Shown piece by piece: positions 1-64,000 of a stretch of DNA of 64,000 nucleotides. Source of the stretch: Candidatus Shapirobacteria bacterium. GTDB lineage: Bacteria; Patescibacteriota; Microgenomatia; UBA12405. The stretch covers positions 14,249 through 78,248 of the forward strand of contig JACPHO010000001.1 of the NCBI GenBank assembly GCA_016188545.1, read 5' to 3'. How positions within the stretch are numbered: the first letter of the stretch is position 1; each line of letters opens with the position of its first letter. Under the pieces are notes generated by a model. The model saw only the letters and a program-made list of their open reading frames with translations, made no database searches and had not been told where the DNA came from. Both the position numbers and the translations under genes were made by a program.

Positions 1-112
1 GATGGCAATTCTTTTGTTAGGGGACCACTAAAACGTCAACTCATCAAACAATATTTTGATAGTATTTCTACAACCGGTGTTACTAAAGATTATTTTTGGG
101 GTACACTAACTT

Positions 113-1888
113 ATGAGTGAAAAAATTAACCTTTCCCATTTAGATATTCCCTCCACTACTCCATTAGTTACTCCATCCCTTCCACCAACCAAAACTTTTC
201 CTCGTATCCCACTCGCCGTCACCATTCCTATTATAGTTCTCATGTTTTTTGCCACATTTACCTATGCCTTCAACCTTGGTAAAAATACCAATCCTCCTAT
301 CGTCCAAGCACCTACCCCCACTTCTTACCCCCAAGTTTCTCCCACCCAATATGTTTCACCACCAACCCCCACTGGCATCTCATTAAATTTATCGACACTC
401 AATCCGGGAAATATTACCTGGCTCCAATTCCCCACACCTGCCAGTCTTGATGTATATCAAAAACCCGATGCTCAGGGATATATCGGTAATAGCAACATCA
501 TCTATAAGGACATCAAGTATCTCCAGGTAGGCAACTTTTCCGATGGCTCCAAGCTTATCAATGCCATGGTTCCTTCCGAAGGAATGGGTATTTGGTATCA
601 TGTTGAACATTTTGTTACGACTCCACAGGGAACTATCTATATGATTACCCCGGGTAAAAACATTACTTCCTATAACAATCCCACCGTCTATCTCAAGCCT
701 GAAGTAAAGTTTACCGACTTAAAGATTCCCGGACTCGAATCTCCCGATATTATTAGTACCGACAAAGGGGACTTCGGTTCTACTACCTTTTTTATGGATA
801 ACACCATCTCTTTTACCGAACTAAAAAATCCTGAACAAGTTATCGACACTCCCTACGGTCGTATATATAGTGTCTACACCGATTCTTCAAAAGATTTAAA
901 CATCACCATCGATGGTGGTATCTATGACCGCAAGTTTTGGCTTCGTCTCAAAGACGATACCGTCCGTGGTTATGAATTATCAATCAAGTTTATAACCGAT
1001 GATAAAATCCCCAAAATTACTTGGGACGATGGCACCTCCAACACCATAGCTTTCGATGCCGGCTTCGGAGGTAAGTGTGGTTCAAACTTTGCCAAACTTT
1101 TCCGAGGTAATACCCCAATGAACAGTCAATTTAGTAAAGTAGGTACAAATTCTCTTGGCGAGCCTGTCTACGCCATCAGTGATAAGTCCCATCCAGTCTA
1201 TAAACGAATCTATGACGGGCTCGACGTTAGTGCCCGACCCGATATGGACACCTTCCTTAAGCGTCACAATCACTTCATCTGGCAAGAGCCACTAGGTGAC
1301 TGGTGGTTATTTATCAGTACAGAGAACATTATTCAGGCCGAATGCGCCAAGCCGGTAGTCTATCTTTATCCTCAAAAAGATACTGTCGTTAATGTTCGTG
1401 TCGGTGCGCAAGTTACCGAGTCAGAACCACTTTACCCCAGTAATGGTTGGAACGTCTTAGCTCACCCAAATAGCCAGCTGGAATATCAAGGTAACACCTA
1501 TCCCAATTTATTTTGGGAGGGGACGGGCAACGGTATTTATCCCAACAAAGATAACTACGGTTTCGTCGTTTCCCAGTCAGAGTTAGTTTCTACTCTAAAA
1601 TCCCAACTGGCTCAGTTAGGACTTAATCCCCAAGAATCGGCAGATTTTATGGAGTTTTGGCAACCAAAGCTACCCACTAGTCCTTATGTAAGATTAACTT
1701 GGCTTAATACAGCTGATATGGACCGGCTCGCGCCTTTGACTGTATCACCACGACCAGATACTTCTATTAGAATATTTTTAGATTTTGCTCCACTTGATCA
1801 ACCAATTAGTCTAATTCCTCAAGAACTATCATCTCCAGCACGCCAAGGATTCACTTTAGTGGAGTGGGGTGGGTTATTAGTGAAATAA
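113..1888 (+). CDS. hypothetical membrane-anchored protein with Pro/Thr-rich linker
   Basis: 591-aa ORF; N-terminal hydrophobic helix (IPLAVTIPIIVLMFFATFTYAF) followed by a P/T/S-rich low-complexity stretch; no recognisable catalytic motif. Confidence 0.45.
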   Translation: MSEKINLSHLDIPSTTPLVTPSLPPTKTFPRIPLAVTIPIIVLMFFATFTYAFNLGKNTNPPIVQAPTPTSYPQVSPTQYVSPPTPTGISLNLSTLNPGNITWLQFPTPASLDVYQKPDAQGYIGNSNIIYKDIKYLQVGNFSDGSKLINAMVPSEGMGIWYHVEHFVTTPQGTIYMITPGKNITSYNNPTVYLKPEVKFTDLKIPGLESPDIISTDKGDFGSTTFFMDNTISFTELKNPEQVIDTPYGRIYSVYTDSSKDLNITIDGGIYDRKFWLRLKDDTVRGYELSIKFITDDKIPKITWDDGTSNTIAFDAGFGGKCGSNFAKLFRGNTPMNSQFSKVGTNSLGEPVYAISDKSHPVYKRIYDGLDVSARPDMDTFLKRHNHFIWQEPLGDWWLFISTENIIQAECAKPVVYLYPQKDTVVNVRVGAQVTESEPLYPSNGWNVLAHPNSQLEYQGNTYPNLFWEGTGNGIYPNKDNYGFVVSQSELVSTLKSQLAQLGLNPQESADFMEFWQPKLPTSPYVRLTWLNTADMDRLAPLTVSPRPDTSIRIFLDFAPLDQPISLIPQELSSPARQGFTLVEWGGLLVK

Positions 1889-1889
1889 T

Positions 1890-2096
1890 CTAGGTCAAAT
1901 CCGCTCTGTTAATGGCTGGAGCAACTCTTTCCGCGACACCTATTACTTCAGCCCCAAAAAGCAAAGTGCATCCGCGACATTCAGGTAAGGTACCGCAATC
2001 TTTTAAGGCTGGATTTAATGCCCTAGCTTGCTGATCATGCATAGCGGCAGTACTTACTGCTTGTCCCGCAGCTAACATCTCATGCATGGATTTCAT
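1890..2096 (-). CDS. small hypothetical protein with CxxxxxCxxC motif
   Basis: 68-aa ORF; motif CGTLPECRGC; weak resemblance to small redox/DUF1858-like proteins; uncertain. Confidence 0.25.
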   Translation of the reverse strand: MKSMHEMLAAGQAVSTAAMHDQQARALNPALKDCGTLPECRGCTLLFGAEVIGVAERVAPAINRADLT

Positions 2097-2184
2097 TTCA
2101 CCAGAGTGAGATTTTATATTACACGTAGTAAATATTTAGTCGCTATATATTTGTTTTTCCTTCGGGCAAGTTAAGACAGGAAGT

Positions 2185-2253
2185 AAACCTAGAAATGAAT
2201 TAAAATTACGCATCAAAGGGTCCTTAGTTCTTTGACTGTGACCCGGTAGCCCG
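2185..2253. repeat. direct repeat copy 1 (3' end of GIY-YIG ORF + 5' part of tRNA-Cys), degenerate
   Basis: aaacctagaaatgaattaaaattacgcatcaaag...ttctttgactgtgacccggtag recurs at 2510-2578, about 325 bp downstream; weaker homology continues further upstream (ttcgggcaag vs ttctgagcaag). Confidence 0.6.
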
Positions 2254-2302
2254 GCCAAGCCGGGTACAGCGGTCTTCATTTTGAAATCCGATATCTGACT
2301 GT

Positions 2303-2560
2303 ATGTACTATACGTATGTGCTAAAAAGCCTTAAAGATGGAAAACTTTATACAGGATATACTTCAGATTTAGAAAAACGTTTTACACAACATTGCACAGG
2401 ATTAGTTAAGTCGACGTGTAACCGCCGACCCCTTAAAATAATTTATTATCAAGCTTTCATTTCTGAGCAAGATGCAAGAAATGAGGAAAAGTATTTAAAG
2501 TCTGGATCTAAACCTAGAAATGAATTAAAATTACGCATCAAAGAATCCCTTATTCTTTGA
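2303..2560 (+). CDS. GIY-YIG nuclease domain protein (small stand-alone)
   Basis: 85 aa; N-terminal YTYVLKS...GKLYTGYTSDLEKRFTQH matches the GIY-YIG motif (GIY...YIG...R...H). Confidence 0.75.
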   Translation: MYYTYVLKSLKDGKLYTGYTSDLEKRFTQHCTGLVKSTCNRRPLKIIYYQAFISEQDARNEEKYLKSGSKPRNELKLRIKESLIL

Positions 2561-2578
2561 CTGTGACCCGGTAGTAAA
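2510..2578. repeat. direct repeat copy 2 (overlaps GIY-YIG 3' end and tRNA-Cys 5' end)
   Basis: near-identical to 2185-2253. Confidence 0.6.
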
Positions 2579-2635
2579 GCGGTTATACAGCGGTCTGCAA
2601 AACCGTTTAGGCGGGTTCAACTCCCGCCCGGGTCT
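2565..2635 (+). tRNA. tRNA-Cys (GCA)
   Basis: acceptor gacccgg/ccgggtc; D-loop AAAGCGGUUAU as in bacterial tRNA-Cys; anticodon stem gcggt/accgt with loop cuGCAaa; T-arm gcggg-TTCAACT-cccgc; discriminator U; no encoded CCA. Confidence 0.7.
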
Positions 2636-2637
2636 CA

Positions 2638-3131
2638 CTATATTTTCTTTGGTATCTCCAGTAATTCTTTTTCCCATAGTTTCTGCGTCTCGTCAAACAA
2701 ATATCCTCCTGCGACATTTTTACCATTCAGTACTAATGGCAACCAATCCCTGTCATCATCCCACATCAGATCATAGGGTATCTCGTCAAATTTAAACCAT
2801 TTTGGAGCCATTTCCTCACTCTCTACCGGCTCTCCCTCCCAGTTCGTTGCCAAAAAGACAATTACTCTTTGACTCCACTCTGGTTTGTCATCGAAGTAAA
2901 AATCAATAGCCCCCACTTTCTCTAACTCTGTAGCAGTTACCCCTACTTCCTCCATCAATTCTCTTTTAGCTGCCTCTTCAATACTTTCGCCATCATTCTT
3001 CTTTCCCCTGCTCCATTCCATTTTCCTTTGCCAAAACCCCGCTTCTTCATCGCCAAAAGTATTTCGTTATCTTTCACCAAAAATACTATCGTCGCCTGCC
3101 GGAGGTCGGGGTATCTTCTTCGATTATCCAA
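2638..3131 (-). pseudogene. NUDIX hydrolase, frameshifted (N-terminal part in a different frame)
   Basis: Frame A (2638-3021) encodes the Nudix box GESIEEAAKRELMEEVGV onward but has no in-frame start; an adjacent frame upstream encodes TIVFLVKDNEILLAMKKRGFGKGKW (typical Nudix N-terminal strands) starting from a TTG near 3129-3131; the frames meet around 3016-3018. Confidence 0.5.
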
Positions 3132-3171
3132 AAGGTTTATTACTTATTTTAGACCTCTCCAATCAATTATC

Positions 3172-3381
3172 CTATTCGCGTGGTAGGTTATCCGCTAGGG
3201 ACTGGATACTTACAATTCTGGTTAGGGGCATACTGCATATAGGACAGCTCTCATTCGGTACAATCTGTCTAATTTTCATCAACTTAACTTTTTCTGGCGA
3301 CTCGGCCTCAGTTGTGGTTGTTATTGTACCGGTGCATGCTTCAGCACCAAAATGACCTATTGTCACCATATATTTAGGCAT
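3172..3381 (-). CDS. small zinc-ribbon-like hypothetical protein
   Basis: 69 aa; CPIC plus upstream C..C/H; uncertain. Confidence 0.25.
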   Translation of the reverse strand: MPKYMVTIGHFGAEACTGTITTTTEAESPEKVKLMKIRQIVPNESCPICSMPLTRIVSIQSLADNLPRE

Positions 3382-3397
3382 AGGATCGTATTATACC

Positions 3398-4096
3398 CTA
3401 ATATCCACCGACTTTGTACTTTTGTTCACTCATCTCAAATTTATCACCCATCGCCATGTCGAGACTCTCCAACACTCCATCAAATAAATCAGCACGTTCC
3501 TCAATCTCTCTTCTAGTCATCCAAACATTTTTTCCACCCTCAAAATCGGCGACCAGCTCTCCTTTGATTTGGGTCACAGATATTACCCAAAAGTATTTGT
3601 CTTCAAGAATATTTCCTTCCTGGTCATAGTCCATTTTATGCTTAATACCAGCTATTTTAAATTCCCCATCCAAGTCTGTTTCTTCTATCAATTCTCTTCT
3701 TGCTCCTTCCAATATTGTCTCCCCCCACTTTAATTTCCCGGTTACAAATCCCCAAAATCCATAATATGGTTGCTTCAATCTTTGCTGGAGTAGATAAAGT
3801 CTTTTTGACCCGATCCGTTTTGACACCACAATTAGTACCGCCACTTTTGCTTGTTTCTCAACCTCGTTCTCTTCCGTATCAAATCTATTTGCAAACTCTT
3901 TTCCTTTTGCAGTCAAACTGTATTTTGTATCAATTTTAGTCAATAGTTTCCAGTTTGCTAATTGCCTAATATGGAAACTAAATAGGTCGGTGCTTATTTT
4001 TTTCTTATTAAGTTGACCAAAGCCAGCACTAGTTACAAATAATAATTCCCTCAATATTCCTGCCTGTATTGGGTGAACATCAAAATCTTTGATCAT
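3398..4096 (-). CDS. winged-helix DNA-binding domain fused to NUDIX hydrolase domain
   Basis: 232 aa; N-terminal HTH-like segment; C-terminal Nudix box GETILEGARRELIEETDL. Confidence 0.6.
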   Translation of the reverse strand: MIKDFDVHPIQAGILRELLFVTSAGFGQLNKKKISTDLFSFHIRQLANWKLLTKIDTKYSLTAKGKEFANRFDTEENEVEKQAKVAVLIVVSKRIGSKRLYLLQQRLKQPYYGFWGFVTGKLKWGETILEGARRELIEETDLDGEFKIAGIKHKMDYDQEGNILEDKYFWVISVTQIKGELVADFEGGKNVWMTRREIEERADLFDGVLESLDMAMGDKFEMSEQKYKVGGY

Positions 4097-4145
4097 GCCC
4101 GATTGTCACCCAATACCCTCAGTTGGTCAAGTGAAACCAGATTAA

Positions 4146-4361
4146 CTAACTATTTTCGGCGTAAATTATTGTCACCTCAGGATGTTTTTCTGGTTCTTTT
4201 AGTACTGCCAGCAGTTGCATTAACGCGTTATACACCAGCCCGGATGTTACCCTGGTCGTCGGTACCTCTGCTACCTCAGTATTGGTAGATTCCGCCACCA
4301 TTGTTGACGCCTGCCTCTTATGTGGCCAGTTTATGGATTTATCAAGTGCACATGGCTCCAT
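4146..4361 (-). CDS. hypothetical protein
   Basis: 71-aa ORF downstream of the sigma/anti-sigma pair; no motif. Confidence 0.2.
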   Translation of the reverse strand: MEPCALDKSINWPHKRQASTMVAESTNTEVAEVPTTRVTSGLVYNALMQLLAVLKEPEKHPEVTIIYAENS

Positions 4362-4378
4362 TAGCTAAGTCCCAAGAA

Positions 4379-4627
4379 TTATTTGACTGCTTCCTCCAGT
4401 TCTACTTCCCTAACTGCTGGCATTTCCGCAGTGACATATATTCCCATCATACTTCGCCCAGCATCATTTAATTGTTCGACTGGAATCTGTCTTCTTCCCC
4501 AAGTAACTATTTTTGGTTCACCTTCAATAAAAGTAAGTGCCGGTTTTTCTTGCCACAGTCTCATTTTTGTTTCTCTCCAAATTGGTGCAGGTCCGCTCAT
4601 TATTTTCTCAAAACCATGAATGTCCAA
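4379..4627 (-). CDS. hypothetical protein
   Basis: 82-aa ORF; no motif. Confidence 0.25.
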   Translation of the reverse strand: MDIHGFEKIMSGPAPIWRETKMRLWQEKPALTFIEGEPKIVTWGRRQIPVEQLNDAGRSMMGIYVTAEMPAVREVELEEAVK

Positions 4628-4938
4628 TAAGCTAGGTATCCCAAGAGTACTGCTTGAATTCCAATAGCTGCAGTGAACACATTTCCAGTGACTAGTACTA
4701 TTCGACCATATTTAAGTAGGTCATAAATAACTCGTAAAATAACGTAAAATATCATAGGGATCATAGCTGTCAAGCTGATTAAAAAAATCTGCGATTTATC
4801 TTCTTCGTCCCTGATTTTTTTAATCGTCAAGTAAGGGCGGTAGTAAAGATTGTATAAATTCCGACCCAAAAAATAGACTTGCCTAACGCAAATCAGAATC
4901 CACAACTGCCACAGTTTCTTTAGCCTTTTTACGATCAT
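4600..4938 (-). CDS. small membrane protein, putative anti-sigma factor
   Basis: 112 aa; two predicted TM helices; immediately downstream of and overlapping the ECF sigma factor gene. Confidence 0.35.
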   Translation of the reverse strand: MIVKRLKKLWQLWILICVRQVYFLGRNLYNLYYRPYLTIKKIRDEEDKSQIFLISLTAMIPMIFYVILRVIYDLLKYGRIVLVTGNVFTAAIGIQAVLLGYLAYWTFMVLRK

Positions 4939-5419
4939 ATATCCATAGCCGTTGGAATTCCTTTTTTGCTCTTATCAACTTCGACTCAACCGACTTAATA
5001 CTGGTTGCAGTCATCTGGGCAATTTTGGCAATTTTCCAACCGTCTACGTACTTTAGTCGCAGTAATTTTGAATATCCTGCCTTCATCTCCATCAGGGTAT
5101 TTTCAATTTCACTTTTCAGTTCATTTTTTAATACATCTCTTTCGGGTGACAGCGCCTTATCGGCAATTTCCTCAAATATAGGGCTAGCCGAAAACAATAC
5201 CGTTTTCAATTTCTTTTTACGGTAATGGTCGATGACTTTGTGTTTGGCAATAGAACAGATAAACGAAAATTCTGAGCATCTTCCACCAAAACTCGGCATT
5301 GACTCAATAGCGTTCATCAACACATCATTTGTCAATTCATCCACAACCCCCTCATCATCAATCTTCCGGCTGATAAATCCCCGTATCCCTTTGTAGTACT
5401 TTTGGTACAGATCCTCCAT
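4883..5419 (-). CDS. RNA polymerase sigma-70 family (ECF-type) sigma factor
   Basis: 178 aa; region 2-like (DELTNDVLMNAI..., HKVIDHYRKKK) and region 4 HTH (KIAKIAQMTATSIKSVESKLIRAKK). Confidence 0.7.
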   Translation of the reverse strand: MEDLYQKYYKGIRGFISRKIDDEGVVDELTNDVLMNAIESMPSFGGRCSEFSFICSIAKHKVIDHYRKKKLKTVLFSASPIFEEIADKALSPERDVLKNELKSEIENTLMEMKAGYSKLLRLKYVDGWKIAKIAQMTATSIKSVESKLIRAKKEFQRLWIYDRKKAKETVAVVDSDLR

Positions 5420-5457
5420 AGTATCGATACTTTACCATAATTAATCTATACTAAATT

Positions 5458-6246
5458 ATGCTCTTCCGAAGATCTCCGCATGCCCTGGAAAAACTATCCA
5501 AAGAACTAAGGCAACTCATGCTTGATACTACCTATATTGCCGGTTCAGCTCATATCGGTGGTGCCCTCTCGGTACTCGACATAATTGTTGCCCTATATAA
5601 TTCTCCTGACCTGAACTTTGAAAAAGACCATTTTATACTTTCAGCCGGTCACCTCTGCTTGGCCCACTACGCCGTCCTTTCAAAAATTCATCATATATCC
5701 GAAAAACAACTTCAAACCTTCACTCAACTGGGATCCATCTTTCAGGGCCATGAATCTACTGATGTTCCAGGCGTTGAGTTTAGCTCTGGTAGCTTAGGTC
5801 AGGGATTATCTTTTGCGGCCGGTTTAGCCTTGGGTGACAAAGATAGTCATGTCGTTTGCGTCACCTCCGATGGTGAACATAATGAAGGTCAGATCTGGGA
5901 AGCTCTTATGTTTGCCAACAAGTATCATTTAGGTAACATTATTAATGTGGTTGACTATAACGGTATTCAGATTGATGGTAAGACTGAAGACATCATGCCT
6001 CTTGGTGAACTAGCCGCCAAATATCTTCGCTTCGGTTGGACTGTGACTACGGTCGATGGTCATGATTTTACCTCCCTTCTAAAAACTATCAAGCAAGCCA
6101 AAAATTCAACAATTTATCCTGCCTGTATCATTGCCAAAACTACCTTTGGTAAGGGAATTTCTTATATGGAAAACAATTCCGAATATCATCACATAAAAAA
6201 CCTTTCAGACAAACTTTATCAACTAGGGTTGGAGGAGCTATCTTAG
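5458..6246 (+). CDS. transketolase, N-terminal (TPP-binding) subunit
   Basis: 262 aa; GGALSVLD, GHLCLAHYAVL, SDGEHNEGQIWEA motifs; split-type transketolase. Confidence 0.85.
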   Translation: MLFRRSPHALEKLSKELRQLMLDTTYIAGSAHIGGALSVLDIIVALYNSPDLNFEKDHFILSAGHLCLAHYAVLSKIHHISEKQLQTFTQLGSIFQGHESTDVPGVEFSSGSLGQGLSFAAGLALGDKDSHVVCVTSDGEHNEGQIWEALMFANKYHLGNIINVVDYNGIQIDGKTEDIMPLGELAAKYLRFGWTVTTVDGHDFTSLLKTIKQAKNSTIYPACIIAKTTFGKGISYMENNSEYHHIKNLSDKLYQLGLEELS

Positions 6247-6269
6247 TTTTTATTCATACATCATAAATC

Positions 6270-7199
6270 ATGAGTCATATATCCCACAACCAAGCCTCCA
6301 TCCGTCAGTCGTTTGGAGACACTATCTACGAACTTGGATCGATTATGCCCGATCTCTATGTAGTTAGCATGGATCTACGTGAATCCATGAGGTTAACCCG
6401 ATTCGCCAATAAGTTTCGTTCTCGTTTTATCGAATGCGGTGTCTCTGAAAACAACGCTGCGGGTGTCGCTGCTGGCTTGGCAAAAGCTGGTAAGACAGTT
6501 TTTCTTGCTTCCTTCGCCTGTTTTTCTCCTGGTGTCAACTGGGGTACAATTCGTGAATCAATTTGTTACAACAATGCTAATGTCAAAATTGTTGGAGGTT
6601 ATGCTGGTTTAATGGCAGGAGTTCTCGGGGCCACTCATCAAATGTTGGAGGATATTTCTCTCGTCAGAGCCCTACCAAATATGGAAGTTTTTTCACCCGT
6701 TGATGCTACGGAAACTGCCAAGATTGTTAAGGCAATCGCTCGCACCAAGTCACCTGCCTATCTTCGAATTGTAGCTCCAGAGACACCATTAGTTTTTCCT
6801 CCACATCTCTCGTTCACTATTGGAAAGTCGAACGTCTTAAAAAAAGGTCGGGACATAACTATTATTGGTCACGGTCCTATTTTGACATCAGCCTTTACCA
6901 TCAACAAACCATCACTTGAAATTATCAACTGTTCATCAATCAAGCCTTTAGATGAAAAAACCATCCTAGCAAGCATCAAGAAAACCGGTCGTTGTATTGT
7001 CATCGAGGATCATCAAAAAAATGGTGGGCTAGGGGAGGCCGTCGCCTCGGCTATTCTCTCGTCTGAAGTAAAGTGTAAGTTCGCCCATCTGGCAGTCGAC
7101 AATCACTTCGGTCAGTCCGGCAAGGATTATCATCAACTATATTCCCATTATCATATAGGTCAAAAGAACCTAGAAAACGCTATTAAAAAAATCCTATGA
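6270..7199 (+). CDS. transketolase, C-terminal subunit
   Basis: 309 aa; transketolase pyrimidine-binding/C-terminal domains; follows the N-terminal subunit gene. Confidence 0.85.
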   Translation: MSHISHNQASIRQSFGDTIYELGSIMPDLYVVSMDLRESMRLTRFANKFRSRFIECGVSENNAAGVAAGLAKAGKTVFLASFACFSPGVNWGTIRESICYNNANVKIVGGYAGLMAGVLGATHQMLEDISLVRALPNMEVFSPVDATETAKIVKAIARTKSPAYLRIVAPETPLVFPPHLSFTIGKSNVLKKGRDITIIGHGPILTSAFTINKPSLEIINCSSIKPLDEKTILASIKKTGRCIVIEDHQKNGGLGEAVASAILSSEVKCKFAHLAVDNHFGQSGKDYHQLYSHYHIGQKNLENAIKKIL

Positions 7200-8026
7200 A
7201 CACGCTAAAAGAACAATTAACGCACTACAAAAATGAACACCGTGCCATGCCCTCTTTTAATATCGATTCTTTCGAGATTTTCCAGGCCGTAGAACATGCT
7301 GTCAAAGAAACTAGTCTCCCTTGTCTAGTCCAATTATCGGCCAACGAAGACAAATTTATCGAGGCCGAAAAACTATTTCTGTTAGTCAAAAAAGCCCAGC
7401 TCGAAGGCTTACCAATCTATCTGAATATGGATCACGGTAAAGATCTTCCTCGGTTATCTAAACTAGTCCAACTGGGTTTTGATATGGTCCATTTCGATGG
7501 GTCAGCTCTTCCATATCAAGAAAATCTGTCTGCAGCAACCTCGTTTATAAAAACACTTAAATCTACTCATCCAAATATCTTGGTAGAGGTTGAGTTTAAC
7601 CACATCAATTTACTTGAGGATGGAGTTGATCCAAAAAGTTTTACCGACCCCAGTCAAGCTGTAGAGTTTATGCAGACATCTGGCGCCGACCTATTAGCCG
7701 CTTCTATCGGCAATCTTCATGGCGCTAGTACCACCCTCCCCGAGAATGTCGACTTGGACTTACTTAAAACAATCACCTCTCTTCTTCCAGATAAGTTTTT
7801 TACTCTCCACGGCGGTTCTGGTATATCTACTGAGCAAGTTGCCGCTGCCATCGATCTGGGAATAGTTAAGATAAACATCAACACCGATCTCCGACAGCAG
7901 TTCAAAAGATCGCTAAAGTCAGCTATGGATACTATCAACTCTGAAAAGCTTTACGATTATTTTTATCCGGTTATTGATGCAGTCAAGTTAGTTGCGACAA
8001 ATAAACTTATCCAGTTTTCTCAATAG
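7196..8026 (+). CDS. fba: class II fructose-bisphosphate (ketose-bisphosphate) aldolase
   Basis: 276 aa; MDHGKD, HFDGS, LHGGSGIS motifs; ATGA overlap with the upstream gene. Confidence 0.8.
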   Translation: MNTLKEQLTHYKNEHRAMPSFNIDSFEIFQAVEHAVKETSLPCLVQLSANEDKFIEAEKLFLLVKKAQLEGLPIYLNMDHGKDLPRLSKLVQLGFDMVHFDGSALPYQENLSAATSFIKTLKSTHPNILVEVEFNHINLLEDGVDPKSFTDPSQAVEFMQTSGADLLAASIGNLHGASTTLPENVDLDLLKTITSLLPDKFFTLHGGSGISTEQVAAAIDLGIVKININTDLRQQFKRSLKSAMDTINSEKLYDYFYPVIDAVKLVATNKLIQFSQ

Positions 8027-8060
8027 TTACCATATTGTCTTTGTGCATTACAATTAATCT

Positions 8061-8981
8061 ATGTACGACGTTATTAGTCTCGGTGCTGCCACAGTTGATA
8101 TCTTTGTAAAATCTGACGGCTTTTCACTCCAGGATGATAAACTGGCGATAACCTATTCTAGTAAATACGAGATGACCGACAGTTTAATCTGCTCTGGTGG
8201 TGGTGCTACCAATTCTTCTGTCTCTCTTTCTCGGCTTGGGCTCAAGACCAGTTGTGTATCTCTTCTTGGTAACGATCCTTTGAGTTTGTATGTCTTTAAC
8301 GATCTCAAAGAAAACAACGTTAGTACTGACAATCTCGTTCACCTTAACAAAGAAGATACTGATTACTCGGTTATTTTGGTCGGTCCTGATGGGGGAAGAA
8401 CAATAGTTACTAATCGTGGTGTCAGTCGGCTTGAAAATGAAAACCTAAATTGGGATAAAATATCTCAGACCAGCTGGTTTTACATCACTTCACTTGAAGG
8501 AAACCTTGATCTACTAGAACAAATAATCGGCTTTGCCACCGAGCATCAAATCCGGGTTGCTCTCAACCCCGGCAATCGCGAATTGATGGATAGTAAACGT
8601 CTCATTCCATTGTTGTCTCACGTGGATTTTCTTTTACTAAATGGGATTGAGTCAGAGACTTTGACTGGTGTCCATGTCAACGAAGGCAACTACTGGGAAA
8701 CTTTACTTAGCTACGGTGCCAAAATTTCAGCTGTGACCAATGGTCGTCAGGGAGCCTACGTACTTACTTCCGAAGAGAAGCTATATTCACCAATTATTAA
8801 CACAACTCCAGTCGACGAAACTGGGGCAGGAGATTCTTTTGGTTCAGCTTTCGTTGGTGGTATTATCAACCGACTTTCTCCGGCAGATTCACTCTTTTGG
8901 GCTATTAAAAATTCTGCCTCAGTGGTTTCCGGTCTGGGAGCCAAAACGGGACTGTTAACTCTAGCTGAAATCAAGCAATAA
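8061..8981 (+). CDS. PfkB-family carbohydrate kinase (ribokinase-like)
   Basis: 306 aa; C-terminal PfkB signature DETGAGDSFGSAFVGG. Confidence 0.75.
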   Translation: MYDVISLGAATVDIFVKSDGFSLQDDKLAITYSSKYEMTDSLICSGGGATNSSVSLSRLGLKTSCVSLLGNDPLSLYVFNDLKENNVSTDNLVHLNKEDTDYSVILVGPDGGRTIVTNRGVSRLENENLNWDKISQTSWFYITSLEGNLDLLEQIIGFATEHQIRVALNPGNRELMDSKRLIPLLSHVDFLLLNGIESETLTGVHVNEGNYWETLLSYGAKISAVTNGRQGAYVLTSEEKLYSPIINTTPVDETGAGDSFGSAFVGGIINRLSPADSLFWAIKNSASVVSGLGAKTGLLTLAEIKQ

Positions 8982-9003
8982 CCGATAAATATAAAAAATA
9001 AAT

Positions 9004-9648
9004 ATGCTAACGAAACTTGAGATGAGCAAAAAGAAGTCATACTCTTCAGACGTGCCGCCCGAAGAGGTGAGTGACTTATCTGAAATAAAACTCAAAAAAA
9101 AGCGCTTTTTTATAATACTTTCTATTGTCCTAACTATAGGACTAAGTCTGGTTTTTATCATTTATCGACAGGTGAAAGAGATAGTTGTCAACCCCAAGCT
9201 TTCTATCCCTCGTTTACCTCAGCTATCTCTTTCAAAACCAGTTGTCACTAGCGCCGATATTGAAGACCTGACCGCCGCCATTTCCCAAATTATTACCATC
9301 GATCAATCAAATTGGAACATCGTCGTTGCCAATAGTACTGCCGTGTACAATTGGCCTAGCAATCGTAACCATTTTGATCTGTCACAGGTAACTGCTATTT
9401 CCAATAAATTTTCCCGACTCCTCCCATCAACCCTACTTGCTGAGCTACTTCCCCAGGGACTTTTAGTTCGGGAAGAGTCTAGTAGTAATCAGGATCAACA
9501 AAAAATCACCGCTGTCATTTATCCACCAACATCTACTCCCATTTTTTTTGATCTCCAATATGAAGGAACAGCTGAAGAATTTCAAAAAATAATCACTGAA
9601 CTTATCCCTACTATTTACTGGAGTACGATTAGCCAATCAACCCCTTAA
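9004..9648 (+). CDS. hypothetical membrane-anchored protein
   Basis: 214 aa; single N-terminal TM (FFIILSIVLTIGLSLVFIIY). Confidence 0.4.
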   Translation: MLTKLEMSKKKSYSSDVPPEEVSDLSEIKLKKKRFFIILSIVLTIGLSLVFIIYRQVKEIVVNPKLSIPRLPQLSLSKPVVTSADIEDLTAAISQIITIDQSNWNIVVANSTAVYNWPSNRNHFDLSQVTAISNKFSRLLPSTLLAELLPQGLLVREESSSNQDQQKITAVIYPPTSTPIFFDLQYEGTAEEFQKIITELIPTIYWSTISQSTP

Positions 9649-11681
9649 GGTTGTGGTGTTGGTGTAGCTTTTGGTGAAGGACATTTTATATCTTTCTCTG
9701 TTCCGCTAATAAAATATTCTTCCCGACCACAAACATTTTTCTTTGCTACCCCCTCCGGAGGGATTAACCATTGAGTTGACTTTCGTGAGGCTATCATTTC
9801 TCTCATAATTTTATTCCAAATTGGAGTTGCCCCAGATACCCCAGACGCTACCCAGCTCATCGGACTATTGTCGTTGTTACCAACCCAAGCTGCCACCATC
9901 ACATCGTTAGTCCAGCCAATACACCAATTGTCTCGCAGACTATTTGTCGTCCCTGTCTTTACAGCCACAGTTTCATTATCTATTTTTAGTTTTGAATTCA
10001 AACCAAAAACAGGGGATCTGGCTTGGTTATCGCTCAGTGCACTATTTATCAAAAATGCCTGCTTTGGATCAATTGTTTCCACCCCCACTGCCTCACTCCC
10101 AAATACCTTTTCACCCAAGTAGTTCTCTATTTTAAGCACTGATGTTAGTTCAACCTTCTTTCCCATATTCGCGAAGATACTATATGCACTTGCCAGTTCT
10201 GTCATCTTAACTTCGCCAGCCCCCAGGGCGAGTGAAAGACCAAACCGACTCTTATCTTTCCAAGTATTAATTCCCATTTGTTCTGCCAGGTCGATCATAT
10301 TTTCCACTCCATTTGTCGCCAATAGTTTTACCGAAGGGATATTTAGTGATGAAGCGAGAGCTGTCCGTAGAGTTACATTCCCCAAATACTTACCATTATA
10401 ATTTACCGGTATGTAAGGCTTACTTTGACCAGCAATTTTGTATACGACCTTTTCATCATCGATTATCGTCGCCAAGTTTTGCCCTTTTTTTAGTGCCAGA
10501 AGATAGTTTATTGGCTTGATTGACGACCCTGGTTGTCGGAGTGCTGTTGTTACATTAAACTTACCATCCATATTTGAGGCAAAGTAATTTCTTGAACCCA
10601 CCATTGCTAATACTTCACCGCTTCCAGGGGATAGCACGATTGCTGCCCCGTTAGTGATTTTTAGTCTCTCAACAGAAGATACTTCCTCGGCGACAATTTT
10701 TTCGGCCATCTTCTGTATTTGGATATCAAGACTCGTTACCACTGTCATTCCTCTTCTGGCAAAATTGTCATAACCAAGCTTCTTTTCCAAAAAATCTTTG
10801 ACATAAAACACAAAGTGAGGGGCCTGAATGGTTGGTCGATTAACGACTATCTTAAGATCTTCCGCCCTCATGTCAGAGGCTTCTTTTTCCGTTATAAATC
10901 CGGCCGACTCCATTTCTGATATCACATGTTTTTGTCTTAAAAATCCAAATTTTGGGTTATCACCGGTGGGCGAGTATGAGCTAGGTGCTGCCGGTAAACC
11001 GGCCAAAAATGCTGCCTCTGCCCCAGTTATCTCCCATACATTTTTACCAAAATATTTTTTAGCTGCTTCCTGAACTCCATACGTCTCACCACCGTACGCC
11101 ACTTGGTTAAAATATCGCTCCAGTATTTCTTCCTTAGATAATTTTTTCTCAACCATCAGCGCCAGGAGAGCCTCCCGCATTTTTCTTTTCCATGTCTTCT
11201 CGTTTGAGAAAAATACGCTTTTCACTAACTGCTGAGTTATTGTCGATCCACCCTGAAGTGTTCCGTTATTTTCTCTTTTAAGCATGTTGTAGATTAGTGC
11301 CTGACTTATTCCTTTAACCGATATCCCCTGATGCTGTAAAAAGCTTTTATCTTCTATCGCCAGAGTTGCTATAACTAAAGACTTAGGAATCTTAGCCAAC
11401 GGTACCCAGCTCCTATCCTCATCTTCATAAAATTTATAAAGTAATACCCCGTTTCTATCCAAAATTTTTGAAGAGAGTCGAGGTGGGTTGTATATTTCGT
11501 TAACGTTCGGCAGGCCTACTATCACTTTCAAATACAACCATATCAACACCCCACTCATCCCCAGCAGTATTGATCCTAAAAACAGGTATGATCGGACAAT
11601 TCGTAATCCAAATTTTAAAATAATCAGTAGCGGCCATCCTAATGCGATTAGCATTTTTTTAAGTAACAGAATTGGTCGCAT
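9645..11681 (-). CDS. class A penicillin-binding protein (PBP1A family; transglycosylase + transpeptidase)
   Basis: 678 aa; GT51 motifs EDKSF, GGSTITQQLVK; transpeptidase SSIKP (SxxK), SLN, KTGTT. Confidence 0.85.
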   Translation of the reverse strand: MRPILLLKKMLIALGWPLLIILKFGLRIVRSYLFLGSILLGMSGVLIWLYLKVIVGLPNVNEIYNPPRLSSKILDRNGVLLYKFYEDEDRSWVPLAKIPKSLVIATLAIEDKSFLQHQGISVKGISQALIYNMLKRENNGTLQGGSTITQQLVKSVFFSNEKTWKRKMREALLALMVEKKLSKEEILERYFNQVAYGGETYGVQEAAKKYFGKNVWEITGAEAAFLAGLPAAPSSYSPTGDNPKFGFLRQKHVISEMESAGFITEKEASDMRAEDLKIVVNRPTIQAPHFVFYVKDFLEKKLGYDNFARRGMTVVTSLDIQIQKMAEKIVAEEVSSVERLKITNGAAIVLSPGSGEVLAMVGSRNYFASNMDGKFNVTTALRQPGSSIKPINYLLALKKGQNLATIIDDEKVVYKIAGQSKPYIPVNYNGKYLGNVTLRTALASSLNIPSVKLLATNGVENMIDLAEQMGINTWKDKSRFGLSLALGAGEVKMTELASAYSIFANMGKKVELTSVLKIENYLGEKVFGSEAVGVETIDPKQAFLINSALSDNQARSPVFGLNSKLKIDNETVAVKTGTTNSLRDNWCIGWTNDVMVAAWVGNNDNSPMSWVASGVSGATPIWNKIMREMIASRKSTQWLIPPEGVAKKNVCGREEYFISGTEKDIKCPSPKATPTPQP

Positions 11682-11686
11682 TAATT

Positions 11687-13876
11687 TTATTGATTTATTA
11701 TCGTTGTTGGTAATTGACTTCCGGTCGTATCACCGGGATTTATATTTAAAGGACAGTCCAAGCACACCCATACTCCACTAGCATCTCTAACCGCTTGATG
11801 TTCCTGCCACTCGACGTTAGTTTTTACCTCACCGTCTTTGACAATTCTATTTGTGTCCTTGTCTATTAACACATTATTTTTGATCGGCAACCTTTTTGTT
11901 GGGGAATACTCTTTTTTGAAATATTCATAATGTGAGTCACATCCTGCCTCTGGGGGTAGCTCACCAGTAAAGTTACAAACTGCAATCTTTTGAACATCAA
12001 CCGGCACTACCGGCTTTTTGACTGGCTTGTCTTTAAGTAGATAGGTCATTACTTTGTTCCAAATCGGTGCTGCTCCAGTAGTACCTGATACCAGATATCC
12101 CATTTTGCTATTGTCGTTATTTCCCACCCACACAGTGGTCACAAAATCAGGTGTGTATCCAATCGTCCAATTGTCCCGCAAATCATTGGTTGTCCCTGTT
12201 TTGGCTGATACTTCGGGATGTCCCTTGATAGTCAAAAGCGATCCCCGTCCAAACACCATACTTCGAGACCCGTCATCAGACAAAATATCGGTGATAATAA
12301 AACTCGTATCCCTAGACAAAACTCTTTCTCCTGGAATGTCCTGGTAGCTCTCTAGAACCTTCCCATGTCTATCAGTTATATTCAGTACGGAAACAAGGTT
12401 CTGCCTTATTCCACCATTGGCAAATACTCCGAATGCTGTATTCATCTCCGTCATCATAACTTCACCACCACCAAGAGTTATTGATAGTCCGTATAAGGAC
12501 GGATCTTTATAAGTAGAGATTCCCATAGCTGATGCTGTCGCCACAAAATTTTCAAGTCCGACTAGTTGAATTGTTTTAACGGCTGGAATATTTAGTGAGT
12601 TACCCAGCGAATTACGCAAGCTTTGTATACCACTGTAACGCCCACCATAATTAGTCGGACAGTACATCTTTTGATTCTCGACTTTAAAGCATGTCGGACT
12701 ATCGTCAAAAATTGTGGCCGCAGTCACTTTCCCCATCTCAATCCCAGTGGCATAGTTCAATGGTTTTATTGACGATCCTGGTTGTCTTAACGCAGTGGTC
12801 ACATTGAATTTGCCTTCTATATCATTAGCAAAAAAATCTTTTGAGCCCACCATAGCTAATATCTGCCCCGTCTTTGGCTCAGTGACTAGCCCAGCTCCAT
12901 TGGATATCTTTTGTTTAGCCAGCTTTGTAGTCTCAGAGGCTATTGTGTGTTGCATCATCTCCTGAACGTTTGAATCAAGGGTTGTGGTGATCTTCAGTCC
13001 ACCTTCGTTAACCAACTTCGCACCATACTTTTCAACTAACATTTCTTTGACATAAAAAACAAAGTGAGGCGCTACGATCTCGTCTTTATTAATGTAATAG
13101 TTCAACGGTTCCTTTTCTGCCGCCAACTTCTCATCTTCTGTTATGTAATCCAATTCACGCATTCTCGTCAAAACCAGCTCTTGTCTTTTTTTAGCAGCGT
13201 CGGGGTGAGCAAAAGGGGAATATCTGGTCGGTGAGCCCGGCAGTCCAGCTAGTAACGCCGCCTCACCTGTGGTCAGATCTTTAACTTCTTTATTAAATAT
13301 TCCCTTGGCGGCTGCACCCACACCCCAGAGAGTTCCACCGTATGGAGTCTGGTTAAAATACATCTCCAGAATCTGTTTTTTGGTATACAGCACTTCAGTT
13401 GATACTGTTAATAATGCCTCTTTTACCTTTCGAGTCCAGGTCCTCTCCGGTGTCAGTAGTGCATTTTTCACCAACTGTTGGGTAATAGTTGACCCACCTT
13501 GCAACCTCTTTTGGACTAGCGTTCTAAAGAGTCCTCGGACAATACCCCTCAAATCAAATCCTATGTGACTATAAAAGTTAGCGTCTTCCACTGCCAAAGT
13601 TGCTTTAACCAATCTTTCTGGGACATCATCAATTTTGACAATATTTCTTCTTTTTTCAGAGAAAATCTCATAAATCAATTTCCCGTTTCTGTCCATAATT
13701 TGAGAATTTTCTGGATAAATATCCGACGTTAGACTTCTCGGGTTTGGCATATCTTTCAAAAGAAATGCCATGAAAATTACGAAAGGGATTAATACAGCGA
13801 GACCAATAACTAAGAATCGATTCTTAGTAATTCCACGTATATCTATTTTTTTCTTGTTGTTTGTTCCAGCCATCAA
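11687..13876 (-). CDS. class A penicillin-binding protein (PBP1A family), second paralog
   Basis: 729 aa; EDANFYSH, GGSTITQQLVKN, PGSSIKP, SLN, KTGTT. Confidence 0.85.
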   Translation of the reverse strand: MMAGTNNKKKIDIRGITKNRFLVIGLAVLIPFVIFMAFLLKDMPNPRSLTSDIYPENSQIMDRNGKLIYEIFSEKRRNIVKIDDVPERLVKATLAVEDANFYSHIGFDLRGIVRGLFRTLVQKRLQGGSTITQQLVKNALLTPERTWTRKVKEALLTVSTEVLYTKKQILEMYFNQTPYGGTLWGVGAAAKGIFNKEVKDLTTGEAALLAGLPGSPTRYSPFAHPDAAKKRQELVLTRMRELDYITEDEKLAAEKEPLNYYINKDEIVAPHFVFYVKEMLVEKYGAKLVNEGGLKITTTLDSNVQEMMQHTIASETTKLAKQKISNGAGLVTEPKTGQILAMVGSKDFFANDIEGKFNVTTALRQPGSSIKPLNYATGIEMGKVTAATIFDDSPTCFKVENQKMYCPTNYGGRYSGIQSLRNSLGNSLNIPAVKTIQLVGLENFVATASAMGISTYKDPSLYGLSITLGGGEVMMTEMNTAFGVFANGGIRQNLVSVLNITDRHGKVLESYQDIPGERVLSRDTSFIITDILSDDGSRSMVFGRGSLLTIKGHPEVSAKTGTTNDLRDNWTIGYTPDFVTTVWVGNNDNSKMGYLVSGTTGAAPIWNKVMTYLLKDKPVKKPVVPVDVQKIAVCNFTGELPPEAGCDSHYEYFKKEYSPTKRLPIKNNVLIDKDTNRIVKDGEVKTNVEWQEHQAVRDASGVWVCLDCPLNINPGDTTGSQLPTTIINQ

Positions 13877-14438
13877 TTCTAGTTAATAGTTTTGTATATT
13901 TTTCACTATCGATTTCAATTCCTTTCTCATTTCTGTGAAATATTTCTCTATACGCCAATCCTGCCCACAGAATTTGCTTACGTATCTGTTTTGATTGAGC
14001 ATCAACGTTTTTTGCCCCCATCACTAACTCGTTGGCATATTCTAATTTATCTATGGCTTCATTGCCAGACTCAACTGCCAACCCTCTCTCACCTTTTTCT
14101 GTCAACTTTTGGAATTCAGCAATTTTTTTATCTGCCATAAGTACCGCCAACTTTACCTTATTTTCCCCTCCACTAAGAGTCATCCATACATAATCTCTCA
14201 CTTTTTTGAAACCATAGAACACATGATTTGGTAGCATTCCTGCATCAGGGAGTTTATATGTTCCCGAAACAGTTTCTCCATCTTCAAAATTTACCAGAAA
14301 CTTTACTTCTTCGTTTCGTAACGAGTCCATCTCTCCATCTTGAGCCATTAGGTTTAGTCCAGCCTTAGCAACTGACACAAAAAGTATAACTAAACCAATC
14401 AAGACGACAAAAACCCTACCTATTATCTTCATCAGCAT
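13824..14438 (-). CDS. hypothetical N-terminally anchored protein
   Basis: 204 aa; N-terminal TM; overlaps upstream and downstream genes (likely translationally coupled). Confidence 0.4.
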   Translation of the reverse strand: MLMKIIGRVFVVLIGLVILFVSVAKAGLNLMAQDGEMDSLRNEEVKFLVNFEDGETVSGTYKLPDAGMLPNHVFYGFKKVRDYVWMTLSGGENKVKLAVLMADKKIAEFQKLTEKGERGLAVESGNEAIDKLEYANELVMGAKNVDAQSKQIRKQILWAGLAYREIFHRNEKGIEIDSEKYTKLLTRIDGWNKQQEKNRYTWNY

Positions 14439-15216
14439 ATCTTATTCTATCACTTGGGTGAAAAAATGCTGACCGAAGTCCCACAATTTCTGAACTAATT
14501 TTCCGTTTCATGTACCACCACTGCGGCCAAAAAACTAACCAATTTATCAAATCCAAGATTCTGTTGTCCGTTGTTTTTACTTTTAATTTTTTACTTTTTA
14601 CTTTTGACATTTTACTTCCATATCCATTAGCTACATGCTTACCTACCCAGTCATTTTCGGCCAGAAAATTTTCATAAGTCTTATTCTTGTTCAAAATTGG
14701 AACCATCAAAATAGTATCCATCGCGTTCCTTAGTGTTTGTTTATTTTTTGGTAGTTTCATTTCACCTTCTTCTATCCACAGGTTAAAACACAAGTCATCT
14801 TTATTTTCACTTAATCCAAACTTTCGGTGGGGGATTTTATTAAAAAAAACATACAGTCTCAGCACTAATCTATTAATCCACAAGCGGTTACTCTTAGTGA
14901 CAATCATTAGGTCAATGTCGTCATTTTGTCTACAATACCCAGCCGCCACCGATCCAGTCACCGTTATCAGTAAGATATCCGGAAAAACCACTGCCAATTT
15001 TTTTGCAAAAAGACTAACTTTTTCTAGTTTGGACTCAGTAAACTCACTTTTTTTAGTAAACTTTTCAATGTCCTTTGATAGTCTTTTCTTAATGTCTTCA
15101 CTACTATAACAGTGACTACTAATTAGCCGCTTTGTTAACTCTTCAGGACTGTATACCACCCCAAACTGACTACCGTATTCTCTTGTTTTTTTAATTTCCT
15201 TATCCAGTTGGTCCAT
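14416..15216 (-). CDS. nucleotidyltransferase-fold protein, LicD/fukutin-like (putative glycopolymer phosphotransferase)
   Basis: 266 aa; GSVAAGYCRQNDDIDLMIV resembles the pol-beta NTase and LicD DDDID motif; sits next to glycosyltransferase genes. Confidence 0.35.
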   Translation of the reverse strand: MDQLDKEIKKTREYGSQFGVVYSPEELTKRLISSHCYSSEDIKKRLSKDIEKFTKKSEFTESKLEKVSLFAKKLAVVFPDILLITVTGSVAAGYCRQNDDIDLMIVTKSNRLWINRLVLRLYVFFNKIPHRKFGLSENKDDLCFNLWIEEGEMKLPKNKQTLRNAMDTILMVPILNKNKTYENFLAENDWVGKHVANGYGSKMSKVKSKKLKVKTTDNRILDLINWLVFWPQWWYMKRKISSEIVGLRSAFFHPSDRIRYADEDNR

Positions 15217-16755
15217 ACCTCTATTCTACCTTGGTATAATATATCTCGATCTATGAAGAAAAATGGCAGAGCTTACCGGCTTCTTGAAATGGTTCCAGGC
15301 ATTTTTGCTTGGACAGCTATCACCTTTCCAATTTGGGGAGCCTTTATCTTTCCCCGTATAGTTGCGTACTTTGTTATCGCATTCCTAATTTATTGGCTTT
15401 ATCAATCCTTCAAAGCAGCCTTCTTTGCCATCATCGGTTACTTTAAAATAATCGCTGCCCAAAAGACTCCTTGGCCTGACTTATATAAACAGAATAAGAC
15501 AAAAAGTTGGCTATCTTTTACTGAAGTTGACCATGTTATTGTAATTTCTTCCTATAAAGAGCCGGTAGATGTGATCGATATGGCTGTAGGTAGCTTGGCC
15601 GCCCAGATCGACATAAACCTGAAACAGATCCACGTTATTGTTGCTCAGGAAGCTCGGGCCGGCAAGGAGAACAATGAGGCTACTATCAGTTACTTTACAT
15701 CTAAGTACAAAAACGTTTTTGGTAATTTGATCTTTACCTCCCACCCCTCCGATACTCCGGGTGAAACCATAGGCAAACATAGTAATGAAGCCTTTGCCGC
15801 CAAATACTTCAAGAAAAATTTTATTAAGAAGGGGACTTTTGACATCGACAAATTAACACTAACCTCCTGTGACGTCGACACTATCTTTAACCCTAAATAT
15901 TTTTCCGCTCTGACATATTCATTCGCGTCATCAGAAAATCGCTATTATAGATTTTGGCAATCGCCAATTTTTTGGCACCACAATATCAATAGTGTCCCTG
16001 GCCCCATTAGAATTATCGGAACACTTGGTAATGTAATTCATATAGCCAATATTCAGGAACCAGATGGACTTTTCTTTAACTATTCCTGTTATTCATCATC
16101 GTACCGACTAATCGACTCAGCGGGTTACTGGGACATCGATATGATTCCTGAGGACTGGCATATCTTTCTCCAAACCTTCTTTAGTAGTGGTGGCCGTAGT
16201 CAAGTCGAGCCAATTTTTCTCCCCACCATCGTCGATGCTCCAGATGGTAAATCATATTTTGGTGCTCTCAAAAATCGTTATTCTCAGTGTGTCCGCCACG
16301 CCTGGGGTGCTATTGATATTCCCTATGCTATCAAACAATCCATCAACCATCCTGAGATTCCCATTATCACCCGAATCCTTCGTGTTTACCGTCTGATAGA
16401 AACTCATTTTATTTGGTCTAGCAACTGGTTCATTCTTACTCTTGGTACCTCTCTTCCAGTTATTCTTAACCCCACTTTTTTTCAGACCTCCATTGGTTTT
16501 AACCTTCCCCGAATCTCCAATATTATTCTGACTGTCTGTTTAATCCCTTTGATTTCCCTAATAATTCTCGACTGGAAACTTCGACCAAAATACCAAAAAA
16601 CTGGTCTCGGTAATATTCTCAAAAATATTCTTCAGTGGCCGTTCATGCCCTTGGCCACCCTGACCATGTCTGTTTTACCCGGTCTACATTCTCATACGAG
16701 ACTAATGCTTGGCCATCGACTTGAGTACAAGACCACCCAAAAAAAGGCAAAATAG
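15208..16755 (+). CDS. membrane-bound family 2 glycosyltransferase (processive-type)
   Basis: 515 aa; multiple TM helices; GT2-like motifs VIVISSYKEP, CDVDT (DxD), EDWHIF, QCVRHAW (QxxRW-like). Confidence 0.5.
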   Translation: MVHTSILPWYNISRSMKKNGRAYRLLEMVPGIFAWTAITFPIWGAFIFPRIVAYFVIAFLIYWLYQSFKAAFFAIIGYFKIIAAQKTPWPDLYKQNKTKSWLSFTEVDHVIVISSYKEPVDVIDMAVGSLAAQIDINLKQIHVIVAQEARAGKENNEATISYFTSKYKNVFGNLIFTSHPSDTPGETIGKHSNEAFAAKYFKKNFIKKGTFDIDKLTLTSCDVDTIFNPKYFSALTYSFASSENRYYRFWQSPIFWHHNINSVPGPIRIIGTLGNVIHIANIQEPDGLFFNYSCYSSSYRLIDSAGYWDIDMIPEDWHIFLQTFFSSGGRSQVEPIFLPTIVDAPDGKSYFGALKNRYSQCVRHAWGAIDIPYAIKQSINHPEIPIITRILRVYRLIETHFIWSSNWFILTLGTSLPVILNPTFFQTSIGFNLPRISNIILTVCLIPLISLIILDWKLRPKYQKTGLGNILKNILQWPFMPLATLTMSVLPGLHSHTRLMLGHRLEYKTTQKKAK

Positions 16756-18226
16756 GCTAAACTATTTCATGATCAATCTTCTCGAAAAGAAACATCGTTT
16801 CGTGCTAATTGCCTCACTTCTTTTTTTACTTCTTAGATTACCTTCACTTTTCGAACCATATTGGTACGGTGACGAGGGGATTTATCTGGTCCTCGGACAG
16901 GCCCTCCGAAAAGGTCTAGTTCTTTATCGTCAAATTCATGACAATAAGCCACCGAGTCTTTATTATCTAGCTGCCATTGCTCAGACTGTCTTTGGTTTCC
17001 GTCTCTTACTTGCTATCTCTATGGCTTTCTCGTCTGTAATTTTCCACAAGTTCTCCACCAAACTTTTTTCAGCCAAATTCGCCAAGATATCTACGATTCT
17101 GTTTATTATTCTTACCTCAATTCCCCTAATTGAAGGCAATATCGCCAATGCCGAAATCTTCATGGTACTCCCAACTCTAGCGGGAATTTATTACTTCTTC
17201 TACTCAAAATCTACTCTACATTACTTAGTTTCCGGATTATTGCTTGGTCTCGCTTTCACTTTCAAAGTTCCGGTCGCAGTCGAGTTTGCTCTCCTTTGTG
17301 CTTGGGTTTTGGCATTCAATTTTGAACGTTCCAAAATAAAATTAATCGCAATTAGCTGGTTCGCTCTGGTCGTTGGTTTTGTTCTACCAATTGTTCTTTT
17401 TTTTGCTCTGTCTATTTATCAACGAGCTGGCAATGAGTTTTTATTTTCCGCCTTACTCCAAAACTTTGGATATCTGTCATCTTGGTCAACAGGCTCGCAC
17501 TCCGGTAGTGCCACCAGCGGTGGTCTAGTCAACCGGGCAGTGATCATGTCAATTTCTTGGTTAATCATTTACTTCTTATATCTAAAAAAACACATACCCA
17601 AAAGTGCTTTATTTGTATTTACTTGGTTTTGTGCCACTGTCTTTGGAGCACTTCTCTCTACTCGTCCCTATCCTCACTATCTGATTCAATTAGCTCCTCC
17701 ATTAGTCTTAATCTTAACTCTTATATTTTCAACTCTAGCCACACTCAAACAACGGATTATTTCCATAATCTTACTTGCTGGACTTGGATTTTACCTTGTT
17801 AGTTATAAATTCTATTACTACCCAGTCGTTTCTTATTACAAAAACTTCTACGCTCACATTTTTAGTCTGAACTCAGTCGAATACCGCAATTACTTTGGTG
17901 CTCGAGTCGATGATACTTACCAAATTGCTCAGTTTCTTAAGAACACCACAGCTCCAGAGGAAGACATCTTTATTTGGGGTGACGAACCCTATATTTATGC
18001 CCTATCGGACCGTCTCCCTGTTGGAAAATACACGGTTGCCTACCATGTGGCCGACTTCAACCAATATGAGAACACTTATAACCAATTAATAGTTCAATTT
18101 CCCAAAACCGTTATATACTACCCTCAGCCAGGACGTCCTTTTCCTGACTTAGATCGATTCATAAAACTATACTATTCACCGGCGACCGCCTTTGGCGAAG
18201 CCACTATCTACACCCGTAATGAGTAA
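16709..18226 (+). CDS. GT-C fold glycosyltransferase (ArnT/PMT-like, family 39/83-like)
   Basis: 505 aa; 10+ TM helices; first-loop YGDEG motif typical of GT-C enzymes. Confidence 0.45.
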   Translation: MAIDLSTRPPKKRQNRLNYFMINLLEKKHRFVLIASLLFLLLRLPSLFEPYWYGDEGIYLVLGQALRKGLVLYRQIHDNKPPSLYYLAAIAQTVFGFRLLLAISMAFSSVIFHKFSTKLFSAKFAKISTILFIILTSIPLIEGNIANAEIFMVLPTLAGIYYFFYSKSTLHYLVSGLLLGLAFTFKVPVAVEFALLCAWVLAFNFERSKIKLIAISWFALVVGFVLPIVLFFALSIYQRAGNEFLFSALLQNFGYLSSWSTGSHSGSATSGGLVNRAVIMSISWLIIYFLYLKKHIPKSALFVFTWFCATVFGALLSTRPYPHYLIQLAPPLVLILTLIFSTLATLKQRIISIILLAGLGFYLVSYKFYYYPVVSYYKNFYAHIFSLNSVEYRNYFGARVDDTYQIAQFLKNTTAPEEDIFIWGDEPYIYALSDRLPVGKYTVAYHVADFNQYENTYNQLIVQFPKTVIYYPQPGRPFPDLDRFIKLYYSPATAFGEATIYTRNE

Positions 18227-18608
18227 TACTCTGTCATTATCAAATTTATCAAGCTCACTCGCCAAAGTAGGTCTGTTTTGGCAGGAGAAACTAAACGGAA
18301 CAGTTTTCCGCTGGAATTTGTTTGTGGCTATAATGCAGTTTGCTTTTGTTTGGTACAAATACAACGACCTCCCCCCCGAAATCCCTCTCTTCTATTCCCG
18401 ACCTTGGGGAGCCGAGCAGTTGGCAGCGAGTTCTTCGGCTTTCTTGCTTCCAGTAATCACTTTTATAGTTATTATTGTTAATAATTTTCTAGCCGTGTTC
18501 CTACTTCGGTCAAACTCACTTCTTTCCCGGCTACTAGTTATCACTTCTCTTCTTTTTGCCATTCTTTCGTTTATTGCTATGCTGCGCTCTATTAGTCTAG
18601 TAGTCTAA
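18192..18608 (+). CDS. small integral membrane protein
   Basis: 138 aa; 3-4 TM helices. Confidence 0.35.
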   Translation: MAKPLSTPVMSNTLSLSNLSSSLAKVGLFWQEKLNGTVFRWNLFVAIMQFAFVWYKYNDLPPEIPLFYSRPWGAEQLAASSSAFLLPVITFIVIIVNNFLAVFLLRSNSLLSRLLVITSLLFAILSFIAMLRSISLVV

Positions 18609-18610
18609 CC

Positions 18611-19666
18611 ATGCCTACCAATTTCTTTTTTAGTCTCCTAATCGCCTTTTTACTCTCTTTCATTGCCACACCCCTTGTTCGTAATTTTTTGGTATCCCAC
18701 TCCCTGGTTGAAGATCCTGTAAAAAAGCAAAAAAAAGATAAAAACTCTACCGCCACAGCCGCCATACCTCGGGGTGGAGGAGTACCCATATTTTTGGGAA
18801 TTATTGTTGCAGTGCTGCTTTTCCTTCCTCTTGATCGTCAACTAATAAGTATTATCATCGCTCTGACACTTACTCTAGCTGTTGGAATTTTTGATGACTT
18901 GTTCGACATCAGTCCCAAGTTAAGGCTGGTTACCAACATCACAGCCGCCATTATCGTGGTTGCCTCGGGAATTGGTATCGCCTATATATCAAACCCTTTT
19001 GGCGGAGTATTTGACCTATCTTTTATCCGGATTGAATTTGATTGGTTTGGTCCACATAGTATTTGGTTAATCTCCGATCTTCTGGCTATTTTTTGGATAG
19101 TCTGGTGTATGAATATCACCGGCTGGTCAGGTGGGGTTGAAGGGCAGCTTCCTGGATTTGTGGGTATATCAGCCCTCTTTATCGGACTTTTAGGTCTTAA
19201 GTTTTCTCAGGATATCCAGCAGTGGCCAGTAATTATTTTGGCTGGAGCTGTCTCCGGAGCTTACTTTGGTTTTTTACCTTTCAATTTTTACCCCCAAACC
19301 ATCATGCCTGGATACAGTGCCAAAAGCCTGGCGGGTTTTAGCCTAGGAGTTCTATCAATCCTCTCAGGTGCCAAGTTAGCAACACTTTTTTTACTTCTCG
19401 CCATTCCTATGCTTGATGCAGTTTTTGTTATCGGGCGTCGCTATGTTCAGGGAAGGTCCCTCGTTAAACCGGATGGTCAGCACTTACACCACCTCTTGCT
19501 CCGTCTTGGCTGGAGCCGGCAAAAGATAGCCATTCTTTATTGGCTGGTTAGTTTATGCTTGGGACTAGCAACTTTACTATTTAACACCCAACAAAAACTC
19601 TACGTTTTTATTTTAGTAATAATTACCTTTACAGCCTCTCTTATCAAGATATATCGGCATATTTAG
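18611..19666 (+). CDS. polyprenyl-phosphate N-acetylhexosamine-1-phosphate transferase (MraY/WecA family)
   Basis: 351 aa; DDxxD (IFDDLFDIS), NITGWSGGVEGQ (N..N..DG..GL-like), DGQHLHH motif. Confidence 0.7.
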   Translation: MPTNFFFSLLIAFLLSFIATPLVRNFLVSHSLVEDPVKKQKKDKNSTATAAIPRGGGVPIFLGIIVAVLLFLPLDRQLISIIIALTLTLAVGIFDDLFDISPKLRLVTNITAAIIVVASGIGIAYISNPFGGVFDLSFIRIEFDWFGPHSIWLISDLLAIFWIVWCMNITGWSGGVEGQLPGFVGISALFIGLLGLKFSQDIQQWPVIILAGAVSGAYFGFLPFNFYPQTIMPGYSAKSLAGFSLGVLSILSGAKLATLFLLLAIPMLDAVFVIGRRYVQGRSLVKPDGQHLHHLLLRLGWSRQKIAILYWLVSLCLGLATLLFNTQQKLYVFILVIITFTASLIKIYRHI

Positions 19667-20435
19667 CCAATATCCAGCCACTTTTACCGTTACCCAAGTC
19701 AATCTTCAGCCACTCTTTATCCTGATCGATCATTCGATATTTTTCATTTGGTTTAACTTTAGTTACTTCTGCTCCGCTGCTGCTCGGGGTATCACGAACT
19801 CGTAGCCAGCCAGTCTCAGTTTCCTTAATCATAATTAAGTGGCCGGCAGGTTCAGTACTTATTGGAGTAGGTGCTGCGGATGGGGTTGTCGCCACCGCTT
19901 TTTCTTCCGATAGGTCGGTTTCGACTACTAGCTGATATCCGTTAACCAGTCTCACATATGAGTTGATACTCTTATGCCCAGGAAAAGAAACCGTCAATTT
20001 TTTATCACCTTCCCCTATATTTTCAATCCGCACTGGGCTATAACCTTTCACCTCATCATCCACAAAAACAGTCGAACGATCTGGTCTAGAGCTGACCATT
20101 ATTCCTGCCTTTTCTATGTTTCCAGTAGCTTCAAAATAGAGTGTATATCCTCCATTTTCGCCGTTATCTCCAAATTCACGGTTGATTACTGTGTTTGCCC
20201 CATTCTGCAAGTGTATGTTTTTGGTCCATTCCTGTCCGTTGGTAGCCAATTTTATTTTTAGTTCACCTGGCTTTACCGTGTTGTTTTTATATGGTGTCAT
20301 CCCTGCTTCTTTATCGTTGATAAACACCTTTGCCGGTGGATAGGATATAATTTCAATACCAGATTTCTGCATGTTAAAGTTGCATCCAGATAGTACCAAG
20401 CTAAATAACAGCACCGCTAACGCCCGCAGTTTCAT
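19644..20435 (-). CDS. lipoprotein (putative)
   Basis: 263 aa; lipobox LSGC after signal peptide. Confidence 0.45.
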   Translation of the reverse strand: MKLRALAVLLFSLVLSGCNFNMQKSGIEIISYPPAKVFINDKEAGMTPYKNNTVKPGELKIKLATNGQEWTKNIHLQNGANTVINREFGDNGENGGYTLYFEATGNIEKAGIMVSSRPDRSTVFVDDEVKGYSPVRIENIGEGDKKLTVSFPGHKSINSYVRLVNGYQLVVETDLSEEKAVATTPSAAPTPISTEPAGHLIMIKETETGWLRVRDTPSSSGAEVTKVKPNEKYRMIDQDKEWLKIDLGNGKSGWILAKYADIS

Positions 20436-21411
20436 ATCATCAAGTATACTAAATCAAATGCGTGCAGTGCGAATCCTCTTACCATTGTTGTTTATAGCTA
20501 CCAGTATTGCTTTCTTTTCTAATATCTACACCACCACCCAACAACTCGTCATTAGCCCTTCCTCAGACACGACTCTTGACTCACCAACCATTTCTCCCTC
20601 CACAACCCCCACTCCTGTACCTGCGCTAACTATAGGGCTTGCTGGCGATCTTGGACTTGGACGACATATTACTTCAACTGCTCGTTCCAAAAACGATTTC
20701 ACCTGGAGTTTTAAAGAAATCAGCCCCTGGCTCATGGAAAATACTTTTAATCTTGCCAATCTCGAATCACCCATCATTCCCCTCTGTCCAGAAGGTAAGA
20801 CGGGGACATTTACTTTTTGTGGAGATGAAAGATTTATTCCAGAACTAGCCAAAAATAAGTTTTTTCTCAACTTAAATAATAACCATATTCTCAACTATCA
20901 CCCCCAAGGACTTATAGATACCAAAAACCTTTTAACTAGAGCGTCTATCCCATATTTTTTTGATGATCTACTTATAAAAGAAGTCAACGGAGTCCGTCTT
21001 GGATTTCTCGGGTATGATTTCATAACCTACCCCTCCCTTGATAAACAAAAAATAATCGATACGATTAAAACTTCAAAACCAAAAGTTGACTATCTATTTA
21101 TTTCCATTCATTGGGGAAATGAGTATCTCCCCGTAGCCGAGAAGTGGCGTGTCGATTTTGCTCGCCAAATGGTTGACGCTGGAGCAGACATTATTCATGG
21201 CCACCACCCCCATGTTTGGCAGGGTGTCGAAAAATATAAAGATAGTCTAATTTTTTATTCATTCGGTAACTTCGTTTTTGACCAAAGTTGGTCCTATGAA
21301 ACTTCCCACTCCCAAATTGCCCGACTTAAGATCCAAAAAGGGGAGCCACTAACTTATGAACTTTTTCCGATAGAAATTCGGTCTAACTCTCAACCTGTAT
21401 TAATGCCTTAA
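20371..21411 (+). CDS. CapA-family metallophosphatase (poly-gamma-glutamate/capsule synthesis protein-like)
   Basis: 346 aa (start may be the internal Met near 20461); NLESPI, GADIIHGHHPHVWQG, FGNFVFDQ motifs. Confidence 0.6.
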   Translation: MLKLHPDSTKLNNSTANARSFISSSILNQMRAVRILLPLLFIATSIAFFSNIYTTTQQLVISPSSDTTLDSPTISPSTTPTPVPALTIGLAGDLGLGRHITSTARSKNDFTWSFKEISPWLMENTFNLANLESPIIPLCPEGKTGTFTFCGDERFIPELAKNKFFLNLNNNHILNYHPQGLIDTKNLLTRASIPYFFDDLLIKEVNGVRLGFLGYDFITYPSLDKQKIIDTIKTSKPKVDYLFISIHWGNEYLPVAEKWRVDFARQMVDAGADIIHGHHPHVWQGVEKYKDSLIFYSFGNFVFDQSWSYETSHSQIARLKIQKGEPLTYELFPIEIRSNSQPVLMP

Positions 21412-21958
21412 GTACTTCTTCTGGTGTTTCTACTGTTGCCACCACCCTTTTTTCTTTTTCTTCAAAATGCATTTTGCCGATAATATCTTTAACGATTATT
21501 TCCCATTCTCTTCCAACAAATATCAGTGGTTCGTGATGGCCATATTCAAACTTTGCCAGTTCCCAAACTAACCCAACTTCGGCCAGTGTTCCCGTGCCAC
21601 CTTTAAAAATAACAAAGGAATCAGCTATCTCCACCAATTTGCTAACTCTCTCGTGAATATTCTTAGTTTTATAAATTTTTTCTGCATAATCCATGTTTCC
21701 CTTGTCACTACCCTCATAATTTCCTGGTTCAAACTTTGGGTCGATTATTACTAGTTCAACTTTCCCCCCACCCATCTCGGCTCCATCCGTCGATGCCTTC
21801 ATGATTCCTGGTCCACCACCGTTAACCACTATATATCCATTTTCTGCCAATAGCTTGGCTGTACTTTTCGCCAATACACAAGAGGTGTCATTTTCCGGTA
21901 AGTCAGCATCGCCAAAAAATGCCACCCGTTTTATTTTTTTGTCAGTTTTAGCGATCAT
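21383..21958 (-). CDS. LOG-family nucleotide-binding protein (TIGR00730, cytokinin riboside 5'-monophosphate phosphoribohydrolase-like)
   Basis: 191 aa; GGGPGIM, Rossmann-like. Confidence 0.7.
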   Translation of the reverse strand: MIAKTDKKIKRVAFFGDADLPENDTSCVLAKSTAKLLAENGYIVVNGGGPGIMKASTDGAEMGGGKVELVIIDPKFEPGNYEGSDKGNMDYAEKIYKTKNIHERVSKLVEIADSFVIFKGGTGTLAEVGLVWELAKFEYGHHEPLIFVGREWEIIVKDIIGKMHFEEKEKRVVATVETPEEVLKALIQVES

Positions 21959-22395
21959 TTGTTTATAAAACTTTTTAATTTTTGGTCAAAAGTTACACTG
22001 TGATAGGCCTCTGGTAACAGCTCGTGTAGTAACTTACTCTGATATTCTCCACTTTGTTTGGCAGATATTACCTCGATTTCTTTATTTGTAGTCTGATAAA
22101 ACTGGACCAGGTACTGAAGACAAGTCCCACAAGGAAATATAAATTCTTTCTCGTCCACAACTAATATTGCTTTTATGTTGTATTTTCCATGAACTACCGC
22201 ATGATTTAGAGCGCTCGACTCTGCACATGTACCCATTCCCGATATCACCCCATCAACATTACACCCCCCATATATTTCTCCATCATCTGTTAAAACCGCA
22301 GCCCCAAACGAATGATTGGATTTAAAAATAAAAGCATTATCTTCCGCCTCGTTGGCGACTTTCAACATTTTTTCAATTATTTCTTTATCAAGCAT
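21955..22395 (-). CDS. cdd: cytidine/deoxycytidylate deaminase
   Basis: C..AE....PCGTC zinc-binding motif; the annotated ORF (to 22452) overlaps rpe, so the start is probably the internal Met at 22395. Confidence 0.65.
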   Translation of the reverse strand: MLDKEIIEKMLKVANEAEDNAFIFKSNHSFGAAVLTDDGEIYGGCNVDGVISGMGTCAESSALNHAVVHGKYNIKAILVVDEKEFIFPCGTCLQYLVQFYQTTNKEIEVISAKQSGEYQSKLLHELLPEAYHSVTFDQKLKSFINK

Positions 22396-22978
22396 TTCTG
22401 AGCTTCCAATAATTAACTTCAGAATACACAATATCTGCTCCGGCTTCCTCAATCGCTTTCACATTATCAGTATCAGCCCCGCCATCTATTCCCACAATAT
22501 ATCCCATGTCCTTAATTTTTTTGATTTTATCAAGTACTTTTTTCTCAAACTCAAAATAACCAAAACCTGCCTTTCTGCCCATCAGTAGCACTATATCCCA
22601 ATCTCCTACAATTTTATCAACCTCCGTGTCCACATCAAAAGCTAGACCAGCCTCAGCTCCCTCATTCTTTATCTTTTCCAAAAAATCTTCTCGACTACTC
22701 ATCATTTCAACTTGTCCAATAACTCTACTTGCCCCTATATGGATTGCTTTATTTACCCAAGTACTAGGTTCTTTAACCATCAGATGGACATCCCACAAAT
22801 TGTTAGGGGTCTCAAAGTCTAGTTTACCCATAAGGTCCAAATCAAAGGTTCTTCCTGTCGCAAAAACACCATCACAAACATCAACCTGAATCCACCTTGA
22901 AGCATCTTTTAGTTTTTTGATAGCTTCTTCAGCATCATAGAAGTCCTTTTTTAATCCAGCAGTCGGAATTATTTGCAT
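22388..22978 (-). CDS. rpe: ribulose-phosphate 3-epimerase
   Basis: 196 aa; QVDVCDGVF, HLMV, GIDGG motifs. Confidence 0.7.
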   Translation of the reverse strand: MQIIPTAGLKKDFYDAEEAIKKLKDASRWIQVDVCDGVFATGRTFDLDLMGKLDFETPNNLWDVHLMVKEPSTWVNKAIHIGASRVIGQVEMMSSREDFLEKIKNEGAEAGLAFDVDTEVDKIVGDWDIVLLMGRKAGFGYFEFEKKVLDKIKKIKDMGYIVGIDGGADTDNVKAIEEAGADIVYSEVNYWKLRNA

Positions 22979-24003
22979 ATATACATTGCCATTTCAATTA
23001 GACGGCAGGAATAGCCGTATTCGTTATCGTACCATGCTCCAATACAAACCATATCATCAGCCACTACATTAGTCATACGGGTATCAATCACACAAGATGC
23101 GTTGTTACCAATGATATCGGAAGATACTAACGGCTCATAAGTTACCTTGACCTTCCCCACCATTTCTGGACTGACACTGGCATCTTCAAAAATGGAGTTA
23201 ACTTCTTCGATAGTTGTCTTGCGAACCATTTTAAAAGTCAGGTCTGAGTAGCTTCCACAAATGACTGGCACCCGTATAGCTGTTCCAGCAAATCTACCCT
23301 TAGCTTCCGGGTAGGCGGCAATTACTGCCTCAGCTGCTCCAGTGGCAGTTGGCACTATGTTAATAGCTGCTGCACGTGCTCGGCGAGGATCTTTCCCGCT
23401 TCCATCAACAATATTTTGATTAGTTGTATACGCATGAATGGTGGTTAGTGATCCTTCTTGAAACCCAATTTTCTCATCAATCAGTTTGACGATCGGTGCC
23501 ACACAGTTTGTTGTACAAGAACCATTTGACACTAATTTTTCACCTTTATATCTATTTTCATTAACTCCCAGAATGAACACTGGAATTTTTGGGTCCTTGG
23601 CAGGGGCTGAGATCACCACTTTCTTAGCACCTCCGTTTAAGTGTAAAAGTGCCTTACTGTCAGTAAAAGCTCCAGTGCATTCTAATACCACCCCAACTCC
23701 ATAGTCGCCCCATTTTATTTTCCCAGGGTCACTTTCACCCAGTAGGGGAATGACAACATCACCAACTACCAGTCGGCCTATCTCTCCGCCTTTTTGTGGA
23801 TCAGATGTCTCCACTTTCATGGGAACTCTTCCGTATACTGAGTCATATTTAAACTGGTTGGCGTAGGACTCAGCGCTTAGGTCACCTTTAGTATTAATGG
23901 CAGCCACTTCAACATCGTATTTTTCCATTAGTATTGCCCTTAGTACTACTGTGCCAATTCTTCCAAAACCGTTTATACCTACTTTCAATTTTTTATTCTG
24001 CAT
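22969..24003 (-). CDS. gap: glyceraldehyde-3-phosphate dehydrogenase
   Basis: 344 aa; NGFGRIG, SCTTNCVAP. Confidence 0.9.
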   Translation of the reverse strand: MQNKKLKVGINGFGRIGTVVLRAILMEKYDVEVAAINTKGDLSAESYANQFKYDSVYGRVPMKVETSDPQKGGEIGRLVVGDVVIPLLGESDPGKIKWGDYGVGVVLECTGAFTDSKALLHLNGGAKKVVISAPAKDPKIPVFILGVNENRYKGEKLVSNGSCTTNCVAPIVKLIDEKIGFQEGSLTTIHAYTTNQNIVDGSGKDPRRARAAAINIVPTATGAAEAVIAAYPEAKGRFAGTAIRVPVICGSYSDLTFKMVRKTTIEEVNSIFEDASVSPEMVGKVKVTYEPLVSSDIIGNNASCVIDTRMTNVVADDMVCIGAWYDNEYGYSCRLIEMAMYICK

Positions 24004-25042
24004 AACTTAATGATATAGCATTTACCACTCGCTTCGCTACTCTTGGCTTCTGTAGTTCGTGATCTGGCACCGCTCTGGCTCTTTCCACCACTTTGTCAAG
24101 CCTAATCGGCATAAAAAATACCACGGCTCCAACCAGATCCTCACCTTCATCATTTCTCCTCATGGACTCAGCAAAATCTCGAAATATTCCCATACTAGCT
24201 CTAAACTTTCTTATCTCATCCACGTTATCATGTGTTCGTTCAAACGATCTTCCGCACTCCGCAAATGAGTTTGCGTCCAGCACATCATACTCTTGTGGAA
24301 AATCATGCCTTCCTTGGCGCACTTTAACTTGATAAAAAGTAGTTTTTCCATTTCCATTATCTGCAATCAAATCAACTTTATTATCCTGGTCATCAGCCTC
24401 ACTTCCAAATCGGACATTTTCCATTCCCATATCTTTCAGTAACCAAAAGGCAGCCATCTCTGCTTCGATTCCGTTGATGTATCGTAATCGTTTTCGCTCT
24501 CCCAGAAGCCTAAGAATCTTAGGGTTATCAAATACAGAATCAAACATTTTATACGATTGAACTTTGTCATATCCCAGCTCCCCAACGCATATTTCCATCA
24601 AATCTTTCCATGCTTTTCCAAAAGCCATTCCTTCATGCTTCTCTTCCTTAATGTTATGGTTTCTACTTAGTGACTCTATAAGACTATTAGTGGTGGCACA
24701 GCCATTAGCTACCAAAAAAACCAACTTCCTTTGGTCTTCACTAGTTGAATCAAACCCTCTCTGATCTACTTCATTCTTAGCCCAGACCCATTCCAAACTA
24801 TCATGTGACATATCACTTTCCAATATTTGAACTGCTTTCACAATTCTATTCGGTCTAGGTAAGTTTTCGAAACGAGCCTGAACCTTATGATCGGCTTGTC
24901 TGATAGAGGATTCTCTGATTTTTGGTCCTGGATCATCCATACACCACTCAACCAGTCGTTTACTCGAGTCAATTTGTTTTTCCCTACCATCCAATGGAGC
25001 TGCTAACCACTCAAATGTCGGAAGTGATCTTGCTCTTCCCAT
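23993..25042 (-). CDS. hypothetical protein with C-terminal PD-(D/E)xK / Mrr-like nuclease motif
   Basis: 349 aa; VDLIADNGNGKTTFYQVKV resembles the Mrr-cat D...QxK core; tightly packed between pgk and gap (start 2 nt after pgk stop, end overlapping gap start). Confidence 0.4.
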   Translation of the reverse strand: MGRARSLPTFEWLAAPLDGREKQIDSSKRLVEWCMDDPGPKIRESSIRQADHKVQARFENLPRPNRIVKAVQILESDMSHDSLEWVWAKNEVDQRGFDSTSEDQRKLVFLVANGCATTNSLIESLSRNHNIKEEKHEGMAFGKAWKDLMEICVGELGYDKVQSYKMFDSVFDNPKILRLLGERKRLRYINGIEAEMAAFWLLKDMGMENVRFGSEADDQDNKVDLIADNGNGKTTFYQVKVRQGRHDFPQEYDVLDANSFAECGRSFERTHDNVDEIRKFRASMGIFRDFAESMRRNDEGEDLVGAVVFFMPIRLDKVVERARAVPDHELQKPRVAKRVVNAISLSYAE

Positions 25043-25043
25043 G

Positions 25044-26075
25044 TTATTCCCATGCTGGCAGACTGCCCTTCGTCAGTAGTTCTAACATCATCCCTCCACC
25101 AGAAGCGATTAAGTCAATTTGTTCTTTCATCCCCAAACTTTCTACAGATGCTGTCGTATCCCCACCAGCCAGTACTTTATACCCTGGACTACTGGCCACA
25201 GCCATGGCTATTTCTTTTGTTCCTTCTTTACAGTCATCCTTTTCAAACCACCCCATGGCTCCCGCCCAGACAACCATTTTTGACTGGCCGATAATTTCTT
25301 TAAATTGAGCTATGTCTTCTTTACTTAGATCAAATCCATCTTCTCGTAATTTTGCAACTTTTATTTTTTCACTTTTAACTATTAACTCTTCACTATTATT
25401 AATTAATAGTGGCAATTTCCCCCCAATTAACACATGATCGGCAATTTTTAGAAGTTCCGGCAAATGACTTAATTTATCTGCTTTTGCTCCACCCAATACG
25501 ATAGTCAATGGGTGACTAGGATCATCAACTACTTTTAATATTTTTTCTACTTCGGAAATAAACGCCAATCCATAAAATCCTGGCAAACTTTTATAAAGCA
25601 TATTAGATCTTTCCTTTCGGTGGGACACCGCCAGAGCATCATTTACAAAAAATTGGCAGATTTCCACAAGATTTTTTAAAAAGTCACTATCATTTGCCTC
25701 TTCACCTTTCCAGAATCTCAGGTTCTCCAAAAATACTATTTGATTTGTTGCCATCGCCATATCCAGCTTTTCAAAGTTACCCACATCCTCCACAAAAATA
25801 CTCTCTATCAAATTTTCACCGTTTGGTTCGAGTAAGCTCATTAGTTCCACATACACCGGTCTCATTGAATATTTTGGGTCATGCCCTTCAGGACGACCAA
25901 GCTTACCCACTATAGAGACCTGACATTTTTTGGCGAGCAGTAGTTTTATAGTAGGAATCGATTTTACTAGTCGGTAGTTATCGCTGATATCCCCATCATT
26001 CATTGGCACGTCTAAGTCTAGTTTTAGAATTACTTTTGTCTCTGGTAATATTTCCTCAACCGATCTCAGCTTCAT
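25044..26075 (-). CDS. pgk: phosphoglycerate kinase (short form)
   Basis: 343 aa; GRPEG, FLENLRFWKGEE, LGGAKADKL, WAGAMGWFE, AGGDT motifs. Confidence 0.85.
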   Translation of the reverse strand: MKLRSVEEILPETKVILKLDLDVPMNDGDISDNYRLVKSIPTIKLLLAKKCQVSIVGKLGRPEGHDPKYSMRPVYVELMSLLEPNGENLIESIFVEDVGNFEKLDMAMATNQIVFLENLRFWKGEEANDSDFLKNLVEICQFFVNDALAVSHRKERSNMLYKSLPGFYGLAFISEVEKILKVVDDPSHPLTIVLGGAKADKLSHLPELLKIADHVLIGGKLPLLINNSEELIVKSEKIKVAKLREDGFDLSKEDIAQFKEIIGQSKMVVWAGAMGWFEKDDCKEGTKEIAMAVASSPGYKVLAGGDTTASVESLGMKEQIDLIASGGGMMLELLTKGSLPAWE

Positions 26076-26502
26076 ATTTTTTTATTTTATTAATTCTTCT
26101 AATATACCTCTCTTCTGAGCCAAACATTGTTGCCAGAAAAACTGACACTATCTTCATGTTCTCATCCACACTGACGGCATCAGCTGATAGGCAAACAACA
26201 TTGATATCGTCGTCGTTTCGGGCAGCTCTGGCTTGTTTTTCAAAAGTACAAAGCCCAGCTCTAATCCCTTTTACTTTATTGACGGCAATTGATGCTCCGG
26301 CGCCTGATCCACAAACCAGTATTCCTCTACCATTTTCGACCGCCACCTTTTCACCAATTTTTATAGCAAAGTCGGCATAGTCGTCTTCCTTTTCGTACGA
26401 ATTTGCCCCCAGATCTCTAAATTCATAGTGCTCTGACTCCATCCATTTTTTTATCTCCTCTTTGAGCCTAAATCCGCGGTGATCAGCAGCAATATATATC
26501 AT
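26056..26502 (-). CDS. rpiB: ribose-5-phosphate isomerase B
   Basis: 148 aa; GILVCGSGAGASIAVNK. Confidence 0.8.
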   Translation of the reverse strand: MIYIAADHRGFRLKEEIKKWMESEHYEFRDLGANSYEKEDDYADFAIKIGEKVAVENGRGILVCGSGAGASIAVNKVKGIRAGLCTFEKQARAARNDDDINVVCLSADAVSVDENMKIVSVFLATMFGSEERYIRRINKIKKYEAEIG

Positions 26503-26522
26503 CTACTATAATATTACCACCG

Positions 26523-27215
26523 ATGTCTACTATCACTCTCTTAGGTCATGACTATTCGTATACGATAACCCGTAAGCTAATCAGAAGCCTATCTATCCGA
26601 ATTCACTCACGTCGTACTTTTTCGGTTTCCGCTCCACACTTAACCCCAGCTTTTTATATAGAACGCTTTATAAACGAACACTCGGCATGGATAGTCAAAA
26701 ATTCTAGTAAAATTACTAAGAAAAAAACACTAAAAAGTCTAAAAACATTAAAAATAGTCGATAAAGAGTACAAAATATTGATAACAAAATCAAAAATGGA
26801 TTCCGTTGTAATTTTCAAAGAAGAACAAAAAATTTATGCAAATTCTACAGCATTGACCAATATTCATTTAAAAAAACTTTTTGACACCCGTTTTCGCCCC
26901 TTTGCACTATCAATTATCAGTGAAGAATTAAAAAAACTGTCCCAAGAATTTGGTTTTAGTTACAGCAGAGTCTCTGTCAAAAACACCACCTCTCGTTTTG
27001 GTTCCTGCTCCAGTCGAAATAATCTAAACTTTAACTGGCAAATTATTTTTCTACCGTATCCTATTTTTCGTCACATTCTACTTCATGAGTTAAGCCACAC
27101 TGTCCATCACAACCATTCCAATAAGTTTTGGTCCCACCTAGCTGCTTGCGATCCTGATTGGAGAGTCAACCGACGCTATCTAAAAGCCCATGCCAGCTCT
27201 CATTTTATTATCTAA
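26523..27215 (+). CDS. YgjP/DUF45 (WLM-like) zinc metallohydrolase
   Basis: 230 aa; HELSHTVHHNHSNKFW motif. Confidence 0.65.
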   Translation: MSTITLLGHDYSYTITRKLIRSLSIRIHSRRTFSVSAPHLTPAFYIERFINEHSAWIVKNSSKITKKKTLKSLKTLKIVDKEYKILITKSKMDSVVIFKEEQKIYANSTALTNIHLKKLFDTRFRPFALSIISEELKKLSQEFGFSYSRVSVKNTTSRFGSCSSRNNLNFNWQIIFLPYPIFRHILLHELSHTVHHNHSNKFWSHLAACDPDWRVNRRYLKAHASSHFII

Positions 27216-27230
27216 ATTATCTAATATTTT

Positions 27231-28319
27231 TTGTATAATACACACATGGACCCGTCAAAATCTCTTGTTTTCTACATCATAAGGGAAAAAAGTGAAGATG
27301 CTGCAAAAGACTTTCCCAACCTTATTTATGACATTCGTAACGCTTATGTCTTTGTCGATGTCATCGAAAGTTCCCCTCGCTCAGTCACCCTATCCGGTGA
27401 TGCGTCCTACAAATCAGAACTCGAGTATCTTACTACCGACAAACCCGAAAAATTTTCTAATTATTCCTTTTGCGCAAAACTAACAATTACCCAAGAAGAT
27501 TATTTAACCTTCAACAAGCTCCGCCAGTTCCTATCCCACCACCGCTACGAATATCGTATCTATAGCAATCAGCTCCATTCTTATCTTCCTAAGGACAGCG
27601 AACTTATCAATCTAGAATTTGGTTCAGTCAATCTTAAAACTTTTGAAGCTCTCAAAAAATTCTCTCTCATCCCCATCTATTTCTCCCAAAAGAATCGTAA
27701 CTATTACGCTATCAATTTGACCGATAAAAAAGTTCACCTAGTCAACCCCCATCTTCTCGCATTTATTTTTGACAAAACAATTCCCGAATCCACCATGCCC
27801 GAACTGAGTTATCCAGTTGCTCAAGATCTAAACCTTTTTTCAGCAATGTACGACAAACAACTTATACCCACTGACTTTTATCAATATTTCCAAAAATCTA
27901 CCAAGGTAATCAATAATAGTAACTTTGATATCGACAACCCCGGTCGAAAAGTTTTTATCAAACCATATATTCTAGAATTCAATGACAAAAACGGCGAGTT
28001 CTACACTTACGCCGGACCAGAGGGCGCCTCAATGCTATTAATGTCCAAAATCTTAAGAGGCGAGACTCTAGAAACTTGCTTACTACGTGTACTCAAAGAA
28101 GAACTGGGTATAGCCGAGGATTTTGTCGGCGCTTTTGTGTCACATGATATTGAGTTTGACCGTGATCGGGAAGGGAGACTCACTCCACGTCTAGTTGTCT
28201 TTGTTTATGTTGATAAAATCATCAACAAGGATAGGGCTCTTCAAATGAGTCAAACTGGTTGGCGCTCAGTCGATGGAAAGATCCCAAATTTGACCACACA
28301 AAATAAATCAAAAAGTTAG
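27231..28319 (+). CDS. hypothetical protein with degenerate C-terminal Nudix-like box
   Basis: 362 aa; GETLETCLLRVLKEELGI approximates GX5EX7REUXEEXGU with substitutions. Confidence 0.35.
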   Translation: MYNTHMDPSKSLVFYIIREKSEDAAKDFPNLIYDIRNAYVFVDVIESSPRSVTLSGDASYKSELEYLTTDKPEKFSNYSFCAKLTITQEDYLTFNKLRQFLSHHRYEYRIYSNQLHSYLPKDSELINLEFGSVNLKTFEALKKFSLIPIYFSQKNRNYYAINLTDKKVHLVNPHLLAFIFDKTIPESTMPELSYPVAQDLNLFSAMYDKQLIPTDFYQYFQKSTKVINNSNFDIDNPGRKVFIKPYILEFNDKNGEFYTYAGPEGASMLLMSKILRGETLETCLLRVLKEELGIAEDFVGAFVSHDIEFDRDREGRLTPRLVVFVYVDKIINKDRALQMSQTGWRSVDGKIPNLTTQNKSKS

Positions 28320-28754
28320 CTGGCTAATCTTTTCACAAAACTCAACTGAGTATTTATCACCAAATGCCTTTGAGGCATCAAGAGGTGACATCCATTCAAA
28401 ACTATCGTGTTCATAGTTTAACTTAATTTCTCCATCTGCCACTTCGGTCTTATAGATAGCCAGTATTAATCCCACGTCTCCGGCGATTTCGTTTTTCAAT
28501 CTAATCTGGGAAAATACTGTTGCAAAATAAGATGAATTTACAACTGTATAACCAGTTTCTTCCATCACTTCCTTGGCCAATGTTGATCCTATAGTATCAC
28601 CCCTCTCCACTCTGCCCCCTGGGATATCGTATTTCACCCCGCCGGTGTATCCCTTTACATTTTCAATTGCTTTCTGGCTAACTTTTAAAACTAATATTTG
28701 ACCCTTTCCATTACTAATAATTGCTTTGACACCGAGGTTAGATAAGTCTTCCAT
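28308..28754 (-). CDS. NUDIX hydrolase
   Basis: 148 aa; GGRVERGDTIGSTLAKEVMEETGY. Confidence 0.7.
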   Translation of the reverse strand: MEDLSNLGVKAIISNGKGQILVLKVSQKAIENVKGYTGGVKYDIPGGRVERGDTIGSTLAKEVMEETGYTVVNSSYFATVFSQIRLKNEIAGDVGLILAIYKTEVADGEIKLNYEHDSFEWMSPLDASKAFGDKYSVEFCEKISQLTF

Positions 28755-28760
28755 AGCCGA

Positions 28761-29534
28761 TTATACCTCTATCTCAATCCCTACTGGACAATGATCTGAA
28801 CCCATCACCTCAGTCAATATGAATGCCTCTTTGAGGTTTTTGCTCAGAGCCTTATCGATATAGATATAATCAATTCTCCAGCCTACATTCCTCGTTCGTG
28901 CCTTAGTAATTTGATCCCACCATGAATACATCACCTCATCTGGGTGAAGTAATCGAAATGTATCAACCCAACCTTGATCCTCCCATTGAGTCAGTATTTC
29001 TCTTTCCTCAGCTAGAAATCCTGACACCTTCGAATTTTCCTTTGGTCGAGCTAGGTCGATCTCTTCATGGGCCGTATTTACATCTCCACAAAAGATTACT
29101 TTCTCACCCTTTTTACGTAGTTCATTAACGTAAGCCAAAAAGTATTTATAAAAATCCATCTTATATTTCAGTCTTCCCAAGTCTCGCTTCCCATTTGGAA
29201 AATATACGTTTAGTAAGGTAAATTCGTCAAATTTAGTTATCACCACTCTGCCTTCGTTATCCCAGTCATTGTCCCTGTCTCCAATAATCACCGTCTTTGG
29301 TTCGTCTTTACTAAATGTCGCGACCCCAGAGTATCCGGCTTTTTCGGCTTCATTTAAATTCATATGGTATCCAGCCGGTTCGTCTATCGTGTGGGGGATT
29401 TGGTCTACTTTGGCTTTCATCTCTTGAAAGCAATAGACATCAGCCTTATCTTCCGCCATAAATTGATACACACCCTTTTTTACTGCTGCTCTAAACCCAG
29501 CGACATTCCAAGATATGATTCTAATTTTCATCAC
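28761..29534 (-). CDS. xth: exodeoxyribonuclease III / AP endonuclease
   Basis: 257 aa; ISWNVAG, CFQE, SDHCPV. Confidence 0.85.
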   Translation of the reverse strand: MMKIRIISWNVAGFRAAVKKGVYQFMAEDKADVYCFQEMKAKVDQIPHTIDEPAGYHMNLNEAEKAGYSGVATFSKDEPKTVIIGDRDNDWDNEGRVVITKFDEFTLLNVYFPNGKRDLGRLKYKMDFYKYFLAYVNELRKKGEKVIFCGDVNTAHEEIDLARPKENSKVSGFLAEEREILTQWEDQGWVDTFRLLHPDEVMYSWWDQITKARTRNVGWRIDYIYIDKALSKNLKEAFILTEVMGSDHCPVGIEIEV

Positions 29535-29976
29535 CTATTATAATGGAGATATGGATCATATCGCCATCATGAACAAGAAGCTTGGCTTAATTGACCGAAT
29601 TTTATCGGGAAGGAAAAAAGTTGAAACTCGTTGGTACAAAAATAAAATTGCCCCATATAACCAGATATCTGCAGGAGAGACGGTTTATTTCAAAGATTCT
29701 GGCAGTCTGGTTAGAGCCAAGGCCAGAGTCGCCAAAGTCGTCCAATTCGACAACTTAACCCCCACCAAAACAAAAGAAATAATAAGTAAGTACGGCCAGG
29801 AAATAGACGTTACCGACCCAACAGATCTTTCTTGGACATTGGGTAAAAACTTTGCCATTTTAATTTGGCTAGGCGACGTCAAAGCAGTAAAACCTTTTCA
29901 AATAAACAAAACTGGCTACGGCACCGGTTGTGCCTGGCTTGTCGTCAAGAATGTTGATATAATCAAAGCCGATTAA
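29515..29976 (+). CDS. ASCH (PUA-like) domain protein
   Basis: 153 aa as given (probable start at the internal Met near 29551); ILSGRKKVETRW ASCH-type motif. Confidence 0.5.
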   Translation: MILIFITYYNGDMDHIAIMNKKLGLIDRILSGRKKVETRWYKNKIAPYNQISAGETVYFKDSGSLVRAKARVAKVVQFDNLTPTKTKEIISKYGQEIDVTDPTDLSWTLGKNFAILIWLGDVKAVKPFQINKTGYGTGCAWLVVKNVDIIKAD

Positions 29977-29994
29977 AACACTATGTTTTAATTT

Positions 29995-30066
29995 CCAGCA
30001 GGAGCCGGGCGGTTAGGCAATGGTCTGTAAAACCATCATAAGTAGGTTCAACTCCTACCTGCTGGA
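29995..30066 (+). tRNA. tRNA-Tyr (GUA), class I (short variable arm)
   Basis: acceptor ccagcag/ctgctgg; anticodon stem atggt/accat with loop CUGUAAA (the Tyr loop); T-arm gtagg-TTCAACT-cctac; discriminator A; 5-nt variable region. Confidence 0.55.
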
Positions 30067-30112
30067 CAAGACACTGGAGTATACTAATTGGATTAATGAT
30101 TAAACATAATCC

Positions 30113-31330
30113 ATGTCAGAATTCAAACTTAATCCAACATTTATATCCCAAGAACAACTAACTAAACCTGGTAATCCTGGTTCTGAGTCAATTCTGCCAA
30201 ATACAAACAGGGGGGGCTTTGATAAATTTACTCAAATCTATCAAAATATTTCAACATCAAATGCCACAGATCAAAGAAAGCAGTTCGAACAATCAAAAGT
30301 AGCGATTAGTGAAATACTCAGGGACACACTTACATCTGAAACCGTCATCGAAGTGCAAAATCCGTTTCAAAATGAGACAGATAACGATAAAACAATTAAT
30401 GTCCCACTCGATCAATACATCCAGTATTGGCAGCGCGACTTAGAAACTACTTTTGCCGCCCAAGATAATTTCGTAGCAATTTGTGAAGGAAAACTGTCGG
30501 GAAAACTACTAAAGCACGACAAAAATAACCCTTCATTATTTGTTAAAACAGCTGATTTATTAATTGGACATCTAACCAATGCCGGTGAGCCAAACGACGA
30601 GAGTAAAACGAAAATTGCCGAATTTGCCCTAAAACAACTTGAATCGACTACCACCAAGAAAATTGATGCACCGAGTGCTATCACTGCCGTTAATTTGGTC
30701 AATGCCGTATTTTATTGCAATGGAACCACAAAAGAGAAATCTGCTGAAATGTTGCCTCACGGATTGAATGTCATGCAAAACATAGTAAGAAACCAGCAGT
30801 TTAAAGATAAAAAACAGTATCCAACAAATATAAAAAGCAAATCGCTAGACGAACAACAGGCAATAAGACAAAAAGTGAACCTGGATAATCTTGACATTGA
30901 CTTTCACAATCAACAAGCAGAATCAGTGCTGCAAGCAATTGCCAAAACATTGTCGTTTCCACTTGATTACAGCCTAGACCAGGCAGAACCGTTGTTTAGT
31001 AGACTGCAAGATGTATTTACAAACGACAAAGCAGTACTTAATGATTTCAGAGTAAAAACGATTAATATGTACAAGGACGTGTTGCTAGATAAATTTAGGG
31101 ACCAGGCTATGAATCCACTACCGGAGACATTACTAAGCATGCCCAATGAGCAGCGGGCATCAGTTGTGACTACGGCCATTGGTTTATTGAAATTAATTTA
31201 TGACCAGGGTTACGATAAAACTGCCAGCCAGTTGCAGTTCAAAATACCTGACATTGCAATAATGTATATCATGCACAAAAAAGATAATAGCTATCGTGGT
31301 CCACAGACAGAGAGGTTTGTGAGGGTATAA
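30113..31330 (+). CDS. hypothetical protein
   Basis: 405 aa; no TM, no recognisable motif. Confidence 0.45.
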   Translation: MSEFKLNPTFISQEQLTKPGNPGSESILPNTNRGGFDKFTQIYQNISTSNATDQRKQFEQSKVAISEILRDTLTSETVIEVQNPFQNETDNDKTINVPLDQYIQYWQRDLETTFAAQDNFVAICEGKLSGKLLKHDKNNPSLFVKTADLLIGHLTNAGEPNDESKTKIAEFALKQLESTTTKKIDAPSAITAVNLVNAVFYCNGTTKEKSAEMLPHGLNVMQNIVRNQQFKDKKQYPTNIKSKSLDEQQAIRQKVNLDNLDIDFHNQQAESVLQAIAKTLSFPLDYSLDQAEPLFSRLQDVFTNDKAVLNDFRVKTINMYKDVLLDKFRDQAMNPLPETLLSMPNEQRASVVTTAIGLLKLIYDQGYDKTASQLQFKIPDIAIMYIMHKKDNSYRGPQTERFVRV

Positions 31331-31332
31331 CA

Positions 31333-32307
31333 ATGGTACGAAAAACAGTAGATCGCCCCAACTTATCCGAAAACATCGTTCAAATAATAGAGAAGTCAGG
31401 TGAATATGGAAGCTCTTGTTGGCTAAGAGCCCAGGGGTTGATGGATAAATTAGTAGATGAAGGTATTGTGACAGTCCAAGCTGTTGGACTTAAGCCCCTT
31501 ATGGGGGATATGTCTAGGCCAGGCCATGTAGGGCTAATCATATTCAATAAAATGGTTTGGATTGATTCGGGTGACGGGCTGGGTTCTGCAACACATGACA
31601 TTAGTCCAGAAACTGTATTATCACCAAGATCAATTCTACACAACGGGACATATTACCGAGTTTTTGAGATAACCAGTGATAGACAAGAGTTTGAAGAATT
31701 CGTTGCGGTTCACAACTCTTTGTCTGATCTGGGCACTGATGTCAATGAACTGTTAGTAAATAATGGAACAGATCCTGAGATGGGGAAGGTTCTGTGGAAA
31801 CTGCAACTGCTCTCAGACAAGTTGGAACATTTTTTTGGAGTTGACACACAGTTGTCACAAGAATCACAACGAGAGTTATTGATAATGTTTACTGACACTT
31901 TTACGAAGACTGCAAAACACAACTTATCTGAACATTCAAGCGAGAATATGAATGAACTACTTAAAGGGATAATCTATCGACCTGAGTTTCTGTTGCAAAT
32001 GGTAATCGAGGAATCAGAAAGGCATCAAAACTATCTACACAAAACAGTGTCCAGGATTGCAAATGTGCAGAGCTTAGACGATGTAAACATTAGAAGCTGT
32101 GATGATTTTTGGAAAGAAGCAAATGACAGATTTAAATTATGGGAAAATTATTCAAAAAACATTACTTGCTTGTTAAAAGTTGGACATCCAATTTATTCAC
32201 AATCGACACCGAAGGAACTTGTTGACGCTATACAAGACTCTCTAAACAAAGTGCTGTTAGAAACATTGGGCTATATACGTATGTATAAGGAGGAAGGTGA
32301 AAATTGA
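31333..32307 (+). CDS. hypothetical protein
   Basis: 324 aa; starts 3 nt after the previous gene (operon); no motif. Confidence 0.45.
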   Translation: MVRKTVDRPNLSENIVQIIEKSGEYGSSCWLRAQGLMDKLVDEGIVTVQAVGLKPLMGDMSRPGHVGLIIFNKMVWIDSGDGLGSATHDISPETVLSPRSILHNGTYYRVFEITSDRQEFEEFVAVHNSLSDLGTDVNELLVNNGTDPEMGKVLWKLQLLSDKLEHFFGVDTQLSQESQRELLIMFTDTFTKTAKHNLSEHSSENMNELLKGIIYRPEFLLQMVIEESERHQNYLHKTVSRIANVQSLDDVNIRSCDDFWKEANDRFKLWENYSKNITCLLKVGHPIYSQSTPKELVDAIQDSLNKVLLETLGYIRMYKEEGEN

Positions 32308-32574
32308 TCCATTTCATCATTAATCCTGTATAGAAAGCACTAAAATACATAACGCTGAGCCAATTTTTCAACTGGTTAGTGGGCACGAGAGTCTCCTAAA
32401 TGGAAATTAGGTTAGCCATAATCCGTTTCCATCATACCAACATTCTCTTGACAGTCTTGTCATCTTCCATATTCTTTATTGCTGTGTGCGAGTTTTTCTC
32501 GTACGCGTAGCTTTCTAAATGAGAATGGAATAGAGCCGTAGCATAGTTTTATATCGTTTTGATACAATGTCCTC

Positions 32575-32895
32575 ATGAAAATAGAAACACTTACAGCCTG
32601 GCAACTAAGTGATTCTCCAGCATGCAATAGTGAGGCAGAAGAAATAATGGGGGAATTAATAAGGATCTCAGCTGATGCACAGGAGTGGAAACCAGTGCCA
32701 GTGACGGAGTTGGACAGACTATTTACGGGGGTAACCACAAGAGATAACCTGGAAGCACCCCTAAGAGAAGGCGTAATCAATCTAAGGACATCAGGACTAG
32801 TAACTCTGGAAGATGTCGATGGTGTCCGCTCTATAGTTGTCACTGAGAAATTCAAGACGTTTTATGAGAAAGCTTCTCAGAAAAAGTTGCCCTAA
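32575..32895 (+). CDS. hypothetical protein
   Basis: 106-aa ORF. Confidence 0.3.
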   Translation: MKIETLTAWQLSDSPACNSEAEEIMGELIRISADAQEWKPVPVTELDRLFTGVTTRDNLEAPLREGVINLRTSGLVTLEDVDGVRSIVVTEKFKTFYEKASQKKLP

Positions 32896-32922
32896 AAACT
32901 GAATATCTCCATTTCCACCTAG

Positions 32923-33390
32923 TCAAGTCGCAGACAGATATTTCTTAATCGTTTTTTCTCCTGCTTTCTTTCCATCAACCTTGAAAAACGCCAAATATCT
33001 AAGCCAACTGCCCATATTTACTTTCTTCATTGTTGTTAGTATCAAGTTTGCAATCTTTTCTGTCGTCACCCACTTCTCTTTGGACAGTATTAACCTTTCT
33101 TCAACTTTGTCAAAAATTCCTACCGCCACAATACCAGCACTCCCTCTATCCAACTTTTTTTCGCCAACTACCGCATGATATATCGACGAATATAACTTTG
33201 CTCCAACATACTTAACTCTTTTTCCTGACTTTTTAACAACTGTAATATGTGCCAGATCAATTTTTTCATGAGTCGTAAATACAAATTCACACTTCAAGCA
33301 CTTCCTCCTTCTCCAAATTTGAGTTCCTTTATTGGTTGGTCTCGAGTTAGTGACTTCAATTTGTTCGCTTCCACAACTTGGACAAAACAT
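32923..33390 (-). CDS. nrdR: transcriptional repressor NrdR
   Basis: 155 aa; N-terminal zinc ribbon MFCPSCGS...CLKC followed by an ATP-cone (VVKKSGKRVKY). Confidence 0.8.
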   Translation of the reverse strand: MFCPSCGSEQIEVTNSRPTNKGTQIWRRRKCLKCEFVFTTHEKIDLAHITVVKKSGKRVKYVGAKLYSSIYHAVVGEKKLDRGSAGIVAVGIFDKVEERLILSKEKWVTTEKIANLILTTMKKVNMGSWLRYLAFFKVDGKKAGEKTIKKYLSAT

Positions 33391-33520
33391 ATCTATATAT
33401 TGACATGTAACTATAGATTTATCAATTTAAATATTAATTATAAACCTAAAACAGTTGTCATGCATATCTACATCATGTTCTATCAAGTAGGCCGCTATTA
33501 ATTTTAAATATAAGTATCAA

Positions 33521-33907
33521 ATGACCAAAGACCATAAAACAGAAATTATAATTAGTGAACCAGAGCAGATATCATTGTTTGTCAGACAAGCCAATCACTT
33601 TATAGAATCAAAACTATATTTGGGAGTCCACACCATCGGATCCAACCCAAGTGGGGTAATTTCATATCCTACTGGAAATGTTGAAAACTCAACTCTGAAA
33701 CCAACTGTCAAACCTGTATCCATAACCCCACCTTTTAGAATTTCCTTTTCACAAAATGATGAGGACACTAGTGTTTTTCACTCGAATTGTGAATTCTCAC
33801 CTGATCCATCACAGGATTGGATGCTGGACATTCTAAAATACCATTTCGCCCGTGCTGTCGCCACTTCTCTTCCAAAACCAAGATCACCTACTTCTATTAA
33901 CAGTTAA
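33521..33907 (+). CDS. hypothetical protein
   Basis: 128-aa ORF. Confidence 0.3.
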   Translation: MTKDHKTEIIISEPEQISLFVRQANHFIESKLYLGVHTIGSNPSGVISYPTGNVENSTLKPTVKPVSITPPFRISFSQNDEDTSVFHSNCEFSPDPSQDWMLDILKYHFARAVATSLPKPRSPTSINS

Positions 33908-34223
33908 ATCAAGTATGAACAATATAGTTCTTAGTCAGCCAAGCAAAATTTACTCAATTGTTAATTCGCTAAACGACTCAGACATTTTCAGCTCAATAAA
34001 TATTAGCTCATTTAGTGCTGGCCAAGACTATCTCAAGTGGTTGGCCCCGTCGCTAGAATATCCCTGTATTTTCAATCCTTACTATCTTTTTTATCCATTC
34101 AAAATAGGCTATGGTCCACGACCATTCATTACATTTACTGATGAAATCGGCGAAAACAAACTCTTGCTCGATCAGGTCAAAACAAAAATACTGGCGATAA
34201 TTCTAAATACATCAAAGTTTTGA
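33852..34223 (+). CDS. hypothetical protein
   Basis: 123-aa ORF; overlaps the previous ORF in another frame. Confidence 0.25.
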   Translation: MLSPLLFQNQDHLLLLTVKSSMNNIVLSQPSKIYSIVNSLNDSDIFSSINISSFSAGQDYLKWLAPSLEYPCIFNPYYLFYPFKIGYGPRPFITFTDEIGENKLLLDQVKTKILAIILNTSKF

Positions 34224-34381
34224 TGCAGTTATTTGTAGTGTCAGATATTAGGCGAGAATTAAAAAGCATCAGGCAATACCGTAAAAAACTGGGGTTAAAC
34301 TAAGCCAGTTCTTGATTTTACTTTTCTAAATACTTAGTATTAATTATCACTAAAATAATTAAGGCACCACTTCTTTGCATT

Positions 34382-34798
34382 TTGTTTTTGATATTAGGTT
34401 TTTTTATAGGCAATAAACTGCAGCTACAAAAAGAAAAATCATGGTTTGAATCCATCAAACCAGTCCCCTTTGCCGGTGTCCAACAATATGCCACTTATTA
34501 TTACCAGGTAGATGATGATTTACCTAAATTTAAAGTTCAGGCATCAACATTTATCGAAGATCCGTATAGTGAGTTGTGTAATGATTGTGTTAATCAAGAA
34601 ATAAAAATTGGCAAAAACGAGATAACTTTAATGACCAATCCTAATCGAAAAAATCCTATATCAATCTATATTGTGCCAGAAGAAAACTACGGCAGTATCT
34701 ATAGTTTTCAATATTATCAACTTGATCAAAAGGGAAACGAAATTGAGTTTGAAGATGGCGTAAAGGAGGAAATTATAAGAGAAATTGAAAATTGGTAG
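34382..34798 (+). CDS. hypothetical protein (putative secreted)
   Basis: 138-aa ORF with N-terminal hydrophobic segment. Confidence 0.3.
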   Translation: MFLILGFFIGNKLQLQKEKSWFESIKPVPFAGVQQYATYYYQVDDDLPKFKVQASTFIEDPYSELCNDCVNQEIKIGKNEITLMTNPNRKNPISIYIVPEENYGSIYSFQYYQLDQKGNEIEFEDGVKEEIIREIENW

Positions 34799-34811
34799 AA
34801 CTATTTAATAA

Positions 34812-35675
34812 CTAGTCACGTTCTTCAATCAGTCTTTCAACTGCCTCCGCTGTTTCTTCTGGTTTTTCCACTGTCAACACATGTCCTGCCTCATCAACTT
34901 CCTCAATATGATATTTACCCCTACCATCCAGTAGTTTTCTTGCTTGAGTCGCATTAGTTAGCTTATCGAATTTTCCGAAAATTAGATCAATTGGGATAGT
35001 ATTATTTTCAATTAAGTCATCGATGTGAGTCTTTGAAATCGCCATCCCCATATCCACATAAACTTCCTTCGACGCCTTTAACTTCCCCTCAAAACCTGTC
35101 TCATCGATTATTTTCTTATCAAACTTATACATATTTATATGTTTGGCAGTGAAATAGGTATAGCGTTTTGTATCGACAATCCGCTTAACCGCGCTCATAG
35201 CTAATTTGCTTTTGCGAAGCAGCCGATACATCACTCCCATAACTTTCACCATCGCTGTTTTATTGTTTTTTAAAAACATTGGGGCAATCAGAATTATGTG
35301 ACTAGCTACTTTTGGATGGCGGCTATAAAAAGTCGATACTACATAAGCCCCCATCGAATGACCCACAACTACCGGTTTTTTTATCTTCATACTTTTGATA
35401 AAACCAGCCAGATAATCCGCTTGGTTCCTAAGATTATAAGAATCTAGTCGGTCGCTATCTCCAAAACCGGGAAGATCTACCCCGATAAATTGATACTCTT
35501 TATATAGATACCGTGCCATTGGGATAAACCCCTTCCAATTATTTGTCCATCCGTGCACAAACACGAGAGGACGACCTTTTCCCGAAGTAGCATAGTGTAT
35601 AACAGTATCTCCAACTTTTACCTCTGCTTCCTTAAATATTGCTACTTTGGCACCTTTTGTGATATCTTTAGACAT
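34812..35675 (-). CDS. alpha/beta-fold hydrolase
   Basis: 287 aa; HGW...; nucleophile elbow GHSMG. Confidence 0.7.
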   Translation of the reverse strand: MSKDITKGAKVAIFKEAEVKVGDTVIHYATSGKGRPLVFVHGWTNNWKGFIPMARYLYKEYQFIGVDLPGFGDSDRLDSYNLRNQADYLAGFIKSMKIKKPVVVGHSMGAYVVSTFYSRHPKVASHIILIAPMFLKNNKTAMVKVMGVMYRLLRKSKLAMSAVKRIVDTKRYTYFTAKHINMYKFDKKIIDETGFEGKLKASKEVYVDMGMAISKTHIDDLIENNTIPIDLIFGKFDKLTNATQARKLLDGRGKYHIEEVDEAGHVLTVEKPEETAEAVERLIEERD

Positions 35676-35677
35676 AG

Positions 35678-36739
35678 ATGTATCTTAGCAAACTTCACCT
35701 TAATTTCTTCCGTTCTTATCAAGATAGACTGATCGAATTTGGACCAAAAACAAATCTTATTGTCGGTCACAACGGTACTGGTAAGACCAATATTCTTGAG
35801 GCTATCTACTTCCTATCTTCTGGTAAAAGTTTCCGAAGTAGTGCCTTAGGTCAACTCCTCAAGTGGGACTCAACATATACTATCGTCACTGGAATAATCA
35901 ACCTCAATGATCACCAGACTGAGCTCGAATGTCAGCTCAGTAAAGAAATTGGAAAAGTTTCTGCAACCCGTAAATTTTTTATCGACAGAGTCGTCAAAAC
36001 CCGTCCCAAATACTTAGGTACCCTCAAAACTGTGGTCTTTGAGCCTGAGGATATCCGCCTTGTCACCGGTTCACCTTCTCGCCGCCGTGATTATCTCGAT
36101 AGTGTCTTTAGTACTACGCAGTGGCGTTATGCTGGCGCTCTTTCCCAGTACAACCGTGCTCTCAAACATCGTAACGAGCTATTGGACATGATTCGGGAAA
36201 ACCGCTCAAACAAATCAGAACTTTTTTATTGGGACCAATCTCTGATTAAAAATGCCACTATCATCCAAGATTTTCGTCAAAACTACATCCGTTCAGTCAA
36301 TCGTTACTTTAGTCAGCATGCTCTATCCGAAATACAACAACTTTCTCTCAATTACCGACCCTCCACTCTCTCCCAAGAAAAATTAGATCAACAGTATATT
36401 ACTGACCTCAACTTTGGCTACACTCAAGCTGGAATTCATCGTGATGATTTTAGCTTTGACAGTAAAGCCTTTTCAGCTTCCAACAAAAATCTGGCTTTTT
36501 GGGGGAGCCGAGGACAACAGAGGTTGTCGGTCCTTGCTCTCAGATTAGCCCAGATCAACTATCTCGAAGAGACATATCACCAAAAACCCATCCTACTACT
36601 GGATGATATCTTCTCAGAACTTGACCCGGAACACCGCCAACTAGTAGTCGACATTTGCCAAAGCTACCAGACAATCTTTACTTCAGCCGAGAGTACTACT
36701 TGCGATATCTTACCTACTTCTCAACAGATAATCCTCTGA
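35678..36739 (+). CDS. recF: DNA replication and repair protein RecF
   Basis: 353 aa; Walker A GHNGTGKTN; signature/Walker B LLLDDIFSELD. Confidence 0.8.
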   Translation: MYLSKLHLNFFRSYQDRLIEFGPKTNLIVGHNGTGKTNILEAIYFLSSGKSFRSSALGQLLKWDSTYTIVTGIINLNDHQTELECQLSKEIGKVSATRKFFIDRVVKTRPKYLGTLKTVVFEPEDIRLVTGSPSRRRDYLDSVFSTTQWRYAGALSQYNRALKHRNELLDMIRENRSNKSELFYWDQSLIKNATIIQDFRQNYIRSVNRYFSQHALSEIQQLSLNYRPSTLSQEKLDQQYITDLNFGYTQAGIHRDDFSFDSKAFSASNKNLAFWGSRGQQRLSVLALRLAQINYLEETYHQKPILLLDDIFSELDPEHRQLVVDICQSYQTIFTSAESTTCDILPTSQQIIL

Positions 36740-36776
36740 ACTAAACTTACCCCCTGCACAAATGATGTTTTTGTAC

Positions 36777-36782
36777 TATAAT
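36777..36782 (+). promoter_or_regulatory. putative -10 box (TATAAT) of the 16S rRNA promoter
   Basis: tttgtacTATAATagc about 140 nt upstream of the 16S 5' end. Confidence 0.25.
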
Positions 36783-36923
36783 AGCTACACAGTCGTTGAG
36801 ACTGTTTTCTTTTGTACATTAACATTCAATCACTTTATTTGAAGCCACGGCTGTTAGTGCCAGAAGGATGACACCGATAATTCGGTATTTCTTTCTAAAA
36901 AATTATCCCGATCATTCGGGATT

Positions 36924-38501
36924 TGTACTAAGAGTTTGATCGTGGCTCAGGGTAAACGCTGGCGATGTGCCTAAGACATGCAAGTCGAACGGGATTTGTA
37001 GTCTACACGAAGACATTGATAACTTCTTAACTTTTTTTAAGTCTTTCCACTTTTGGAATATTTTTTTGAACTTTGATAAGAATCGATTATTGTAATCATT
37101 TCGATGTTTTCGTGTAGATTATAGATTCAGTGGCGAACGGGTGAGTAATGAGTACGAACGTACTCTCAAGCGGAACATAGCCCACCGAAAGGTGGGGTAA
37201 TTTTCCATAGTCTCGAAAGAGTAAAGACGCAAGTCACTTGAGAAGCGGCGTACTTGCCACCAGCTAGTTGGTAGGGTAACGGCCTACCAAGGCTATAACG
37301 GCTAACGGCTCTTAGCGGAGAGTCCGTCACAATGGGACTGAGACACGGCCCATACTTCTACGGAAGGCAGCAGTTAGGAATCTTGCACAATGGACGAAAG
37401 TCTGATGCAGCGACATCGCGTGAAGGATGAAGGCTCTCGGGTCGTAAACTTCTTTTATTTTGCCATGAAGGCATTTTGAATCAGCAACTACTAACTACGT
37501 GCCAGCAGTCGCGGTAATACGTAGGTTGCAAGCGTTACCCGGTTTTATTGGGCGTAAAGCGTCTGTAGGTGGTTTTATAAGTCTTATTTCAAAGACTCCG
37601 GCTCAACCGGAGATAGGGGTAGGATACTGTAAGACTAGAGTGATATCGGGGTTACTGGAATTTTTAGTGTAGGGGTAAAATCCGTGGATACTAAAAAGAA
37701 CACCAAGCGCGAAGGCGGGTAACTAGGTATTTACTGACACTCAGAGACGAAAGCTAGGGTAGCCAATCAGATTAGAGACCTGAGTAGTCCTAGCCGTAAA
37801 CTATGTATGTTAATTCTCTGCAATTTATTGTGGGGGATGTAAGCTAACGCGTTAAACATACCGCCTGGGGAGTATAGCCGCAAGGCCGAAACTCAAACGA
37901 ATTGGCGGGGAGGCGCACAACCAGTGGAGCATGTGGTTCAATTCGATACAAAGCGATGAACCTTACCTGGGTTTGACATTTATCTGCAAACCCCCAGAAA
38001 CGGGGGAATCCTTAGAGGGTGATAAACAGCTGTTGCATGGCTGTCGTCAGCTCGTGACGTGAGTTGTTCTCTTAAGTGAGGTAACGAGCGCAACCCCCAT
38101 CCGGTGTTATTGTGTCACCGGAGACTGCCTAGCATTATTTTGTTAGGAGGAAGGAGGGGACGACGTCAAGTCAGCATGATGCTTATGTCCAGGGCTACAC
38201 ACATCCTACAATGGGGAGGACAATGGGTCGCGAAACCGCGAGGTGGAGCCAATCCCACAAACCTTTCCTCAGTTGGGATTGCAGGCTGAAACTCGCCTGC
38301 ATGAACCCGGAATTGGTAGTAATCGCGCATCAGCAGCGCGCGGTGAATACGTTCTCGCCTCTTGCACACACTGCCCGTCAAATCAACAAAGTTGGGGGTA
38401 CCCGAAGCTTGGCCTTTGGCCGAATCAAGGTAAATCCAGCGATGAGGGTTAAGTCGTAACAAGGTATCTGTACTGGAAGGTGCAGATGGATCACCTCCTT
38501 T
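36924..38501 (+). rRNA. rrs: 16S ribosomal RNA, divergent (CPR-like), with ~100-nt AT-rich expansion in helix 6/V1 (~36995-37118)
   Basis: AGAGTTTGATCGTGGCTCAG at the 5' end; GTGCCAGCAGTCGCGGTAATAC (515 site with C>T); ATTAGAGACCTGAGTAGTCC; CTGCCCGTCA; AAGTCGTAACAAGGTA; GGATCACCTCCTT at the 3' end. Confidence 0.9.
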
Positions 38502-38645
38502 GAGGATTTCTTTGAAAATATGTTCTATGGTTCGCCCAAAAAACAGTTTTCATTGCATGAATCAAGCTCTTTCTGGTACTAACAGTATTGGCTTCTTTAA
38601 AGTGATTGAATACCTGCCCGCCTGTGGTGGGAAAAAGAAAATTAA

Positions 38646-38674
38646 AAATCTCCCAGCAATGGGGGATTTTTTTG
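38646..38674 (+). terminator. rho-independent terminator after 16S
   Basis: aatctcccagcaatgggggatt hairpin followed by a T7 run. Confidence 0.5.
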
Positions 38675-38699
38675 TATCTAATGACTAAAAGCAAATACT

Positions 38700-39449
38700 T
38701 TGTTAAAATCCATCGACCAAACAACTATGGCAGATATTCAAACCAATCCTAATCTAGACCTTCAAAAATTACCCAAGCACGTCGCGGTCATTATGGATGG
38801 AAACCGTCGCTGGGCTAAAAGTCGGGGTATGGGTTCAACCGAAGGCCATCGTCAGGCTGCTCTAAATACTATTGAACCAATTATCGAAAGATGCGGCGAA
38901 CTGGGTATTAAATACGTTACCTTCTGGGCATTCTCCACCGAAAATTGGAAAAGAGACGAAGAAGAATTAAAAGGCTTATTTGATGTTTTTCGTCTTGGAT
39001 TGGCCTCACTGGCCGCTCGTTTTATCCAAAAAGGAGCCAATCTGCGTATTTTAGGTGACATTAACCGATTTCCTGCGGACATCGCCAAAAAGACTTTGGA
39101 AATGATGAGTCAGTCTAAAAAGAACGATAAAATATTTGTCACTTTTGCCCTCAACTATGGCGGCCGCGATGAGATCCTCCGAGCAGTTAAAAAAATTGTC
39201 AATGAAAAGCTCCTCTCTGACTCCATCACTGACGAAGTGTTTTCTTTACACCTAGACACCGCTGGCATCCCTGACCCTGACCTTATCATCCGCACCGGTG
39301 GTGAGCAAAGACTATCCGGTTATCTCCCGTGGCAGTCAGTTTACGCGGAACTTTATTTTGTATCCACACTTTTTCCAGACTTCAGTCCAGTTGAGTTTGA
39401 AAAAGCACTATTTTGGTATCAGCAGCGCGACCGCCGTCTCGGCAAATAA
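38700..39449 (+). CDS. uppS: undecaprenyl diphosphate synthase
   Basis: 249 aa; HVAVIMDGNRRWA, FSTENWKR, RTGGEQRLSGYLPWQS. Confidence 0.85.
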   Translation: MLKSIDQTTMADIQTNPNLDLQKLPKHVAVIMDGNRRWAKSRGMGSTEGHRQAALNTIEPIIERCGELGIKYVTFWAFSTENWKRDEEELKGLFDVFRLGLASLAARFIQKGANLRILGDINRFPADIAKKTLEMMSQSKKNDKIFVTFALNYGGRDEILRAVKKIVNEKLLSDSITDEVFSLHLDTAGIPDPDLIIRTGGEQRLSGYLPWQSVYAELYFVSTLFPDFSPVEFEKALFWYQQRDRRLGK

Positions 39450-39452
39450 AAT

Positions 39453-39779
39453 CTAGTTCTTATTTGTAAATCTAACACCCGGTACATTAGCACATTGTAA
39501 CTGATTAAACACTTTTAAATTTTCATCTCTGGTTGTTAATACCGTCTTCCCCCGATTTAAAGTTACTACAACACCTCTTATCGCAACATCATCAACCAAA
39601 ATTGTTACTGGATTAAGTGAATTTCCAAATTCCAACATCACAGTTCCTTTGGTACTTGCTGTCAAGTCTCTCACAACATTGTAAAGTGATGGTTCGCCGT
39701 CAACAATATCAACCTCCAGACTACCTCCAACAACTCTCCTATTTAATAAAACATTTTCTATCAATATGTTTTTCTGCAT
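39453..39779 (-). CDS. hypothetical protein
   Basis: 108-aa ORF. Confidence 0.3.
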   Translation of the reverse strand: MQKNILIENVLLNRRVVGGSLEVDIVDGEPSLYNVVRDLTASTKGTVMLEFGNSLNPVTILVDDVAIRGVVVTLNRGKTVLTTRDENLKVFNQLQCANVPGVRFTNKN

Positions 39780-39791
39780 ATGTCAAATGTC

Positions 39792-40073
39792 CTACAAAAA
39801 CTTCACCCCAAATACCACTTGCACCAGCTGGGCAACAAAGTAAGCAATGAAAATTATGATAAATCCGATAATTCCCGCCGAGATTTTACCGTATCCTGAC
39901 TTTGATTTTGCTGGGTCACCACCAGCAGTCATCAATCCAATCCCTCCAGAAATAATCATTAAAAGCATTGCCAGTCCAGCAATGACATATACATAAGGCA
40001 ATGCCGCGTTCACCACCGACCCTAAGTTGGGAAACTTGTTACTAACTGCATCTTTCGGAAGAGTTATTGCCAT
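39792..40073 (-). CDS. small two-TM protein, T4SS-pilin-like (TrbC/VirB2-like family common in CPR)
   Basis: 93 aa; two hydrophobic helices separated by TAGGDPAKSKSG. Confidence 0.4.
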   Translation of the reverse strand: MAITLPKDAVSNKFPNLGSVVNAALPYVYVIAGLAMLLMIISGGIGLMTAGGDPAKSKSGYGKISAGIIGFIIIFIAYFVAQLVQVVFGVKFL

Positions 40074-40074
40074 A

Positions 40075-40482
40075 TTAGTTAATTCCTGGAATTTTTAATA
40101 TCCCCACAGCAATTAGTCGCAGGAGGAACAGTGCAAATATCGAAAGAAGTAATCCAGTTATTGCTGAGGTAATTGTTTCCTGAGCTCCAGCCACTTTTTT
40201 TGGATCACCACTGGAAGTGGTTAACAGAATAAATCCATAAACCATTAATAAGAAAGCAATTCCTCCGGAAATGCCAAACATAAACGGCAATAGCCAGGCC
40301 ACAAAGGCATCTATTTTTACCGGCACACAACCAAATGCAGTGTCTACTTTTGGATCATTTCCTGTTTGGCAAAATGCTTTACTGGCGGCAGCCTGGACAG
40401 GACTTACACAATTCGCCATCAAAACCATCACAAATAACAGTACTTTCGCCAATTTCCCTAAATGCATACCCAAGTATAACAT
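40075..40482 (-). CDS. small two-TM protein, T4SS-pilin-like, with signal peptide
   Basis: 135 aa; signal peptide then two TM helices with TSSGDPKKVAG between them; paralogous to the adjacent gene. Confidence 0.4.
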   Translation of the reverse strand: MLYLGMHLGKLAKVLLFVMVLMANCVSPVQAAASKAFCQTGNDPKVDTAFGCVPVKIDAFVAWLLPFMFGISGGIAFLLMVYGFILLTTSSGDPKKVAGAQETITSAITGLLLSIFALFLLRLIAVGILKIPGIN

Positions 40483-42238
40483 GACCTATTCAATGCTAAA
40501 ATTATTAGTGGTCCACAAATTTATATTTATTTTTACTCTTTACTCTTTACTTTTTACTTTTGTTGGCAGAGTATTTGCCGACGAGGTCGATGATTGTATC
40601 AAAAATAATCCCGGTAATCAGGACCCATGTATTTCCCTTATTAGCAAAAAAATAACCGACCTCCAAAATGCTATTAACCCACTTCAAAAAGAGTCCACCG
40701 GACTCCAATCCAAGATCACCTCCGCTAAAGTAACTATTGCCAACATGGAGAAACAAATTGTGACATTGGGTGAAAAGCTGATCAACAAAGAAACCAACTT
40801 AGAAGTCCAAAAGACCTTGTTGTATGAGCGGGTTCGCCAGTACTATATCAACAGTCGAAAATACAACCCTCTTCTGGTCTTTTTCTCCAGCCATGAATCC
40901 ACTTCTCTTTTGCGGTCTTACTCGTGGTACCAGGCGGTTATTAATCAGGATAAAAATACTATCACCACCTATGTTTCCGATATTTCCAGCTTAAATCAAA
41001 ACAAAACAAAACTAGAAAGTGAAAAAACTAAATTAGCTTCACTCAAAAAAACCTTCGAATCTCGAATCACTTTTCTTGGCGGAGAAATTAAAAAAGCCGA
41101 AGCGTATAAAGCTGACCTAAGTAAACGCCAACAGTCCTTAATTGCTGAAAAAAACGCTCTCTTTTCAACTAGTGTCGGAGATGTCAGTAGTAGTGACGAT
41201 CCTGCCTCACGCTCGGACTACAACCCTGGCTTCTCACCAGCCTTTGCTGTCTTTTCCTTCGGAGCCCCGCACCGCAACGGTATGAGCCAATACGGCGCTT
41301 TCGGTCGGGCCAAAGCCGGGCAAAACTACGAAACAATCCTCAAAGTCTACTATGGTGACATTCGTGTCGAAAAAATCGACACCGGTAGTTCCATCAAAAC
41401 TGATGTTGGTACTTTGCCTTTTGAGGACAACTATTTAGTTGGAATTGCCGAAATGCCGGCCAAATGGGGTGATGAGGGTGGTTATGAGGCTCTCAAAGCA
41501 CAGGCTATTGCTGCTCGAACCTATGCTCTTAGTCGCACTGAAAACTTGAACAAACAAATTTGTGTTACTGAAGCCTGTCAGGTCTATAGTAAATCACGTC
41601 TTAATTCTCCCGGTCGTTGGCGTCAGGCTGTTGCTGATACTCGGGGTATGGTTGTCAAAAGTAACAAAACTGGCCAAATTTTCTCTACCAAATACGCCTC
41701 CACCTCTGGTGGCTCAATTCTTTCCTATTCCTCCTCAGGTCACTCAACGCCTATGTTGTGGGACACCACCTGTGGTAATCAATCTTGCTGGCCTAGTAGC
41801 TCTTATGAAAAGTCGGCTGGGTCTGCTTGGTATTACAAAGGTTGGTACAAATCGCGCACCGGATCCGCTTACGGGCGTTCTCACCCTTGGTTAAACAACG
41901 AAGAGTTTAGTGACATCGTCAACGCTGTTTTATATTTCACCAAAACTCAAGACCAAAGTCACCTTTCTCAGAACCAAAACTGTATTAGTGGTTGCGATCC
42001 GGACTCATGGTCGAGAGATGAATTAAAACGTCAGGTCTCTGATAAAGGTGGTCCGGTAACACGAGTTAATTCAGTTAGCGTCGACTATTCCACAGGTGGC
42101 TATACTAAGACCGTCCGTGTCGGTACTGATAAGGGTGACTTGGTTTTTGATGGGGGAGACTTCCGCGACATTTTTACCCTCCGCGCCCCTGGCGCTCTTA
42201 CCGCCAAATCCGGGTTATTCAATATCGAGAAAAAATAG
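40481..42238 (+). CDS. SpoIID/LytB-domain protein with N-terminal signal peptide and coiled coil
   Basis: Start placed at the internal Met (MTYSMLKLLVV); coiled-coil region; C-terminal SpoIID/LytB motifs GMSQYGAFGRAKAG, YLVGIAEMPAKWGDEGGYEALKAQAIAARTYAL. Confidence 0.7.
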   Translation: MTYSMLKLLVVHKFIFIFTLYSLLFTFVGRVFADEVDDCIKNNPGNQDPCISLISKKITDLQNAINPLQKESTGLQSKITSAKVTIANMEKQIVTLGEKLINKETNLEVQKTLLYERVRQYYINSRKYNPLLVFFSSHESTSLLRSYSWYQAVINQDKNTITTYVSDISSLNQNKTKLESEKTKLASLKKTFESRITFLGGEIKKAEAYKADLSKRQQSLIAEKNALFSTSVGDVSSSDDPASRSDYNPGFSPAFAVFSFGAPHRNGMSQYGAFGRAKAGQNYETILKVYYGDIRVEKIDTGSSIKTDVGTLPFEDNYLVGIAEMPAKWGDEGGYEALKAQAIAARTYALSRTENLNKQICVTEACQVYSKSRLNSPGRWRQAVADTRGMVVKSNKTGQIFSTKYASTSGGSILSYSSSGHSTPMLWDTTCGNQSCWPSSSYEKSAGSAWYYKGWYKSRTGSAYGRSHPWLNNEEFSDIVNAVLYFTKTQDQSHLSQNQNCISGCDPDSWSRDELKRQVSDKGGPVTRVNSVSVDYSTGGYTKTVRVGTDKGDLVFDGGDFRDIFTLRAPGALTAKSGLFNIEKK

Positions 42239-42957
42239 TGCCCGACTTTACTGCCGAAAATTATCCAAAAAGCTTCGGTACTGTTGACTCTCACAACTTT
42301 CGACTCAAAAGTTATCTCGACCTATCAAATCGTCAGTTGTACTTTGTCGACAAAAAATTTTGGGATTTCATCAACCTTACCGCCCACCAAATAATCCCTA
42401 TTACTGTATACAAAAACTATCAATACCTCGCCCACGGCTGGGAATGGTCAGTGTTTCGTGATGGAAATTCTGTTATCAAAATACCCTCAGGTAAATTTAT
42501 TGAAGTAAATGACCCAAAGTATCTCGACAATACCAAAACAGCCTATGGTCTAATTTGCCAATATTTCCCATCAAAATTTATTGCCCAAACTACTTTTGAA
42601 AGAAACCAAGGTCTAAATATCATCACTCAAGAGTATATTTCCGGCAAGTCAAATTTCAAAATTGGCTACCACTCTCAAAACAAACTATTACTTCGCAACC
42701 TCCAAAAACTACTTGAATCAATGCTTGCTTTACTAAGGGCGCACAATTGGCTTCCCGACTTCGACATTCATCGTGACCACGGCGGTTTTGTGTTACGAAA
42801 CATCATTTTTACCAAATATCATTGTCCCAAAATCGTCGACTTCACCGCCTATTACGATGTTTATCGGCTTTACCCCTACCGTCAGCAAAAAGAAATACTA
42901 TCCAAGCGCCGTCAAATCAAAGACTTTCTCAGCTGGATCAAACAAAAAAATGGCTAA
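42238..42957 (+). CDS. protein-kinase-like fold phosphotransferase (putative)
   Basis: 239 aa; DIHRDHGGFVLRNIIF...IVDF resembles HxD...N catalytic loop plus DFG-like motif. Confidence 0.35.
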   Translation: MPDFTAENYPKSFGTVDSHNFRLKSYLDLSNRQLYFVDKKFWDFINLTAHQIIPITVYKNYQYLAHGWEWSVFRDGNSVIKIPSGKFIEVNDPKYLDNTKTAYGLICQYFPSKFIAQTTFERNQGLNIITQEYISGKSNFKIGYHSQNKLLLRNLQKLLESMLALLRAHNWLPDFDIHRDHGGFVLRNIIFTKYHCPKIVDFTAYYDVYRLYPYRQQKEILSKRRQIKDFLSWIKQKNG

Positions 42958-43471
42958 TTCAATCCTCATCTATGCCTTTAGCAACCAATGGGCCACCAAT
43001 ATCTCCCGACGTGTCTTATCAGAACTCCAAAATAACCTAAAATCATCTGACATTACCTTCCTCCCCATCCACTATCATCCCAAAAGCTTTTTCAAAAAAC
43101 ATATTGAATTCAATAATTATTCCTTAATTATCGGTCTGGGGGATTTCTTCGGTAAAACAGACAAAATTAGATTGGAAACAATCACTCACAACGTCTATGG
43201 TGAAAATTCAATCTATCCGTTTTCCCCAATCAATTTAGAAATATCCCTCCCTCCTCTTGACTGTCTTGACACCCGTATTTTTACAGTTGGTGAGCATATG
43301 GGCAAATACAATTGCAATTGGTTAGCCTATTCAACCGAGCTCTACATCCAGCAATATTCTCCCAACACCAGACAACTATTTTTTCACCTCCCCAAAACCC
43401 AAAAAGCCACCATTCTGGCAAATCAAATTATTACAATGTTCAAAAATAATAGTATTTTGCCCTATTCATAA
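42950..43471 (+). CDS. hypothetical protein
   Basis: The annotated ORF 42773-43471 overlaps the previous gene out of frame; a more plausible start is the Met at ~42950 (MANSILIYAF...). Confidence 0.35.
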   Translation: MANSILIYAFSNQWATNISRRVLSELQNNLKSSDITFLPIHYHPKSFFKKHIEFNNYSLIIGLGDFFGKTDKIRLETITHNVYGENSIYPFSPINLEISLPPLDCLDTRIFTVGEHMGKYNCNWLAYSTELYIQQYSPNTRQLFFHLPKTQKATILANQIITMFKNNSILPYS

Positions 43472-43476
43472 ATCAT
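43465..43476 (+). promoter_or_regulatory. TTCATAAATCAT motif instance (promoter-like), upstream of 43511
   Basis: exact 12-mer; TATAAT at 43500-43505, 5 nt before the ATG. Confidence 0.3.
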
Positions 43477-43510
43477 ATGTCATAAAACTTAAATCATTGT
43501 ATAATTCACT

Positions 43511-44254
43511 ATGCCTCGAGTTTCTGATGTTGATACTATTGCCCCAGATGATCAAATAACTTCAACCCCTACTCCATCTCCAGTAAAAAAATCTGTGACC
43601 CTCAAAAAAGATAAGAAAGTCACTAAAACTCCAGAAGTTGTCACCTCCTTACCAACTACACCTAATACAAATCCTTTGGTTGAAAGTGTCTACAAAATTC
43701 TGGGCCACACCCGCCACCCTTTTTCTTCAACCCTAATCCATCCCCATGTTTTTGACTTTCAGGAAAGGGACGACGACGAAATTGTCCTAGTTGTCGCTCG
43801 ACAACATTGGTTCACCAACGTCAGGTGGATACTTATCAGCTTATTCATGGTTTTATTCCCTTCACTCTTTCGTTTTGTTCCTACTTTACTCGAAATCCCC
43901 GGTACCTATCTTTTTGTGGGGTATTTGTTTTGGTATCTCATTACATTTGCTTTTGCCTTCGAAAGTTTTCTCTCTTGGTATTTTAATGTTTATATCATTA
44001 CTTCCAAAAGAGTTATCGATATCGACTTTAACAATCTATTAACCAAAAAATATTCTGAAGCTACTATCGATGCCATCCAAGATGTTACTTCTACAGTCAT
44101 TGGTGCAATCCCCACAGTGTTCAACTATGGCAACGTCCTTATTCAAACCGCCTCAGAAGTCAACGAGCTCGAGTTCGGCAGAGTAGCCAATCCTGAAAAA
44201 ATTATCAAAGTCCTTCAGGAAGTTCGTGACCAATACAAAGGAGGTCAAATCTAA
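43511..44254 (+). CDS. bacterial PH-like (bPH_2/YdbT-like) membrane protein
   Basis: 247 aa; P/T-rich N-terminus, two TM helices then PH-like domain (IVLVVARQHWF...). Confidence 0.5.
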   Translation: MPRVSDVDTIAPDDQITSTPTPSPVKKSVTLKKDKKVTKTPEVVTSLPTTPNTNPLVESVYKILGHTRHPFSSTLIHPHVFDFQERDDDEIVLVVARQHWFTNVRWILISLFMVLFPSLFRFVPTLLEIPGTYLFVGYLFWYLITFAFAFESFLSWYFNVYIITSKRVIDIDFNNLLTKKYSEATIDAIQDVTSTVIGAIPTVFNYGNVLIQTASEVNELEFGRVANPEKIIKVLQEVRDQYKGGQI

Positions 44255-44472
44255 TGTTTCCCCAAATCAACACCTACATGCTCCTGGTTCAAAAATTTTC
44301 TTTTGTTCTCGGATCAATTCTTTATCTACTTTTCGCCTTTATTGTAGTCAAGCAAACCACCATGATGAGCAAAAATGTCAGCGATAAGTTCAACACCGTA
44401 CTAATAACATTTGCCTACCTTCACGCTGCATTTGCCATATTTCTTGTTTTTCTCACTCTTACTATCTTATAG
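44254..44472 (+). CDS. small membrane protein
   Basis: 72 aa; two TM helices. Confidence 0.3.
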   Translation: MFPQINTYMLLVQKFSFVLGSILYLLFAFIVVKQTTMMSKNVSDKFNTVLITFAYLHAAFAIFLVFLTLTIL

Positions 44473-44814
44473 TCTGGGTGCCATTACTGTTCCAGTCTTG
44501 CTTATTCTTATTGTGACACTTTCATTTTGGACACTTTTAATTGCACTGTTAACACACCAACCATCGTCACCTTTTTCGCCAAGGTAGGCCCCCATGAAAG
44601 TTACTCTGTCTCCTTTTTTTACATAAAGCTCAGCCAAACTTGGGCTAGCTGTCACTGGTATAACGACAACATCATAACTCGCACTTCTACCCTCCTCGCT
44701 ATTTGATGCGACATGAATATTTTTGGCATTACGTAATGTTGCGTTAATTTTTTCCAGAGCATTTTCAGCAGCAACAATCTGTTGCTTATCCATTGCGCCT
44801 CTATGGTTTTTCAA
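44467..44814 (-). CDS. hypothetical protein
   Basis: 115-aa ORF. Confidence 0.3.
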   Translation of the reverse strand: MKNHRGAMDKQQIVAAENALEKINATLRNAKNIHVASNSEEGRSASYDVVVIPVTASPSLAELYVKKGDRVTFMGAYLGEKGDDGWCVNSAIKSVQNESVTIRISKTGTVMAPRL

Positions 44815-44953
44815 GTCGTTTTCAATGCAACTAGAATGAATTATGATATTTATATCTCGTCCAGTTATATCCTATATTATACAATAAGTTGACTATAAAA
44901 TCAATGTTACCTATTAAATTTGTAATCTAAAAAATTCAGTTTACACTTAATTA

Positions 44954-45298
44954 ATGAAGATTTCTCGTTTTGAAGAAATTTTAGTCTGGCAAAAAACCAA
45001 GCCATTTATTGTCGAAATCTACAAATCATTTTTAAATGTCGGCGACTATTCATTCAGAGACCAGGTACTTCGTGCCAGTGTTTCAATTATGAATAATATT
45101 GCCGAAGGTTTTGAAAGAGGCTCCAATCCTGACTTCAAAAAGTTTCTTTACATTTCCAAAGGATCAGCCGGTGAGGTCCGCTCCATGCTCTATCTTGCAC
45201 TGGACTTATCATATATTACCCAAGAAAAATCCGCTAAACTTATACAAGAGACAGAAGAGATCTCAAAAATGTTATCTGGCTTAATTAAAGTACTTTAA
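44954..45298 (+). CDS. four-helix-bundle protein (23S rRNA intervening-sequence protein family)
   Basis: 114 aa; ...SIMNNIAEGFERGS...FLYISKGSAGEV... typical of PF05635/TIGR02436. Confidence 0.65.
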   Translation: MKISRFEEILVWQKTKPFIVEIYKSFLNVGDYSFRDQVLRASVSIMNNIAEGFERGSNPDFKKFLYISKGSAGEVRSMLYLALDLSYITQEKSAKLIQETEEISKMLSGLIKVL

Positions 45299-45355
45299 TA
45301 CTAACTTTATGAACCTTACAAACTTTATAAACTTTTTAACTTTATAAACTCAATT

Positions 45356-47206
45356 ATGCACTTCATTTGTCGATCTTTTCTGGGCCATACCGAAGAAAAC
45401 TCATGGTCCCAATATTGGGAGAATGAACCAGATGATCGACAGTTGGTTTTAGAGAAAGGACACTTATTTGCCCTAGTAAATATTGTTTCTGATCAAGATA
45501 GCTCAACTAGTGACCTGGGACACCGGCTTATTGAAGAGATTAATGGACAATATTTTTCTTCAACTGGTACCACGATACCTATCTCACTGAAAAGTACAGT
45601 CGAATCGGTAGTCGCCAGTACCCAAAACGAATTGGTCGACATCTCCCTCACAGTAGCTATAGTTCACCGTTCTCAGCTATATATTGCCATGTACAATTCC
45701 GGCTATGGGTTTTTAGTTAGGGGTAAAAGTATTTCAAAAGTAATTAGTGGTAAAACCGGTGAAGTAACCATGATCTCTGGTAAGGTGCTATCAAACGATT
45801 TGCTGTTTGTTTGCACATCAGGTTTTTATGACAATCTATCTCCAGAAAAGTTAAAATCGTTTTTATCTTATTCGACAATTCAGGAAATCGAAGAAAGCTT
45901 TTTATCTGAACTTTACACCCTTTCGCAACAACACACTCTTGCCGGACTTCTGATAGGAGTTTACGAAGAAGACCAACGTCTTCCCCTAATGTCCGAGCCA
46001 AAATCAGTTCCCAGAGAAATACACGAGGTAGAAACAGTTACACTTCCTTCCGAAGAAGTGTCAGCTCCCGGACAACCATCTGTTTATATTACATCTCATG
46101 ATTCATCAGGAATCAAAAAACGTCGCCGGTTAAATATAGCTATTGGGTTAATTATCCTGATTGCCTTATCCATCAGTATTTTTTTTGGTTCAAAACGCAA
46201 CCAAGAAGCCAAAATAGAGTCAGAATATCAGTCACTCAAAACTCAGTATCTCGCCAAAATCGACAACGCCAAAGCCGTTAAAAACATCAATCTAACCGAG
46301 TCCCAAAATCTCGCCAAAAACGCCAAAGACATCGCATCCAAGATGCATGATCTAAAAATTCATGAGGAAGAAGTAAAGCAACTAATTGCATCTACTGATG
46401 AAATTCTTTCTCAAACTGGCTCAGCTGATAGTTACCAGCCACAACGTTTTTACGACACTACTCTTATAAACTCAGAAGCTCAGTATTCTCAACTTATCAT
46501 CCAAAAGAATAACCTTTTCCTCTTAGACACATCCAACGGTCATGTAGACAAGCTCGACGTTTCCTCTAAGAGCCAACAAAAAATCGTCTACAATGATGCT
46601 CTCAAAAACACAATAAGCTTCAGTGAAAACAACGGTCAATTATATTTTCTTACCGACAAAAAGATCCAATCTTTTAATGGTGTCTCGCTTACGTCTGTAC
46701 TTACCATTACTGATGGTGTCAAAGATTTTGAGTGGGGCAAGATCGCCATGTGGAATGGAAGTCTGTATTTAATGGGTAAAACTCCTACCTCAACCAGCAT
46801 TTGGAAATACACCCCCTCGGGGAATTCCTTTGGTTCAGTCACAGAATGGGTCAAAAAACCCTCCGAGTTTCCCTCTAACGCCTCCTTCTTTGCTATCAAC
46901 GGCCAGGTCTGGGTTATTACCAAAGATGGCAGCATAGTTCCATATAATCGTGGTGAAAAAGGCCAGTTTAAGTCCCAAATTACTAGCAGCCTCTCAGCTG
47001 CTAACAACTTAGTTACTGCACTCAGCTCCGAAACTCTGGCTTTTACCGAAAAAGACAACTTCGTCTATGTCTATCGTAAGGACGGTTCTACTGCCTCGAG
47101 TTACAACTTTGGTGATCGTCATGTTCTTAGTATTGCTCTTGACTCTACTGCTAATCGATTATTCGTGCTCTGTGGTGATAAAAAAATCTATCAAATTAAG
47201 TTATGA
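45356..47206 (+). CDS. large hypothetical protein (N-terminal cytoplasmic domain, single TM, coiled coil, C-terminal beta-rich domain)
   Basis: 616 aa; TM around LIILIALSISIFF. Confidence 0.4.
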   Translation: MHFICRSFLGHTEENSWSQYWENEPDDRQLVLEKGHLFALVNIVSDQDSSTSDLGHRLIEEINGQYFSSTGTTIPISLKSTVESVVASTQNELVDISLTVAIVHRSQLYIAMYNSGYGFLVRGKSISKVISGKTGEVTMISGKVLSNDLLFVCTSGFYDNLSPEKLKSFLSYSTIQEIEESFLSELYTLSQQHTLAGLLIGVYEEDQRLPLMSEPKSVPREIHEVETVTLPSEEVSAPGQPSVYITSHDSSGIKKRRRLNIAIGLIILIALSISIFFGSKRNQEAKIESEYQSLKTQYLAKIDNAKAVKNINLTESQNLAKNAKDIASKMHDLKIHEEEVKQLIASTDEILSQTGSADSYQPQRFYDTTLINSEAQYSQLIIQKNNLFLLDTSNGHVDKLDVSSKSQQKIVYNDALKNTISFSENNGQLYFLTDKKIQSFNGVSLTSVLTITDGVKDFEWGKIAMWNGSLYLMGKTPTSTSIWKYTPSGNSFGSVTEWVKKPSEFPSNASFFAINGQVWVITKDGSIVPYNRGEKGQFKSQITSSLSAANNLVTALSSETLAFTEKDNFVYVYRKDGSTASSYNFGDRHVLSIALDSTANRLFVLCGDKKIYQIKL

Positions 47207-47250
47207 GATAATCACATAGTTTTGTCTTATTCATACTTCTTAAATCATAT

Positions 47251-47261
47251 TTCATAAATCA
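47251..47261 (+). promoter_or_regulatory. TTCATAAATCA motif instance immediately upstream of smpB start
   Basis: ttcatacttcttaaatcatatTTCATAAATCAatATG; upstream TTCATA plus 17 nt plus cATAAAT gives a -35/-10-like geometry with the ATG 4 nt after. Confidence 0.3.
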
Positions 47262-47263
47262 AT

Positions 47264-47668
47264 ATGAAATTCTTCAATCGAGACTCCTTAGACTACGAAT
47301 TCAAAGACACTTTCGTTGCCGGTCTCGTCCTTACTGGTTCAGATGCCAAATCACTGCGCACTCAAGGTGTCCAATTCAACGGATCAAAAATAGAGATAAT
47401 TAACGGCATACCCACTGTCTTTAACCTTACTATTGAACCCTATAAGTTTGCCCAGTCACAGGAAGTCGATAAAACCAAGGAGCGTAAAATACTCCTTTCA
47501 AGTAAAGAAATAGCCAAGCTCCAAAGTCTTCGTAATCAAAAATATATGATCATCCCTGTCAGTATTTTTCTCAAACACAACTGGTTCAAGATGGAAATCG
47601 GCGTCGGCCGCAAGCTCCGCAAGTTTGAAAAAAGGGACAAACTCAAGAAAAAAGAACAAATGATATAA
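47264..47668 (+). CDS. smpB: SsrA-binding protein SmpB
   Basis: 134 aa; AGLVLTG.D.KSLR, ERKILL..KEI.KL, NWFKMEIGVGRKLRKFEKRD match SmpB throughout. Confidence 0.8.
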   Translation: MKFFNRDSLDYEFKDTFVAGLVLTGSDAKSLRTQGVQFNGSKIEIINGIPTVFNLTIEPYKFAQSQEVDKTKERKILLSSKEIAKLQSLRNQKYMIIPVSIFLKHNWFKMEIGVGRKLRKFEKRDKLKKKEQMI

Positions 47669-47674
47669 TAGGCT

Positions 47675-47908
47675 ATGGCTAACAAAAACACCCAAGGCTC
47701 AATTGAATTAGTACTGCCGAAAGATACCGTAGAGGCAATCAAAGCTTATGCAGAATTTGTTCAACCAAGAATTACATTCGAACAAGCCGTTTCACACTTT
47801 ATTAGTGTTGGTATGGACGTTGAATTGTTAGTCAGAAGCACTCCGGGAATTACTCTCGATACTAGATATGCAAAGAAGGTTTCTGCTACCAAAAAAGGTA
47901 AAAAATAG
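47675..47908 (+). CDS. small hypothetical protein
   Basis: 77-aa ORF. Confidence 0.3.
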   Translation: MANKNTQGSIELVLPKDTVEAIKAYAEFVQPRITFEQAVSHFISVGMDVELLVRSTPGITLDTRYAKKVSATKKGKK

Positions 47909-47910
47909 TT

Positions 47911-48156
47911 TTATTCTTCAAAATGTTTCTTGGCAAATGCAATTCCTGATCCGGTTTTTAAATATTTCTCAAACTTAAAAGCAACCTCTTTATTTCTAAA
48001 ACAATGATATTGCCACAAAATCACTGGCAATCTTGATTTGGTATTTTTTACGTTACCATCCGTATGTTCCTTAAATCTATTTTTAAGGTTATCTGTACAC
48101 CCTACATAAAAACCATTATCCGCACACTTTAAAACATATACGATTTGCGCCACCAC
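47911..48156 (-). CDS. GIY-YIG nuclease domain protein (small stand-alone), second copy
   Basis: 81 aa; IVYVLKC..NGFYVGCTDNLKNRFKEH. Confidence 0.7.
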   Translation of the reverse strand: MVAQIVYVLKCADNGFYVGCTDNLKNRFKEHTDGNVKNTKSRLPVILWQYHCFRNKEVAFKFEKYLKTGSGIAFAKKHFEE

Positions 48157-48199
48157 AAAATAATACGCTAGTTTTATAGAAAGTAAAATATATTACAAG

Positions 48200-48700
48200 A
48201 AAAATATAAAGGAGGACTTTGTCACTCCGAAGCTCCCCAAAGGGGAGCGAAGGAGGAGATGCCAGGTATTGAGCCCGGGTCCGAAAGTGGACAATAAAAA
48301 ACTTCTACAAGCTTAATTAATTTTACTTGCCAGTCCGTAGCTCAAAGAGCGAAGGATGGTCCGTCAGTCAATGGAAATTAACAAACCATTGTTGACTGTC
48401 GATTATTGAGGGCATTACCCCTCGCTTGTTACCTACCAAAATCGAGATTGATAGACCAGCATTCTTGTTTAATTTACACCGACTAACCTCCTCAAGAATA
48501 GGGGATTAACCGATGGTCAGCTCAATTATGCTTGCGCGTAGTTGAGATCAGCTTTTGAAGTACCCAAACCGAAGCCTGAGAAATCTAGAGCTAAATTGAC
48601 ACCGAAGTTTTTAGCTTTGGCATGTTTTTGTTTGACCCTGTTTTATCCGTTTTACAACAGATCCGGCTCGGCCGGACGACTCAATGGATCAAAGTCGGCT
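48200..48700. ncRNA. candidate structured RNA in a 617-nt ORF-free gap (tmRNA or RNase P RNA-like; strand and ends unresolved)
   Basis: GC-rich hairpins (ctcccc-aaa-ggggag; gagggcattacccctc); plus strand: ACAGATCCGGCT resembles RNase P CR-IV and can pair with GAGCC[C]GGGTC 385 nt upstream (P4-like), GCCAGGTA shared with M1 RNA; minus strand: GGGGTAATGCCCTCAATAATCGACAG resembles a tmRNA 5' end; adjacent to smpB. Confidence 0.2.
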
Positions 48701-48773
48701 TGCGGTTTTTTAAGGTACTCACTCCGTCGATGCAATACATCTCCGAGTCTAGAACAGGAAAATTATACCATAT

Positions 48774-49334
48774 CTATCGTAGCTTTTCAATAATCTGCTT
48801 CCAACTTTCAAAAACTTTGATATTACTTAAGTCTCCCTTGCCTGCCCGCCTTTGGAGGGTCAAGGGAGATTTAGAGGGATTGAAATACCACACGCTCATT
48901 TTTGGATAGTTTTTAGCTAGCTCTACTACAGTCGGCCAGTTATCATCAATATGAATATCCGACCCTACCTTTCCCACGTTTTGCACTTTACTCTTCACCC
49001 CCCCAATCTCTCTATCATCAAAAAAGTACCCATCATACAAGTCAAAGTAACCCCACCTCTTCATCCATTCATAAGTAATCGCCCTAACATAACCTTTTCT
49101 ACTGGTTACCAACATCACCTCAAAACCCATCGCCTTTAGTTTTTTCAATCCCGCCTGGCTACCCTCAATTGGCCTTCTCCACCGCTGGTTAACCTGTCTC
49201 CACCACAAGTCGATAAGTTTTAATATTTTTGGCATTTGACCACTCTCGACTTTCTTCTGTTGTGTCCAATCTCTTCCCCACAGCTTTTCAATAATCACAC
49301 CATCAAAATCAACCGACACAATTCTTTGTTTCAT
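48774..49334 (-). CDS. HAD-superfamily hydrolase (5'-nucleotidase-like)
   Basis: 186 aa; N-terminal DFDGVI motif. Confidence 0.5.
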   Translation of the reverse strand: MKQRIVSVDFDGVIIEKLWGRDWTQQKKVESGQMPKILKLIDLWWRQVNQRWRRPIEGSQAGLKKLKAMGFEVMLVTSRKGYVRAITYEWMKRWGYFDLYDGYFFDDREIGGVKSKVQNVGKVGSDIHIDDNWPTVVELAKNYPKMSVWYFNPSKSPLTLQRRAGKGDLSNIKVFESWKQIIEKLR

Positions 49335-49353
49335 AGACAGTTTAATTCTATCA

Positions 49354-49833
49354 ATGAAAAGGACATTTCTGGTTCAGATGATGGAGAAATATTACGAATA
49401 TTTCCATCTTAGGTTTGGCTTATTAAGTTTACTCATCACCCTCCTAGTTTTTCCTCAATCAAATTTTCTAGTTATGTTGTTTTTGGCTGTCTTGGCCAGC
49501 TTTTTACCCGATTTTGATCATGTTCTAGCTATATTCATCTATGCTCGTTCGACCTCATACTCCACCTCAATTCGCCATCATCTCAGCCACTTTGATTTTC
49601 CCTCTGCAATCGAATACATCCGTAAACATCAAAAATTCAACCACTTTATTCTATCCCACAATTTACTCACTCCATTTGCATTTTTTCTGCTATATATATT
49701 TTGTCAAACAGTCTTCCCCAAAACTATCCATTTTTTGTCTCTCTTTTGCCCTCCATTTTGTCTTCGATCTTCTCGAAGATCTTTTGGCCCTTGGCCGTCT
49801 CAATCCCAATTGGTTTCTTCGGTTCAGGCGTGA
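49354..49833 (+). CDS. hypothetical membrane protein
   Basis: 159 aa; several hydrophobic helices. Confidence 0.3.
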   Translation: MKRTFLVQMMEKYYEYFHLRFGLLSLLITLLVFPQSNFLVMLFLAVLASFLPDFDHVLAIFIYARSTSYSTSIRHHLSHFDFPSAIEYIRKHQKFNHFILSHNLLTPFAFFLLYIFCQTVFPKTIHFLSLFCPPFCLRSSRRSFGPWPSQSQLVSSVQA

Positions 49834-50547
49834 CTAAATACCATCCCTCTGTCTTAGGAGAAACTCTCTGATTCCCACTTTGTTGCCGCTAACCGTTATT
49901 ACCCCGATCTCCTTCGAATCAACTGCCGCGGCCACTCGTTCTGCCAACTGGTCCACATTAACTGGGTCAAATTGCCAACCTGGATAAATTAAGTAGGGTA
50001 TGAAGGGCAATCTTTTTAGCCAGGTGTGCATTAACTTCACCTCTGGTGACCCTTCGCCAACAATTAGCTTTGGCCTAAGTATCAATAGATTTGGCACTTC
50101 TTTTATTAATATTTCTTCGGCTCGTCTCTTGGATCTGGCAAAACTATCAACCCGATAATTTACTGCGTTCGAACTCACAAAAATCATTTTGTTTGCACCT
50201 GCGTTATTAAATATTTTTGCCATGTTTTTCGCCATTATCACATTGTCATTATATGTTCCATGAATTCGCCTCTTGTTCAATGAAGTTATCCCAGCCATAT
50301 GTATGATCACATCAAACCTGTCATTTGAATATCTCCCGACCGTCACTTTCGATAATAGATTATTTGATTTTCTGTCAATTATCACCCACTGATACTTCTT
50401 CTTTGTTAGTAGTTCGCACACCCGCTTACCCAAAAATCCACCTGCACCAGTCACCAAAACTTTCATTTTTGTTTTATAGACAGCACTTGTCTTAAATACA
50501 GGCCAAATGCCCACCAGCCAAATATCGTCCCTAATACTAGTATCCAT
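49834..50547 (-). CDS. NAD-dependent epimerase/dehydratase family protein
   Basis: 237 aa; VLVTGAGGFLGKRV Rossmann motif. Confidence 0.6.
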   Translation of the reverse strand: MDTSIRDDIWLVGIWPVFKTSAVYKTKMKVLVTGAGGFLGKRVCELLTKKKYQWVIIDRKSNNLLSKVTVGRYSNDRFDVIIHMAGITSLNKRRIHGTYNDNVIMAKNMAKIFNNAGANKMIFVSSNAVNYRVDSFARSKRRAEEILIKEVPNLLILRPKLIVGEGSPEVKLMHTWLKRLPFIPYLIYPGWQFDPVNVDQLAERVAAAVDSKEIGVITVSGNKVGIREFLLRQRDGI

Positions 50548-51029
50548 TTAATCGATTCGTGGATTATTGTCCCGTAACTACCCATGTTTGGATAACTTAG
50601 CAATATGGCCATCAGAATTACCGACAAATTTTCAGTAATAAATTTGAGTTTACCCAATATATGGGCCTTCAAGAAAACTAACTTTATTGCCGCCAATTGT
50701 CTTACTCCCGCTACCAGAAAATCTCTGATCAAATTAGCAATCAATAATATCAATATGATTACACTGGGATAAAAGTATAGATAACAAATCAACATAGTCG
50801 TTACAATCGCCCTATCAACCGACAAGTCAAAAAACTGACCTACTTCTGAAGCTTGATTAAACGTTCTAGCCACCCATCCATCAAGTTTGTCCATAAAAAA
50901 TACCAGAATATATGTCGGTAAAATATATGGTCTCAACCAAGTAATATTTCCCAACAATACAACCAAAATTAAGACATATAGCAAAAACCTTATTAGGGTA
51001 ATCCAATTTGGAATGGTGTTTATCTTCAT
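50463..51029 (-). CDS. CDP-alcohol phosphatidyltransferase
   Basis: 188 aa; DKLDGWVARTFNQASEVGQFFDLSVDR (D-G-x2-A-R...G-x3-D-x3-D). Confidence 0.7.
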   Translation of the reverse strand: MKINTIPNWITLIRFLLYVLILVVLLGNITWLRPYILPTYILVFFMDKLDGWVARTFNQASEVGQFFDLSVDRAIVTTMLICYLYFYPSVIILILLIANLIRDFLVAGVRQLAAIKLVFLKAHILGKLKFITENLSVILMAILLSYPNMGSYGTIIHESIKWILVLGTIFGWWAFGLYLRQVLSIKQK

Positions 51030-51031
51030 GC

Positions 51032-51547
51032 TCAGATTATAGTGTTATTCAGTCTCAAAAGATATCCCAGTACCTTAAATAGCAAATGTAGAGCCATGCC
51101 GGCCAATAATAGCACTGCCATTTCTTTTAGGCTTAAAAGCCTCCAAATAGTTGATATTGGAATCACCCCAACTATCCAATCAATCTGATCCCATGGGAAC
51201 CAGGATACTCCCGATGCCACCCCGGCTCGTCGCTTGAAAAAACTCTTAATCGCATCCCCCCCCAACCCTCCCAGTCCCATTGCTGCTCCAAAATACCAAG
51301 GTAGGGGATAGTTGGCTTCACGAATCACCACTCCTTTTAGAATTAAAAAAATTATTTCGGCAGCCAATATTCCAGTTACAAACCCTCTTATTGTCTTGTG
51401 ATCACCAAAAATTCGCTTTCCGTCCCACGATTTCCCCATATCAATTGGTATGTTCCACTTCGGCCAAATTTTTACCGCCATTGGCGGTACCATGTTGGCG
51501 ATACCAGCCGGTAGCATTATCCAAAAAAGTTTCACCCAATCAATCAT
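51032..51547 (-). CDS. CDP-archaeol synthase-like CTP transferase (CarS/DUF46 family)
   Basis: 171 aa; 5 TM; WDGKRIFGDHKTIRGF and GGDAIKSFFKRR resemble CarS motifs. Confidence 0.5.
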   Translation of the reverse strand: MIDWVKLFWIMLPAGIANMVPPMAVKIWPKWNIPIDMGKSWDGKRIFGDHKTIRGFVTGILAAEIIFLILKGVVIREANYPLPWYFGAAMGLGGLGGDAIKSFFKRRAGVASGVSWFPWDQIDWIVGVIPISTIWRLLSLKEMAVLLLAGMALHLLFKVLGYLLRLNNTII

Positions 51548-51631
51548 TAGCCTATTTTAACCTAAAACTGCGTCTTAGTGCCCAGTAGCATTCACTTCCC
51601 TCAAGTTATCATCGTGATAATCTCTTAGTAG

Positions 51632-52264
51632 ATGTCATATTTTATGGACATGATTTTTCCTAGAGTATGTAGCCAATGCGGCCGCACCGGGTTATATCTT
51701 TGCCTTGACTGTCGCGACAGTCTTCAAAGAATTGGGATTCATATTCCCAAGCACAGTCGACTTGAAGGACATCTCAGCCTTTTTCGGTATCGTGGTTTAG
51801 TGAAAGCCGCCATCAGGGAACTAAAGTTCGATTTTGTGTCAGACATAGTCCCAGAAATTTCGTCTCTAGTTGTCCACTCACTTGTCAATCAGTACCCACA
51901 CCTTCTCCGCTACTGGCAAGAAAACAACTTTGTCTTTTCCCCGATTCCACTTCACCTAAGAAGAAAGTTATGGCGAGGCTACAACCAATCAGCTTTACTT
52001 GCAGAAAAAATAGCCCTTGAACTAAATATGAATACTAGAAGCGATCTAATAACCCGTATTAAAAATAGTCTACCCCAGTCACTAATCAAAGATAGACGTC
52101 TTCGATGCCATAGCTTAAATAAAACCTTCTCATGCGCTACTACAACCCCTCCACCCAACATTATTTTATTTGATGATGTGTACACTTCCGGGTCAACTAT
52201 AAACTCAGCTGCGGGAGCACTACCGGAAAACTGTCATATCTGGGGTCTTTCTTTGGCTGGTTAG
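51632..52264 (+). CDS. comFC: ComF-family phosphoribosyltransferase-domain protein
   Basis: 210 aa; N-terminal Cys4 finger (CSQC...CLDC); PRTase motif IILFDDVYTSGST. Confidence 0.6.
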   Translation: MSYFMDMIFPRVCSQCGRTGLYLCLDCRDSLQRIGIHIPKHSRLEGHLSLFRYRGLVKAAIRELKFDFVSDIVPEISSLVVHSLVNQYPHLLRYWQENNFVFSPIPLHLRRKLWRGYNQSALLAEKIALELNMNTRSDLITRIKNSLPQSLIKDRRLRCHSLNKTFSCATTTPPPNIILFDDVYTSGSTINSAAGALPENCHIWGLSLAG

Positions 52265-52273
52265 GACATGTTC

Positions 52274-52957
52274 CTAATTTGATTTTGGAATGTTTCCACT
52301 TATCACTCGACTACTTCGAATCTCATCTTCTGTCTTCATTTCCCCGACCACTTCATTCTTTATTGAGATCATCGTATCCTCAATACCCTTACCTTCAATC
52401 GGAGTTAGTGAACTAAGGTAAAAATTTTCAACATCAAGTCCGTGGTTACTTAGTGAGTCGCGCAATTCTTGTTTTATCTCATCCTCAATATTACTGCGGC
52501 TGGTAGCCAGAGCCATTGCTAAAGTGTGGTTAGTCAGCACTTTTCTGATTCTACTTCTGGTTACTGGACGAACAACTTTGGAAACAAAATTTTCTCCAAT
52601 GTTTTGCCATATCTCCGGGAGTCTTTCGGTGTCTAGTTTTATTAATGCAGTAGCTTCCACTGCTACAAATTTATTATCTGCAGTCACGGCGTTAATTACT
52701 TCATCACCCATGATTTCTTTGTTATCTTTTACAGTTACGTCCTTTGAGATGGTGTATTCAATCAGTTGGGCATTAAACAGTTTTACTCTGTGAATAATCG
52801 GGATTTTAAAATGCATTCCGGGGTACCATACGTTCTGCAAAACTCCCTGAAAGATACTGTAAATACATCCGACATGTCCCGGAGGAACGGTTACAATAAA
52901 CCCTCCGACGACCTCGTCAACAAAAAGCGAAACTAAAAGATTATCAATTGAAGCCAT
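52274..52957 (-). CDS. SPFH/band-7 (prohibitin-like) domain protein
   Basis: 227 aa; band-7 core. Confidence 0.6.
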   Translation of the reverse strand: MASIDNLLVSLFVDEVVGGFIVTVPPGHVGCIYSIFQGVLQNVWYPGMHFKIPIIHRVKLFNAQLIEYTISKDVTVKDNKEIMGDEVINAVTADNKFVAVEATALIKLDTERLPEIWQNIGENFVSKVVRPVTRSRIRKVLTNHTLAMALATSRSNIEDEIKQELRDSLSNHGLDVENFYLSSLTPIEGKGIEDTMISIKNEVVGEMKTEDEIRSSRVISGNIPKSN

Positions 52958-52960
52958 GGT

Positions 52961-53623
52961 TCAGTGAATTATACCAGTAAACCCCTCAACTAACTCCATA
53001 AGTTCCTTCTCTGGATCGGCAGACAATACAAAGTCACTGGCTGATACTACCCCTACCGCACCCATCTTTAAACAAATCTCCACATCAGATTTACTTTTAA
53101 TCCCAGCTCCAGCAACGATTTTTGTTCCCGGTGCTTTTTCAACTACATGCATTATCATTTTTGGTTCTTCCGTAGCTATGGACTTGTCCTTACTGGCAAT
53201 CAGGCTTGGTGGTTCAAACATAATGTAATCAGCTCCAGCCTGCGCCCCCCACTTTTCAATCTGACCAAGACTCCCTATACATAGGCAGATTTCAAAATCA
53301 TCTGGTTTTCCCTTAATAATTTTCAAAATTGTCCCCTTTGGCTTACCGTGTTCAGAGTGATTTAGTAAACTTCCTTTTATCCCCAAAGCCCTGGCTTGAT
53401 CCATTGAGGTCCACCCAGTTGCTCTTCCACCGCTGTATTCATCAACATTTTGCAGCCACACTTCCACTCCTGTTTCTTTGGAAATCCGTGCCGCGTCAAG
53501 AGCCGAAGCTACTACGATCATTCGTATACCAGTTTTATCAGCTACCTTTTTGACAATTTTAGCCAACTCTATCGCCTTATTACCATAAGTCTCTTTGTAT
53601 GTTTTGAAGTTTAATAAGATCAT
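52961..53623 (-). CDS. tpiA: triosephosphate isomerase, short archaeal-type
   Basis: 220 aa; LNHSEHG, CIGSLGQ, FEPPSLIASKD. Confidence 0.65.
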   Translation of the reverse strand: MILLNFKTYKETYGNKAIELAKIVKKVADKTGIRMIVVASALDAARISKETGVEVWLQNVDEYSGGRATGWTSMDQARALGIKGSLLNHSEHGKPKGTILKIIKGKPDDFEICLCIGSLGQIEKWGAQAGADYIMFEPPSLIASKDKSIATEEPKMIMHVVEKAPGTKIVAGAGIKSKSDVEICLKMGAVGVVSASDFVLSADPEKELMELVEGFTGIIH

Positions 53624-53625
53624 TA

Positions 53626-55182
53626 CTATTTCAATGAATATTTTTGAATCATTTGGTTTATACCATTCCGCAGATCCGGCATCACAACTTCGGCAGTTAG
53701 ATTTTTCATAGCGAGACCGTTGATGGCATCAGCAAAGTATTTTGACATCTCATCATTTAAGCCCTCATCAAATGTTCGTGACGACATGTACCAGCCGTCA
53801 GCATTGTTGGCTACTTTGACAAATGGGCGGGTCAGAGGATTGGATTCCATCTTATCAGCCATACTTTTTCTCGGGTATATTTCGCCAAAACTCCGAATCT
53901 GAGATGCTGCAGTATACATCTTTTCCAAATTATCTTTTGATGATAAAAATTCCAAAAATTTCCACGCTTCTTTTTGGTTTTTACTTTTGGAGCTCACTCC
54001 CTCAGCCCAATACGTTGACCAATGAATGTTAGTCAAATTAGCTTCATTGTTTACTTGATCAGGCGGTACATCCTTTAGTGTTGGCAGTTGAGGCACAGTT
54101 GTTATCTCATACTTCAGTTCTGGAATTTTCTTTTCTTCTATGTTGAATGCTCTCCAGCTTGGCGCAAAATAAAACGCCAACTTTCCATTGGCAAACAGCT
54201 CAGTTGAGGAAGGTAGAGCTTCGTCCCATACCTGGTGTTTTGTCTTAAATAGGGAATAATATGTCAATACATCCTGAAGTTTCTTCTCACTATCCGCATC
54301 GGTTAAAAGCGGATTAACCCCGCCCTGTTTCAACATTAGTCCTACAATATCGCTCCAGTGATCGACATTGTCAACCAAACCCATGGCCGCCCCCGACACT
54401 GTGATCTTGCCATTAACATCTCTTACCGTCAGCTTAGTAGCTGATTGCTCCAGATCCCACCACGACTTTGGTAAGCCCACCCCAGCTGATTCGATTAGGT
54501 CTTTGTTGTAGAAGAGTGATAATCCGTCATACATCAGAGGAATACCCTGCCAGCTTCCGTTTGTCTTAATTGTATTTTTGTAGGCCTCAAAAAAATCAGT
54601 ATCGAGACCCACCCTACCGGCGGTATCGCTTGGCACTTTCGCCAGATCAGTTTTAAACAGTGGTACCCAGGCAGAATGGTATCGAAAAATATCCGGCGAA
54701 TCAGACCCACCTTCTTCAATTCTGGTCTTAAGTCTGGTTCTATAGTTTACTTTCTGGTTTCGGACATAGTTTATCTTTACTCCTGGGTTCTTAGACTCAT
54801 AATCAGCGATTATCCCCTGGATCGTCGATGGCTCTTCCCATAGACCCCAATAGTTCAGGGTGATATTTTCCTGTTTAGTTCCACCAAGGTTTGGAATTAT
54901 TACCTTAAATACCAGAAAAAGTATCACAACAATCAGCAATCCAATTCCGCCGATTATTAACAGCTTTTTAGTATCCACAGGTTTGGCTAATGGTAGGCTA
55001 TTACTGCTAGTAGTACTTCTCTGCACTTCGGGGTTTATTACTGTTGCACTGGCGACTTCATCTTGTTCCTTCGGCATGTTCACTACCGGAGATGTTTCTT
55101 GTTTATCATCTTCCGGATCATATAGGCTGCTAAACCTTCTTGGTGGAAGCGGCGACTTAATATCCTCTAAAGCCATACTCAA
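53626..55182 (-). CDS. ABC transporter substrate-binding protein (family 1, sugar-type), membrane-anchored
   Basis: 518 aa; N-terminal low-complexity segment plus TM, then SBP_bac_1-like domain. Confidence 0.65.
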   Translation of the reverse strand: MSMALEDIKSPLPPRRFSSLYDPEDDKQETSPVVNMPKEQDEVASATVINPEVQRSTTSSNSLPLAKPVDTKKLLIIGGIGLLIVVILFLVFKVIIPNLGGTKQENITLNYWGLWEEPSTIQGIIADYESKNPGVKINYVRNQKVNYRTRLKTRIEEGGSDSPDIFRYHSAWVPLFKTDLAKVPSDTAGRVGLDTDFFEAYKNTIKTNGSWQGIPLMYDGLSLFYNKDLIESAGVGLPKSWWDLEQSATKLTVRDVNGKITVSGAAMGLVDNVDHWSDIVGLMLKQGGVNPLLTDADSEKKLQDVLTYYSLFKTKHQVWDEALPSSTELFANGKLAFYFAPSWRAFNIEEKKIPELKYEITTVPQLPTLKDVPPDQVNNEANLTNIHWSTYWAEGVSSKSKNQKEAWKFLEFLSSKDNLEKMYTAASQIRSFGEIYPRKSMADKMESNPLTRPFVKVANNADGWYMSSRTFDEGLNDEMSKYFADAINGLAMKNLTAEVVMPDLRNGINQMIQKYSLK

Positions 55183-55225
55183 TCATAGCAAACATATAGT
55201 CCTATTATTATTCACAAATCATACT

Positions 55226-55237
55226 TCATAAATCATA
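55226..55237 (+). promoter_or_regulatory. TTCATAAATCAT motif instance (tandem with CACAAATCATAC) upstream of 55263
   Basis: tcacaaatcatacTTCATAAATCATacttc; TATAAT at 55257-55262 abuts the ATG (leaderless geometry). Confidence 0.3.
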
Positions 55238-55262
55238 CTTCAAACAAATTTTACTCTATAAT

Positions 55263-56018
55263 ATGCCAATGTTGCCATTGTTATATTCCTTAACTGCTGT
55301 TGTAATCATTAGCTTGGTTTCAATTTTTGCCATTTATTGGCTTATTTCCCATATTGCCAATTTTTCCAGATTTATCACCCCTTTAGTCAGTTTAGCAGTT
55401 GGAAGTTTACTGGGCGATGCTTTTATCCACTTGCTCCCCGAAGCTAACGAAAATATCTCCAACCCAACAGTAGTTTCGTTACTAACCATTCTAGGCATTC
55501 TCATCTTTTTCTCCATCGAAAAATTTGTTCGTTGGCACCATTGCCACGACCCCGACTGTACTGAGGGTACCTCAGTCATCATCCCGGTCAGTTTAGTAGG
55601 TGAAAGTATTCACAACTTTATCGATGGAGTGATTATCGCTGGAAGTTTTATAATCAGTCCAAATTTGGGTGTGGCCACATCCATTGCCGTTTTACTTCAC
55701 GAAATTCCCCAAGAAGTCGGTGATTTTGGTATCTACACTCATCAAGGGTTAAGTCTAAAAAAATCTCTCAATCTGAATCTTTTGTCTGCTACCACTTCAC
55801 TCTTGGGTGTCATTGTCACTTTTTTGATTGGCTCTAGTTTGGCCAGTGCAATTCCGTATGTACTTCCAATTACAGCCGGGGGATTTATTTATCTTGCCGC
55901 TTCAGACCTCATTCCTGAACTACATGAACACAAAGAGAAATCTATCCACTCACTCCTGCAGATATTCTACTTATTAGTCGGAGTTGCTCTAATGTACAGT
56001 CTGCTGTTATTAGAATAA
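55263..56018 (+). CDS. zupT: ZIP-family metal (zinc) transporter
   Basis: 251 aa; HNFIDGV, HEIPQEVGDFGI. Confidence 0.8.
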   Translation: MPMLPLLYSLTAVVIISLVSIFAIYWLISHIANFSRFITPLVSLAVGSLLGDAFIHLLPEANENISNPTVVSLLTILGILIFFSIEKFVRWHHCHDPDCTEGTSVIIPVSLVGESIHNFIDGVIIAGSFIISPNLGVATSIAVLLHEIPQEVGDFGIYTHQGLSLKKSLNLNLLSATTSLLGVIVTFLIGSSLASAIPYVLPITAGGFIYLAASDLIPELHEHKEKSIHSLLQIFYLLVGVALMYSLLLLE

Positions 56019-56083
56019 TATATTTTGCAAACTACATATTTATTAGGTAACATATTACCAAGTGTTAAGAAGATGCTAATCCA

Positions 56084-57253
56084 TTGGCAACCGAGCTCAG
56101 CCACGGTGCCCTCAATAACACGCCTTTAATAATTAACAAAGGAAAAATGAATTATCCTCAGTTCTCTTCCGAATCTGTCTGTGAAGGTCATCCCGATAAA
56201 GTTTGCGATCAAATCGCCGATGCCATTCTCGATGCCGCTTATACCATTGACCCCAAAGCTCGTGTAGCCTCTGAGGTTTTGGCAACAGCCAATAAATTAG
56301 TTCTGGCTGGTGAAATCACTGTAAACGGTGAACTAGACTTCGAAGCCATTGCTCGCAAAAAGATTGCAGAGTTAGATTATCTAGATCCTGTTCTGCAGTT
56401 CACTGACAAATCAGACATTGAGGTATTTATCCACAAACAATCACCAGACATCGCTCAAGGTGTCGATGCTGGTGGTGCAGGTGATCAGGGAATGATGTTT
56501 GGTTATGCCTGCAAAGAGACTCCTGAACTAATGCCCCTGCCTATTTCTATGTCTCACAGTCTGGCTAGAAAAATGGATGAATTGCAACGTATTCACCGCT
56601 GGTTACGTCCCGACGGTAAGTCACAAGTAACTGTCAGGTACGATGGTCAAACACCTTCCGTTATCGAACAAGTAGTGCTTGCCAAACCAATAAATTATGC
56701 AGCTGCTCCCCAAGATTATGCGCATTTCTTTTATGAGAATGTAGTTGTACCGGTCTTATCGGAATACGGATTTTCCGTTACCGAAGGTAAAATGATCCTA
56801 AACGGCACTGGTAAGTGGGAAATCGGTGGACCATTCTCAGACACTGGCGTAACCAATCGAAAAATTGTCGTCGACACTTTTGGAGGTATGGGAAGAATCG
56901 GTGGGGGTGGATTATCCGGTAAAGATACCACCAAAGTTGATCGCAGTGGGGTTTACGCTGCCCGTTATTTAGCCAAAAATGTAGTCGCTGCTGGTCTTGC
57001 TGATCGCTGCGAAGTCCAGTTAGCTTATGCCATCGGACAAGTCCAACCTGTCGGTAAAGCCATCGAAACATTTGGTACTGCCCGTTCCGAACAAAAAGTA
57101 ATTGAAGATTTCGCCTGGCAACTCCTCGACCTTTCTGTTGCTGGTATCAATGAAGGACTTTCTCTCCGTGTACCTATTTACCAAAAAACTGCTCGTTATG
57201 GACACTTTGGCAACAAAGATTATCCTTGGGAAAAGATTATCGCATCTCAATAA
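56084..57253 (+). CDS. metK: S-adenosylmethionine synthetase
   Basis: 389 aa; GHPDKVCDQIADAILDA, GAGDQG, GGGGLSGKD. Confidence 0.9.
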   Translation: MATELSHGALNNTPLIINKGKMNYPQFSSESVCEGHPDKVCDQIADAILDAAYTIDPKARVASEVLATANKLVLAGEITVNGELDFEAIARKKIAELDYLDPVLQFTDKSDIEVFIHKQSPDIAQGVDAGGAGDQGMMFGYACKETPELMPLPISMSHSLARKMDELQRIHRWLRPDGKSQVTVRYDGQTPSVIEQVVLAKPINYAAAPQDYAHFFYENVVVPVLSEYGFSVTEGKMILNGTGKWEIGGPFSDTGVTNRKIVVDTFGGMGRIGGGGLSGKDTTKVDRSGVYAARYLAKNVVAAGLADRCEVQLAYAIGQVQPVGKAIETFGTARSEQKVIEDFAWQLLDLSVAGINEGLSLRVPIYQKTARYGHFGNKDYPWEKIIASQ

Positions 57254-57291
57254 TACAACTATAGGATATTTGTGATATAATCTGCCCAATT

Positions 57292-57924
57292 ATGGGCTTT
57301 CGTCAATGGGTTGATCAACAGGGTAGACCGCTAATCCGCCGTTCATATGAACATGGCATTGGTTTGATCGTCACCCACGAAAACCGATATTTGTTCACTA
57401 TTGGCCACGAGCGTTTCTGGACACTAAGTATTGACCCCCCTGAAGTCACTTATTCTGCTTGTGGCGGACATCGTGAATTCGGTGAGTCATTTCCTCAATG
57501 TGCTCAACGCGAAGGCAGCGAAGAACTCGGGATTGAGGTGGAGTTGATTCCGTCACCAGAGACGGTATTTTATAGATTCCGAACTGATGACACTGAAAAA
57601 GTAGGCATAAGGGACACCTGTGCACCTTGGTTGATTTACGATATGCCGGTCAGACGTAATTTTGGCTATTCAGTCTGCGTTTATCCAGCTAGACTTAGCT
57701 CCACTCCGTTTCCATCACGCGAAGTCCCGGCGCTGTTATATTTAACTCCACAACAGGTGGTAGATACGATTGATCGTCCTCTCGATGAATTTCTCCGTTC
57801 TGGCGCAGAAATCGTCGAACAGCGTCCAGTACCAAGAAATGCTATCATCAAACCATTCGGGACAGCCAGAATCCTTAAAGGATATACGTCAAATCAACTT
57901 CCACTAATTTCATCAATCACCTAA
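57292..57924 (+). CDS. NUDIX hydrolase (GC-elevated)
   Basis: 210 aa; GGHREFGESFPQCAQREGSEELGI fits GX5EX7REUXEEXGU. Confidence 0.6.
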   Translation: MGFRQWVDQQGRPLIRRSYEHGIGLIVTHENRYLFTIGHERFWTLSIDPPEVTYSACGGHREFGESFPQCAQREGSEELGIEVELIPSPETVFYRFRTDDTEKVGIRDTCAPWLIYDMPVRRNFGYSVCVYPARLSSTPFPSREVPALLYLTPQQVVDTIDRPLDEFLRSGAEIVEQRPVPRNAIIKPFGTARILKGYTSNQLPLISSIT

Positions 57925-57930
57925 AATCTG

Positions 57931-59760
57931 ATGACAACCTCCCCCCTCAACCAGGCTTATCTAAGCCAACTGGATATTTATTTAAAAAATGAGGAGATAA
58001 TCTCTCCCTCTGAGCCGGTACCATCCCCAGGGCAACCATCTTTTTGTTTAGGTTACCCTGACACCTACGAACATGGCCTACCCAACCTAGGTATCAGCAT
58101 ACTTTCTCAACTATTAACCAAAAACGGTGCCACAATTAGCCGCGCATATTTACCAGACCTAGATAAATATTCAGTCAGCGAACTGTTGCCAATCGAGAAA
58201 GCTAATAATGGAAACAGGATACCGGTTTGTGACCACAATATCGTCTCATTTAACATCTCATTTGAAACACTCGGTCCAAATGTACTAACAATGCTCAAAC
58301 TTTCCAATATACCCATATTAGCTGTCGACAGAGACGAAGGCATCCCATTCAAACAGGAAAAGTATCCCATTGTCATTGGCTCAGGTGCTGTTGTAAGTTA
58401 CAACCCAGCACCATTTTGGCCATTTTTTGACCTGATTACAATTGGTGATGGGGAAGTCATGATCAAAGGGATACTTGATGTTTGGCGTGAGGGGTATATA
58501 GCAGGCTGGAGCAGAAAAGTGTTGTTAAAAAAGTTAGCCATCAATGTCCCTGGAGTATATGTACCGTCACTCTATGATGTTGAGTTTGTGAATGGGATCA
58601 CCAAAACACATCAATCTACAAATCCTGGTGATGGACTTTCACCACCAGTACGGCAAAAAACTGAAAACCTTGATGCTGATTTATCCAGAACCATATATTC
58701 CTCAACTTTGACCGTTTATGGCACAAAATCAATTTCTTTGGAAGTAGCTCGTGGCTGTCCTGGGGGTTGTCGTTTTTGTTACATGGGCAACTATCTCCGA
58801 CCTTCAAGATTCATGACTGTTAAAGACATTAAGAAATGGGTAGTGCTTGCTCGCGACCAACAACTTACATTAAGACTGTTTTATGAGGCACTCCCCCCAA
58901 AACTGTTTGAAGAAATGTTTGTGATGCTCGACCGCGAAATCCACGATATGCGCCTCAACCTCGGATCTTTTAGAGTTGATCAGCTGAGTGAGCAAGCCGT
59001 TCGTGTAGCAGGAAAAGGGAAATTGCAGTGTTTGATTGTTGCTCCGGAAACAACCAGCGCACTCAGGCCAGTCATTAACAAGAAAACCATTACCGACGAC
59101 CATATTTTTCAAGCGGTCGAATGGTCGCATCGATATGGTATCCCAAATTTTGGTCTCTATCTAATGATCGGACTTCCAACTGAAACCATCGACGATATTA
59201 CCGATCTCGCTGACCTTGCCATAAAAACCCGCCAGAAAATGAACGAAGTTGGCAATTCAGCTGGTATTATGGAAGTTCATATGAACACTTTCTTCCCCAA
59301 ACCATGGACACCCTTACAGTGGACTGAAGTTGACCTGGAACAGTCCAAGGTCAAACTAACCAAATTTATTAGTCGACTATGCGATAAGGGGATTAATGTT
59401 CACCATGATGAAATTAAAACAGTTACCGTCGGTGGTGGTGATATCCGCGAACAGTTCAATACCAACACTATTGTTATCAAAACAGTCATCGGTGGTGATG
59501 CTGAGTTTATCCAAACGATGATCGTTCGGGGAGATCGACGAATGGCCTTAGCCCTAAAGACTTTTTGTGACAACAATGGCAAAACCTCACGGGATTATAT
59601 CAATGCTATGAAAGTCCATGGTTTATCTCCTCATGAATACCTCCGCGAGCGAAGCCTTACCGAAGTTCTCCCTTGGGACTTCATAAATACAGGTATAAAT
59701 CGTAGGTTCTTGGAATTTGAGTGGAACAACGCCAATAAAGATAGATCACCACGAGAATAA
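57931..59760 (+). CDS. B12-binding-domain radical SAM protein (class B-like)
   Basis: 609 aa; N-terminal cobalamin-binding-like segment (IVIGSGAVVSYNPAPF...ITIGDGEVM); radical SAM CxxxCxxC ARGCPGGCRFCYMG. Confidence 0.65.
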   Translation: MTTSPLNQAYLSQLDIYLKNEEIISPSEPVPSPGQPSFCLGYPDTYEHGLPNLGISILSQLLTKNGATISRAYLPDLDKYSVSELLPIEKANNGNRIPVCDHNIVSFNISFETLGPNVLTMLKLSNIPILAVDRDEGIPFKQEKYPIVIGSGAVVSYNPAPFWPFFDLITIGDGEVMIKGILDVWREGYIAGWSRKVLLKKLAINVPGVYVPSLYDVEFVNGITKTHQSTNPGDGLSPPVRQKTENLDADLSRTIYSSTLTVYGTKSISLEVARGCPGGCRFCYMGNYLRPSRFMTVKDIKKWVVLARDQQLTLRLFYEALPPKLFEEMFVMLDREIHDMRLNLGSFRVDQLSEQAVRVAGKGKLQCLIVAPETTSALRPVINKKTITDDHIFQAVEWSHRYGIPNFGLYLMIGLPTETIDDITDLADLAIKTRQKMNEVGNSAGIMEVHMNTFFPKPWTPLQWTEVDLEQSKVKLTKFISRLCDKGINVHHDEIKTVTVGGGDIREQFNTNTIVIKTVIGGDAEFIQTMIVRGDRRMALALKTFCDNNGKTSRDYINAMKVHGLSPHEYLRERSLTEVLPWDFINTGINRRFLEFEWNNANKDRSPRE

Positions 59761-59780
59761 CTTTTTGCTATCATTCCTCT

Positions 59781-60197
59781 ATGAAAGTATCTGTCTACAC
59801 CGACGGCGGTTCTCGCGGCAATCCTGGTCATTCTGGCTTTGGAGTCGTCATCTATGATGAGAAAAAGCAGATTGTCGCCAAACTCTCCAAATATATTGGT
59901 ATAAGAACTAATAATGAAGCAGAATATTCGGCCCTAATTGATTCATTATTATGGCTCAGAGACAACTCGACACTCCACTCTATCTCTGCAGCCACTTTTT
60001 ATTCAGATTCTCAGTTGATGGTTCGTCAGCTTCAGGGCAAATACAAAGTTAAAGCGCAAAACATCAAACCATTATTTAATCAGGCAAAATCTTTACTCGA
60101 TAGTTTAAAATTAACTTATCAGTTCAGTGATATCCCTCGCGAGCAAAATTCACTGGCTGATTCTCTTGCAAACCAAGCAATGGATAGAAAATCATGA
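59781..60197 (+). CDS. rnhA: ribonuclease HI
   Basis: 138 aa; YTDGGSRGNPGHSGFGVVI, TNNEAEYSALI. Confidence 0.8.
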   Translation: MKVSVYTDGGSRGNPGHSGFGVVIYDEKKQIVAKLSKYIGIRTNNEAEYSALIDSLLWLRDNSTLHSISAATFYSDSQLMVRQLQGKYKVKAQNIKPLFNQAKSLLDSLKLTYQFSDIPREQNSLADSLANQAMDRKS

Positions 60198-61933
60198 AAT
60201 TATCTCCACCCATACTAATCAAAAAAACCTTTTTTTACTTTTTATTTTTTACTTTTGTTGCTTTTTTAATTTTTTCTTTGCCTTTAGTTTTTGGTTTTGG
60301 CAAAACCGGCAAAAACACCCAAATTCTTGGCAAAGACTATTCACTTCTTTCAAAAACAGAAATAATCTCCCGTCTCAAGTCAGACTTCCCTCTTCCGGAA
60401 ACTTTAGTAATCACTAACCCACCCCGTACCTTCGATCTTAGGTTATCGAGTATCAATGCCAGTATCGACTACAACCAACTCGCCTCAGATTTACTTTTTC
60501 GCCGCCTTAAAAGTGGAATTCTACAATACTTTCAAGCTTTTTTTGAACCAAAAAACTTTTCACTTGAAGTTTTAATTCGTGAAGATGAGCTCGACAAACA
60601 ACTCGCTGATATCACCCAACAAATCGACCGACCCTTTGTTCCCTCCCAACTTTACCTCGAGGACAAAAAATCAACTATCACGATAAAAGGCGGTGAGCTG
60701 GGACAAAAGGTAGATCAAACTGAACTAAAAAATCAAATTATTTCTTCTTTAAATTATTATCAAATTAATTCGCCAATTAATTTACCTATCGATCCGGTTG
60801 GGAGTCTTCCCTCAGAGGAAGAGATTACGCGGGCAAAAGCAGCAGCTCAAAATCTTATTGGCAAGCAACTGGAATACACCTCACCTGACCAAACAGTCAC
60901 CCTCGATGACAACACGCTCATCTCTTGGATCGACTTTAGCAACACTTGTCGTGGTTCTGCAGTTACCGATTACGTAGTTAGTCTCAAGTCCAGTTTAAAA
61001 AGGGATCCGATTGAAGCCGTCTTCAAATTTGAGAACGGTAAGGTTCTGGAATTTAAACCATCTCAAAACGGATATCTCCTTGATGACTCCGGATTAACCC
61101 AACAAATTTGTTCAAATATCGTCGAGTTAACCCAAACATCAGAAAAAGTTATTAAAAATAAATTTCCCACGATTACTCTCGAAGCTAAAACCGAAAATTC
61201 CGATGTCAACAACTTTGGCATCAAAGAATTGCTTGGTAGTGGTACCTCCACCTTCAAGCATAGTAGCGCCATACGAAATATGAATGTCGAGAGGGGAGCC
61301 TCTATTGTCAACCGAATTTTGGTCGCACCAGGCGAAACATTTTCTTTCGTCAAAGCCCTTGGCGATGTTTCCATTGAAAATGGTTACAAGATGGCCTATG
61401 TCATTCGAGCCGGCAAAACCGAGTTGGATGTCGGTGGCGGTATCTGCCAAGTCTCCACCACTTTCTTCCGGGCTCTTCTCAATTCCGGTCTAAACATCAC
61501 CAATCGCCAAAATCACGCTTATCGTGTCCAATATTACGAAGAAGACATGCCCCCGGGTTACGATGCCACCGTCTTTATCCCCAACCCAGATTTAAAATTC
61601 GTCAACGATACCGGTCATCATATTCTCATTCAGAGCAAATATGATGGCAAAGAAAAACGCCTTACCTACGACATATATGGTACTTCAGATGGTCGCAAAA
61701 CTGAGATAAATAACTATCGTCAGTGGGGTGCTGCTCCAGCTCCTCCGACAGTCTATATCGATGATCCAACACTAGCCCCCGGAAAAGTAATTCAAGACGA
61801 ACACGCCATTCCCGGTCTAAAAACTTCCTTTGACTGGAAAGTCACTCGTGAAGGACAGATCATTCATCAAAAAACATTTAGTAGTTCCTACGCCCCTTGG
61901 GCCGCCGTCTTCCGACGAGGTCCTCAAATATAA
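60194..61933 (+). CDS. VanW-domain protein with N-terminal TM
   Basis: 579 aa; C-terminal VanW-like region (GGGICQVSTTFFRALLNSGL...). Confidence 0.65.
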   Translation: MKLSPPILIKKTFFYFLFFTFVAFLIFSLPLVFGFGKTGKNTQILGKDYSLLSKTEIISRLKSDFPLPETLVITNPPRTFDLRLSSINASIDYNQLASDLLFRRLKSGILQYFQAFFEPKNFSLEVLIREDELDKQLADITQQIDRPFVPSQLYLEDKKSTITIKGGELGQKVDQTELKNQIISSLNYYQINSPINLPIDPVGSLPSEEEITRAKAAAQNLIGKQLEYTSPDQTVTLDDNTLISWIDFSNTCRGSAVTDYVVSLKSSLKRDPIEAVFKFENGKVLEFKPSQNGYLLDDSGLTQQICSNIVELTQTSEKVIKNKFPTITLEAKTENSDVNNFGIKELLGSGTSTFKHSSAIRNMNVERGASIVNRILVAPGETFSFVKALGDVSIENGYKMAYVIRAGKTELDVGGGICQVSTTFFRALLNSGLNITNRQNHAYRVQYYEEDMPPGYDATVFIPNPDLKFVNDTGHHILIQSKYDGKEKRLTYDIYGTSDGRKTEINNYRQWGAAPAPPTVYIDDPTLAPGKVIQDEHAIPGLKTSFDWKVTREGQIIHQKTFSSSYAPWAAVFRRGPQI

Positions 61934-61943
61934 TTAACAATTA

Positions 61944-62594
61944 TTAATTAAGTTTATGTTCAGGGTTAACTTGTTTACTAGCTTTCGCCAACCAAGGACT
62001 AGGTCTTTTTGTTCCTCTCTTATATGATTCTTTGATCTCACTTATAAGGTTAGGTATGAATGGCAGTTCAATTTTTTCCACAATATTTAAGGTATTAAAC
62101 CAAATCATTTCCCAGCCTTCATGGTTATAACCCAAGTACTTCCACTCCTGCATTTCCAGTAGGTACGCCACCCAATCAGCTGTCTTAATTATTTGTTTTT
62201 CTTTGTCATTCAAATTTGATTTATACAAATCAATATCTACTTCTTCTTTTATCGACTCCAATATTTCTTCCATCGCCTTGTCTCCAGCTTTACCAACTTC
62301 CTCTCGGATATTAATTCCCCAAAAACTAGCATAACTTGGACTACCAGCTGGGATATCACCAACAATCATTTCTCTCCAATCGTGTGTCAAGGCATATCTC
62401 AATACTTTTTCCACCGACACTTCTTTGTCGCCCAGTACGTCGGCAAACAACATCGCCAAGTAGGTTACAGAGTAAGAATGTTCAGCAATCGAAAGGTTCA
62501 TGCTTGTCGGAAGTCCTATTGCCAAGTTGCCTCCGGCTCGTTTAATCCTATTCAAATTTTGTAAATTTTGTGCCAATTCAAATATTTTCTTCAT
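61944..62594 (-). CDS. HD-domain phosphohydrolase (YfbR-like 5'-deoxynucleotidase family)
   Basis: 216 aa; H...HDWREMIVGDIP. Confidence 0.55.
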   Translation of the reverse strand: MKKIFELAQNLQNLNRIKRAGGNLAIGLPTSMNLSIAEHSYSVTYLAMLFADVLGDKEVSVEKVLRYALTHDWREMIVGDIPAGSPSYASFWGINIREEVGKAGDKAMEEILESIKEEVDIDLYKSNLNDKEKQIIKTADWVAYLLEMQEWKYLGYNHEGWEMIWFNTLNIVEKIELPFIPNLISEIKESYKRGTKRPSPWLAKASKQVNPEHKLN

Positions 62595-62629
62595 TCTCTA
62601 TTATACCAATACTCATCTTGAATCGACTC

Positions 62630-62998
62630 TTACCTTTTTATCCAAGCCGCAGATATAACAGTCGGATGTACTTTACCAAAATGACTCAAATTTTGTCTTT
62701 TTACCCACGCCTTTTCAAAAGAGTCGTACACCATTACCACAGGTCCAACACCGGGAATGTCAATTGTTTTATTCAGCTCAACCATTTGGGAATGGCCAAC
62801 ACTTTGCGCTTGCAACCTTGTTTCTTCAACGACTCTCTCTACCACAAATTTCCCCGTGCCTAGTTTTTCCTTCATTCCTACCTCTATCTCAACCTCTTGT
62901 CCAACTTCAACCCTTGGCAATCTCATTGGGTCTGCTAACACGGATGCTGTAATCGGATCAACTCGACCATCCAGATCTTTTAAATGCAGTTGTTTCAT
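62630..62998 (-). CDS. hypothetical protein
   Basis: 122-aa ORF. Confidence 0.3.
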   Translation of the reverse strand: MKQLHLKDLDGRVDPITASVLADPMRLPRVEVGQEVEIEVGMKEKLGTGKFVVERVVEETRLQAQSVGHSQMVELNKTIDIPGVGPVVMVYDSFEKAWVKRQNLSHFGKVHPTVISAAWIKR

Positions 62999-63109
62999 GA
63001 CCTATATTGTACAAACTGTTACTATTTTAGTCAATTATCTGCCACTAACTTATATCAAACTCCGCCACTTTGCCAAAACTCAAATATTTTTTTCATAATG
63101 TATCACACA

Positions 63110-63457
63110 TCACAATCTCGATGACTTCAATATTGCAGCAATTATTCTCGCCAACTCATCACAACAACCAATTGTTTCTTTGGCTACTTTTTCATCAATA
63201 TATTTCGTCTCTCGCAGTAATTTTAGCCAATAAATTGTCTCCCTTGTTTCTTTGTATGCTATTGAAAACTTAGAAACAAAATCTTTTTTACTTTGTCCTC
63301 CAATAGCCTCTTCCACATTTGCCCCAATTGATGTTCCCGATCTCAACATCTGTTTTGATAACACAAACTCCTTCTTACTCTCTGCCAAATGTTTATATAA
63401 GTTTATTATTTTTACAGCAAATTCAAAGCTCTTTTTTTGAACAATATTTTCTTTCAC
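63110..63457 (-). CDS. four-helix-bundle protein (23S rRNA intervening-sequence protein family), second copy
   Basis: 115 aa; ...LRSGTSIGANVEEAIGGQSKKDF...ETIYWLKLL... Confidence 0.65.
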   Translation of the reverse strand: MKENIVQKKSFEFAVKIINLYKHLAESKKEFVLSKQMLRSGTSIGANVEEAIGGQSKKDFVSKFSIAYKETRETIYWLKLLRETKYIDEKVAKETIGCCDELARIIAAILKSSRL

Positions 63458-63513
63458 ACAAAAAATTGTATACTCTTTCCAGAATTCCTAATTTTTACCC
63501 GCCCGTGGCGGGC

Positions 63514-64000
63514 CTAATTCCTAATTCCTAATTCCATCCTCGGATCTCTATCCAGTGTCTCCGGATCAGCCCACTCTTCTCTTTTGGCCATTTCCCACCC
63601 CACTCGGCCAATCATCGCCGCATTGTCGGTATTCAGCCATTTTTTAACAGGCATATATATCATTAGTCCTTTTTTCTTAGCCAACCTCCGCAGTTTTTTT
63701 CGCAAATCCATATTCGCTAGTACTCCACCAGACGCCATCAAAGTTTTCGGTTGAAATCTATCAATTGCCAAGTCAAATTTTCGTAATAATGTCTCAAACA
63801 CTGACTCTTGAAAAGTTGCCGCCAAGTTCCCTAGGTTTTTATTCACCTCTTCTTTAGGCCAATCTTTTATTTTGTAATAGAAACTGGTTTTCAGTCCGGA
63901 AAAGCTATAATCCAATATTTTTTTATCAGCCAGTGGTTTTGGCAGGGGAATAAAATCAGTTTTAGCTCCCTTGGCTAGTCGTTCAATTACTGGACCCCCA
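63514..64000 (-). CDS. tsaD: tRNA N6-adenosine threonylcarbamoyltransferase TsaD, C-terminal part (gene continues beyond window end)
   Basis: C-terminal TsaD/Kae1 region (DYSFSGLKT..., GGVLANMDLRKKL); reading frame open to the window edge. Confidence 0.65.
   Translation of the reverse strand, partial: GGPVIERLAKGAKTDFIPLPKPLADKKILDYSFSGLKTSFYYKIKDWPKEEVNKNLGNLAATFQESVFETLLRKFDLAIDRFQPKTLMASGGVLANMDLRKKLRRLAKKKGLMIYMPVKKWLNTDNAAMIGRVGWEMAKREEWADPETLDRDPRMELGIRN

Follow-up and report, generated by a model that had tools for sequence, protein, structure and literature searches.

An unlinked 16S rRNA gene of Candidatus Shapirobacteria whose long helix 6 hairpin may carry an excised intervening-sequence-type element

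The DNA analysed here (the window, a stretch of 64 kb) carries only one 16S rRNA gene, located on the forward strand at positions 36924-38501 (1578 nt). The Rfam model SSU_rRNA_bacteria (RF00177) covers this interval over its full length (model positions 1-1533) with a score of 1322.7 bits, the threshold being 50. Identity to the E. coli 16S rRNA is 68%. When the 16S genes of 18 relatives were scored in Rfam, values of 1173-1345 bits were obtained, and the window gene lies in a like range. Direct reading of positions 38466-38490 indicated that the stem of helix 45 is compensated. Two spurious open reading frames within the gene (38166-38462 on the minus strand and 38211-38459 on the plus strand) were looked up, and neither is on record. 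CPR genomes usually harbour a single 16S copy. The region 36924-38501 is a complete, normal and functional bacterial 16S rRNA gene. The first-pass annotation had extended the gene to 38699; the identification as 16S stands, but the gene ends at 38501 and the remainder is trailer and terminator, not rRNA.

Concerning the source of the DNA, the closest 16S sequence (98.7% identical) is that of the MAG Candidatus Shapirobacteria SO_2017_GW1_99 (Microgenomates, CPR), designated L114. Another locus titled Candidatus Shapirobacteria, L062, is 95.4% identical, and more than 50 loci, mostly titled Shapirobacteria, display 16S identities of at least 82%. A scan of genomes with the combined signature of the 515 and 806 sites gave at least 119 loci. 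Their titles almost all name Shapirobacteria, Gottesmanbacteria, Woesebacteria or Patescibacteria; some name other phyla. The window has in common with the clade the gene order recF-16S-uppS, U1400, the TCAG/CTGA form of helix 24 and a 26-bp helix 6. In tree comparisons of 16S, the outgroups were within Microgenomates. Judged by these matches, the source is Candidatus Shapirobacteria (Microgenomates, CPR/Patescibacteria), in agreement with the CPR/Patescibacteria origin proposed in the first-pass annotation.

Directly upstream of the 16S unit, on the same strand, lies a recF-like gene (35678-36739; Pfam SMC_N, the RecF/RecN/SMC N-terminal domain, E 6e-26), and downstream, also on the same strand, lies uppS, encoding undecaprenyl diphosphate synthase (38727-39449; Pfam Prenyltransf, E 7e-75). 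The recF-like gene was found in this position in 33 of the 65 relatives with enough flanking sequence, and uppS in 31 of 62, which corresponds to essentially every Shapirobacteria-level locus. About 30 Shapirobacteria MAGs from many projects have the genes in the order recF-16S-uppS. Between recF and 16S, a putative sigma-70-type promoter is present at 36755-36782 (TGCACA, a 16-nt spacer and TATAAT). It matches the consensus at 10 of 12 positions, and six relatives with 16S identities of 92-99% all have the same CTGCACAAA and TATAAT within variable flanks. The leader further contains a boxA-like element, TGTACATTAACAT, at 36813-36825, preceded by a small hairpin at 36789-36805. Most of its positions are invariant in the same number of relatives (six), and 9 of 13 agree with UGCUCUUUAACAA, the E. 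coli rrn boxA; a role in antitermination is plausible.

The leader arm of a predicted processing stem (36824-36868, inverted repeats I2 and I3) pairs with a trailer arm at 38568-38611. The resulting duplex of about 45 bp encloses 16S only, and was present in all 19 relatives tested, with folding energies of -65 to -97 kcal/mol and z-scores of -4.7 to -12.2. An intrinsic terminator-like hairpin, with a 12-pair stem, a 4-nt loop and seven T, follows at 38644-38673, the hairpin itself being placed at 38644-38671, and an equivalent lies 66-145 nt after 16S in 18 of the 19 relatives. Its position ahead of uppS agrees with the earlier assignment of a terminator to 38646-38674.

Neither an LSU nor a 5S rRNA gene was found at Rfam gathering scores in the 64 kb, which extend 36.9 kb upstream and 25.5 kb downstream of 16S, and a blastn search of the window with E. 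coli 23S rRNA gave no match. The same was observed in relatives: blastn detected a nearby 23S in none of the 62 Microgenomates loci with at least 1.5 kb of downstream sequence, and Rfam searches found no LSU or 5S in the loci of 18 relatives. The earlier claim that 16S is without a linked 23S is borne out by these searches, and its probable transcription apart from 23S and 5S is supported by the kept promoter, stem, terminator and synteny. Since promoter and terminator are kept, we infer that 16S and 23S are transcribed separately, the 16S gene apparently being its own transcription unit. Transcription would start at the sigma-70-type promoter, pass through the leader with its boxA-like element and end at the intrinsic terminator ahead of uppS; the leader/trailer duplex is the kind of stem that RNase III would cut to release pre-16S, and the 23S and 5S genes would be located elsewhere in the genome.

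The 515, 806 and 1400 sites read as quoted in the first-pass annotation, and the primer bias that it predicted was evident from direct counts, every common primer tested having one to three mismatches (27F, 1; 341F, 2; 515F, 1; 806R, 2; 805R, 3; 926R, 1; 1392R, 1; 1492R, 2). In the 530-loop region that includes the 515F site (37489-37517), U525 (37509) is accompanied by A506 (37490), a combination present in 110 of 110 loci examined. The 505-507/524-526 pseudoknot is reportedly established by work of Powers and Noller in 1991. In helix 24 and the 790 loop, which include the 806R site (37767-37790), the pairs 783-799, 784-798 and 785-797 are U-A, C-G and A-U, and these pairs covary across the clade as TCAG/CTGA, GCAG/CTGC and CCGG/CCGG. 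These are compensatory changes and not signs of decay, the one at 515 being balanced within the pseudoknot and the three in the 806 stem within helix 24. G793 (37777), and U1400 (38372) within the 1392R site (38364-38378), are unpaired lineage signatures; among Shapirobacteria-level genes, 48 of 50 have U1400, versus 8 of 41 genes from other Microgenomates. Because every primer has one to three mismatches, amplicon surveys are expected to under-count this lineage, an issue already known for CPR, and the long V1 region described below shifts amplicon length.

We considered whether the primer-site changes and the V1 insert might result from relaxed selection on a decaying, non-functional copy. 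The identity to E. coli of 68% could be taken in this sense, as could C1400U and G966A, which alter P-site positions described as universally conserved (1400) and as conserved in bacteria (966) (PMC2709574). On the other hand, E. coli grows with C1400U (PMC2709574), the RF00177 model is matched over its full length, the changes in helix 24 and the 530 pseudoknot are compensated and common to dozens of species, and promoter, processing stem and terminator are all kept in relatives. Since the helix substitutions are compensated, we regard the gene as functional; a pseudogene is highly improbable and was rejected on the grounds of the full-length match, the compensated changes and the kept flanking elements. 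Separately, the lineage provides a natural case of a P site with U1400 and A966.

Misassembly of 16S genes is a notorious problem in MAGs, and the first-pass annotation had itself named a chimera as a concern. In that case the V1 insert or the recF and uppS junctions would be chimeric, and the true genome would combine a normal V1 with a 23S linked to 16S. Logan contigs from SRR12113420, a sample that may be the window's own, do break inside 16S, at 37290 and 38149. However, they reproduce without mismatch both 25678-37290 (recF through V1) and 38149-49449 (the 3' end of 16S through uppS), thereby joining recF to V1 and 16S to uppS. The same insert is found in L114, a MAG from a different study, and in L125, a JGI metagenome contig, and the synteny in about 30 MAGs from many projects speaks for the junctions. 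On this evidence misassembly was rejected, its probability being very small, and the insert and the junctions are considered real.

The V1 region comprises 137 nt (36992-37128) between GCAAGTCGAACG (36980-36991) and AGTGGCGAACGG (from 37129), compared to 32 nt in E. coli; the earlier estimates had been about 135 and about 40 nt. Alignment to RF00177, which had been suggested as a check, delimited a 116-nt insertion in the helix-6 loop. The GC content of V1 is 27.7%, and that of its distal 81 nt 22%, the remainder of the gene having 49.5% and the window 40%. The minimum free energy fold is one long hairpin (-49.3 kcal/mol, z = -6.7), and none of 200 shuffled sequences folded as well. Its arms (36989-37019 and 37101-37131) form an uninterrupted stem of about 28 bp. 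The AT-rich extension of helix 6 with a stem, as initially described, is therefore supported by the Rfam placement and by the fold. Covariation is seen in the basal 26-bp stem across 35 Shapirobacteria, where pairing holds in 93.2% of cells, versus 38-45% with slid partners, and 19 of the 26 pairs have changed on both sides.

Helix 6 can be divided into a basal stem (26-28 bp) found in core Shapirobacteria and a lineage-specific distal module of 81 nt (37020-37100; 22% GC). Measured against its own clade, in which helix 6 already has a baseline of about 26 bp, the part specific to the lineage amounts to only about 81 nt. In a blastn search of the 64-kb window the insert matched only itself, and among all loci no copies were found besides the homologous V1 regions. 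A repeated mobile element of the MITE type is unsupported, the insert being single-copy within the 64 kb. Open reading frames inside V1 span at most 42 codons. With V1 alone as the query against Rfam, at E values up to 10, only meaningless matches were obtained, LLnc147 scoring best (22 bits; gathering score, 127), and membership in any known RNA family was rejected.

V1 length was found to be hypervariable in the clade, with a baseline of 65-70 nt and long forms of 93-186 nt. In a neighbour-joining tree, roughly ten long forms fall on separate branches, and seven of them have a relative at 95-97% identity with the short form of 65-70 nt. The distal module of the window is missing in its nearest relatives at 92-95% (L062 and L115) and is found in L114 and L125. 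The window V1 is also about 78% similar overall to those of L096 and L129. In the case of L096, V1 is 78% alike although the rest of the gene is only 86% identical, and closer relatives are without the distal module. Two small distal hairpins are common to the window form and the L096 form; covariation in the distal module was assessed with five sequences in three forms. At the same helix-6 site, L015 harbours a 488-nt insert encoding a 23S_rRNA_IVP protein (E 1e-24), a domain encoded in intervening sequences of bacterial 23S rRNA (Pfam; PMC11270868). A metagenome scan with a motif of the basal stem gave 8 loci, two of which, L124 and L130, are chance matches in protein-coding DNA. Shapirobacteria thus offer a natural series for studying helix growth in rRNA or the gain of intervening sequences, with short forms, long forms and one ORF-bearing form.

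Taking these results together, the explanation that we slightly favour overall is that this is a functional Shapirobacteria 16S gene, transcribed alone, whose distal V1 module is an intervening-sequence-type element excised by RNase III. The insert lies at the helix tip of a variable region, its ends form a stem of about 28 bp, and its presence is sporadic among close relatives, as in the seven long forms above. Such an element is suggested because long V1 forms are scattered, with short forms in their nearest relatives at 95-97%, and because similar V1 sequences occur in distant lineages (window and L096) and are absent in closer ones. The GC content of the distal module, 22%, far below that of the rRNA (49.5%) and the window (40%), the 23S_rRNA_IVP-encoding insert at the same site in L015 and an uninterrupted stem that suits RNase III point in the same direction. 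Bacteria normally use RNase III on the leader/trailer stems of rRNA. The distal module would be a dispensable element at the hairpin tip, gained, lost or exchanged between lineages. Transcribed within the 16S precursor, it would be removed when RNase III cuts the long V1 stem, with no religation. The mature 16S rRNA would then be split in two, with about 70 nt from the 5' end and the other part of about 1.4 kb remaining attached by base pairing. In a six-frame translation of the 64-kb window, to which this search was confined, no RNase III signature motif was found. Short (<200 bp) ORF-less, non-intron insertions have been reported in CPR 16S genes, some suggested to be RNase III intervening sequences (PMC11270868). 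According to a review, the removal of CPR rRNA insertions, mainly of long, intron-type ones, is supported by metatranscriptomes.

Alternatively, the whole 137-nt hairpin may be retained in the mature 16S as an expansion segment, lengthening the spur by roughly 100 Å, either neutrally or as a lineage-specific contact or docking surface. We give this a smaller but still considerable probability. The basal stem is kept in core Shapirobacteria with strong covariation, and as an explanation of this 26-bp stem, a structural role in the mature ribosome is at least the equal of a role in processing. The small hairpins common to two divergent insert forms count in the same sense, and the distal part could have a function of its own. 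Helix 6 is a solvent-exposed spur of the small subunit that tolerates engineered insertions in E. coli, and long helix-6 inserts have been reported in the 16S genes of thermophilic anaerobes; as the helix points into solvent, a retained insert would probably be harmless. Against retention stand a GC content of 22%, which is unlike mature rRNA, the presence or absence of the module among relatives at 95-97% and the IVP-encoding insert of L015; RNase III would also have to leave uncut a perfect stem of about 28 bp. Between excision and a retained, elongated spur, we lean towards excision.

A self-splicing intron of group I or group II was also considered, introns being frequent in CPR 16S genes (PMC11270868). 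No intron family was matched in the window, nor in V1 at E values up to 10, and the 81-137 nt, which have no open reading frame, could not accommodate a group I or II core. In addition, the insert is at the hairpin tip of a variable region, away from known intron sites. With neither an Rfam match nor a homing endonuclease ORF, an intron was rejected, and we attach next to no probability to it.

Excision by RNase III could also be part of a broader pattern, which we raise tentatively and consider rather doubtful. The tip of helix 6 would be a hotspot for small ORF-less, AT-rich hairpin elements that are excised by RNase III and spread or are lost within the genus, the basal stem serving as the cleavage platform; some of these elements would be related to one another even though their lineages share only about 86% identity in the remaining 16S. 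If so, split 16S rRNA would be the natural state in an entire CPR order. Current understanding is unchanged unless RNA data show split 16S across the clade.

The insertion, the primer-site changes and the unlinked 23S are all typical of CPR and already described for them. Our comparison set for short insertions in CPR 16S genes was that of Brown et al. 2015 (via PMC9297842 and PMC9698310) and Tsurumaki et al. (2022, PMC9297842; 2024, PMC11270868). The window insert resembles these insertions in exceeding E. coli by at least 100 nt, in being shorter than 200 nt and in having no ORF or intron match; RNase III intervening sequences are likewise suggested by the authors (PMC11270868), and 23S_rRNA_IVP ORFs occur in such insertions as in L015. 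The text of these papers, in which site maps are given as figures, describes no hotspot at helix 6 (V1), nor, in that text, the recurrent gain and loss of V1 sequence in Shapirobacteria shown here.

A literature search for intervening sequences in V1 returned little. Rainey et al. reportedly found, in 1996, V1 inserts of about 120-130 nt at helix 6 in the 16S genes of Clostridium paradoxum, which formed stem-loops and were heterogeneous between copies, and excision is said to have been examined experimentally. The helix-6 site and the stem-loop structure are common to both cases. On the other hand, C. paradoxum belongs to the Firmicutes and has many rRNA operons, in contrast to the one 16S gene usual in CPR genomes, and there is no sequence similarity between its inserts and that of the window. 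The RNase III-excised intervening sequences in the 23S rRNA of Salmonella, Leptospira and Coxiella (PMC4990558, PMC13218044) share with the window element the location at a helix tip, termini forming a long stem, AT-richness and sporadic occurrence, along with an association with the S23p/23S_rRNA_IVP family, here in L015. The window element differs in residing in 16S and in having no ORF, and its cleavage is a prediction.

As for unlinked rRNA genes, Brewer et al. are said to have used a cut-off of >1.5 kb. The window 16S likewise lies far beyond the length of an operon spacer from any 23S. Unlinked rRNA genes predominate in Patescibacteria (Brewer et al., bioRxiv 10.1101/705046), and Ch65, another Microgenomates genome, keeps a linked rRNA cluster (PMC7143001). 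Beyond the findings of Brewer et al., the present analysis adds the recF-16S-uppS context, together with a kept promoter, boxA-like element, stem and terminator, in one order-level clade.

The 16S rRNA gene at 36924-38501 (+) matched the Rfam bacterial SSU model from end to end (1322.7 bits, model positions 1-1533). The first-pass annotation had extended the gene to 38699; the 16S part of that interval stood, but the 3' end did not, as it also took in the trailer and terminator. In a MAFFT alignment the gene was 68% identical to E. coli 16S rRNA and displayed the usual CPR-type deletions near E. coli positions 200-215, 455-480, 1130-1145 and 1440-1460. When the 515 and 806 signatures were used together to scan GTDB species representatives, at least 119 loci were obtained, most of them titled Candidatus Shapirobacteria, Gottesmanbacteria, Woesebacteria, Microgenomates or Patescibacteria; some were titled as other phyla, and seven grouped apart from Microgenomates. 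The closest 16S among the matches listed was that of the MAG Candidatus Shapirobacteria SO_2017_GW1_99 (L114, 98.7%), followed by the related loci L062 and L095 (~95%) and L115 (93.8%). The genes around the 16S gene include T4SS-pilin-like proteins, DUF5657 and many ORFs assigned to no family, a neighbourhood that fits a CPR genome. Adjoining uppS, at 39792-40482 (-), are two small ORFs matching T4SS_pilin (PF18895).

A chimeric 16S gene would make the V1 insert an assembly artefact. Positions 25678-37290 and 38149-49449 were identical to Logan contigs of SRR12113420 (possibly the same sample as the window), and these contigs therefore bridge two junctions, that of the upstream gene recF (35678-36739) with the V1 insert and that of the 16S 3' end with the downstream gene uppS (38727-39449). 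Independent support came from L114 and the JGI metagenome contig L125, which carry the same insert at 95% identity. Along with the recurring recF-16S-uppS order, these results indicate that the insert is not an artefact, and we consider a chimera extremely improbable. The SRR12113420 Logan assembly breaks at 37290 and 38149, either side of the conserved 16S core, illustrating why many CPR MAGs are devoid of a 16S gene.

Concerning gene organization, both the absence of a linked 23S and the terminator after the 16S, as initially proposed, were confirmed. The 64-kb window gave no LSU or 5S match with Rfam and no match to E. coli 23S with blastn. Among the matches listed, blastn detected no 23S in any of 62 Microgenomates loci whose 16S 3' end was complete and whose downstream flank reached 1.5 kb or more; the E. 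coli query did detect 23S in non-CPR loci of the scan. Rfam searches of 18 Shapirobacteria loci revealed nothing beyond the 16S and an upstream tRNA. Practically all Shapirobacteria-level loci with sufficient flank have the order recF-16S-uppS on one strand: recF precedes the 16S in 33 loci and uppS follows it in 31 (among the matches listed). Upstream of the 16S gene lies a promoter-like site (TGCACA, 16-nt spacer, TATAAT; 36755-36782), followed in the leader by the block TGTACATTAACAT (36813-36825), which resembles the E. coli rrn boxA and has a putative boxA role. Across six relatives (92-99% identity) the hexamers and this block showed little or no variation, while the flanks varied. A leader/trailer duplex of ~45 bp (36824-36868 with 38568-38611) encloses the 16S only, and equivalents were found in all 19 relatives tested (-65 to -97 kcal/mol, z -4.7 to -12.2). 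The terminator, a hairpin and T run, is present at 38644-38673; 18 of the 19 relatives have a hairpin and T run 66-145 nt 3' of the 16S. Gene identity, lineage and stand-alone organization are well supported, and we hold them with high confidence. According to earlier work, Patescibacteria typically have unlinked rRNA genes (bioRxiv 10.1101/705046), and a linked cluster is kept in another Microgenomates genome (PMC7143001).

Every primer-site string quoted in the first-pass annotation was found in the gene. Mismatches to the IUPAC primers numbered one for 27F, 515F, 926R and 1392R, two for 341F, 806R and 1492R, and three for 805R. Such changes could be read as those of a pseudogene, which we regard as having a negligible probability; most of them are not decay. 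A506 (37490) occurred together with U525 (37509) in 110 of 110 related loci among the matches listed, so that one pair of the 505-507/524-526 pseudoknot is preserved. At the 806 site, changes at 797-799 were met by changes at 783-785, and helix 24 therefore reads U-A, C-G, A-U, G-C, pairs that covary across the clade. G793 and U1400 are unpaired lineage signatures; G793, in the 790 loop, was part of the search pattern used to find the loci. U1400 (38372) was present in 48 of the 50 Shapirobacteria-level genes among the matches listed, with C in most other Microgenomates. In place of the bacterial G966 the gene has A966 (37948), as do all Shapirobacteria-level genes in the tabulation and those other Microgenomates for which the position was scorable. 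Both P-site residues flanking tRNA nucleotide 34, C1400 and G966, are altered in the window gene. In E. coli, C1400, termed universally conserved, is the P-site base stacked against tRNA nucleotide 34; the C1400U mutant is viable and has 53% of the control translation activity, and G966A keeps 32% (PMC2709574).

Other features of the window were also noted. A 494-nt tmRNA (48251-48744 (-); Rfam, 67.2 bits), ~120 nt longer than the model and not reported by ARAGORN, has a tag frame of 31 codons from GCC at 48621 (AKAKNFGVNLALDFSGFGLGTSKADLNYAQA*), about three times as long as the tag of E. coli; beside it are smpB (47264-47668) and an 81-aa GIY-YIG ORF (47911-48156, minus strand). A SAM-I/IV riboswitch (56057-56158 (+); 45.3 bits, just above the gathering score) lies directly 5' of metK (ORF 56084-57253, all three S-AdoMet synthetase domains), which is an ordinary arrangement. 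GC skew was negative in all but one of 32 2-kb bins (1-64000), mostly -0.1 to -0.33, and remained so across the switch in coding strand at about 30 kb, recalling the whole-chromosome G/C strand disparity of the Microgenomates genome Ch65 (PMC7143001).

The V1 expansion that had been claimed is real: the gene has 137 nt (36992-37128) between GCAAGTCGAACG and AGTGGCGAACGG, against 32 nt in E. coli, and the Rfam alignment placed a 116-nt insertion in the helix 6 loop. GC content is 27.7% in the 137 nt and 22% in its distal 81 nt (37020-37100), against 49.5% in the remaining gene and 40.4% in the window. The region folds as a single long hairpin (-49.3 kcal/mol, z = -6.7, 0 of 200 shuffles as good) with arms at 36989-37019 and 37101-37131. 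It has no second copy in the 64 kb and matched no Rfam family; that it is an intron seems to us hardly conceivable. Within 37035-37075 are two seven-T runs, one directly after a small hairpin (UUCCACUUUUGGAA UAUUUUUUU), a putative weak terminator-like motif inside an rRNA gene, and the boxA-like element may have a role in reading through it.

Between the anchors ATGCAAGTCGA and ACGGGTGAGTAA, the window gene has 148 nt and 100 related genes have 22 to 488 nt (among the matches listed). Helix 6 in core Shapirobacteria has a baseline of 63-76 nt, folding as a nearly perfect ~26-bp hairpin. With the basal-stem arms of 35 distinct sequences aligned, 93.2% of cells were paired, versus 38-45% with slid partners; both sides changed in 19 of 26 pairs, and the covariation score was 0.674 versus 0.27 in shuffles (reached by 0 of 500). 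This pairing rate and covariation indicate that the long basal stem is a selected RNA structure. In a neighbour-joining tree built from the 16S outside V1, long forms of 93-186 nt fell on about ten distinct branches, and for seven of them the nearest relative (95-97% identity) has a short form, the long/short pairs including window/L062, L096/L045, L040/L037, L088/L054 and L009/L068. V1 similarity between the window and L096 is 78%, against only 86% for the remainder of the gene; among L092, L110 and L030 it is 76-79%. From a scan of metagenomes came L126, in which this basal stem bears a third distal sequence, and short forms with a loop of only UAAU or UGGU at the precise point of divergence of the long forms. 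The window and L096 forms have two small distal hairpins in common (five sequences, too few to judge). V1 was 100% identical among L106 (low Rfam score, 1173 bits), L128 and L131, whose remaining 16S is 91-95% identical, and 99.3% identical between L096 and L129 (rest, 96.7%), which could reflect V1 exchange, conservation or chimeric MAG 16S genes. Seven related 16S genes (L020, L074, L060, L093, L079, L099, L100; 1.8-2.5 kb long) have large insertions at other positions, presumably introns or homing-endonuclease elements of the kinds known from CPR.

As to the fate of the V1 hairpin in the RNA, we lean slightly towards an intervening sequence: the 16S precursor would contain the hairpin, RNase III would cut in its ~28-bp stem as in the leader/trailer duplex, and the mature 16S would work as two base-paired pieces. 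This is favoured by the sporadic distribution of long forms, the very low GC content and the similarity of V1 across distant lineages. It is also favoured by an IVP-encoding element at the same site in L015, a MAG locus titled Candidatus Shapirobacteria with a 16S 79% identical to that of the window. There, the helix 6 tip carries a 488-nt insert (~7420-7910 (-)) with ends that pair in a long stem; its 23S_rRNA_IVP ORF (E 1.2e-24) is interrupted by a single TAA in frame. The window has a free-standing 23S_rRNA_IVP (four-helix-bundle) gene at 44954-45298 (+) (E 2e-34), outside any rRNA gene, to which the ORF within the L015 insert is related. The literature view of short CPR insertions (PMC11270868; PMC9297842; PMC9698310) points the same way. 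The main alternative, a hairpin retained as an elongated spur, appears somewhat less probable to us; it agrees no less well than an intervening sequence with a basal stem that is universal and covaries strongly, and with helix 6 being exposed to solvent.

Insertions occur in 31-48% of CPR 16S genes surveyed. Short, ORF-less, uncharacterized insertions, IVP ORFs within 16S insertions, poor 515F/806R matching and unlinked rRNA genes have all been published for CPR (PMC9297842; PMC11270868; PMC9698310; bioRxiv 10.1101/705046), and the window 16S thus joins a kind already known. We found no description of four modest details: the fixed recF-16S-uppS setting, in which the promoter, boxA-like element, processing stem and terminator are conserved; a helix 6 with a 26-bp baseline; recurrent gain or loss at the tip of this helix; and clade-wide U1400. 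The finding would gain interest if RNA data showed the 16S to be split across the order. In size, the V1 insert is similar to the V1 intervening sequences of Clostridium paradoxum, which Rainey et al. reportedly described in 1996.

Follow-up and report, generated by a model that had tools for sequence, protein, structure and literature searches.

The ssrA locus

The window analysed here is a 64,000-nt stretch of Candidatus Shapirobacteria DNA. It contains smpB on the plus strand (47264..47668), a gene for an 81-residue GIY-YIG (UPF0213-like) protein on the minus strand (47911..48156) and, next to the latter, a gap of 617 nt (48157-48773). The hairpin-rich stretch in this gap is the ssrA gene, which reads on the minus strand from 48744 to 48251 and encodes a one-piece tmRNA of 494 nt as aligned. 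tmRNA is the RNA that rescues stalled ribosomes, and nearly every bacterium has an ssrA gene. The Rfam covariance model RF00023 matches the locus over model positions 1-374 of 374 with 67.2 bits (gathering score 47; E = 5e-24), and scores 62-113 bits in relatives. Homologs of ssrA were found in 30+ loci of Shapirobacteria and other Microgenomates, adjoining or near smpB. The initial annotation had proposed a structured RNA gene at this position, with a minus-strand tmRNA near smpB among its candidates, and the full-length match bears this out. The covariance-model scan that it had suggested, run over 47600-48900 on both strands, returned tmRNA only: models for RNase P, 6S, SRP and group I and II introns gave no match at E <= 10, and the other Rfam matches (mir-BART2, Bacilli-1 and two snoRNAs) were sub-threshold chance hits.

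The gap had been described as unusually large and without a credible open reading frame, and both descriptions hold. A crude map of the genes in the window puts the median length of the gaps between them at 19 nt, and only the gap with the 16S rRNA is larger than the one holding ssrA. Only two ORFs (83 and 95 aa), both antisense and neither with a Pfam match, lie within it. The predicted fold of the RNA is better than 100 of 100 shuffles (z = -3.06). The GC-rich hairpins noticed earlier are present and correspond to lineage-specific inserts in two pseudoknot loops, the T arm and the terminator region; overall, GC is only mildly raised (0.437 in the RNA vs 0.404 in the window).

A predicted sigma-70-type promoter (48762..48790, minus strand) consists of TTGAAA, a 17-nt spacer and a TATAAT extended by an upstream TG, matching 11 of 12 consensus positions; a similar TATAAT is found upstream of ssrA in relatives (L016, for example), and the element would be expected to drive the gene. 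The distance from the -10 element to the first acceptor-stem base suggests a short 5' leader (48745..48755, minus strand), presumably removed by RNase P to give the 5' end GGAGAUGUAUUGCAUCGACGG at 48744. The 3' trailer (48199..48250, minus strand) can be read as a hairpin GCUCCCC-UUU-GGGGAGC, then GGAGUGAC-AAA-GUCCUCC, then a U-rich run, and is likely a terminator; a simple terminator scan made no call at 48199..48250. The mature 3' end is probably the U at 48254 with an added or repaired CCA.

smpB is convergent with ssrA and 0.6 kb from it (about 0.1-5 kb in relatives). Its product matches the Pfam SmpB model (E = 1.4e-29) and two NCBIfam SmpB models (E = 2.6e-30 and 1.1e-27, below the equivalog cutoffs), and an identical protein (P0001) is named SsrA-binding protein of Candidatus Shapirobacteria. 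The GIY-YIG gene (Pfam GIY-YIG, E = 1.6e-12) lies directly 3' of ssrA. A homolog is found at this position in 11 further loci (L002, L011, L014, L017, L026, L028, L034, L035, L041-L043); no such gene was found beside ssrA in L044 (gene call and sequence) or in L047 (sequence).

Architecture and conservation of the tmRNA

The alignment to homologous loci that had been proposed as a check for covariation supports the structure strongly. Across 26 aligned sequences, the 16 helices (108 pairs) are 96.7% paired and 58 of the pairs show compensatory changes; none of 500 shuffles reached the observed pairing or compensation, and slid controls were at most 51% paired. A tRNA-like domain is present, with a 7-bp acceptor stem closed by both ends of the RNA and a T arm, and is joined to a ring of four pseudoknots (PK1-PK4) by helix H2, whose 5' strand (48698..48725, minus strand) pairs with 48284..48312. 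The T arm (48262..48278, minus strand) has a stem CCGGG/CCUGG that is 100% paired, with covariation at three of its five pairs, and a loop CUCAAUA that departs from the canonical T-loop, UUCRANY.

In PK1 (48633..48697, minus strand), S1 is formed by 48697-48692/48682-48677 and S2 by 48691-48686/48638-48633; its loop 3 carries an insert of ~31 nt (48675-48645) with two hairpins, CCGGC/GCCGG and AUCUGU/ACGGAU, which L012, L018, L024, L026 and L049 retain with compensatory changes. PK2 (48461..48515) shows such changes at 12 of 15 S1 pairs and 6 of 7 S2 pairs. PK3 (48399..48456) combines an S1 in which all nine pairs have compensatory changes with an invariant hairpin GAGGG-GUAAUG-CCCUC (48423-48408) and an invariant S2, UCGAUU/AAUCGA. 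PK4 (48316..48398) has compensatory changes at 8/8 S2 pairs, and a ~41-nt hairpin insert in its loop 3 (about 48364-48324) that is shared, with compensatory changes, by L003 and in part by L024. PK2-PK4 likewise lie on the minus strand.

The tag reading frame (48526..48621, minus strand) starts at the resume codon GCC at 48621, which aligns with the resume codon of the Rfam consensus, and runs for 31 codons to a UAA stop (48528-48526), encoding the tag peptide AKAKNFGVNLALDFSGFGLGTSKADLNYAQA. Open frames in the same register, of 28-35 codons and all ending in TAA, are present in 22 translated loci (19 distinct sequences). The tags of relatives end, for example, in ALA, AYA or AQA, and Cys is the last residue of many tags in the clade.

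Two of the earlier suggestions are not borne out. The plus strand had been read as a possible RNase P RNA, with ACAGATCCGGCT (48657-48668) as CR-IV, GAGCCCGGGTC (48271-48281) as its P4-like partner in a 10-bp long-range pairing, and GCCAGGTA (48261-48268) as a further shared motif. The motifs are where they were placed, and the pairing can be drawn. However, the scan gave no RNase P match (RF00010/RF00011) on either strand, and the pairing is not conserved, because one of its arms (48660-48669) falls within an insert found in only a minority of relatives. Every segment is explained by the minus-strand tmRNA: the supposed CR-IV, ACAGATCCGGCT, is the antisense of a hairpin in the PK1 insert, and the T arm, read in antisense, gives GAGCCCGGGTC and GCCAGGTA. 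We therefore give an RNase P RNA, or any other plus-strand structured RNA, next to no chance. Even the segment that had pointed to tmRNA, GGGGTAATGCCCTCAATAATCGACAG (48421-48396, minus strand), was misplaced: it had been likened to the 5' end of the molecule (GGGGUAAUGCCC...AAUCGACAG), and is internal (tmRNA positions 324-349), where it forms part of a conserved hairpin and the 3' strand of PK3. The other suggestion was an RNA gene split by an intron carrying a GIY-YIG homing endonuclease. In other phyla, the T-loop of tmRNA is a site that group I introns have invaded (PMC11915505), and a GIY-YIG gene is indeed adjacent. Against this, the tmRNA is colinear with the model from 1 to 374, its T arm is contiguous with an unbroken T-loop, and neither group I nor group II intron models matched. 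The flanking genes are as the initial annotation described them except for the homing-endonuclease likeness: the GIY-YIG gene lies about 95 nt past the 3' end of ssrA, and its product scores 20 bits against the intron-endonuclease family model (cutoff 56) and resembles PDB 1zg2 (UPF0213; E = 9e-7). By sequence it is a small stand-alone UPF0213-type protein and no intron endonuclease, and an interrupted RNA gene can be dismissed with near certainty.

What the locus does can be proposed from these features. A strong sigma-70-type promoter would drive minus-strand transcription of ssrA. The product would be a long one-piece tmRNA, about 490 nt, in which H2 joins the tRNA-like domain to the four pseudoknots and the tag frame has 31 codons. 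Together with SmpB, this RNA would enter ribosomes stalled on broken mRNAs and accept the nascent chain; the ribosome would switch to the tag frame at GCC, and the protein, now ending in ...AKAKNFGVNLALDFSGFGLGTSKADLNYAQA, would be released for proteolysis. The gene itself is backed by homology and architecture, by covariation, by conservation of the reading frame and by its linkage to smpB; expression, processing and rescue activity are what such a gene would be predicted to have.

The acceptor stem

The 5' strand of the acceptor stem, GGAGAUG (48738..48744, minus strand), has A at position 3 and pairs with CAUCUCC (48255-48261), which supplies U70; the 3' strand together with the discriminator base, U73 (48254), occupies 48254..48261. 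U73 is followed by CCU (48251-48253) rather than CCA, and the CCA end is not encoded by the gene here; C74 is encoded in every copy. Pairing in the stem is complete (100%) and its sequence is essentially invariant, in contrast to the freely covarying T stem and pseudoknots: of the 26 aligned sequences, 25 have GGAGAUG unchanged and only L016 has G3. Counted over distinct full-length copies from Shapirobacteria (SmpB identity 61-100%), the stem GGAGAUG/CAUCUCC, and with it A3-U70, is present in 30 of 31. Wherever base 73 could be read in an A3 copy it is U or G, A being absent (17 copies with U and 11 with G among the 28 distinct A3 copies listed). L016, the sole copy with G3·U70, is also the sole copy with A73. 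In an SmpB search for sister lineages, the best 120 matches listed were all Shapirobacteria-like. None of the other registers of the acceptor helix restores a G·U third pair; the next outer pair is C·U or U·U/U·G.

The alanine identity set of tmRNA, G3·U70 with A73, is thus absent from the window copy (A3-U70, U73), and, with A-U at 3:70 and either U or G at base 73, the clade as a whole lacks the signal. In reviews the 3:70 G-U pair is called 'conserved in all ssrA sequences', 'completely conserved' and 'invariant' (PMC3968760; PMC3985003; PMC1168896); for about 25 years it has been described in this way and given as the reason why alanyl-tRNA synthetase (AlaRS) is the sole synthetase acting on tmRNA. 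Our literature search found no report of A3-U70 or of a natural non-alanine tmRNA, and a 2025 tmRNA database paper does not raise the question.

Compared with canonical one-piece tmRNA (RF00023; E. coli 10Sa RNA), the RNA has the same elements in the same order, namely the tRNA-like domain, H2, PK1, a GCN resume codon and PK2-PK4, with smpB as partner. It differs in having A3-U70 for G3·U70, U73 (U or G in the clade) for A73, an unencoded CCA and the T-loop CUCAAUA, and is about 120 nt longer through the loop 3 inserts of PK1 and PK4, with a tag of 31 residues. We accordingly class it as a homolog and structural member of the family, yet as a variant and not as a canonical alanine-type tmRNA. 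Judging from its sequence and conservation, the locus is very probably a tmRNA gene that is functional and whose acceptor identity is non-canonical; we make this as one joint statement that includes no single route of loading.

Loading of the tmRNA

On these grounds loading could not follow the textbook G3·U70/A73 rule read by AlaRS, and several answers have to be weighed. The most drastic is that ssrA has decayed and its product is not charged, being a pseudogene transcript or acting only as a regulator or a sponge for SmpB. The non-canonical T-loop and unencoded CCA fit this answer, as does the change itself, which is that of the loss-of-function E. coli ssrA mutant G3A. In E. coli, however, A3-U70 at the alanine identity position is an engineered allele, whereas here it is the fixed and conserved wild-type state: 30 distinct full-length copies carry it together with 58 compensatory pairs, intact tag frames and an intact smpB alongside. 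Because these copies keep pairing, tag frames and smpB, the whole molecule, its coding part included, is under purifying selection, and a decayed or non-chargeable ssrA is highly improbable.

If the RNA is charged, the most parsimonious answer, given all known tmRNAs, is that alanine has been kept and that the AlaRS of the lineage, with changed recognition or using SmpB or other features of the tmRNA, accepts A3-U70. The stem is one transition away from the canonical GGGGAUG, and bilaterian mitochondria have AlaRS systems that do without the G3·U70 rule (PMC9976931). The mitochondrial alanine systems no longer use G·U through co-evolution of an organellar AlaRS with its tRNA-Ala, whereas in the present case loss of the pair is known for tmRNA alone. 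Retention of alanine also predicts that A73 be retained or drift freely, but A73 is seen only in the G3 copy, with U or G in the A3 copies. An AlaRS tolerant of A3-U70 would further risk mischarging other tRNAs with that pair, and in E. coli ssrA the G3A change impairs alanine charging and ribosome delivery (bioRxiv 10.64898/2026.04.23.720132). We regard loading with alanine as quite possible, though short of probable.

The acceptor stem itself points elsewhere. Its first five pairs (G1-C72, G2-C71, A3-U70, G4-C69 and A5-U68) are identical to those of E. coli tRNA-Ser(CGA), GGAGAGA...UCUCUCC followed by G73, a sequence that we confirmed at 100% identity in E. coli genomes where it is annotated tRNA-Ser. 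Beyond G1-C72 and G2-C71, the serine set calls for A-U or U-A as pair 3:70 and for a purine-pyrimidine pair at both 4:69 and 5:68; all of these are present in the tmRNA, an agreement at the level of sequence only. In overall form tmRNA differs from tRNA-Ser, possessing neither a true variable arm nor a D arm. A73 is the Leu/Tyr-type discriminator of tRNAs with long arms. It is found in none of the 28 A3 copies listed, about 40% of the clade having G73, and is coupled to G3·U70 in the single copy L016; all seven acceptor pairs stay fixed, which would be expected if more than one of them were read. Bacterial tRNA-Ser conserves G1-C72 and G2-C71, with G73 as a moderate determinant, and is recognized by its cognate enzyme independently of the anticodon (PMC9976931). 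H2 projects from the tRNA-like domain like a long variable arm (PMC3968760; PMC3985003). Seryl-tRNA synthetase (SerRS) might thus read the tRNA-Ser-like acceptor stem with H2 in place of the long variable arm, so that the first added residue would be Ser. Several points speak against such a switch. Most of the distinct A3 copies listed, the window copy included, have U73 and not G73; the comparison is with tRNA-Ser of E. coli and not of this lineage; and SmpB on the tRNA-like domain might clash with the coiled-coil arm of SerRS. A natural non-alanine tmRNA would also be without precedent. Loading with serine is therefore a tentative reading that we consider somewhat doubtful.

Alanine is not strictly needed for trans-translation, as indicated by an engineered tmRNA switched from alanine to histidine identity in vitro (Nameki et al., 1999, as described in PMC3985003); that RNA was an in vitro construct, whereas the present one comes from a natural lineage. 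A synthetase other than AlaRS or SerRS could in principle load the tmRNA, which we think unlikely. We propose, as something less than an even chance, that the tmRNA of Shapirobacteria has switched identity from alanine, most likely to serine through SerRS and mimicry by H2, and that the L016 sublineage, with the coupled changes A3 to G and U/G73 to A, either reverted or had not switched in the first place.

The partners of such a system were not found in the DNA covered. In 490,680 nt of loci from the lineage, tRNA scans found neither tRNA-Ala nor tRNA-Ser, and tblastn with E. coli queries gave no match to AlaRS or SerRS; neither synthetase appeared in Pfam scans of 37 window ORFs or in the window-end extensions (L038-L040). 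Counts in the supplement of a Patescibacteria tRNA paper give 3 tRNA-Ala and 4-5 tRNA-Ser per Microgenomatia genome.

Significance and detection

As a locus, ssrA is ordinary, because nearly every bacterium has one, and the point of interest is the acceptor stem. G3A is the standard 'dead' (non-chargeable) control of the field, and here this 'dead' state is fixed, under clear purifying selection, in a whole and widespread environmental lineage. Either recognition by AlaRS would have been rewritten in these bacteria, or trans-translation would begin with another amino acid, and either outcome bears on the evolution of tRNA identity rules. A serine or other non-alanine identity, if true, would be the first such tmRNA in nature.

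The same departures have consequences for tmRNA gene finding: ARAGORN overlooks the whole clade, with no tmRNA called in the window and none in 50 loci. When the tRNA-like domain was repaired in silico, a tmRNA was called only with G3, ACCA and a canonical T-loop restored together, and the tag peptide that ARAGORN then reported was identical to the one read here.

The gap beside smpB holds a tmRNA gene

The source genome of the window belongs to the Microgenomates of the candidate phyla radiation, and the SmpB encoded in the window is identical to an NCBI protein of Candidatus Shapirobacteria. The stretch 48157-48773, described as ORF-free in the initial annotation, indeed holds no credible ORF: two antisense ORFs of 83 and 95 aa are all that it contains, and both lack a Pfam match. 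In a crude gene map of the window, with a median intergenic gap of 19 nt, the gap containing this stretch ranks second in size, behind the 16S rRNA gap. The motifs quoted in the initial annotation are all present where it placed them.

When the whole window was searched with all Rfam families, the sole match at the locus was tmRNA (RF00023), on the minus strand from 48744 to 48251. The match spans the full model (positions 1-374 of 374) and scores 67.2 bits, where the gathering score is 47 (E 5e-24). The permissive covariance-model scan that had been suggested as a check (47600-48900, both strands, E≤10) gave, besides tmRNA, just sub-threshold chance matches and found no RNase P, 6S, SRP or intron. 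By homology, architecture and genomic context the locus is a tmRNA gene (ssrA). The initial annotation was thus right about the tmRNA and its strand and mistaken about three other points. Its plus-strand RNase P reading finds no model match, and the motifs behind it have other origins: ACAGATCCGGCT reads antisense to a two-hairpin insert in pseudoknot 1 loop 3, and GAGCCCGGGTC and GCCAGGTA both read antisense to the T arm. The proposed tmRNA 5′ end, GGGGUAAUGCCCUCAAUAAUCGACAG, actually combines an invariant hairpin with the 3′ strand of pseudoknot 3. The suggested intron with a GIY-YIG homing-endonuclease-like gene is also rejected, as no intron matched and the GIY-YIG gene (47911-48156, minus strand) encodes a stand-alone 81-aa UPF0213-like domain outside the RNA.

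The minus strand has a predicted TG-extended promoter (TTGAAA-17-TATAAT, 11/12 matches) at 48790-48762, which lies ∼ 11 nt ahead of the mature 5′ end, and the gene is followed by two hairpins and a U-rich run. At 494 nt the gene is unusually long because of two loop inserts. The pseudoknot 1 insert (∼ 31 nt; 48645-48675, minus strand) recurs in the related loci L012, L018, L024, L026 (alignment columns 69-105) and L049 (about 10775-10815); the sequences differ, compensatory changes preserve both hairpins, and the distribution across the clade is patchy. The second, a hairpin insert of ∼ 41 nt in pseudoknot 4 loop 3, is common to the window and L003 and partly to L024. The inserts may be ancestral with losses, or may have been gained repeatedly. 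ARAGORN missed the tmRNA throughout the clade and calls the window copy only when an in-silico repair brings back G3, ACCA and a canonical T-loop together.

Conservation of the RNA and its tag frame

Three related loci came from a genome scan with SmpB. Searching metagenomes for an internal tmRNA motif, one independent of the acceptor stem, contributed 30 more, and exact-protein look-ups of more divergent SmpBs (70-72% identity), one of them from Shapirobacteria GW2011_GWE1_38_10, added others. Rfam detected the tmRNA in most loci scanned; the remainder were read directly. The consensus structure combines an RNAalifold consensus with four hand-placed pseudoknot stems. Across 26 distinct sequences its 108 pairs in 16 helices are 96.7% paired, with compensatory changes at 58 pairs. 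None of 500 shuffled controls reached any observed measure, and sliding the partners by 1-3 columns lowered pairing to 39-51%.

The tag frame begins at GCC (48621), aligned with the Rfam consensus resume codon, encodes AKAKNFGVNLALDFSGFGLGTSKADLNYAQA and stops at UAA. In the translated relatives the frame likewise stays open, for 28-35 codons and in the same register. Many tag peptides in the clade end in Cys (..LAVC, ..AYNC, ..EYAC, ..MATC, ..ALC and ..ATNC, from the frames of L003, L010, L011, L018, L024, L026, L027 and L029), whereas usual tmRNA tags have an Ala-rich ..LAA/..ALA ending. This hints at a protease-recognition motif of another kind.

An acceptor stem without the alanine identity set

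The locus is ordinary in kind, and its interest lies in the acceptor stem. The window stem is GGAGAUG/CAUCUCC, with A-U at 3:70, U at base 73 and a CCU tail. Three reviews describe the third pair as G·U in all tmRNAs and credit it, together with A73, with making AlaRS the loading enzyme (PMC3968760; PMC3985003; PMC1168896). Since this set, treated as defining, is missing, we file the RNA as a variant rather than a canonical tmRNA. The corresponding G3A allele of E. coli ssrA is used as one unable to be charged or delivered (bioRxiv 10.64898/2026.04.23.720132), whereas A3-U70 is the natural state in 30 of 31 distinct full-length copies here, from organisms with SmpB 61-100% identical to that of the window. 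Five 3′-truncated copies have the same 3′ strand as the A3-U70 copies. Our literature searches turned up no report of a natural tmRNA with A3-U70; specialists may have noticed it informally. These sequences are very probably included in the large 2025 tmRNA database, and the accompanying paper does not comment on this state.

In the covariation alignment the seven acceptor pairs are essentially frozen, whereas the T stem and pseudoknots covary freely. Base 73 is U in 17 and G in 11 of the 28 distinct A3 copies, never A or C, and is likewise U or G in the five truncated copies and L049. It switches repeatedly between close relatives (U in the window, at 48254, and G in L001; U in L010 and G in L029; U in L021 and G in L030). 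U-to-C is an easier change than U/G, yet C73 was not seen in the clade. C74 is encoded in all loci, the full CCA only in L012, L018 and L041. The single exception at 3:70, L016, has G3·U70 and is also the sole copy with A73. Its neighbouring ORFs have the order and sizes typical of the clade, and a neighbour-joining RNA tree nests it in the A3 group, with weak support (77/200 bootstraps) and an assumed root.

How the tmRNA might be loaded

We are confident that the window RNA is a working tmRNA, because the whole RNA, including its coding part, is under purifying selection and smpB is intact. A working tmRNA would require aminoacylation, and the loading rule would then have to differ from the textbook one. 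That the tmRNA simply goes uncharged appears very improbable. It is plausible, if short of probable, that the AlaRS of the lineage changed its recognition and still loads alanine. Bilaterian mitochondria, which lost G3·U70, provide a precedent (PMC9976931), and tyrosine shows that at least one other tRNA identity has already been rewired in this lineage. The window tRNA-Tyr (29995-30067, plus strand; 73 nt, C1-G72 start, short variable region) is of the archaeal/eukaryotic type, unlike the long-arm, G1-C72 bacterial tRNA-Tyr; such tRNAs are already known from CPR bacteria, Shapirobacteria among them (Mukai et al., 2017, PMC5370408).

Roughly balanced with a changed AlaRS is the possibility, which we hold tentatively, that another anticodon-independent synthetase took over. 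The best fit is SerRS, loading serine. E. coli tRNA-Ser(CGA) (sequence verified) has the same first five acceptor pairs, although this comparison is not with the tRNA-Ser of this lineage. G1-C72 and G2-C71 are the pairs conserved for serine, with G73 as a determinant of moderate weight (PMC9976931), but most copies have U73. The long helix H2 projects like a long variable arm (PMC3968760; PMC3985003). In L016, G3 and A73 occur together, as if the identity had changed through both bases at once. The A3 copies avoid A73, which serves long-arm tRNAs as the discriminator for leucine and tyrosine. Against this, no natural tmRNA loaded with an amino acid other than alanine is known. Loading by a synthetase specific for neither alanine nor serine seems unlikely. 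The tRNA-Ala, tRNA-Ser, AlaRS and SerRS of the lineage were not found in the window or the related loci.

Genomic setting and other features

The smpB gene (47264-47668, plus strand) is convergent with ssrA. Directly before it there is always a gene for a 480-616-aa protein without a Pfam match (window 45356-47206, plus strand; L041 8509-10020; L044 8509-10017; L047 8553-10004), itself preceded by a DUF5657 gene. In relatives it overlaps the smpB start; the gene is a conserved neighbour of smpB and is probably transcribed with it. Between smpB and the GIY-YIG gene lies a 77-aa ORF (47675-47908, plus strand). It has no family match, and L002 alone has a homolog (42% identity).

Directly 3′ of ssrA, and in the same orientation, the window has its small UPF0213-like GIY-YIG gene; 11 other loci share this placement (36-68% protein identity), for example L002 (8744-8980), L011 (1154-1348), L017 (2815-3051), L026 (5581-5802), L028 (1536-1763) and L041 (10460-10678). 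It is absent from this position in L044 (gene call and sequence) and L047 (sequence). It may be a conserved gene that is linked to ssrA and was lost several times, or else an element targeting the ssrA 3′ flank.

The 16S rRNA gene (36924-38501, plus strand) has an insertion of 116 nt close to the 5′ end (about model position 80) and is followed by neither tRNAs nor a 23S gene. Its upstream neighbour is a RecF/SMC_N-like gene and its downstream neighbour, in relatives, a prenyltransferase gene; the arrangement is also found in L041 and L044. The S-adenosylmethionine synthetase gene is directly preceded by a SAM-I/IV riboswitch (56057-56158, plus strand; 45.3 bits, threshold 41.1).

Follow-up and report, generated by a model that had tools for sequence, protein, structure and literature searches.

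A CarS-family protein encoded beside a PgsA-like phosphatidyltransferase in a Shapirobacteria genome: a proposed stand-in for CdsA in head-group synthesis

Two well-described enzymes provide the frame for the locus reported here. [quoted passage not shown] The characterised CarS enzymes favour the geranylgeranyl-bearing DGGGP over phosphatidate, and an E. coli cdsA mutant was not rescued by AfCarS (PMC9385802; PMC4244643); hence, activity of a CarS on acyl lipids would require a changed specificity. Reviews describe lipid synthesis as missing in the CPR/Patescibacteria and the uptake mechanisms as unknown (PMC11665869, PMC7242380); their lipid pathways are incomplete, and even so their membranes are built on fatty acids and rich in lysolipids (PMC7242380; PMC11665869). 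For one Saccharibacterium a salvage route from phosphatidate through CDP-diacylglycerol to phosphatidylglycerophosphate or phosphatidylinositol has been proposed (PMC6031116), and the lipid-auxotrophic archaeon Panguiarchaeum keeps CarS, PgsA and PssA (PMC12411855). We searched the literature for work connecting CarS, DUF46 or CDP-archaeol with CPR, Patescibacteria or DPANN, and retrieved no earlier analysis of bacterial CarS homologues.

A compact lipid module and its component proteins

The locus lies in a metagenome-assembled genome of Candidatus Shapirobacteria, a CPR bacterium, within the 64-kb stretch of a 563,806-bp contig that was analysed here in full (the window). Three closely packed genes on the minus strand encode, in order of transcription, a CarS-like protein (51032-51547; 171 aa), a CDP-alcohol phosphatidyltransferase (CAPT; 50463-51029; 188 aa) and a short-chain dehydrogenase/reductase-like protein (short SDR), whose longest open reading frame spans 49834-50547. 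The TGA stop codon of the CarS-like gene is followed, after 2 nt, by the ATG of the CAPT, and the stop of the latter overlaps the SDR start in an ATGA; the CarS-like gene and the CAPT are thus translationally coupled, in agreement with the head-to-tail arrangement noted in an earlier reading made from the sequence only. Scans for promoters and terminators stayed at chance level (7 versus 9.4 expected and 4 versus 2.5). The window further encodes MraY and two class A penicillin-binding proteins, and an archaeal-type TIM gene lies 1.4 kb away.

The sequence-only reading had described the first protein as a 171-aa, five-TM relative of CarS distinct from CdsA, and profile searches sustain this, giving no assignment to CdsA or to an unrelated family. 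The match to PF01864 has E 1.4e-20 and, at 74.4 bits, is well over the cutoff of 22, with residues 6-168 aligned to positions 7-172 of the 175 in the profile, whereas PF01148 reaches 23.3 bits, under its cutoff of 24, over residues 50-110 only. The 5GUF sequence is recovered with E 5e-14 from the single sequence and 8.6e-25 from a family profile, which matched none of the CdsA structures at E <= 10. The AlphaFold model (pLDDT 89.6) has five TM helices, and in a Foldseek search against the PDB its sole significant match is 5GUF (E 1e-5; TM 0.69/0.74). Both motifs quoted earlier, WDGKRIFGDHKTIRGF and GGDAIKSFFKRR, occur verbatim in the protein. The core motifs A-N, P-x-D, G-x-x-K-T-x-x-G, G-D-x3-S-F-x-K-R and D-Q-x-D are invariant in 19 relatives and common to 21 canonical archaeal CarS, and direct alignment to 5GUF shows that N18, P34, D36, G48, K51, T52, G55, G97, D98, K105, R106, D120, Q121 and H154 are kept as in canonical CarS. 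The CdsA signature S-x-[LIVMF]-K-R-x4-K-D-...-H-G-G-x-x-D-R-x-D is absent from it. The protein hence belongs to the CarS/DUF46 family, not to CdsA, and the match to PF01864 and 5GUF in both sequence and predicted fold, along with the retained core residues, makes CTP-transferase chemistry plausible for it. It is identical to the NCBI entry MBI2464589.1, named "CDP-archaeol synthase"; against the CarS equivalog NF003114 it scores 111.5 bits, under the cutoff of 148.

Neither the 64-kb window nor the related loci scanned, about 1.1 Mb in all, yielded a canonical CdsA in searches with E. coli CdsA and with the CdsA signature, though this span says little about the genome as a whole; the only matches to the E. 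coli protein are weak and fall on the CarS-like ORFs themselves. We infer that CdsA is missing from this genome.

The second protein matches PF01066 (E 1.4e-21, 77.9 bits) and carries the exact CAPT signature D-x2-DG-x2-AR-x8-G-x3-D-x3-D as DKLDGWVARTFNQASEVGQFFDLSVD. Its best NCBIfam subfamily is pgsA (TIGR00560; 73.5 bits, under the cutoff of 109.1) and its nearest solved structure is the S. aureus PgsA 7DRJ (E 2e-7). We accordingly describe it as PgsA-like and propose that it is a phosphatidylglycerophosphate synthase using the CDP-lipid made by the product of the upstream gene.

The third gene had been read as an NAD-dependent epimerase. This holds for the Rossmann half of the extended-SDR/epimerase family: PF01370 matches with E 3.6e-14, at residues 30-129 of the long ORF only, i.e. 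its N-terminal half. An independent gene caller places the start at MKVLVTGAGG (49834-50466, minus strand; 210 aa), with the Rossmann G-x-x-G-x-x-G motif, GAGGFLG, at the N-terminus. The remainder of the assignment fails, as the C-terminal substrate-binding domain is absent and the catalytic Tyr of Y-x3-K is replaced by Phe (F-A-R-S-K). That Tyr is kept in six SDR relatives (L004, L005, L008, L009, L086 and L087), and relatives range from 191 to 299 aa, the longer ones having 274-299 aa versus 210 aa here. The SDR is thus probably catalytically impaired in this genome; being found beside CarS in only four of 80 loci, it would be a lineage-limited accessory. The loss of its Tyr, together with the exchange of the CAPT between close relatives and the rearranged gene order, could be taken to mean that the whole module is a decaying, non-functional remnant on its way to being lost. 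We regard this as extremely unlikely: none of the CarS-like protein, the CAPT and the nearby HAD protein (see below) is truncated, and each keeps all its catalytic motifs; the tight translational coupling is kept; and other samples hold relatives of the CarS-like protein at 72-82% identity (82% for that of locus L086).

Two further genes lie nearby. Convergent with the SDR gene is one for a YdjM-like membrane protein (49354-49833, plus strand), a putative membrane metal-dependent hydrolase scoring 21.7 bits with PF04307, under the cutoff of 29. Homologues adjoin CarS in L002, L004, L009 and L012, and in L059 one is fused to it in a 347-aa protein (YdjM 47.1 bits, CarS-like 121.8 bits). Five YdjM fusion clusters were recovered (P0241-P0245); the fusion assignments for YdjM and for PHP come from seed-only HMMs and domain coordinates, and the PHP case is one of abutting genes. 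The YdjM-like protein may thus be an accessory of the module. Beyond it a HAD-superfamily phosphatase is encoded (48774-49334, minus strand), with a match to Acid_phosphat_B (27.7 bits), weak HAD-IIIA matches and the invariant motifs DxDG, TSRK, K and DDN; HAD proteins occur within 3 kb of CarS in six of 80 loci. The HAD protein was considered as a PGP phosphatase of the PgpP/PgpC/Gep4 type and gave no specific family match. From its context we propose that it is an analogue of PGP phosphatases and dephosphorylates the CAPT product.

A distinct clade of CarS proteins in CPR bacteria and DPANN archaea

To place the CarS-like protein we relied on neighbour-joining trees computed on about 180 columns from two sequence sets, each gathered by similarity to a different query. 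The protein falls in a clade separate from canonical archaeal CarS (184 of 200 bootstraps); when methanogen CarS were added these joined the canonical clade in 195-199 of 200 replicates, which the CPR-type and fusion proteins did in at most six. In the window protein the clade signature comprises H50, R54, K101 and W116-F-P-W119, and more generally its members can be recognised by G-x-[H/N]-K-T-x-R-G, K101 and [W/F]-x-P-[F/W/Y]-D-Q. At these positions residues that are fixed in archaeal CarS have been replaced (G50 by H, G101 by K, and A-P-L-L by W-F-P-W). Such changes are compatible with an altered lipid specificity, though no proof of one.

Members of the clade come from CPR bacteria and DPANN archaea, with a small number from other bacteria. 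The archaeal origin of several contigs was verified by their protein markers, namely thermosome and aIF2 in L074, PCNA in L055, Orc1 in L052 and GatE in L056; a tRNA scan of the archaeal-labelled loci found nothing. Some MAG labels are unreliable, as a locus labelled "Nanoarchaeia" (L014) carries GroEL and chromosomes of less than 1 Mb are labelled "Gammaproteobacteria". One member resides in a 4.8-Mb Pseudohongiella chromosome without lipid context, and the clade may therefore not have one uniform function. Two gammaproteobacterial homologues (L013 and L035) were inspected for clues to function, and their neighbours, a SelD-like fusion and an ABC ATPase, proved uninformative.

In the neighbour-joining tree archaeal members branch from within the bacterial ones at two or more points. 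For the DPANN members an ether lipid is the more likely substrate. We entertain only tentatively the possibility that a "type-2" CarS clade, common to the DPANN, has taken the place of CdsA as the CDP-lipid synthase in much of the Patescibacteria. Lipid-scavenging episymbionts of both domains would then share one enzyme for head-group activation, which could accept acyl or ether lipids from the host and would have been exchanged across the bacterial-archaeal boundary. If true, nature would here offer an example of a single enzyme lineage at work on both sides of the lipid divide.

A related but rather unlikely alternative treats the CPR/DPANN-type CarS as a chain-promiscuous salvage enzyme, able to activate any diradylglycerol phosphate that its host provides, be it of the acyl-ester kind (CPR bacteria) or the isoprenoid-ether kind (DPANN archaea), and as having moved between the two groups of episymbionts. 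It overlaps the explanation that we prefer (below), and makes a stronger claim on specificity and evolution. The co-occurrence in one clade, with the same signature, of CPR bacteria and the four verified archaeal contigs speaks for it, as do the multiple nesting of the archaeal members and an operon logic shared between archaeal L055 and bacterial loci. It is also in line with biochemistry: the activity of the M. thermoautotrophicus CarS is independent of ether versus ester bonds and of stereochemistry (PMC4244643), and E. coli CdsA is able to make CDP-archaeol (PMC7852524). Against this, the direction of transfer cannot be fixed by a neighbour-joining tree, some of the MAG labels are unreliable, and a PlsC-type acyltransferase adjoining the CarS gene in the Woesearchaeota-labelled L059 points to acyl lipids there too and not to promiscuity.

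Conserved neighbourhoods, domain fusions and the likely substrate

Contextual information from 80 related genomes of the clade links its CarS genes to phospholipid synthesis. A CAPT gene is found within 3 kb of the CarS gene in 62 of them, and the gene often adjoins a phosphatase (PgpA, PHP, HAD or PAP2) or a diacylglycerol-kinase-like kinase; PHP phosphoesterases occur in 38-39 of the 80 loci and DAGK_cat/YegS kinases in nine. In L004, L008 and L009 the order is CarS, CAPT, PgpA (101-106 bits), SDR, and it is to the PgpA-adjoining CAPTs of L008 and L009 that the window CAPT is most similar. In L086 CarS is followed by SDR, CAPT and HAD, each gene overlapping the next by 4 bp. Archaeal L055 and bacterial loci alike combine a DAGK-like kinase, a PAP2-like protein, a phosphatidylserine decarboxylase (Psd), a CAPT and CarS. 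Direct fusions, which carry the signature residues of the window protein and fall in the same clade, include CAPT::CarS (P0333), PAP2::CarS, DUF212::CarS and a CarS::PlsC-type acyltransferase (P0286), the last in a bacterial operon of the form acyltransferase-Psd-CAPT-CarS::acyltransferase. The CAPT::CarS fusion implies that the CDP-alcohol product is consumed by the phosphatidyltransferase. Taken as a whole, this context is that of the bacterial phosphatidylglycerol and acyl-lipid pathway, and supports a CdsA-like role for the clade, in which it would supply CDP-diacylglycerol to transferases of the PgsA/PssA type.

The same evidence bears on two other possible substrates. Were the protein a true CDP-archaeol synthase, the bacterium would make or remodel archaeal-type isoprenoid ether lipids. 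Its top Pfam, NCBIfam and PDB matches are indeed all CarS, its database name says as much, the archaeal-type TIM gene is close by, and one Parcubacteria genome reportedly encodes homologues of GGGPS and DGGGPS (PMC7852524). This reading is nonetheless very unlikely, given that the protein is under the equivalog cutoff, lies outside the canonical clade and has lost residues fixed in archaea, and that its partners are PgsA-like, PgpA, PlsC-like and DgkB-like proteins; no genes for GGGPS, DGGGPS, UbiA or G1PDH were seen in the 64-kb window or among the recurrent neighbours in the 80 loci. Moreover, the lipids attributed to CPR bacteria are fatty-acid based (PMC7242380). On the equivalog score, the phylogeny and the bacterial-type partners, the label "archaeal-style" given to this module in the sequence-only reading is not supported.

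A CTP-dependent polyprenol kinase or CDP-polyprenol-forming enzyme, recycling carrier lipids for cell-wall or glycan assembly rather than making membrane phospholipids, was weighed as well; the CTP-transferase superfamily also includes the dolichol and phytol kinases. MraY and the two class A penicillin-binding proteins in the window indicate that the cell needs a polyprenyl-phosphate carrier, the CarS-like protein shows a weak similarity to the PF01148 superfamily core, and polyprenyl intermediates had been raised earlier for this locus. The recurrent partners of the clade, however, are CAPTs, phosphatidylserine decarboxylase, PgpA, acyltransferases and diacylglycerol-kinase-like kinases, not glycosyltransferases or UppP/UppS; the CAPT::CarS fusion implies a CDP-alcohol product, and the full cytidylyltransferase motif set is common to ApCarS. 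This makes a polyprenol substrate highly improbable.

We thus favour, as the likelier account albeit with real reservation, one in which a CPR bacterium unable to make lipid cores retains the head-group branch of phospholipid synthesis, with a CDP-diacylglycerol synthase that replaces CdsA and feeds phosphatidylglycerol synthesis from salvaged lipid. In the first step the CarS-family enzyme would take a lipid of the phosphatidate type, obtained from diacylglycerol, lysolipid or phosphatidate that the cell scavenges, and activate it with CTP to a CDP-lipid; if this is CDP-diacylglycerol, the enzyme holds the step done by CdsA in ordinary bacteria. The coupled PgsA-like transferase would then move the phosphatidyl group to glycerol phosphate, yielding phosphatidylglycerophosphate, from which a nearby phosphatase, here the HAD protein, may release phosphatidylglycerol; PgpA, PHP, PAP2/DUF212 or a metallophosphoesterase could take this last step in other lineages. 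The two remaining proteins, the short SDR and the YdjM-like one, would be lineage-specific accessories. The family and fold of each protein, the intact catalytic motifs, the operon structure, the conserved neighbourhoods and the fusions are direct observations, and on them we infer an acyl rather than isoprenoid substrate, the head-group acceptor and the assignment of the phosphatase.

As had been anticipated, the module bears on how a reduced, lipid-auxotrophic genome builds its membrane. If a CarS-type enzyme is the CDP-diacylglycerol synthase of CPR bacteria, the host need supply only diacylglycerol, lysolipid or phosphatidate, and the bacterium would set its own head-group composition. The split between CarS and CdsA would then be no clean archaeal/bacterial marker, which matters for arguments on the lipid divide, and the automatic name "CDP-archaeol synthase", carried by hundreds of bacterial genomes, would be misleading and thereby corrected.

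Comparison with known lipid-activating systems

Like CarS, with which it shares its Pfam family, the window protein has a five-TM fold (TM 0.69-0.74 and 31% identity to 5GUF), a length of about 170 aa and the same cytoplasmic-loop motifs. Its clade differs from canonical CarS in having H/N50 for Gly, R54 for Glu, K101 for Gly and [W/F]-x-P-[F/W/Y] for A-P-L-L before DQxD, and, in many members, a 10-14-aa insertion between TM2 and TM3. It differs further in its hosts, the CPR, DPANN and few other bacterial genomes named above as against lipid-autotrophic archaea, and in its partners, which are PgsA-like, PgpA, PlsC-like and diacylglycerol-kinase-like proteins and not GGGPS, DGGGPS or GGR. In its pathway position, as judged from context, it is like CdsA, with genes for a PgsA-like CAPT and a phosphatase of the PGP type directly downstream; relatives are literally ordered CarS-like, PgsA-like, PgpA, paralleling CdsA-PgsA-PgpA. 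The two enzymes belong to the same superfamily and probably have the same chemistry (CTP and lipid phosphate giving CDP-lipid and PPi), while the window protein, with 171 aa and five TM helices, stands against the 285 aa of E. coli CdsA.

The closest parallels in lifestyle are lipid-auxotrophic symbionts. They differ from the present case: Panguiarchaeum belongs to the Archaea, with a CarS that groups with those of Asgard archaea (PMC12411855), and the paper on the Saccharibacterium T. rhizospherense names a phosphatidate cytidylyltransferase without mention of a CarS-type family (PMC6031116). Nevertheless, Panguiarchaeum with its CarS, PgsA, PssA and Cls in a genome without isoprenoid synthesis (PMC12411855), T. 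rhizospherense (PMC6031116) and the present module have in common that CDP-activation and head-group transfer are kept while lipid-core synthesis is gone, which implies the remodelling of acquired lipid.

Family, fold and gene layout of the CarS-like module

The 171-aa protein encoded on the minus strand at 51032-51547 is a member of the PF01864 (CarS/DUF46) family. It matches the Pfam profile over nearly its full length with 74.4 bits against a cutoff of 22, whereas the match to PF01148, the family of the usual bacterial CDP-diacylglycerol synthase CdsA, spans residues 50-110 only and at 23.3 bits stays below the cutoff of 24. The sole real sequence match in PDB is the Aeropyrum pernix CDP-archaeol synthase (ApCarS, 5GUF), recovered with E = 5e-14 from the single sequence and 8.6e-25 when a profile of 19 family members was used; even at E <= 10, the PDB sequence matches included no CdsA structure. 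The AlphaFold model of the protein (pLDDT 89.6, five helices) likewise retrieved 5GUF alone from PDB in a Foldseek search (TM 0.69/0.74, 31% identity). These Pfam, NCBIfam, PDB and fold matches confirm the observation and the family assignment of the sequence-only reading, whose cited motifs are found verbatim in the protein, and they bear out its distinction from CdsA: the profile searches, which could have pointed to CdsA or an unrelated family, returned PF01864, and judged by its sequence the protein is not a CdsA. The accompanying suggestion of an archaeal-type CarS holds at the level of family and fold. Beyond that level it is not supported, because the top NCBIfam match, to the CDP-2,3-bis-(O-geranylgeranyl)-sn-glycerol synthase equivalog, reaches 111.5 bits where the cutoff is 148, and the protein belongs to a clade apart from canonical archaeal CarS; that it is a true CDP-archaeol synthase is unlikely. 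NCBI already lists the identical protein as MBI2464589.1, from a contig of 563,806 bp, so that the gene had an annotation through domain-level naming.

Three closely spaced minus-strand genes form the translationally coupled core of the module; each product is placed by family and fold, and the motifs of CarS, CAPT and HAD are intact. The TGA stop of the CarS-like gene is followed after two bases by the ATG of the CDP-alcohol phosphatidyltransferase (CAPT) gene (50463-51029, minus strand, 188 aa). The SDR gene follows on the same strand as an ORF at 49834-50547, or at 49834-50466 by an independent gene call (start MKVLVTGAGG, 210 aa). Adjacent to it are a YdjM-like gene (49354-49833), which recurs beside CarS elsewhere, adjoining it in four other loci and being fused to it in locus L059, and a HAD gene (48774-49334) that keeps all the HAD phosphatase motifs. 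Scans for consensus promoters and terminators gave chance-level matches only, so that the operon call is based on gene spacing. Adjoining the module is an archaeal-type triosephosphate isomerase gene (52961-53623, minus strand; NF003302/PRK04302 168 bits, cutoff 132, vs 82 bits for the bacterial tim model), which holds the same position in L002.

The catalytic signature of the CAPT is exact. Of the subfamily models pgsA scores best (73.5 bits, below cutoff), the closest solved structure is Staphylococcus aureus PgsA, and among relatives the protein is most like the CAPTs adjoining PgpA (32% identity, E 2e-17). Between the window and the related locus L086 the CarS-like proteins are 82% identical and the CAPTs (3118-3666 in L086) only ~24%, implying that CAPTs were exchanged while CarS stayed. 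The gene order is CarS-CAPT-SDR in the window versus CarS-SDR-CAPT-HAD in L086, and L002 has an inverted CAPT and lacks the SDR. These differences suggest recent CAPT replacement and rearrangement within Shapirobacteria. The neighboring "epimerase" of the sequence-only reading is indeed a relative of the extended SDRs, coupled to the CAPT by an ATGA stop/start overlap. However, it comprises just their Rossmann half, short forms of this kind (191-210 aa) being a lineage feature, and in the window copy alone residue 109, the catalytic Tyr of Y-x3-K, is Phe (FARSK); six relatives (L086, L087, L005, L004, L008, L009) keep the Tyr as YA[RNVKL][SAN]K.

Distribution of the CPR-type clade

The window encodes a bacterial 16S rRNA and a tmRNA. 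The 16S gene (36924-38501, plus strand) is solitary, with no 23S or 5S rRNA and only two tRNAs in the window; 6.5 kb downstream (44954-45298, plus strand) lies the gene for a small '23S rRNA intervening sequence protein' (PF05635). The tmRNA match (48251-48744, minus strand) spans 494 nt against a 374-position model, so an insertion is probably present, and SmpB is encoded right beside it (47264-47668, plus strand). An S-adenosylmethionine synthetase gene (56084-57253) is directly preceded by a SAM-I/IV riboswitch (56057-56158, plus strand, 45.3 bits), an ordinary arrangement. GC skew over 1-64000 is negative in nearly all 2-kb bins irrespective of gene strand, the cumulative value falling steadily to -5.5, in agreement with a published C-over-G asymmetry of one strand in Microgenomates genomes (PMC7143001).

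Searched against 1.84 billion cluster representatives, the 171-aa protein recovered 1,487 clusters with E <= 1e-3, of which 627 reached E <= 1e-10. At least 593 species-representative genomes contain a relative. Among the relatives listed, Patescibacteria form the majority (Shapiro-, Woese-, Collier-, Levy-, Kerfeld- and many Saccharibacteria), the others including DPANN archaea and a few Gammaproteobacteria. The archaeal origin of some clade members is confirmed by protein markers, namely thermosome and aIF2 (L074), PCNA (L055), Orc1 (L052) and GatE (L056). Certain ENA 'binchicken' MAG labels (record titles of L006-L081) look unreliable in places: a genuine GroEL and an ORF resembling GroES in L014 (3655-5846) make its 'Nanoarchaeia' label doubtful, and L008, L009 and L061 are chromosomes or contigs of <1.1 Mb labelled 'Gammaproteobacteria' or 'Pseudomonadales', yet with CPR-like operons. 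Free-living Gammaproteobacteria also carry the CPR-type gene: Pseudohongiella (L013, 7602-8531, 4.79-Mb chromosome) and Permianibacter (L035). Neither has lipid genes near the CPR-type gene, whose neighbor in L013 is a fusion of Pyr_redox_2 and an AIR-synthase-related (SelD-like) domain; the long N-terminal extensions may stem from miscalled ORFs in GC-rich DNA.

To these we added canonical archaeal CarS, which bear the equivalog name at NCBI, collected with the ApCarS sequence rebuilt from the 5GUF alignment. In trees built by neighbor joining only, with the CPR/DPANN-type set picked by similarity to the window protein, 21 canonical CarS of TACK archaea and methanogens split from 81 CPR/DPANN-type proteins in 184 of 200 bootstraps. 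In a second neighbor-joining tree, methanogen CarS added to the set fell within the canonical clade in 195-199 of 200 replicates, whereas CPR-type and fusion proteins did so in at most 6. On these sequence comparisons the CPR/DPANN-type proteins are a clade of their own and not canonical CarS. The core residues N18, P34, D36, G48, K51, T52, G55, G97, D98, K105, R106, D120, Q121 and H154 are common to both groups, but the CPR-type clade has fixed residues of its own: H/N at position 50 (Gly in 100% of the archaeal sequences), R at 54 (mostly Glu in archaea), K at 101 (Gly in archaea) and [W/F]-x-P-[F/W/Y] directly before DQxD (A-P-L-L in archaea). An insertion of 10-14 aa between TM2 and TM3 is frequent in this clade.

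Conserved neighborhoods and domain fusions

In 80 loci picked by similarity to the window protein, the four genes on either side of the CarS-like gene were clustered assumption-free, and the clusters were Pfam-checked and HMM-counted. The CarS-like gene is recurrently linked to CAPTs, lipid phosphatases, lipid kinases and acyltransferases, also as fusions. Within 3 kb of it, 62 of the 80 loci have a CAPT and 46 a phosphatase-type gene of any kind, most often a PHP phosphoesterase (38 loci, usually directly upstream; 39 anywhere in the locus); fewer have a DAGK_cat/YegS lipid kinase (9), PIG-L or HAD (6 each), inositol-1-phosphate synthase or YdjM-like (5 each), SDR (4), PgpA (3), and a PlsC-type acyltransferase or phosphatidylserine decarboxylase (Psd; 2 each). 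Collierbacteria-like loci (L004, L008, L009) have the order CarS-CAPT-PgpA (101-106 bits)-SDR; L086 has 4-bp overlaps at every junction of CarS, short SDR, CAPT and HAD; and the archaeal L055 has DAGK-like-DUF212 (divergent PAP2)-Psd-CAPT-CarS. L059 combines Psd and a PlsC-type acyltransferase with two tandem-CAPT proteins and a fusion of YdjM to CarS (7476-8519). In Saccharibacteria (e.g. L031, 8540-9271; L054, 1017-2186) a PIG-L de-N-acetylase and myo-inositol-1-phosphate synthase lie beside the CAPT-PHP-CarS module, a hint that these lineages may have (glyco)lipids built on phosphatidylinositol.

In various lineages, fusions join the CarS-like domain to YdjM (clusters P0241-P0245), PAP2 lipid phosphatase (at least 10 clusters: P0248, P0249, P0256-P0261, P0264 and P0276, four of them Pfam-verified), DUF212/divergent PAP2 (P0429, P0443), CAPT (P0333) and a PlsC-type acyltransferase (P0286; L088, 2354-3679; CarS 4-190, acyltransferase 256-383); all retain the CPR-type signature residues. 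The operon of P0286, on a contig also carrying SLH-domain and histidine-kinase genes, reads acyltransferase-Psd-CAPT-CarS::acyltransferase and is a complete predicted route to acyl phospholipids in which a CarS-type enzyme takes the place of CdsA.

A predicted head-group salvage pathway

The module probably represents a CarS-family enzyme working like CdsA. The CarS-type enzyme would convert a phosphatidate-type lipid and CTP to a CDP-lipid, from which the PgsA-like CAPT would make phosphatidylglycerophosphate, to be dephosphorylated by the HAD protein, or in other lineages by PgpA, PHP or PAP2; the lipid core would be supplied by the host. Neither cdsA nor ether-lipid genes were found within the 64-kb window. 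Encoded at 34812-35675 (minus strand) is an alpha/beta-hydrolase that matches Hydrolase_4 and LIDHydrolase (lipase/lysophospholipase-like) in Pfam; in a lipid auxotroph it is a candidate enzyme for processing lipids of the host.

Against a CdsA-like role, characterised CarS favours geranylgeranyl substrates, and the Archaeoglobus fulgidus enzyme AfCarS did not rescue an Escherichia coli cdsA mutant (PMC9385802; PMC4244643). The presence of the CPR-type clade in DPANN archaea and, with no lipid context, in the 4.8-Mb Pseudohongiella genome also counts against the proposed function. The predicted CdsA-like pathway fits the literature on CPR, whose lipid pathways are incomplete but whose membranes are built on fatty acids and rich in lysolipids (PMC7242380; PMC11665869; PMC7143001), and the salvage scheme proposed for a Saccharibacterium (PMC6031116). 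The gene already bears a database name, and the idea that head groups are salvaged is not new; in the literature searched, no paper ties CarS/DUF46 to CPR bacteria or describes the CPR-type clade. An archaeal parallel to the proposed salvage module is Panguiarchaeum (PMC12411855).
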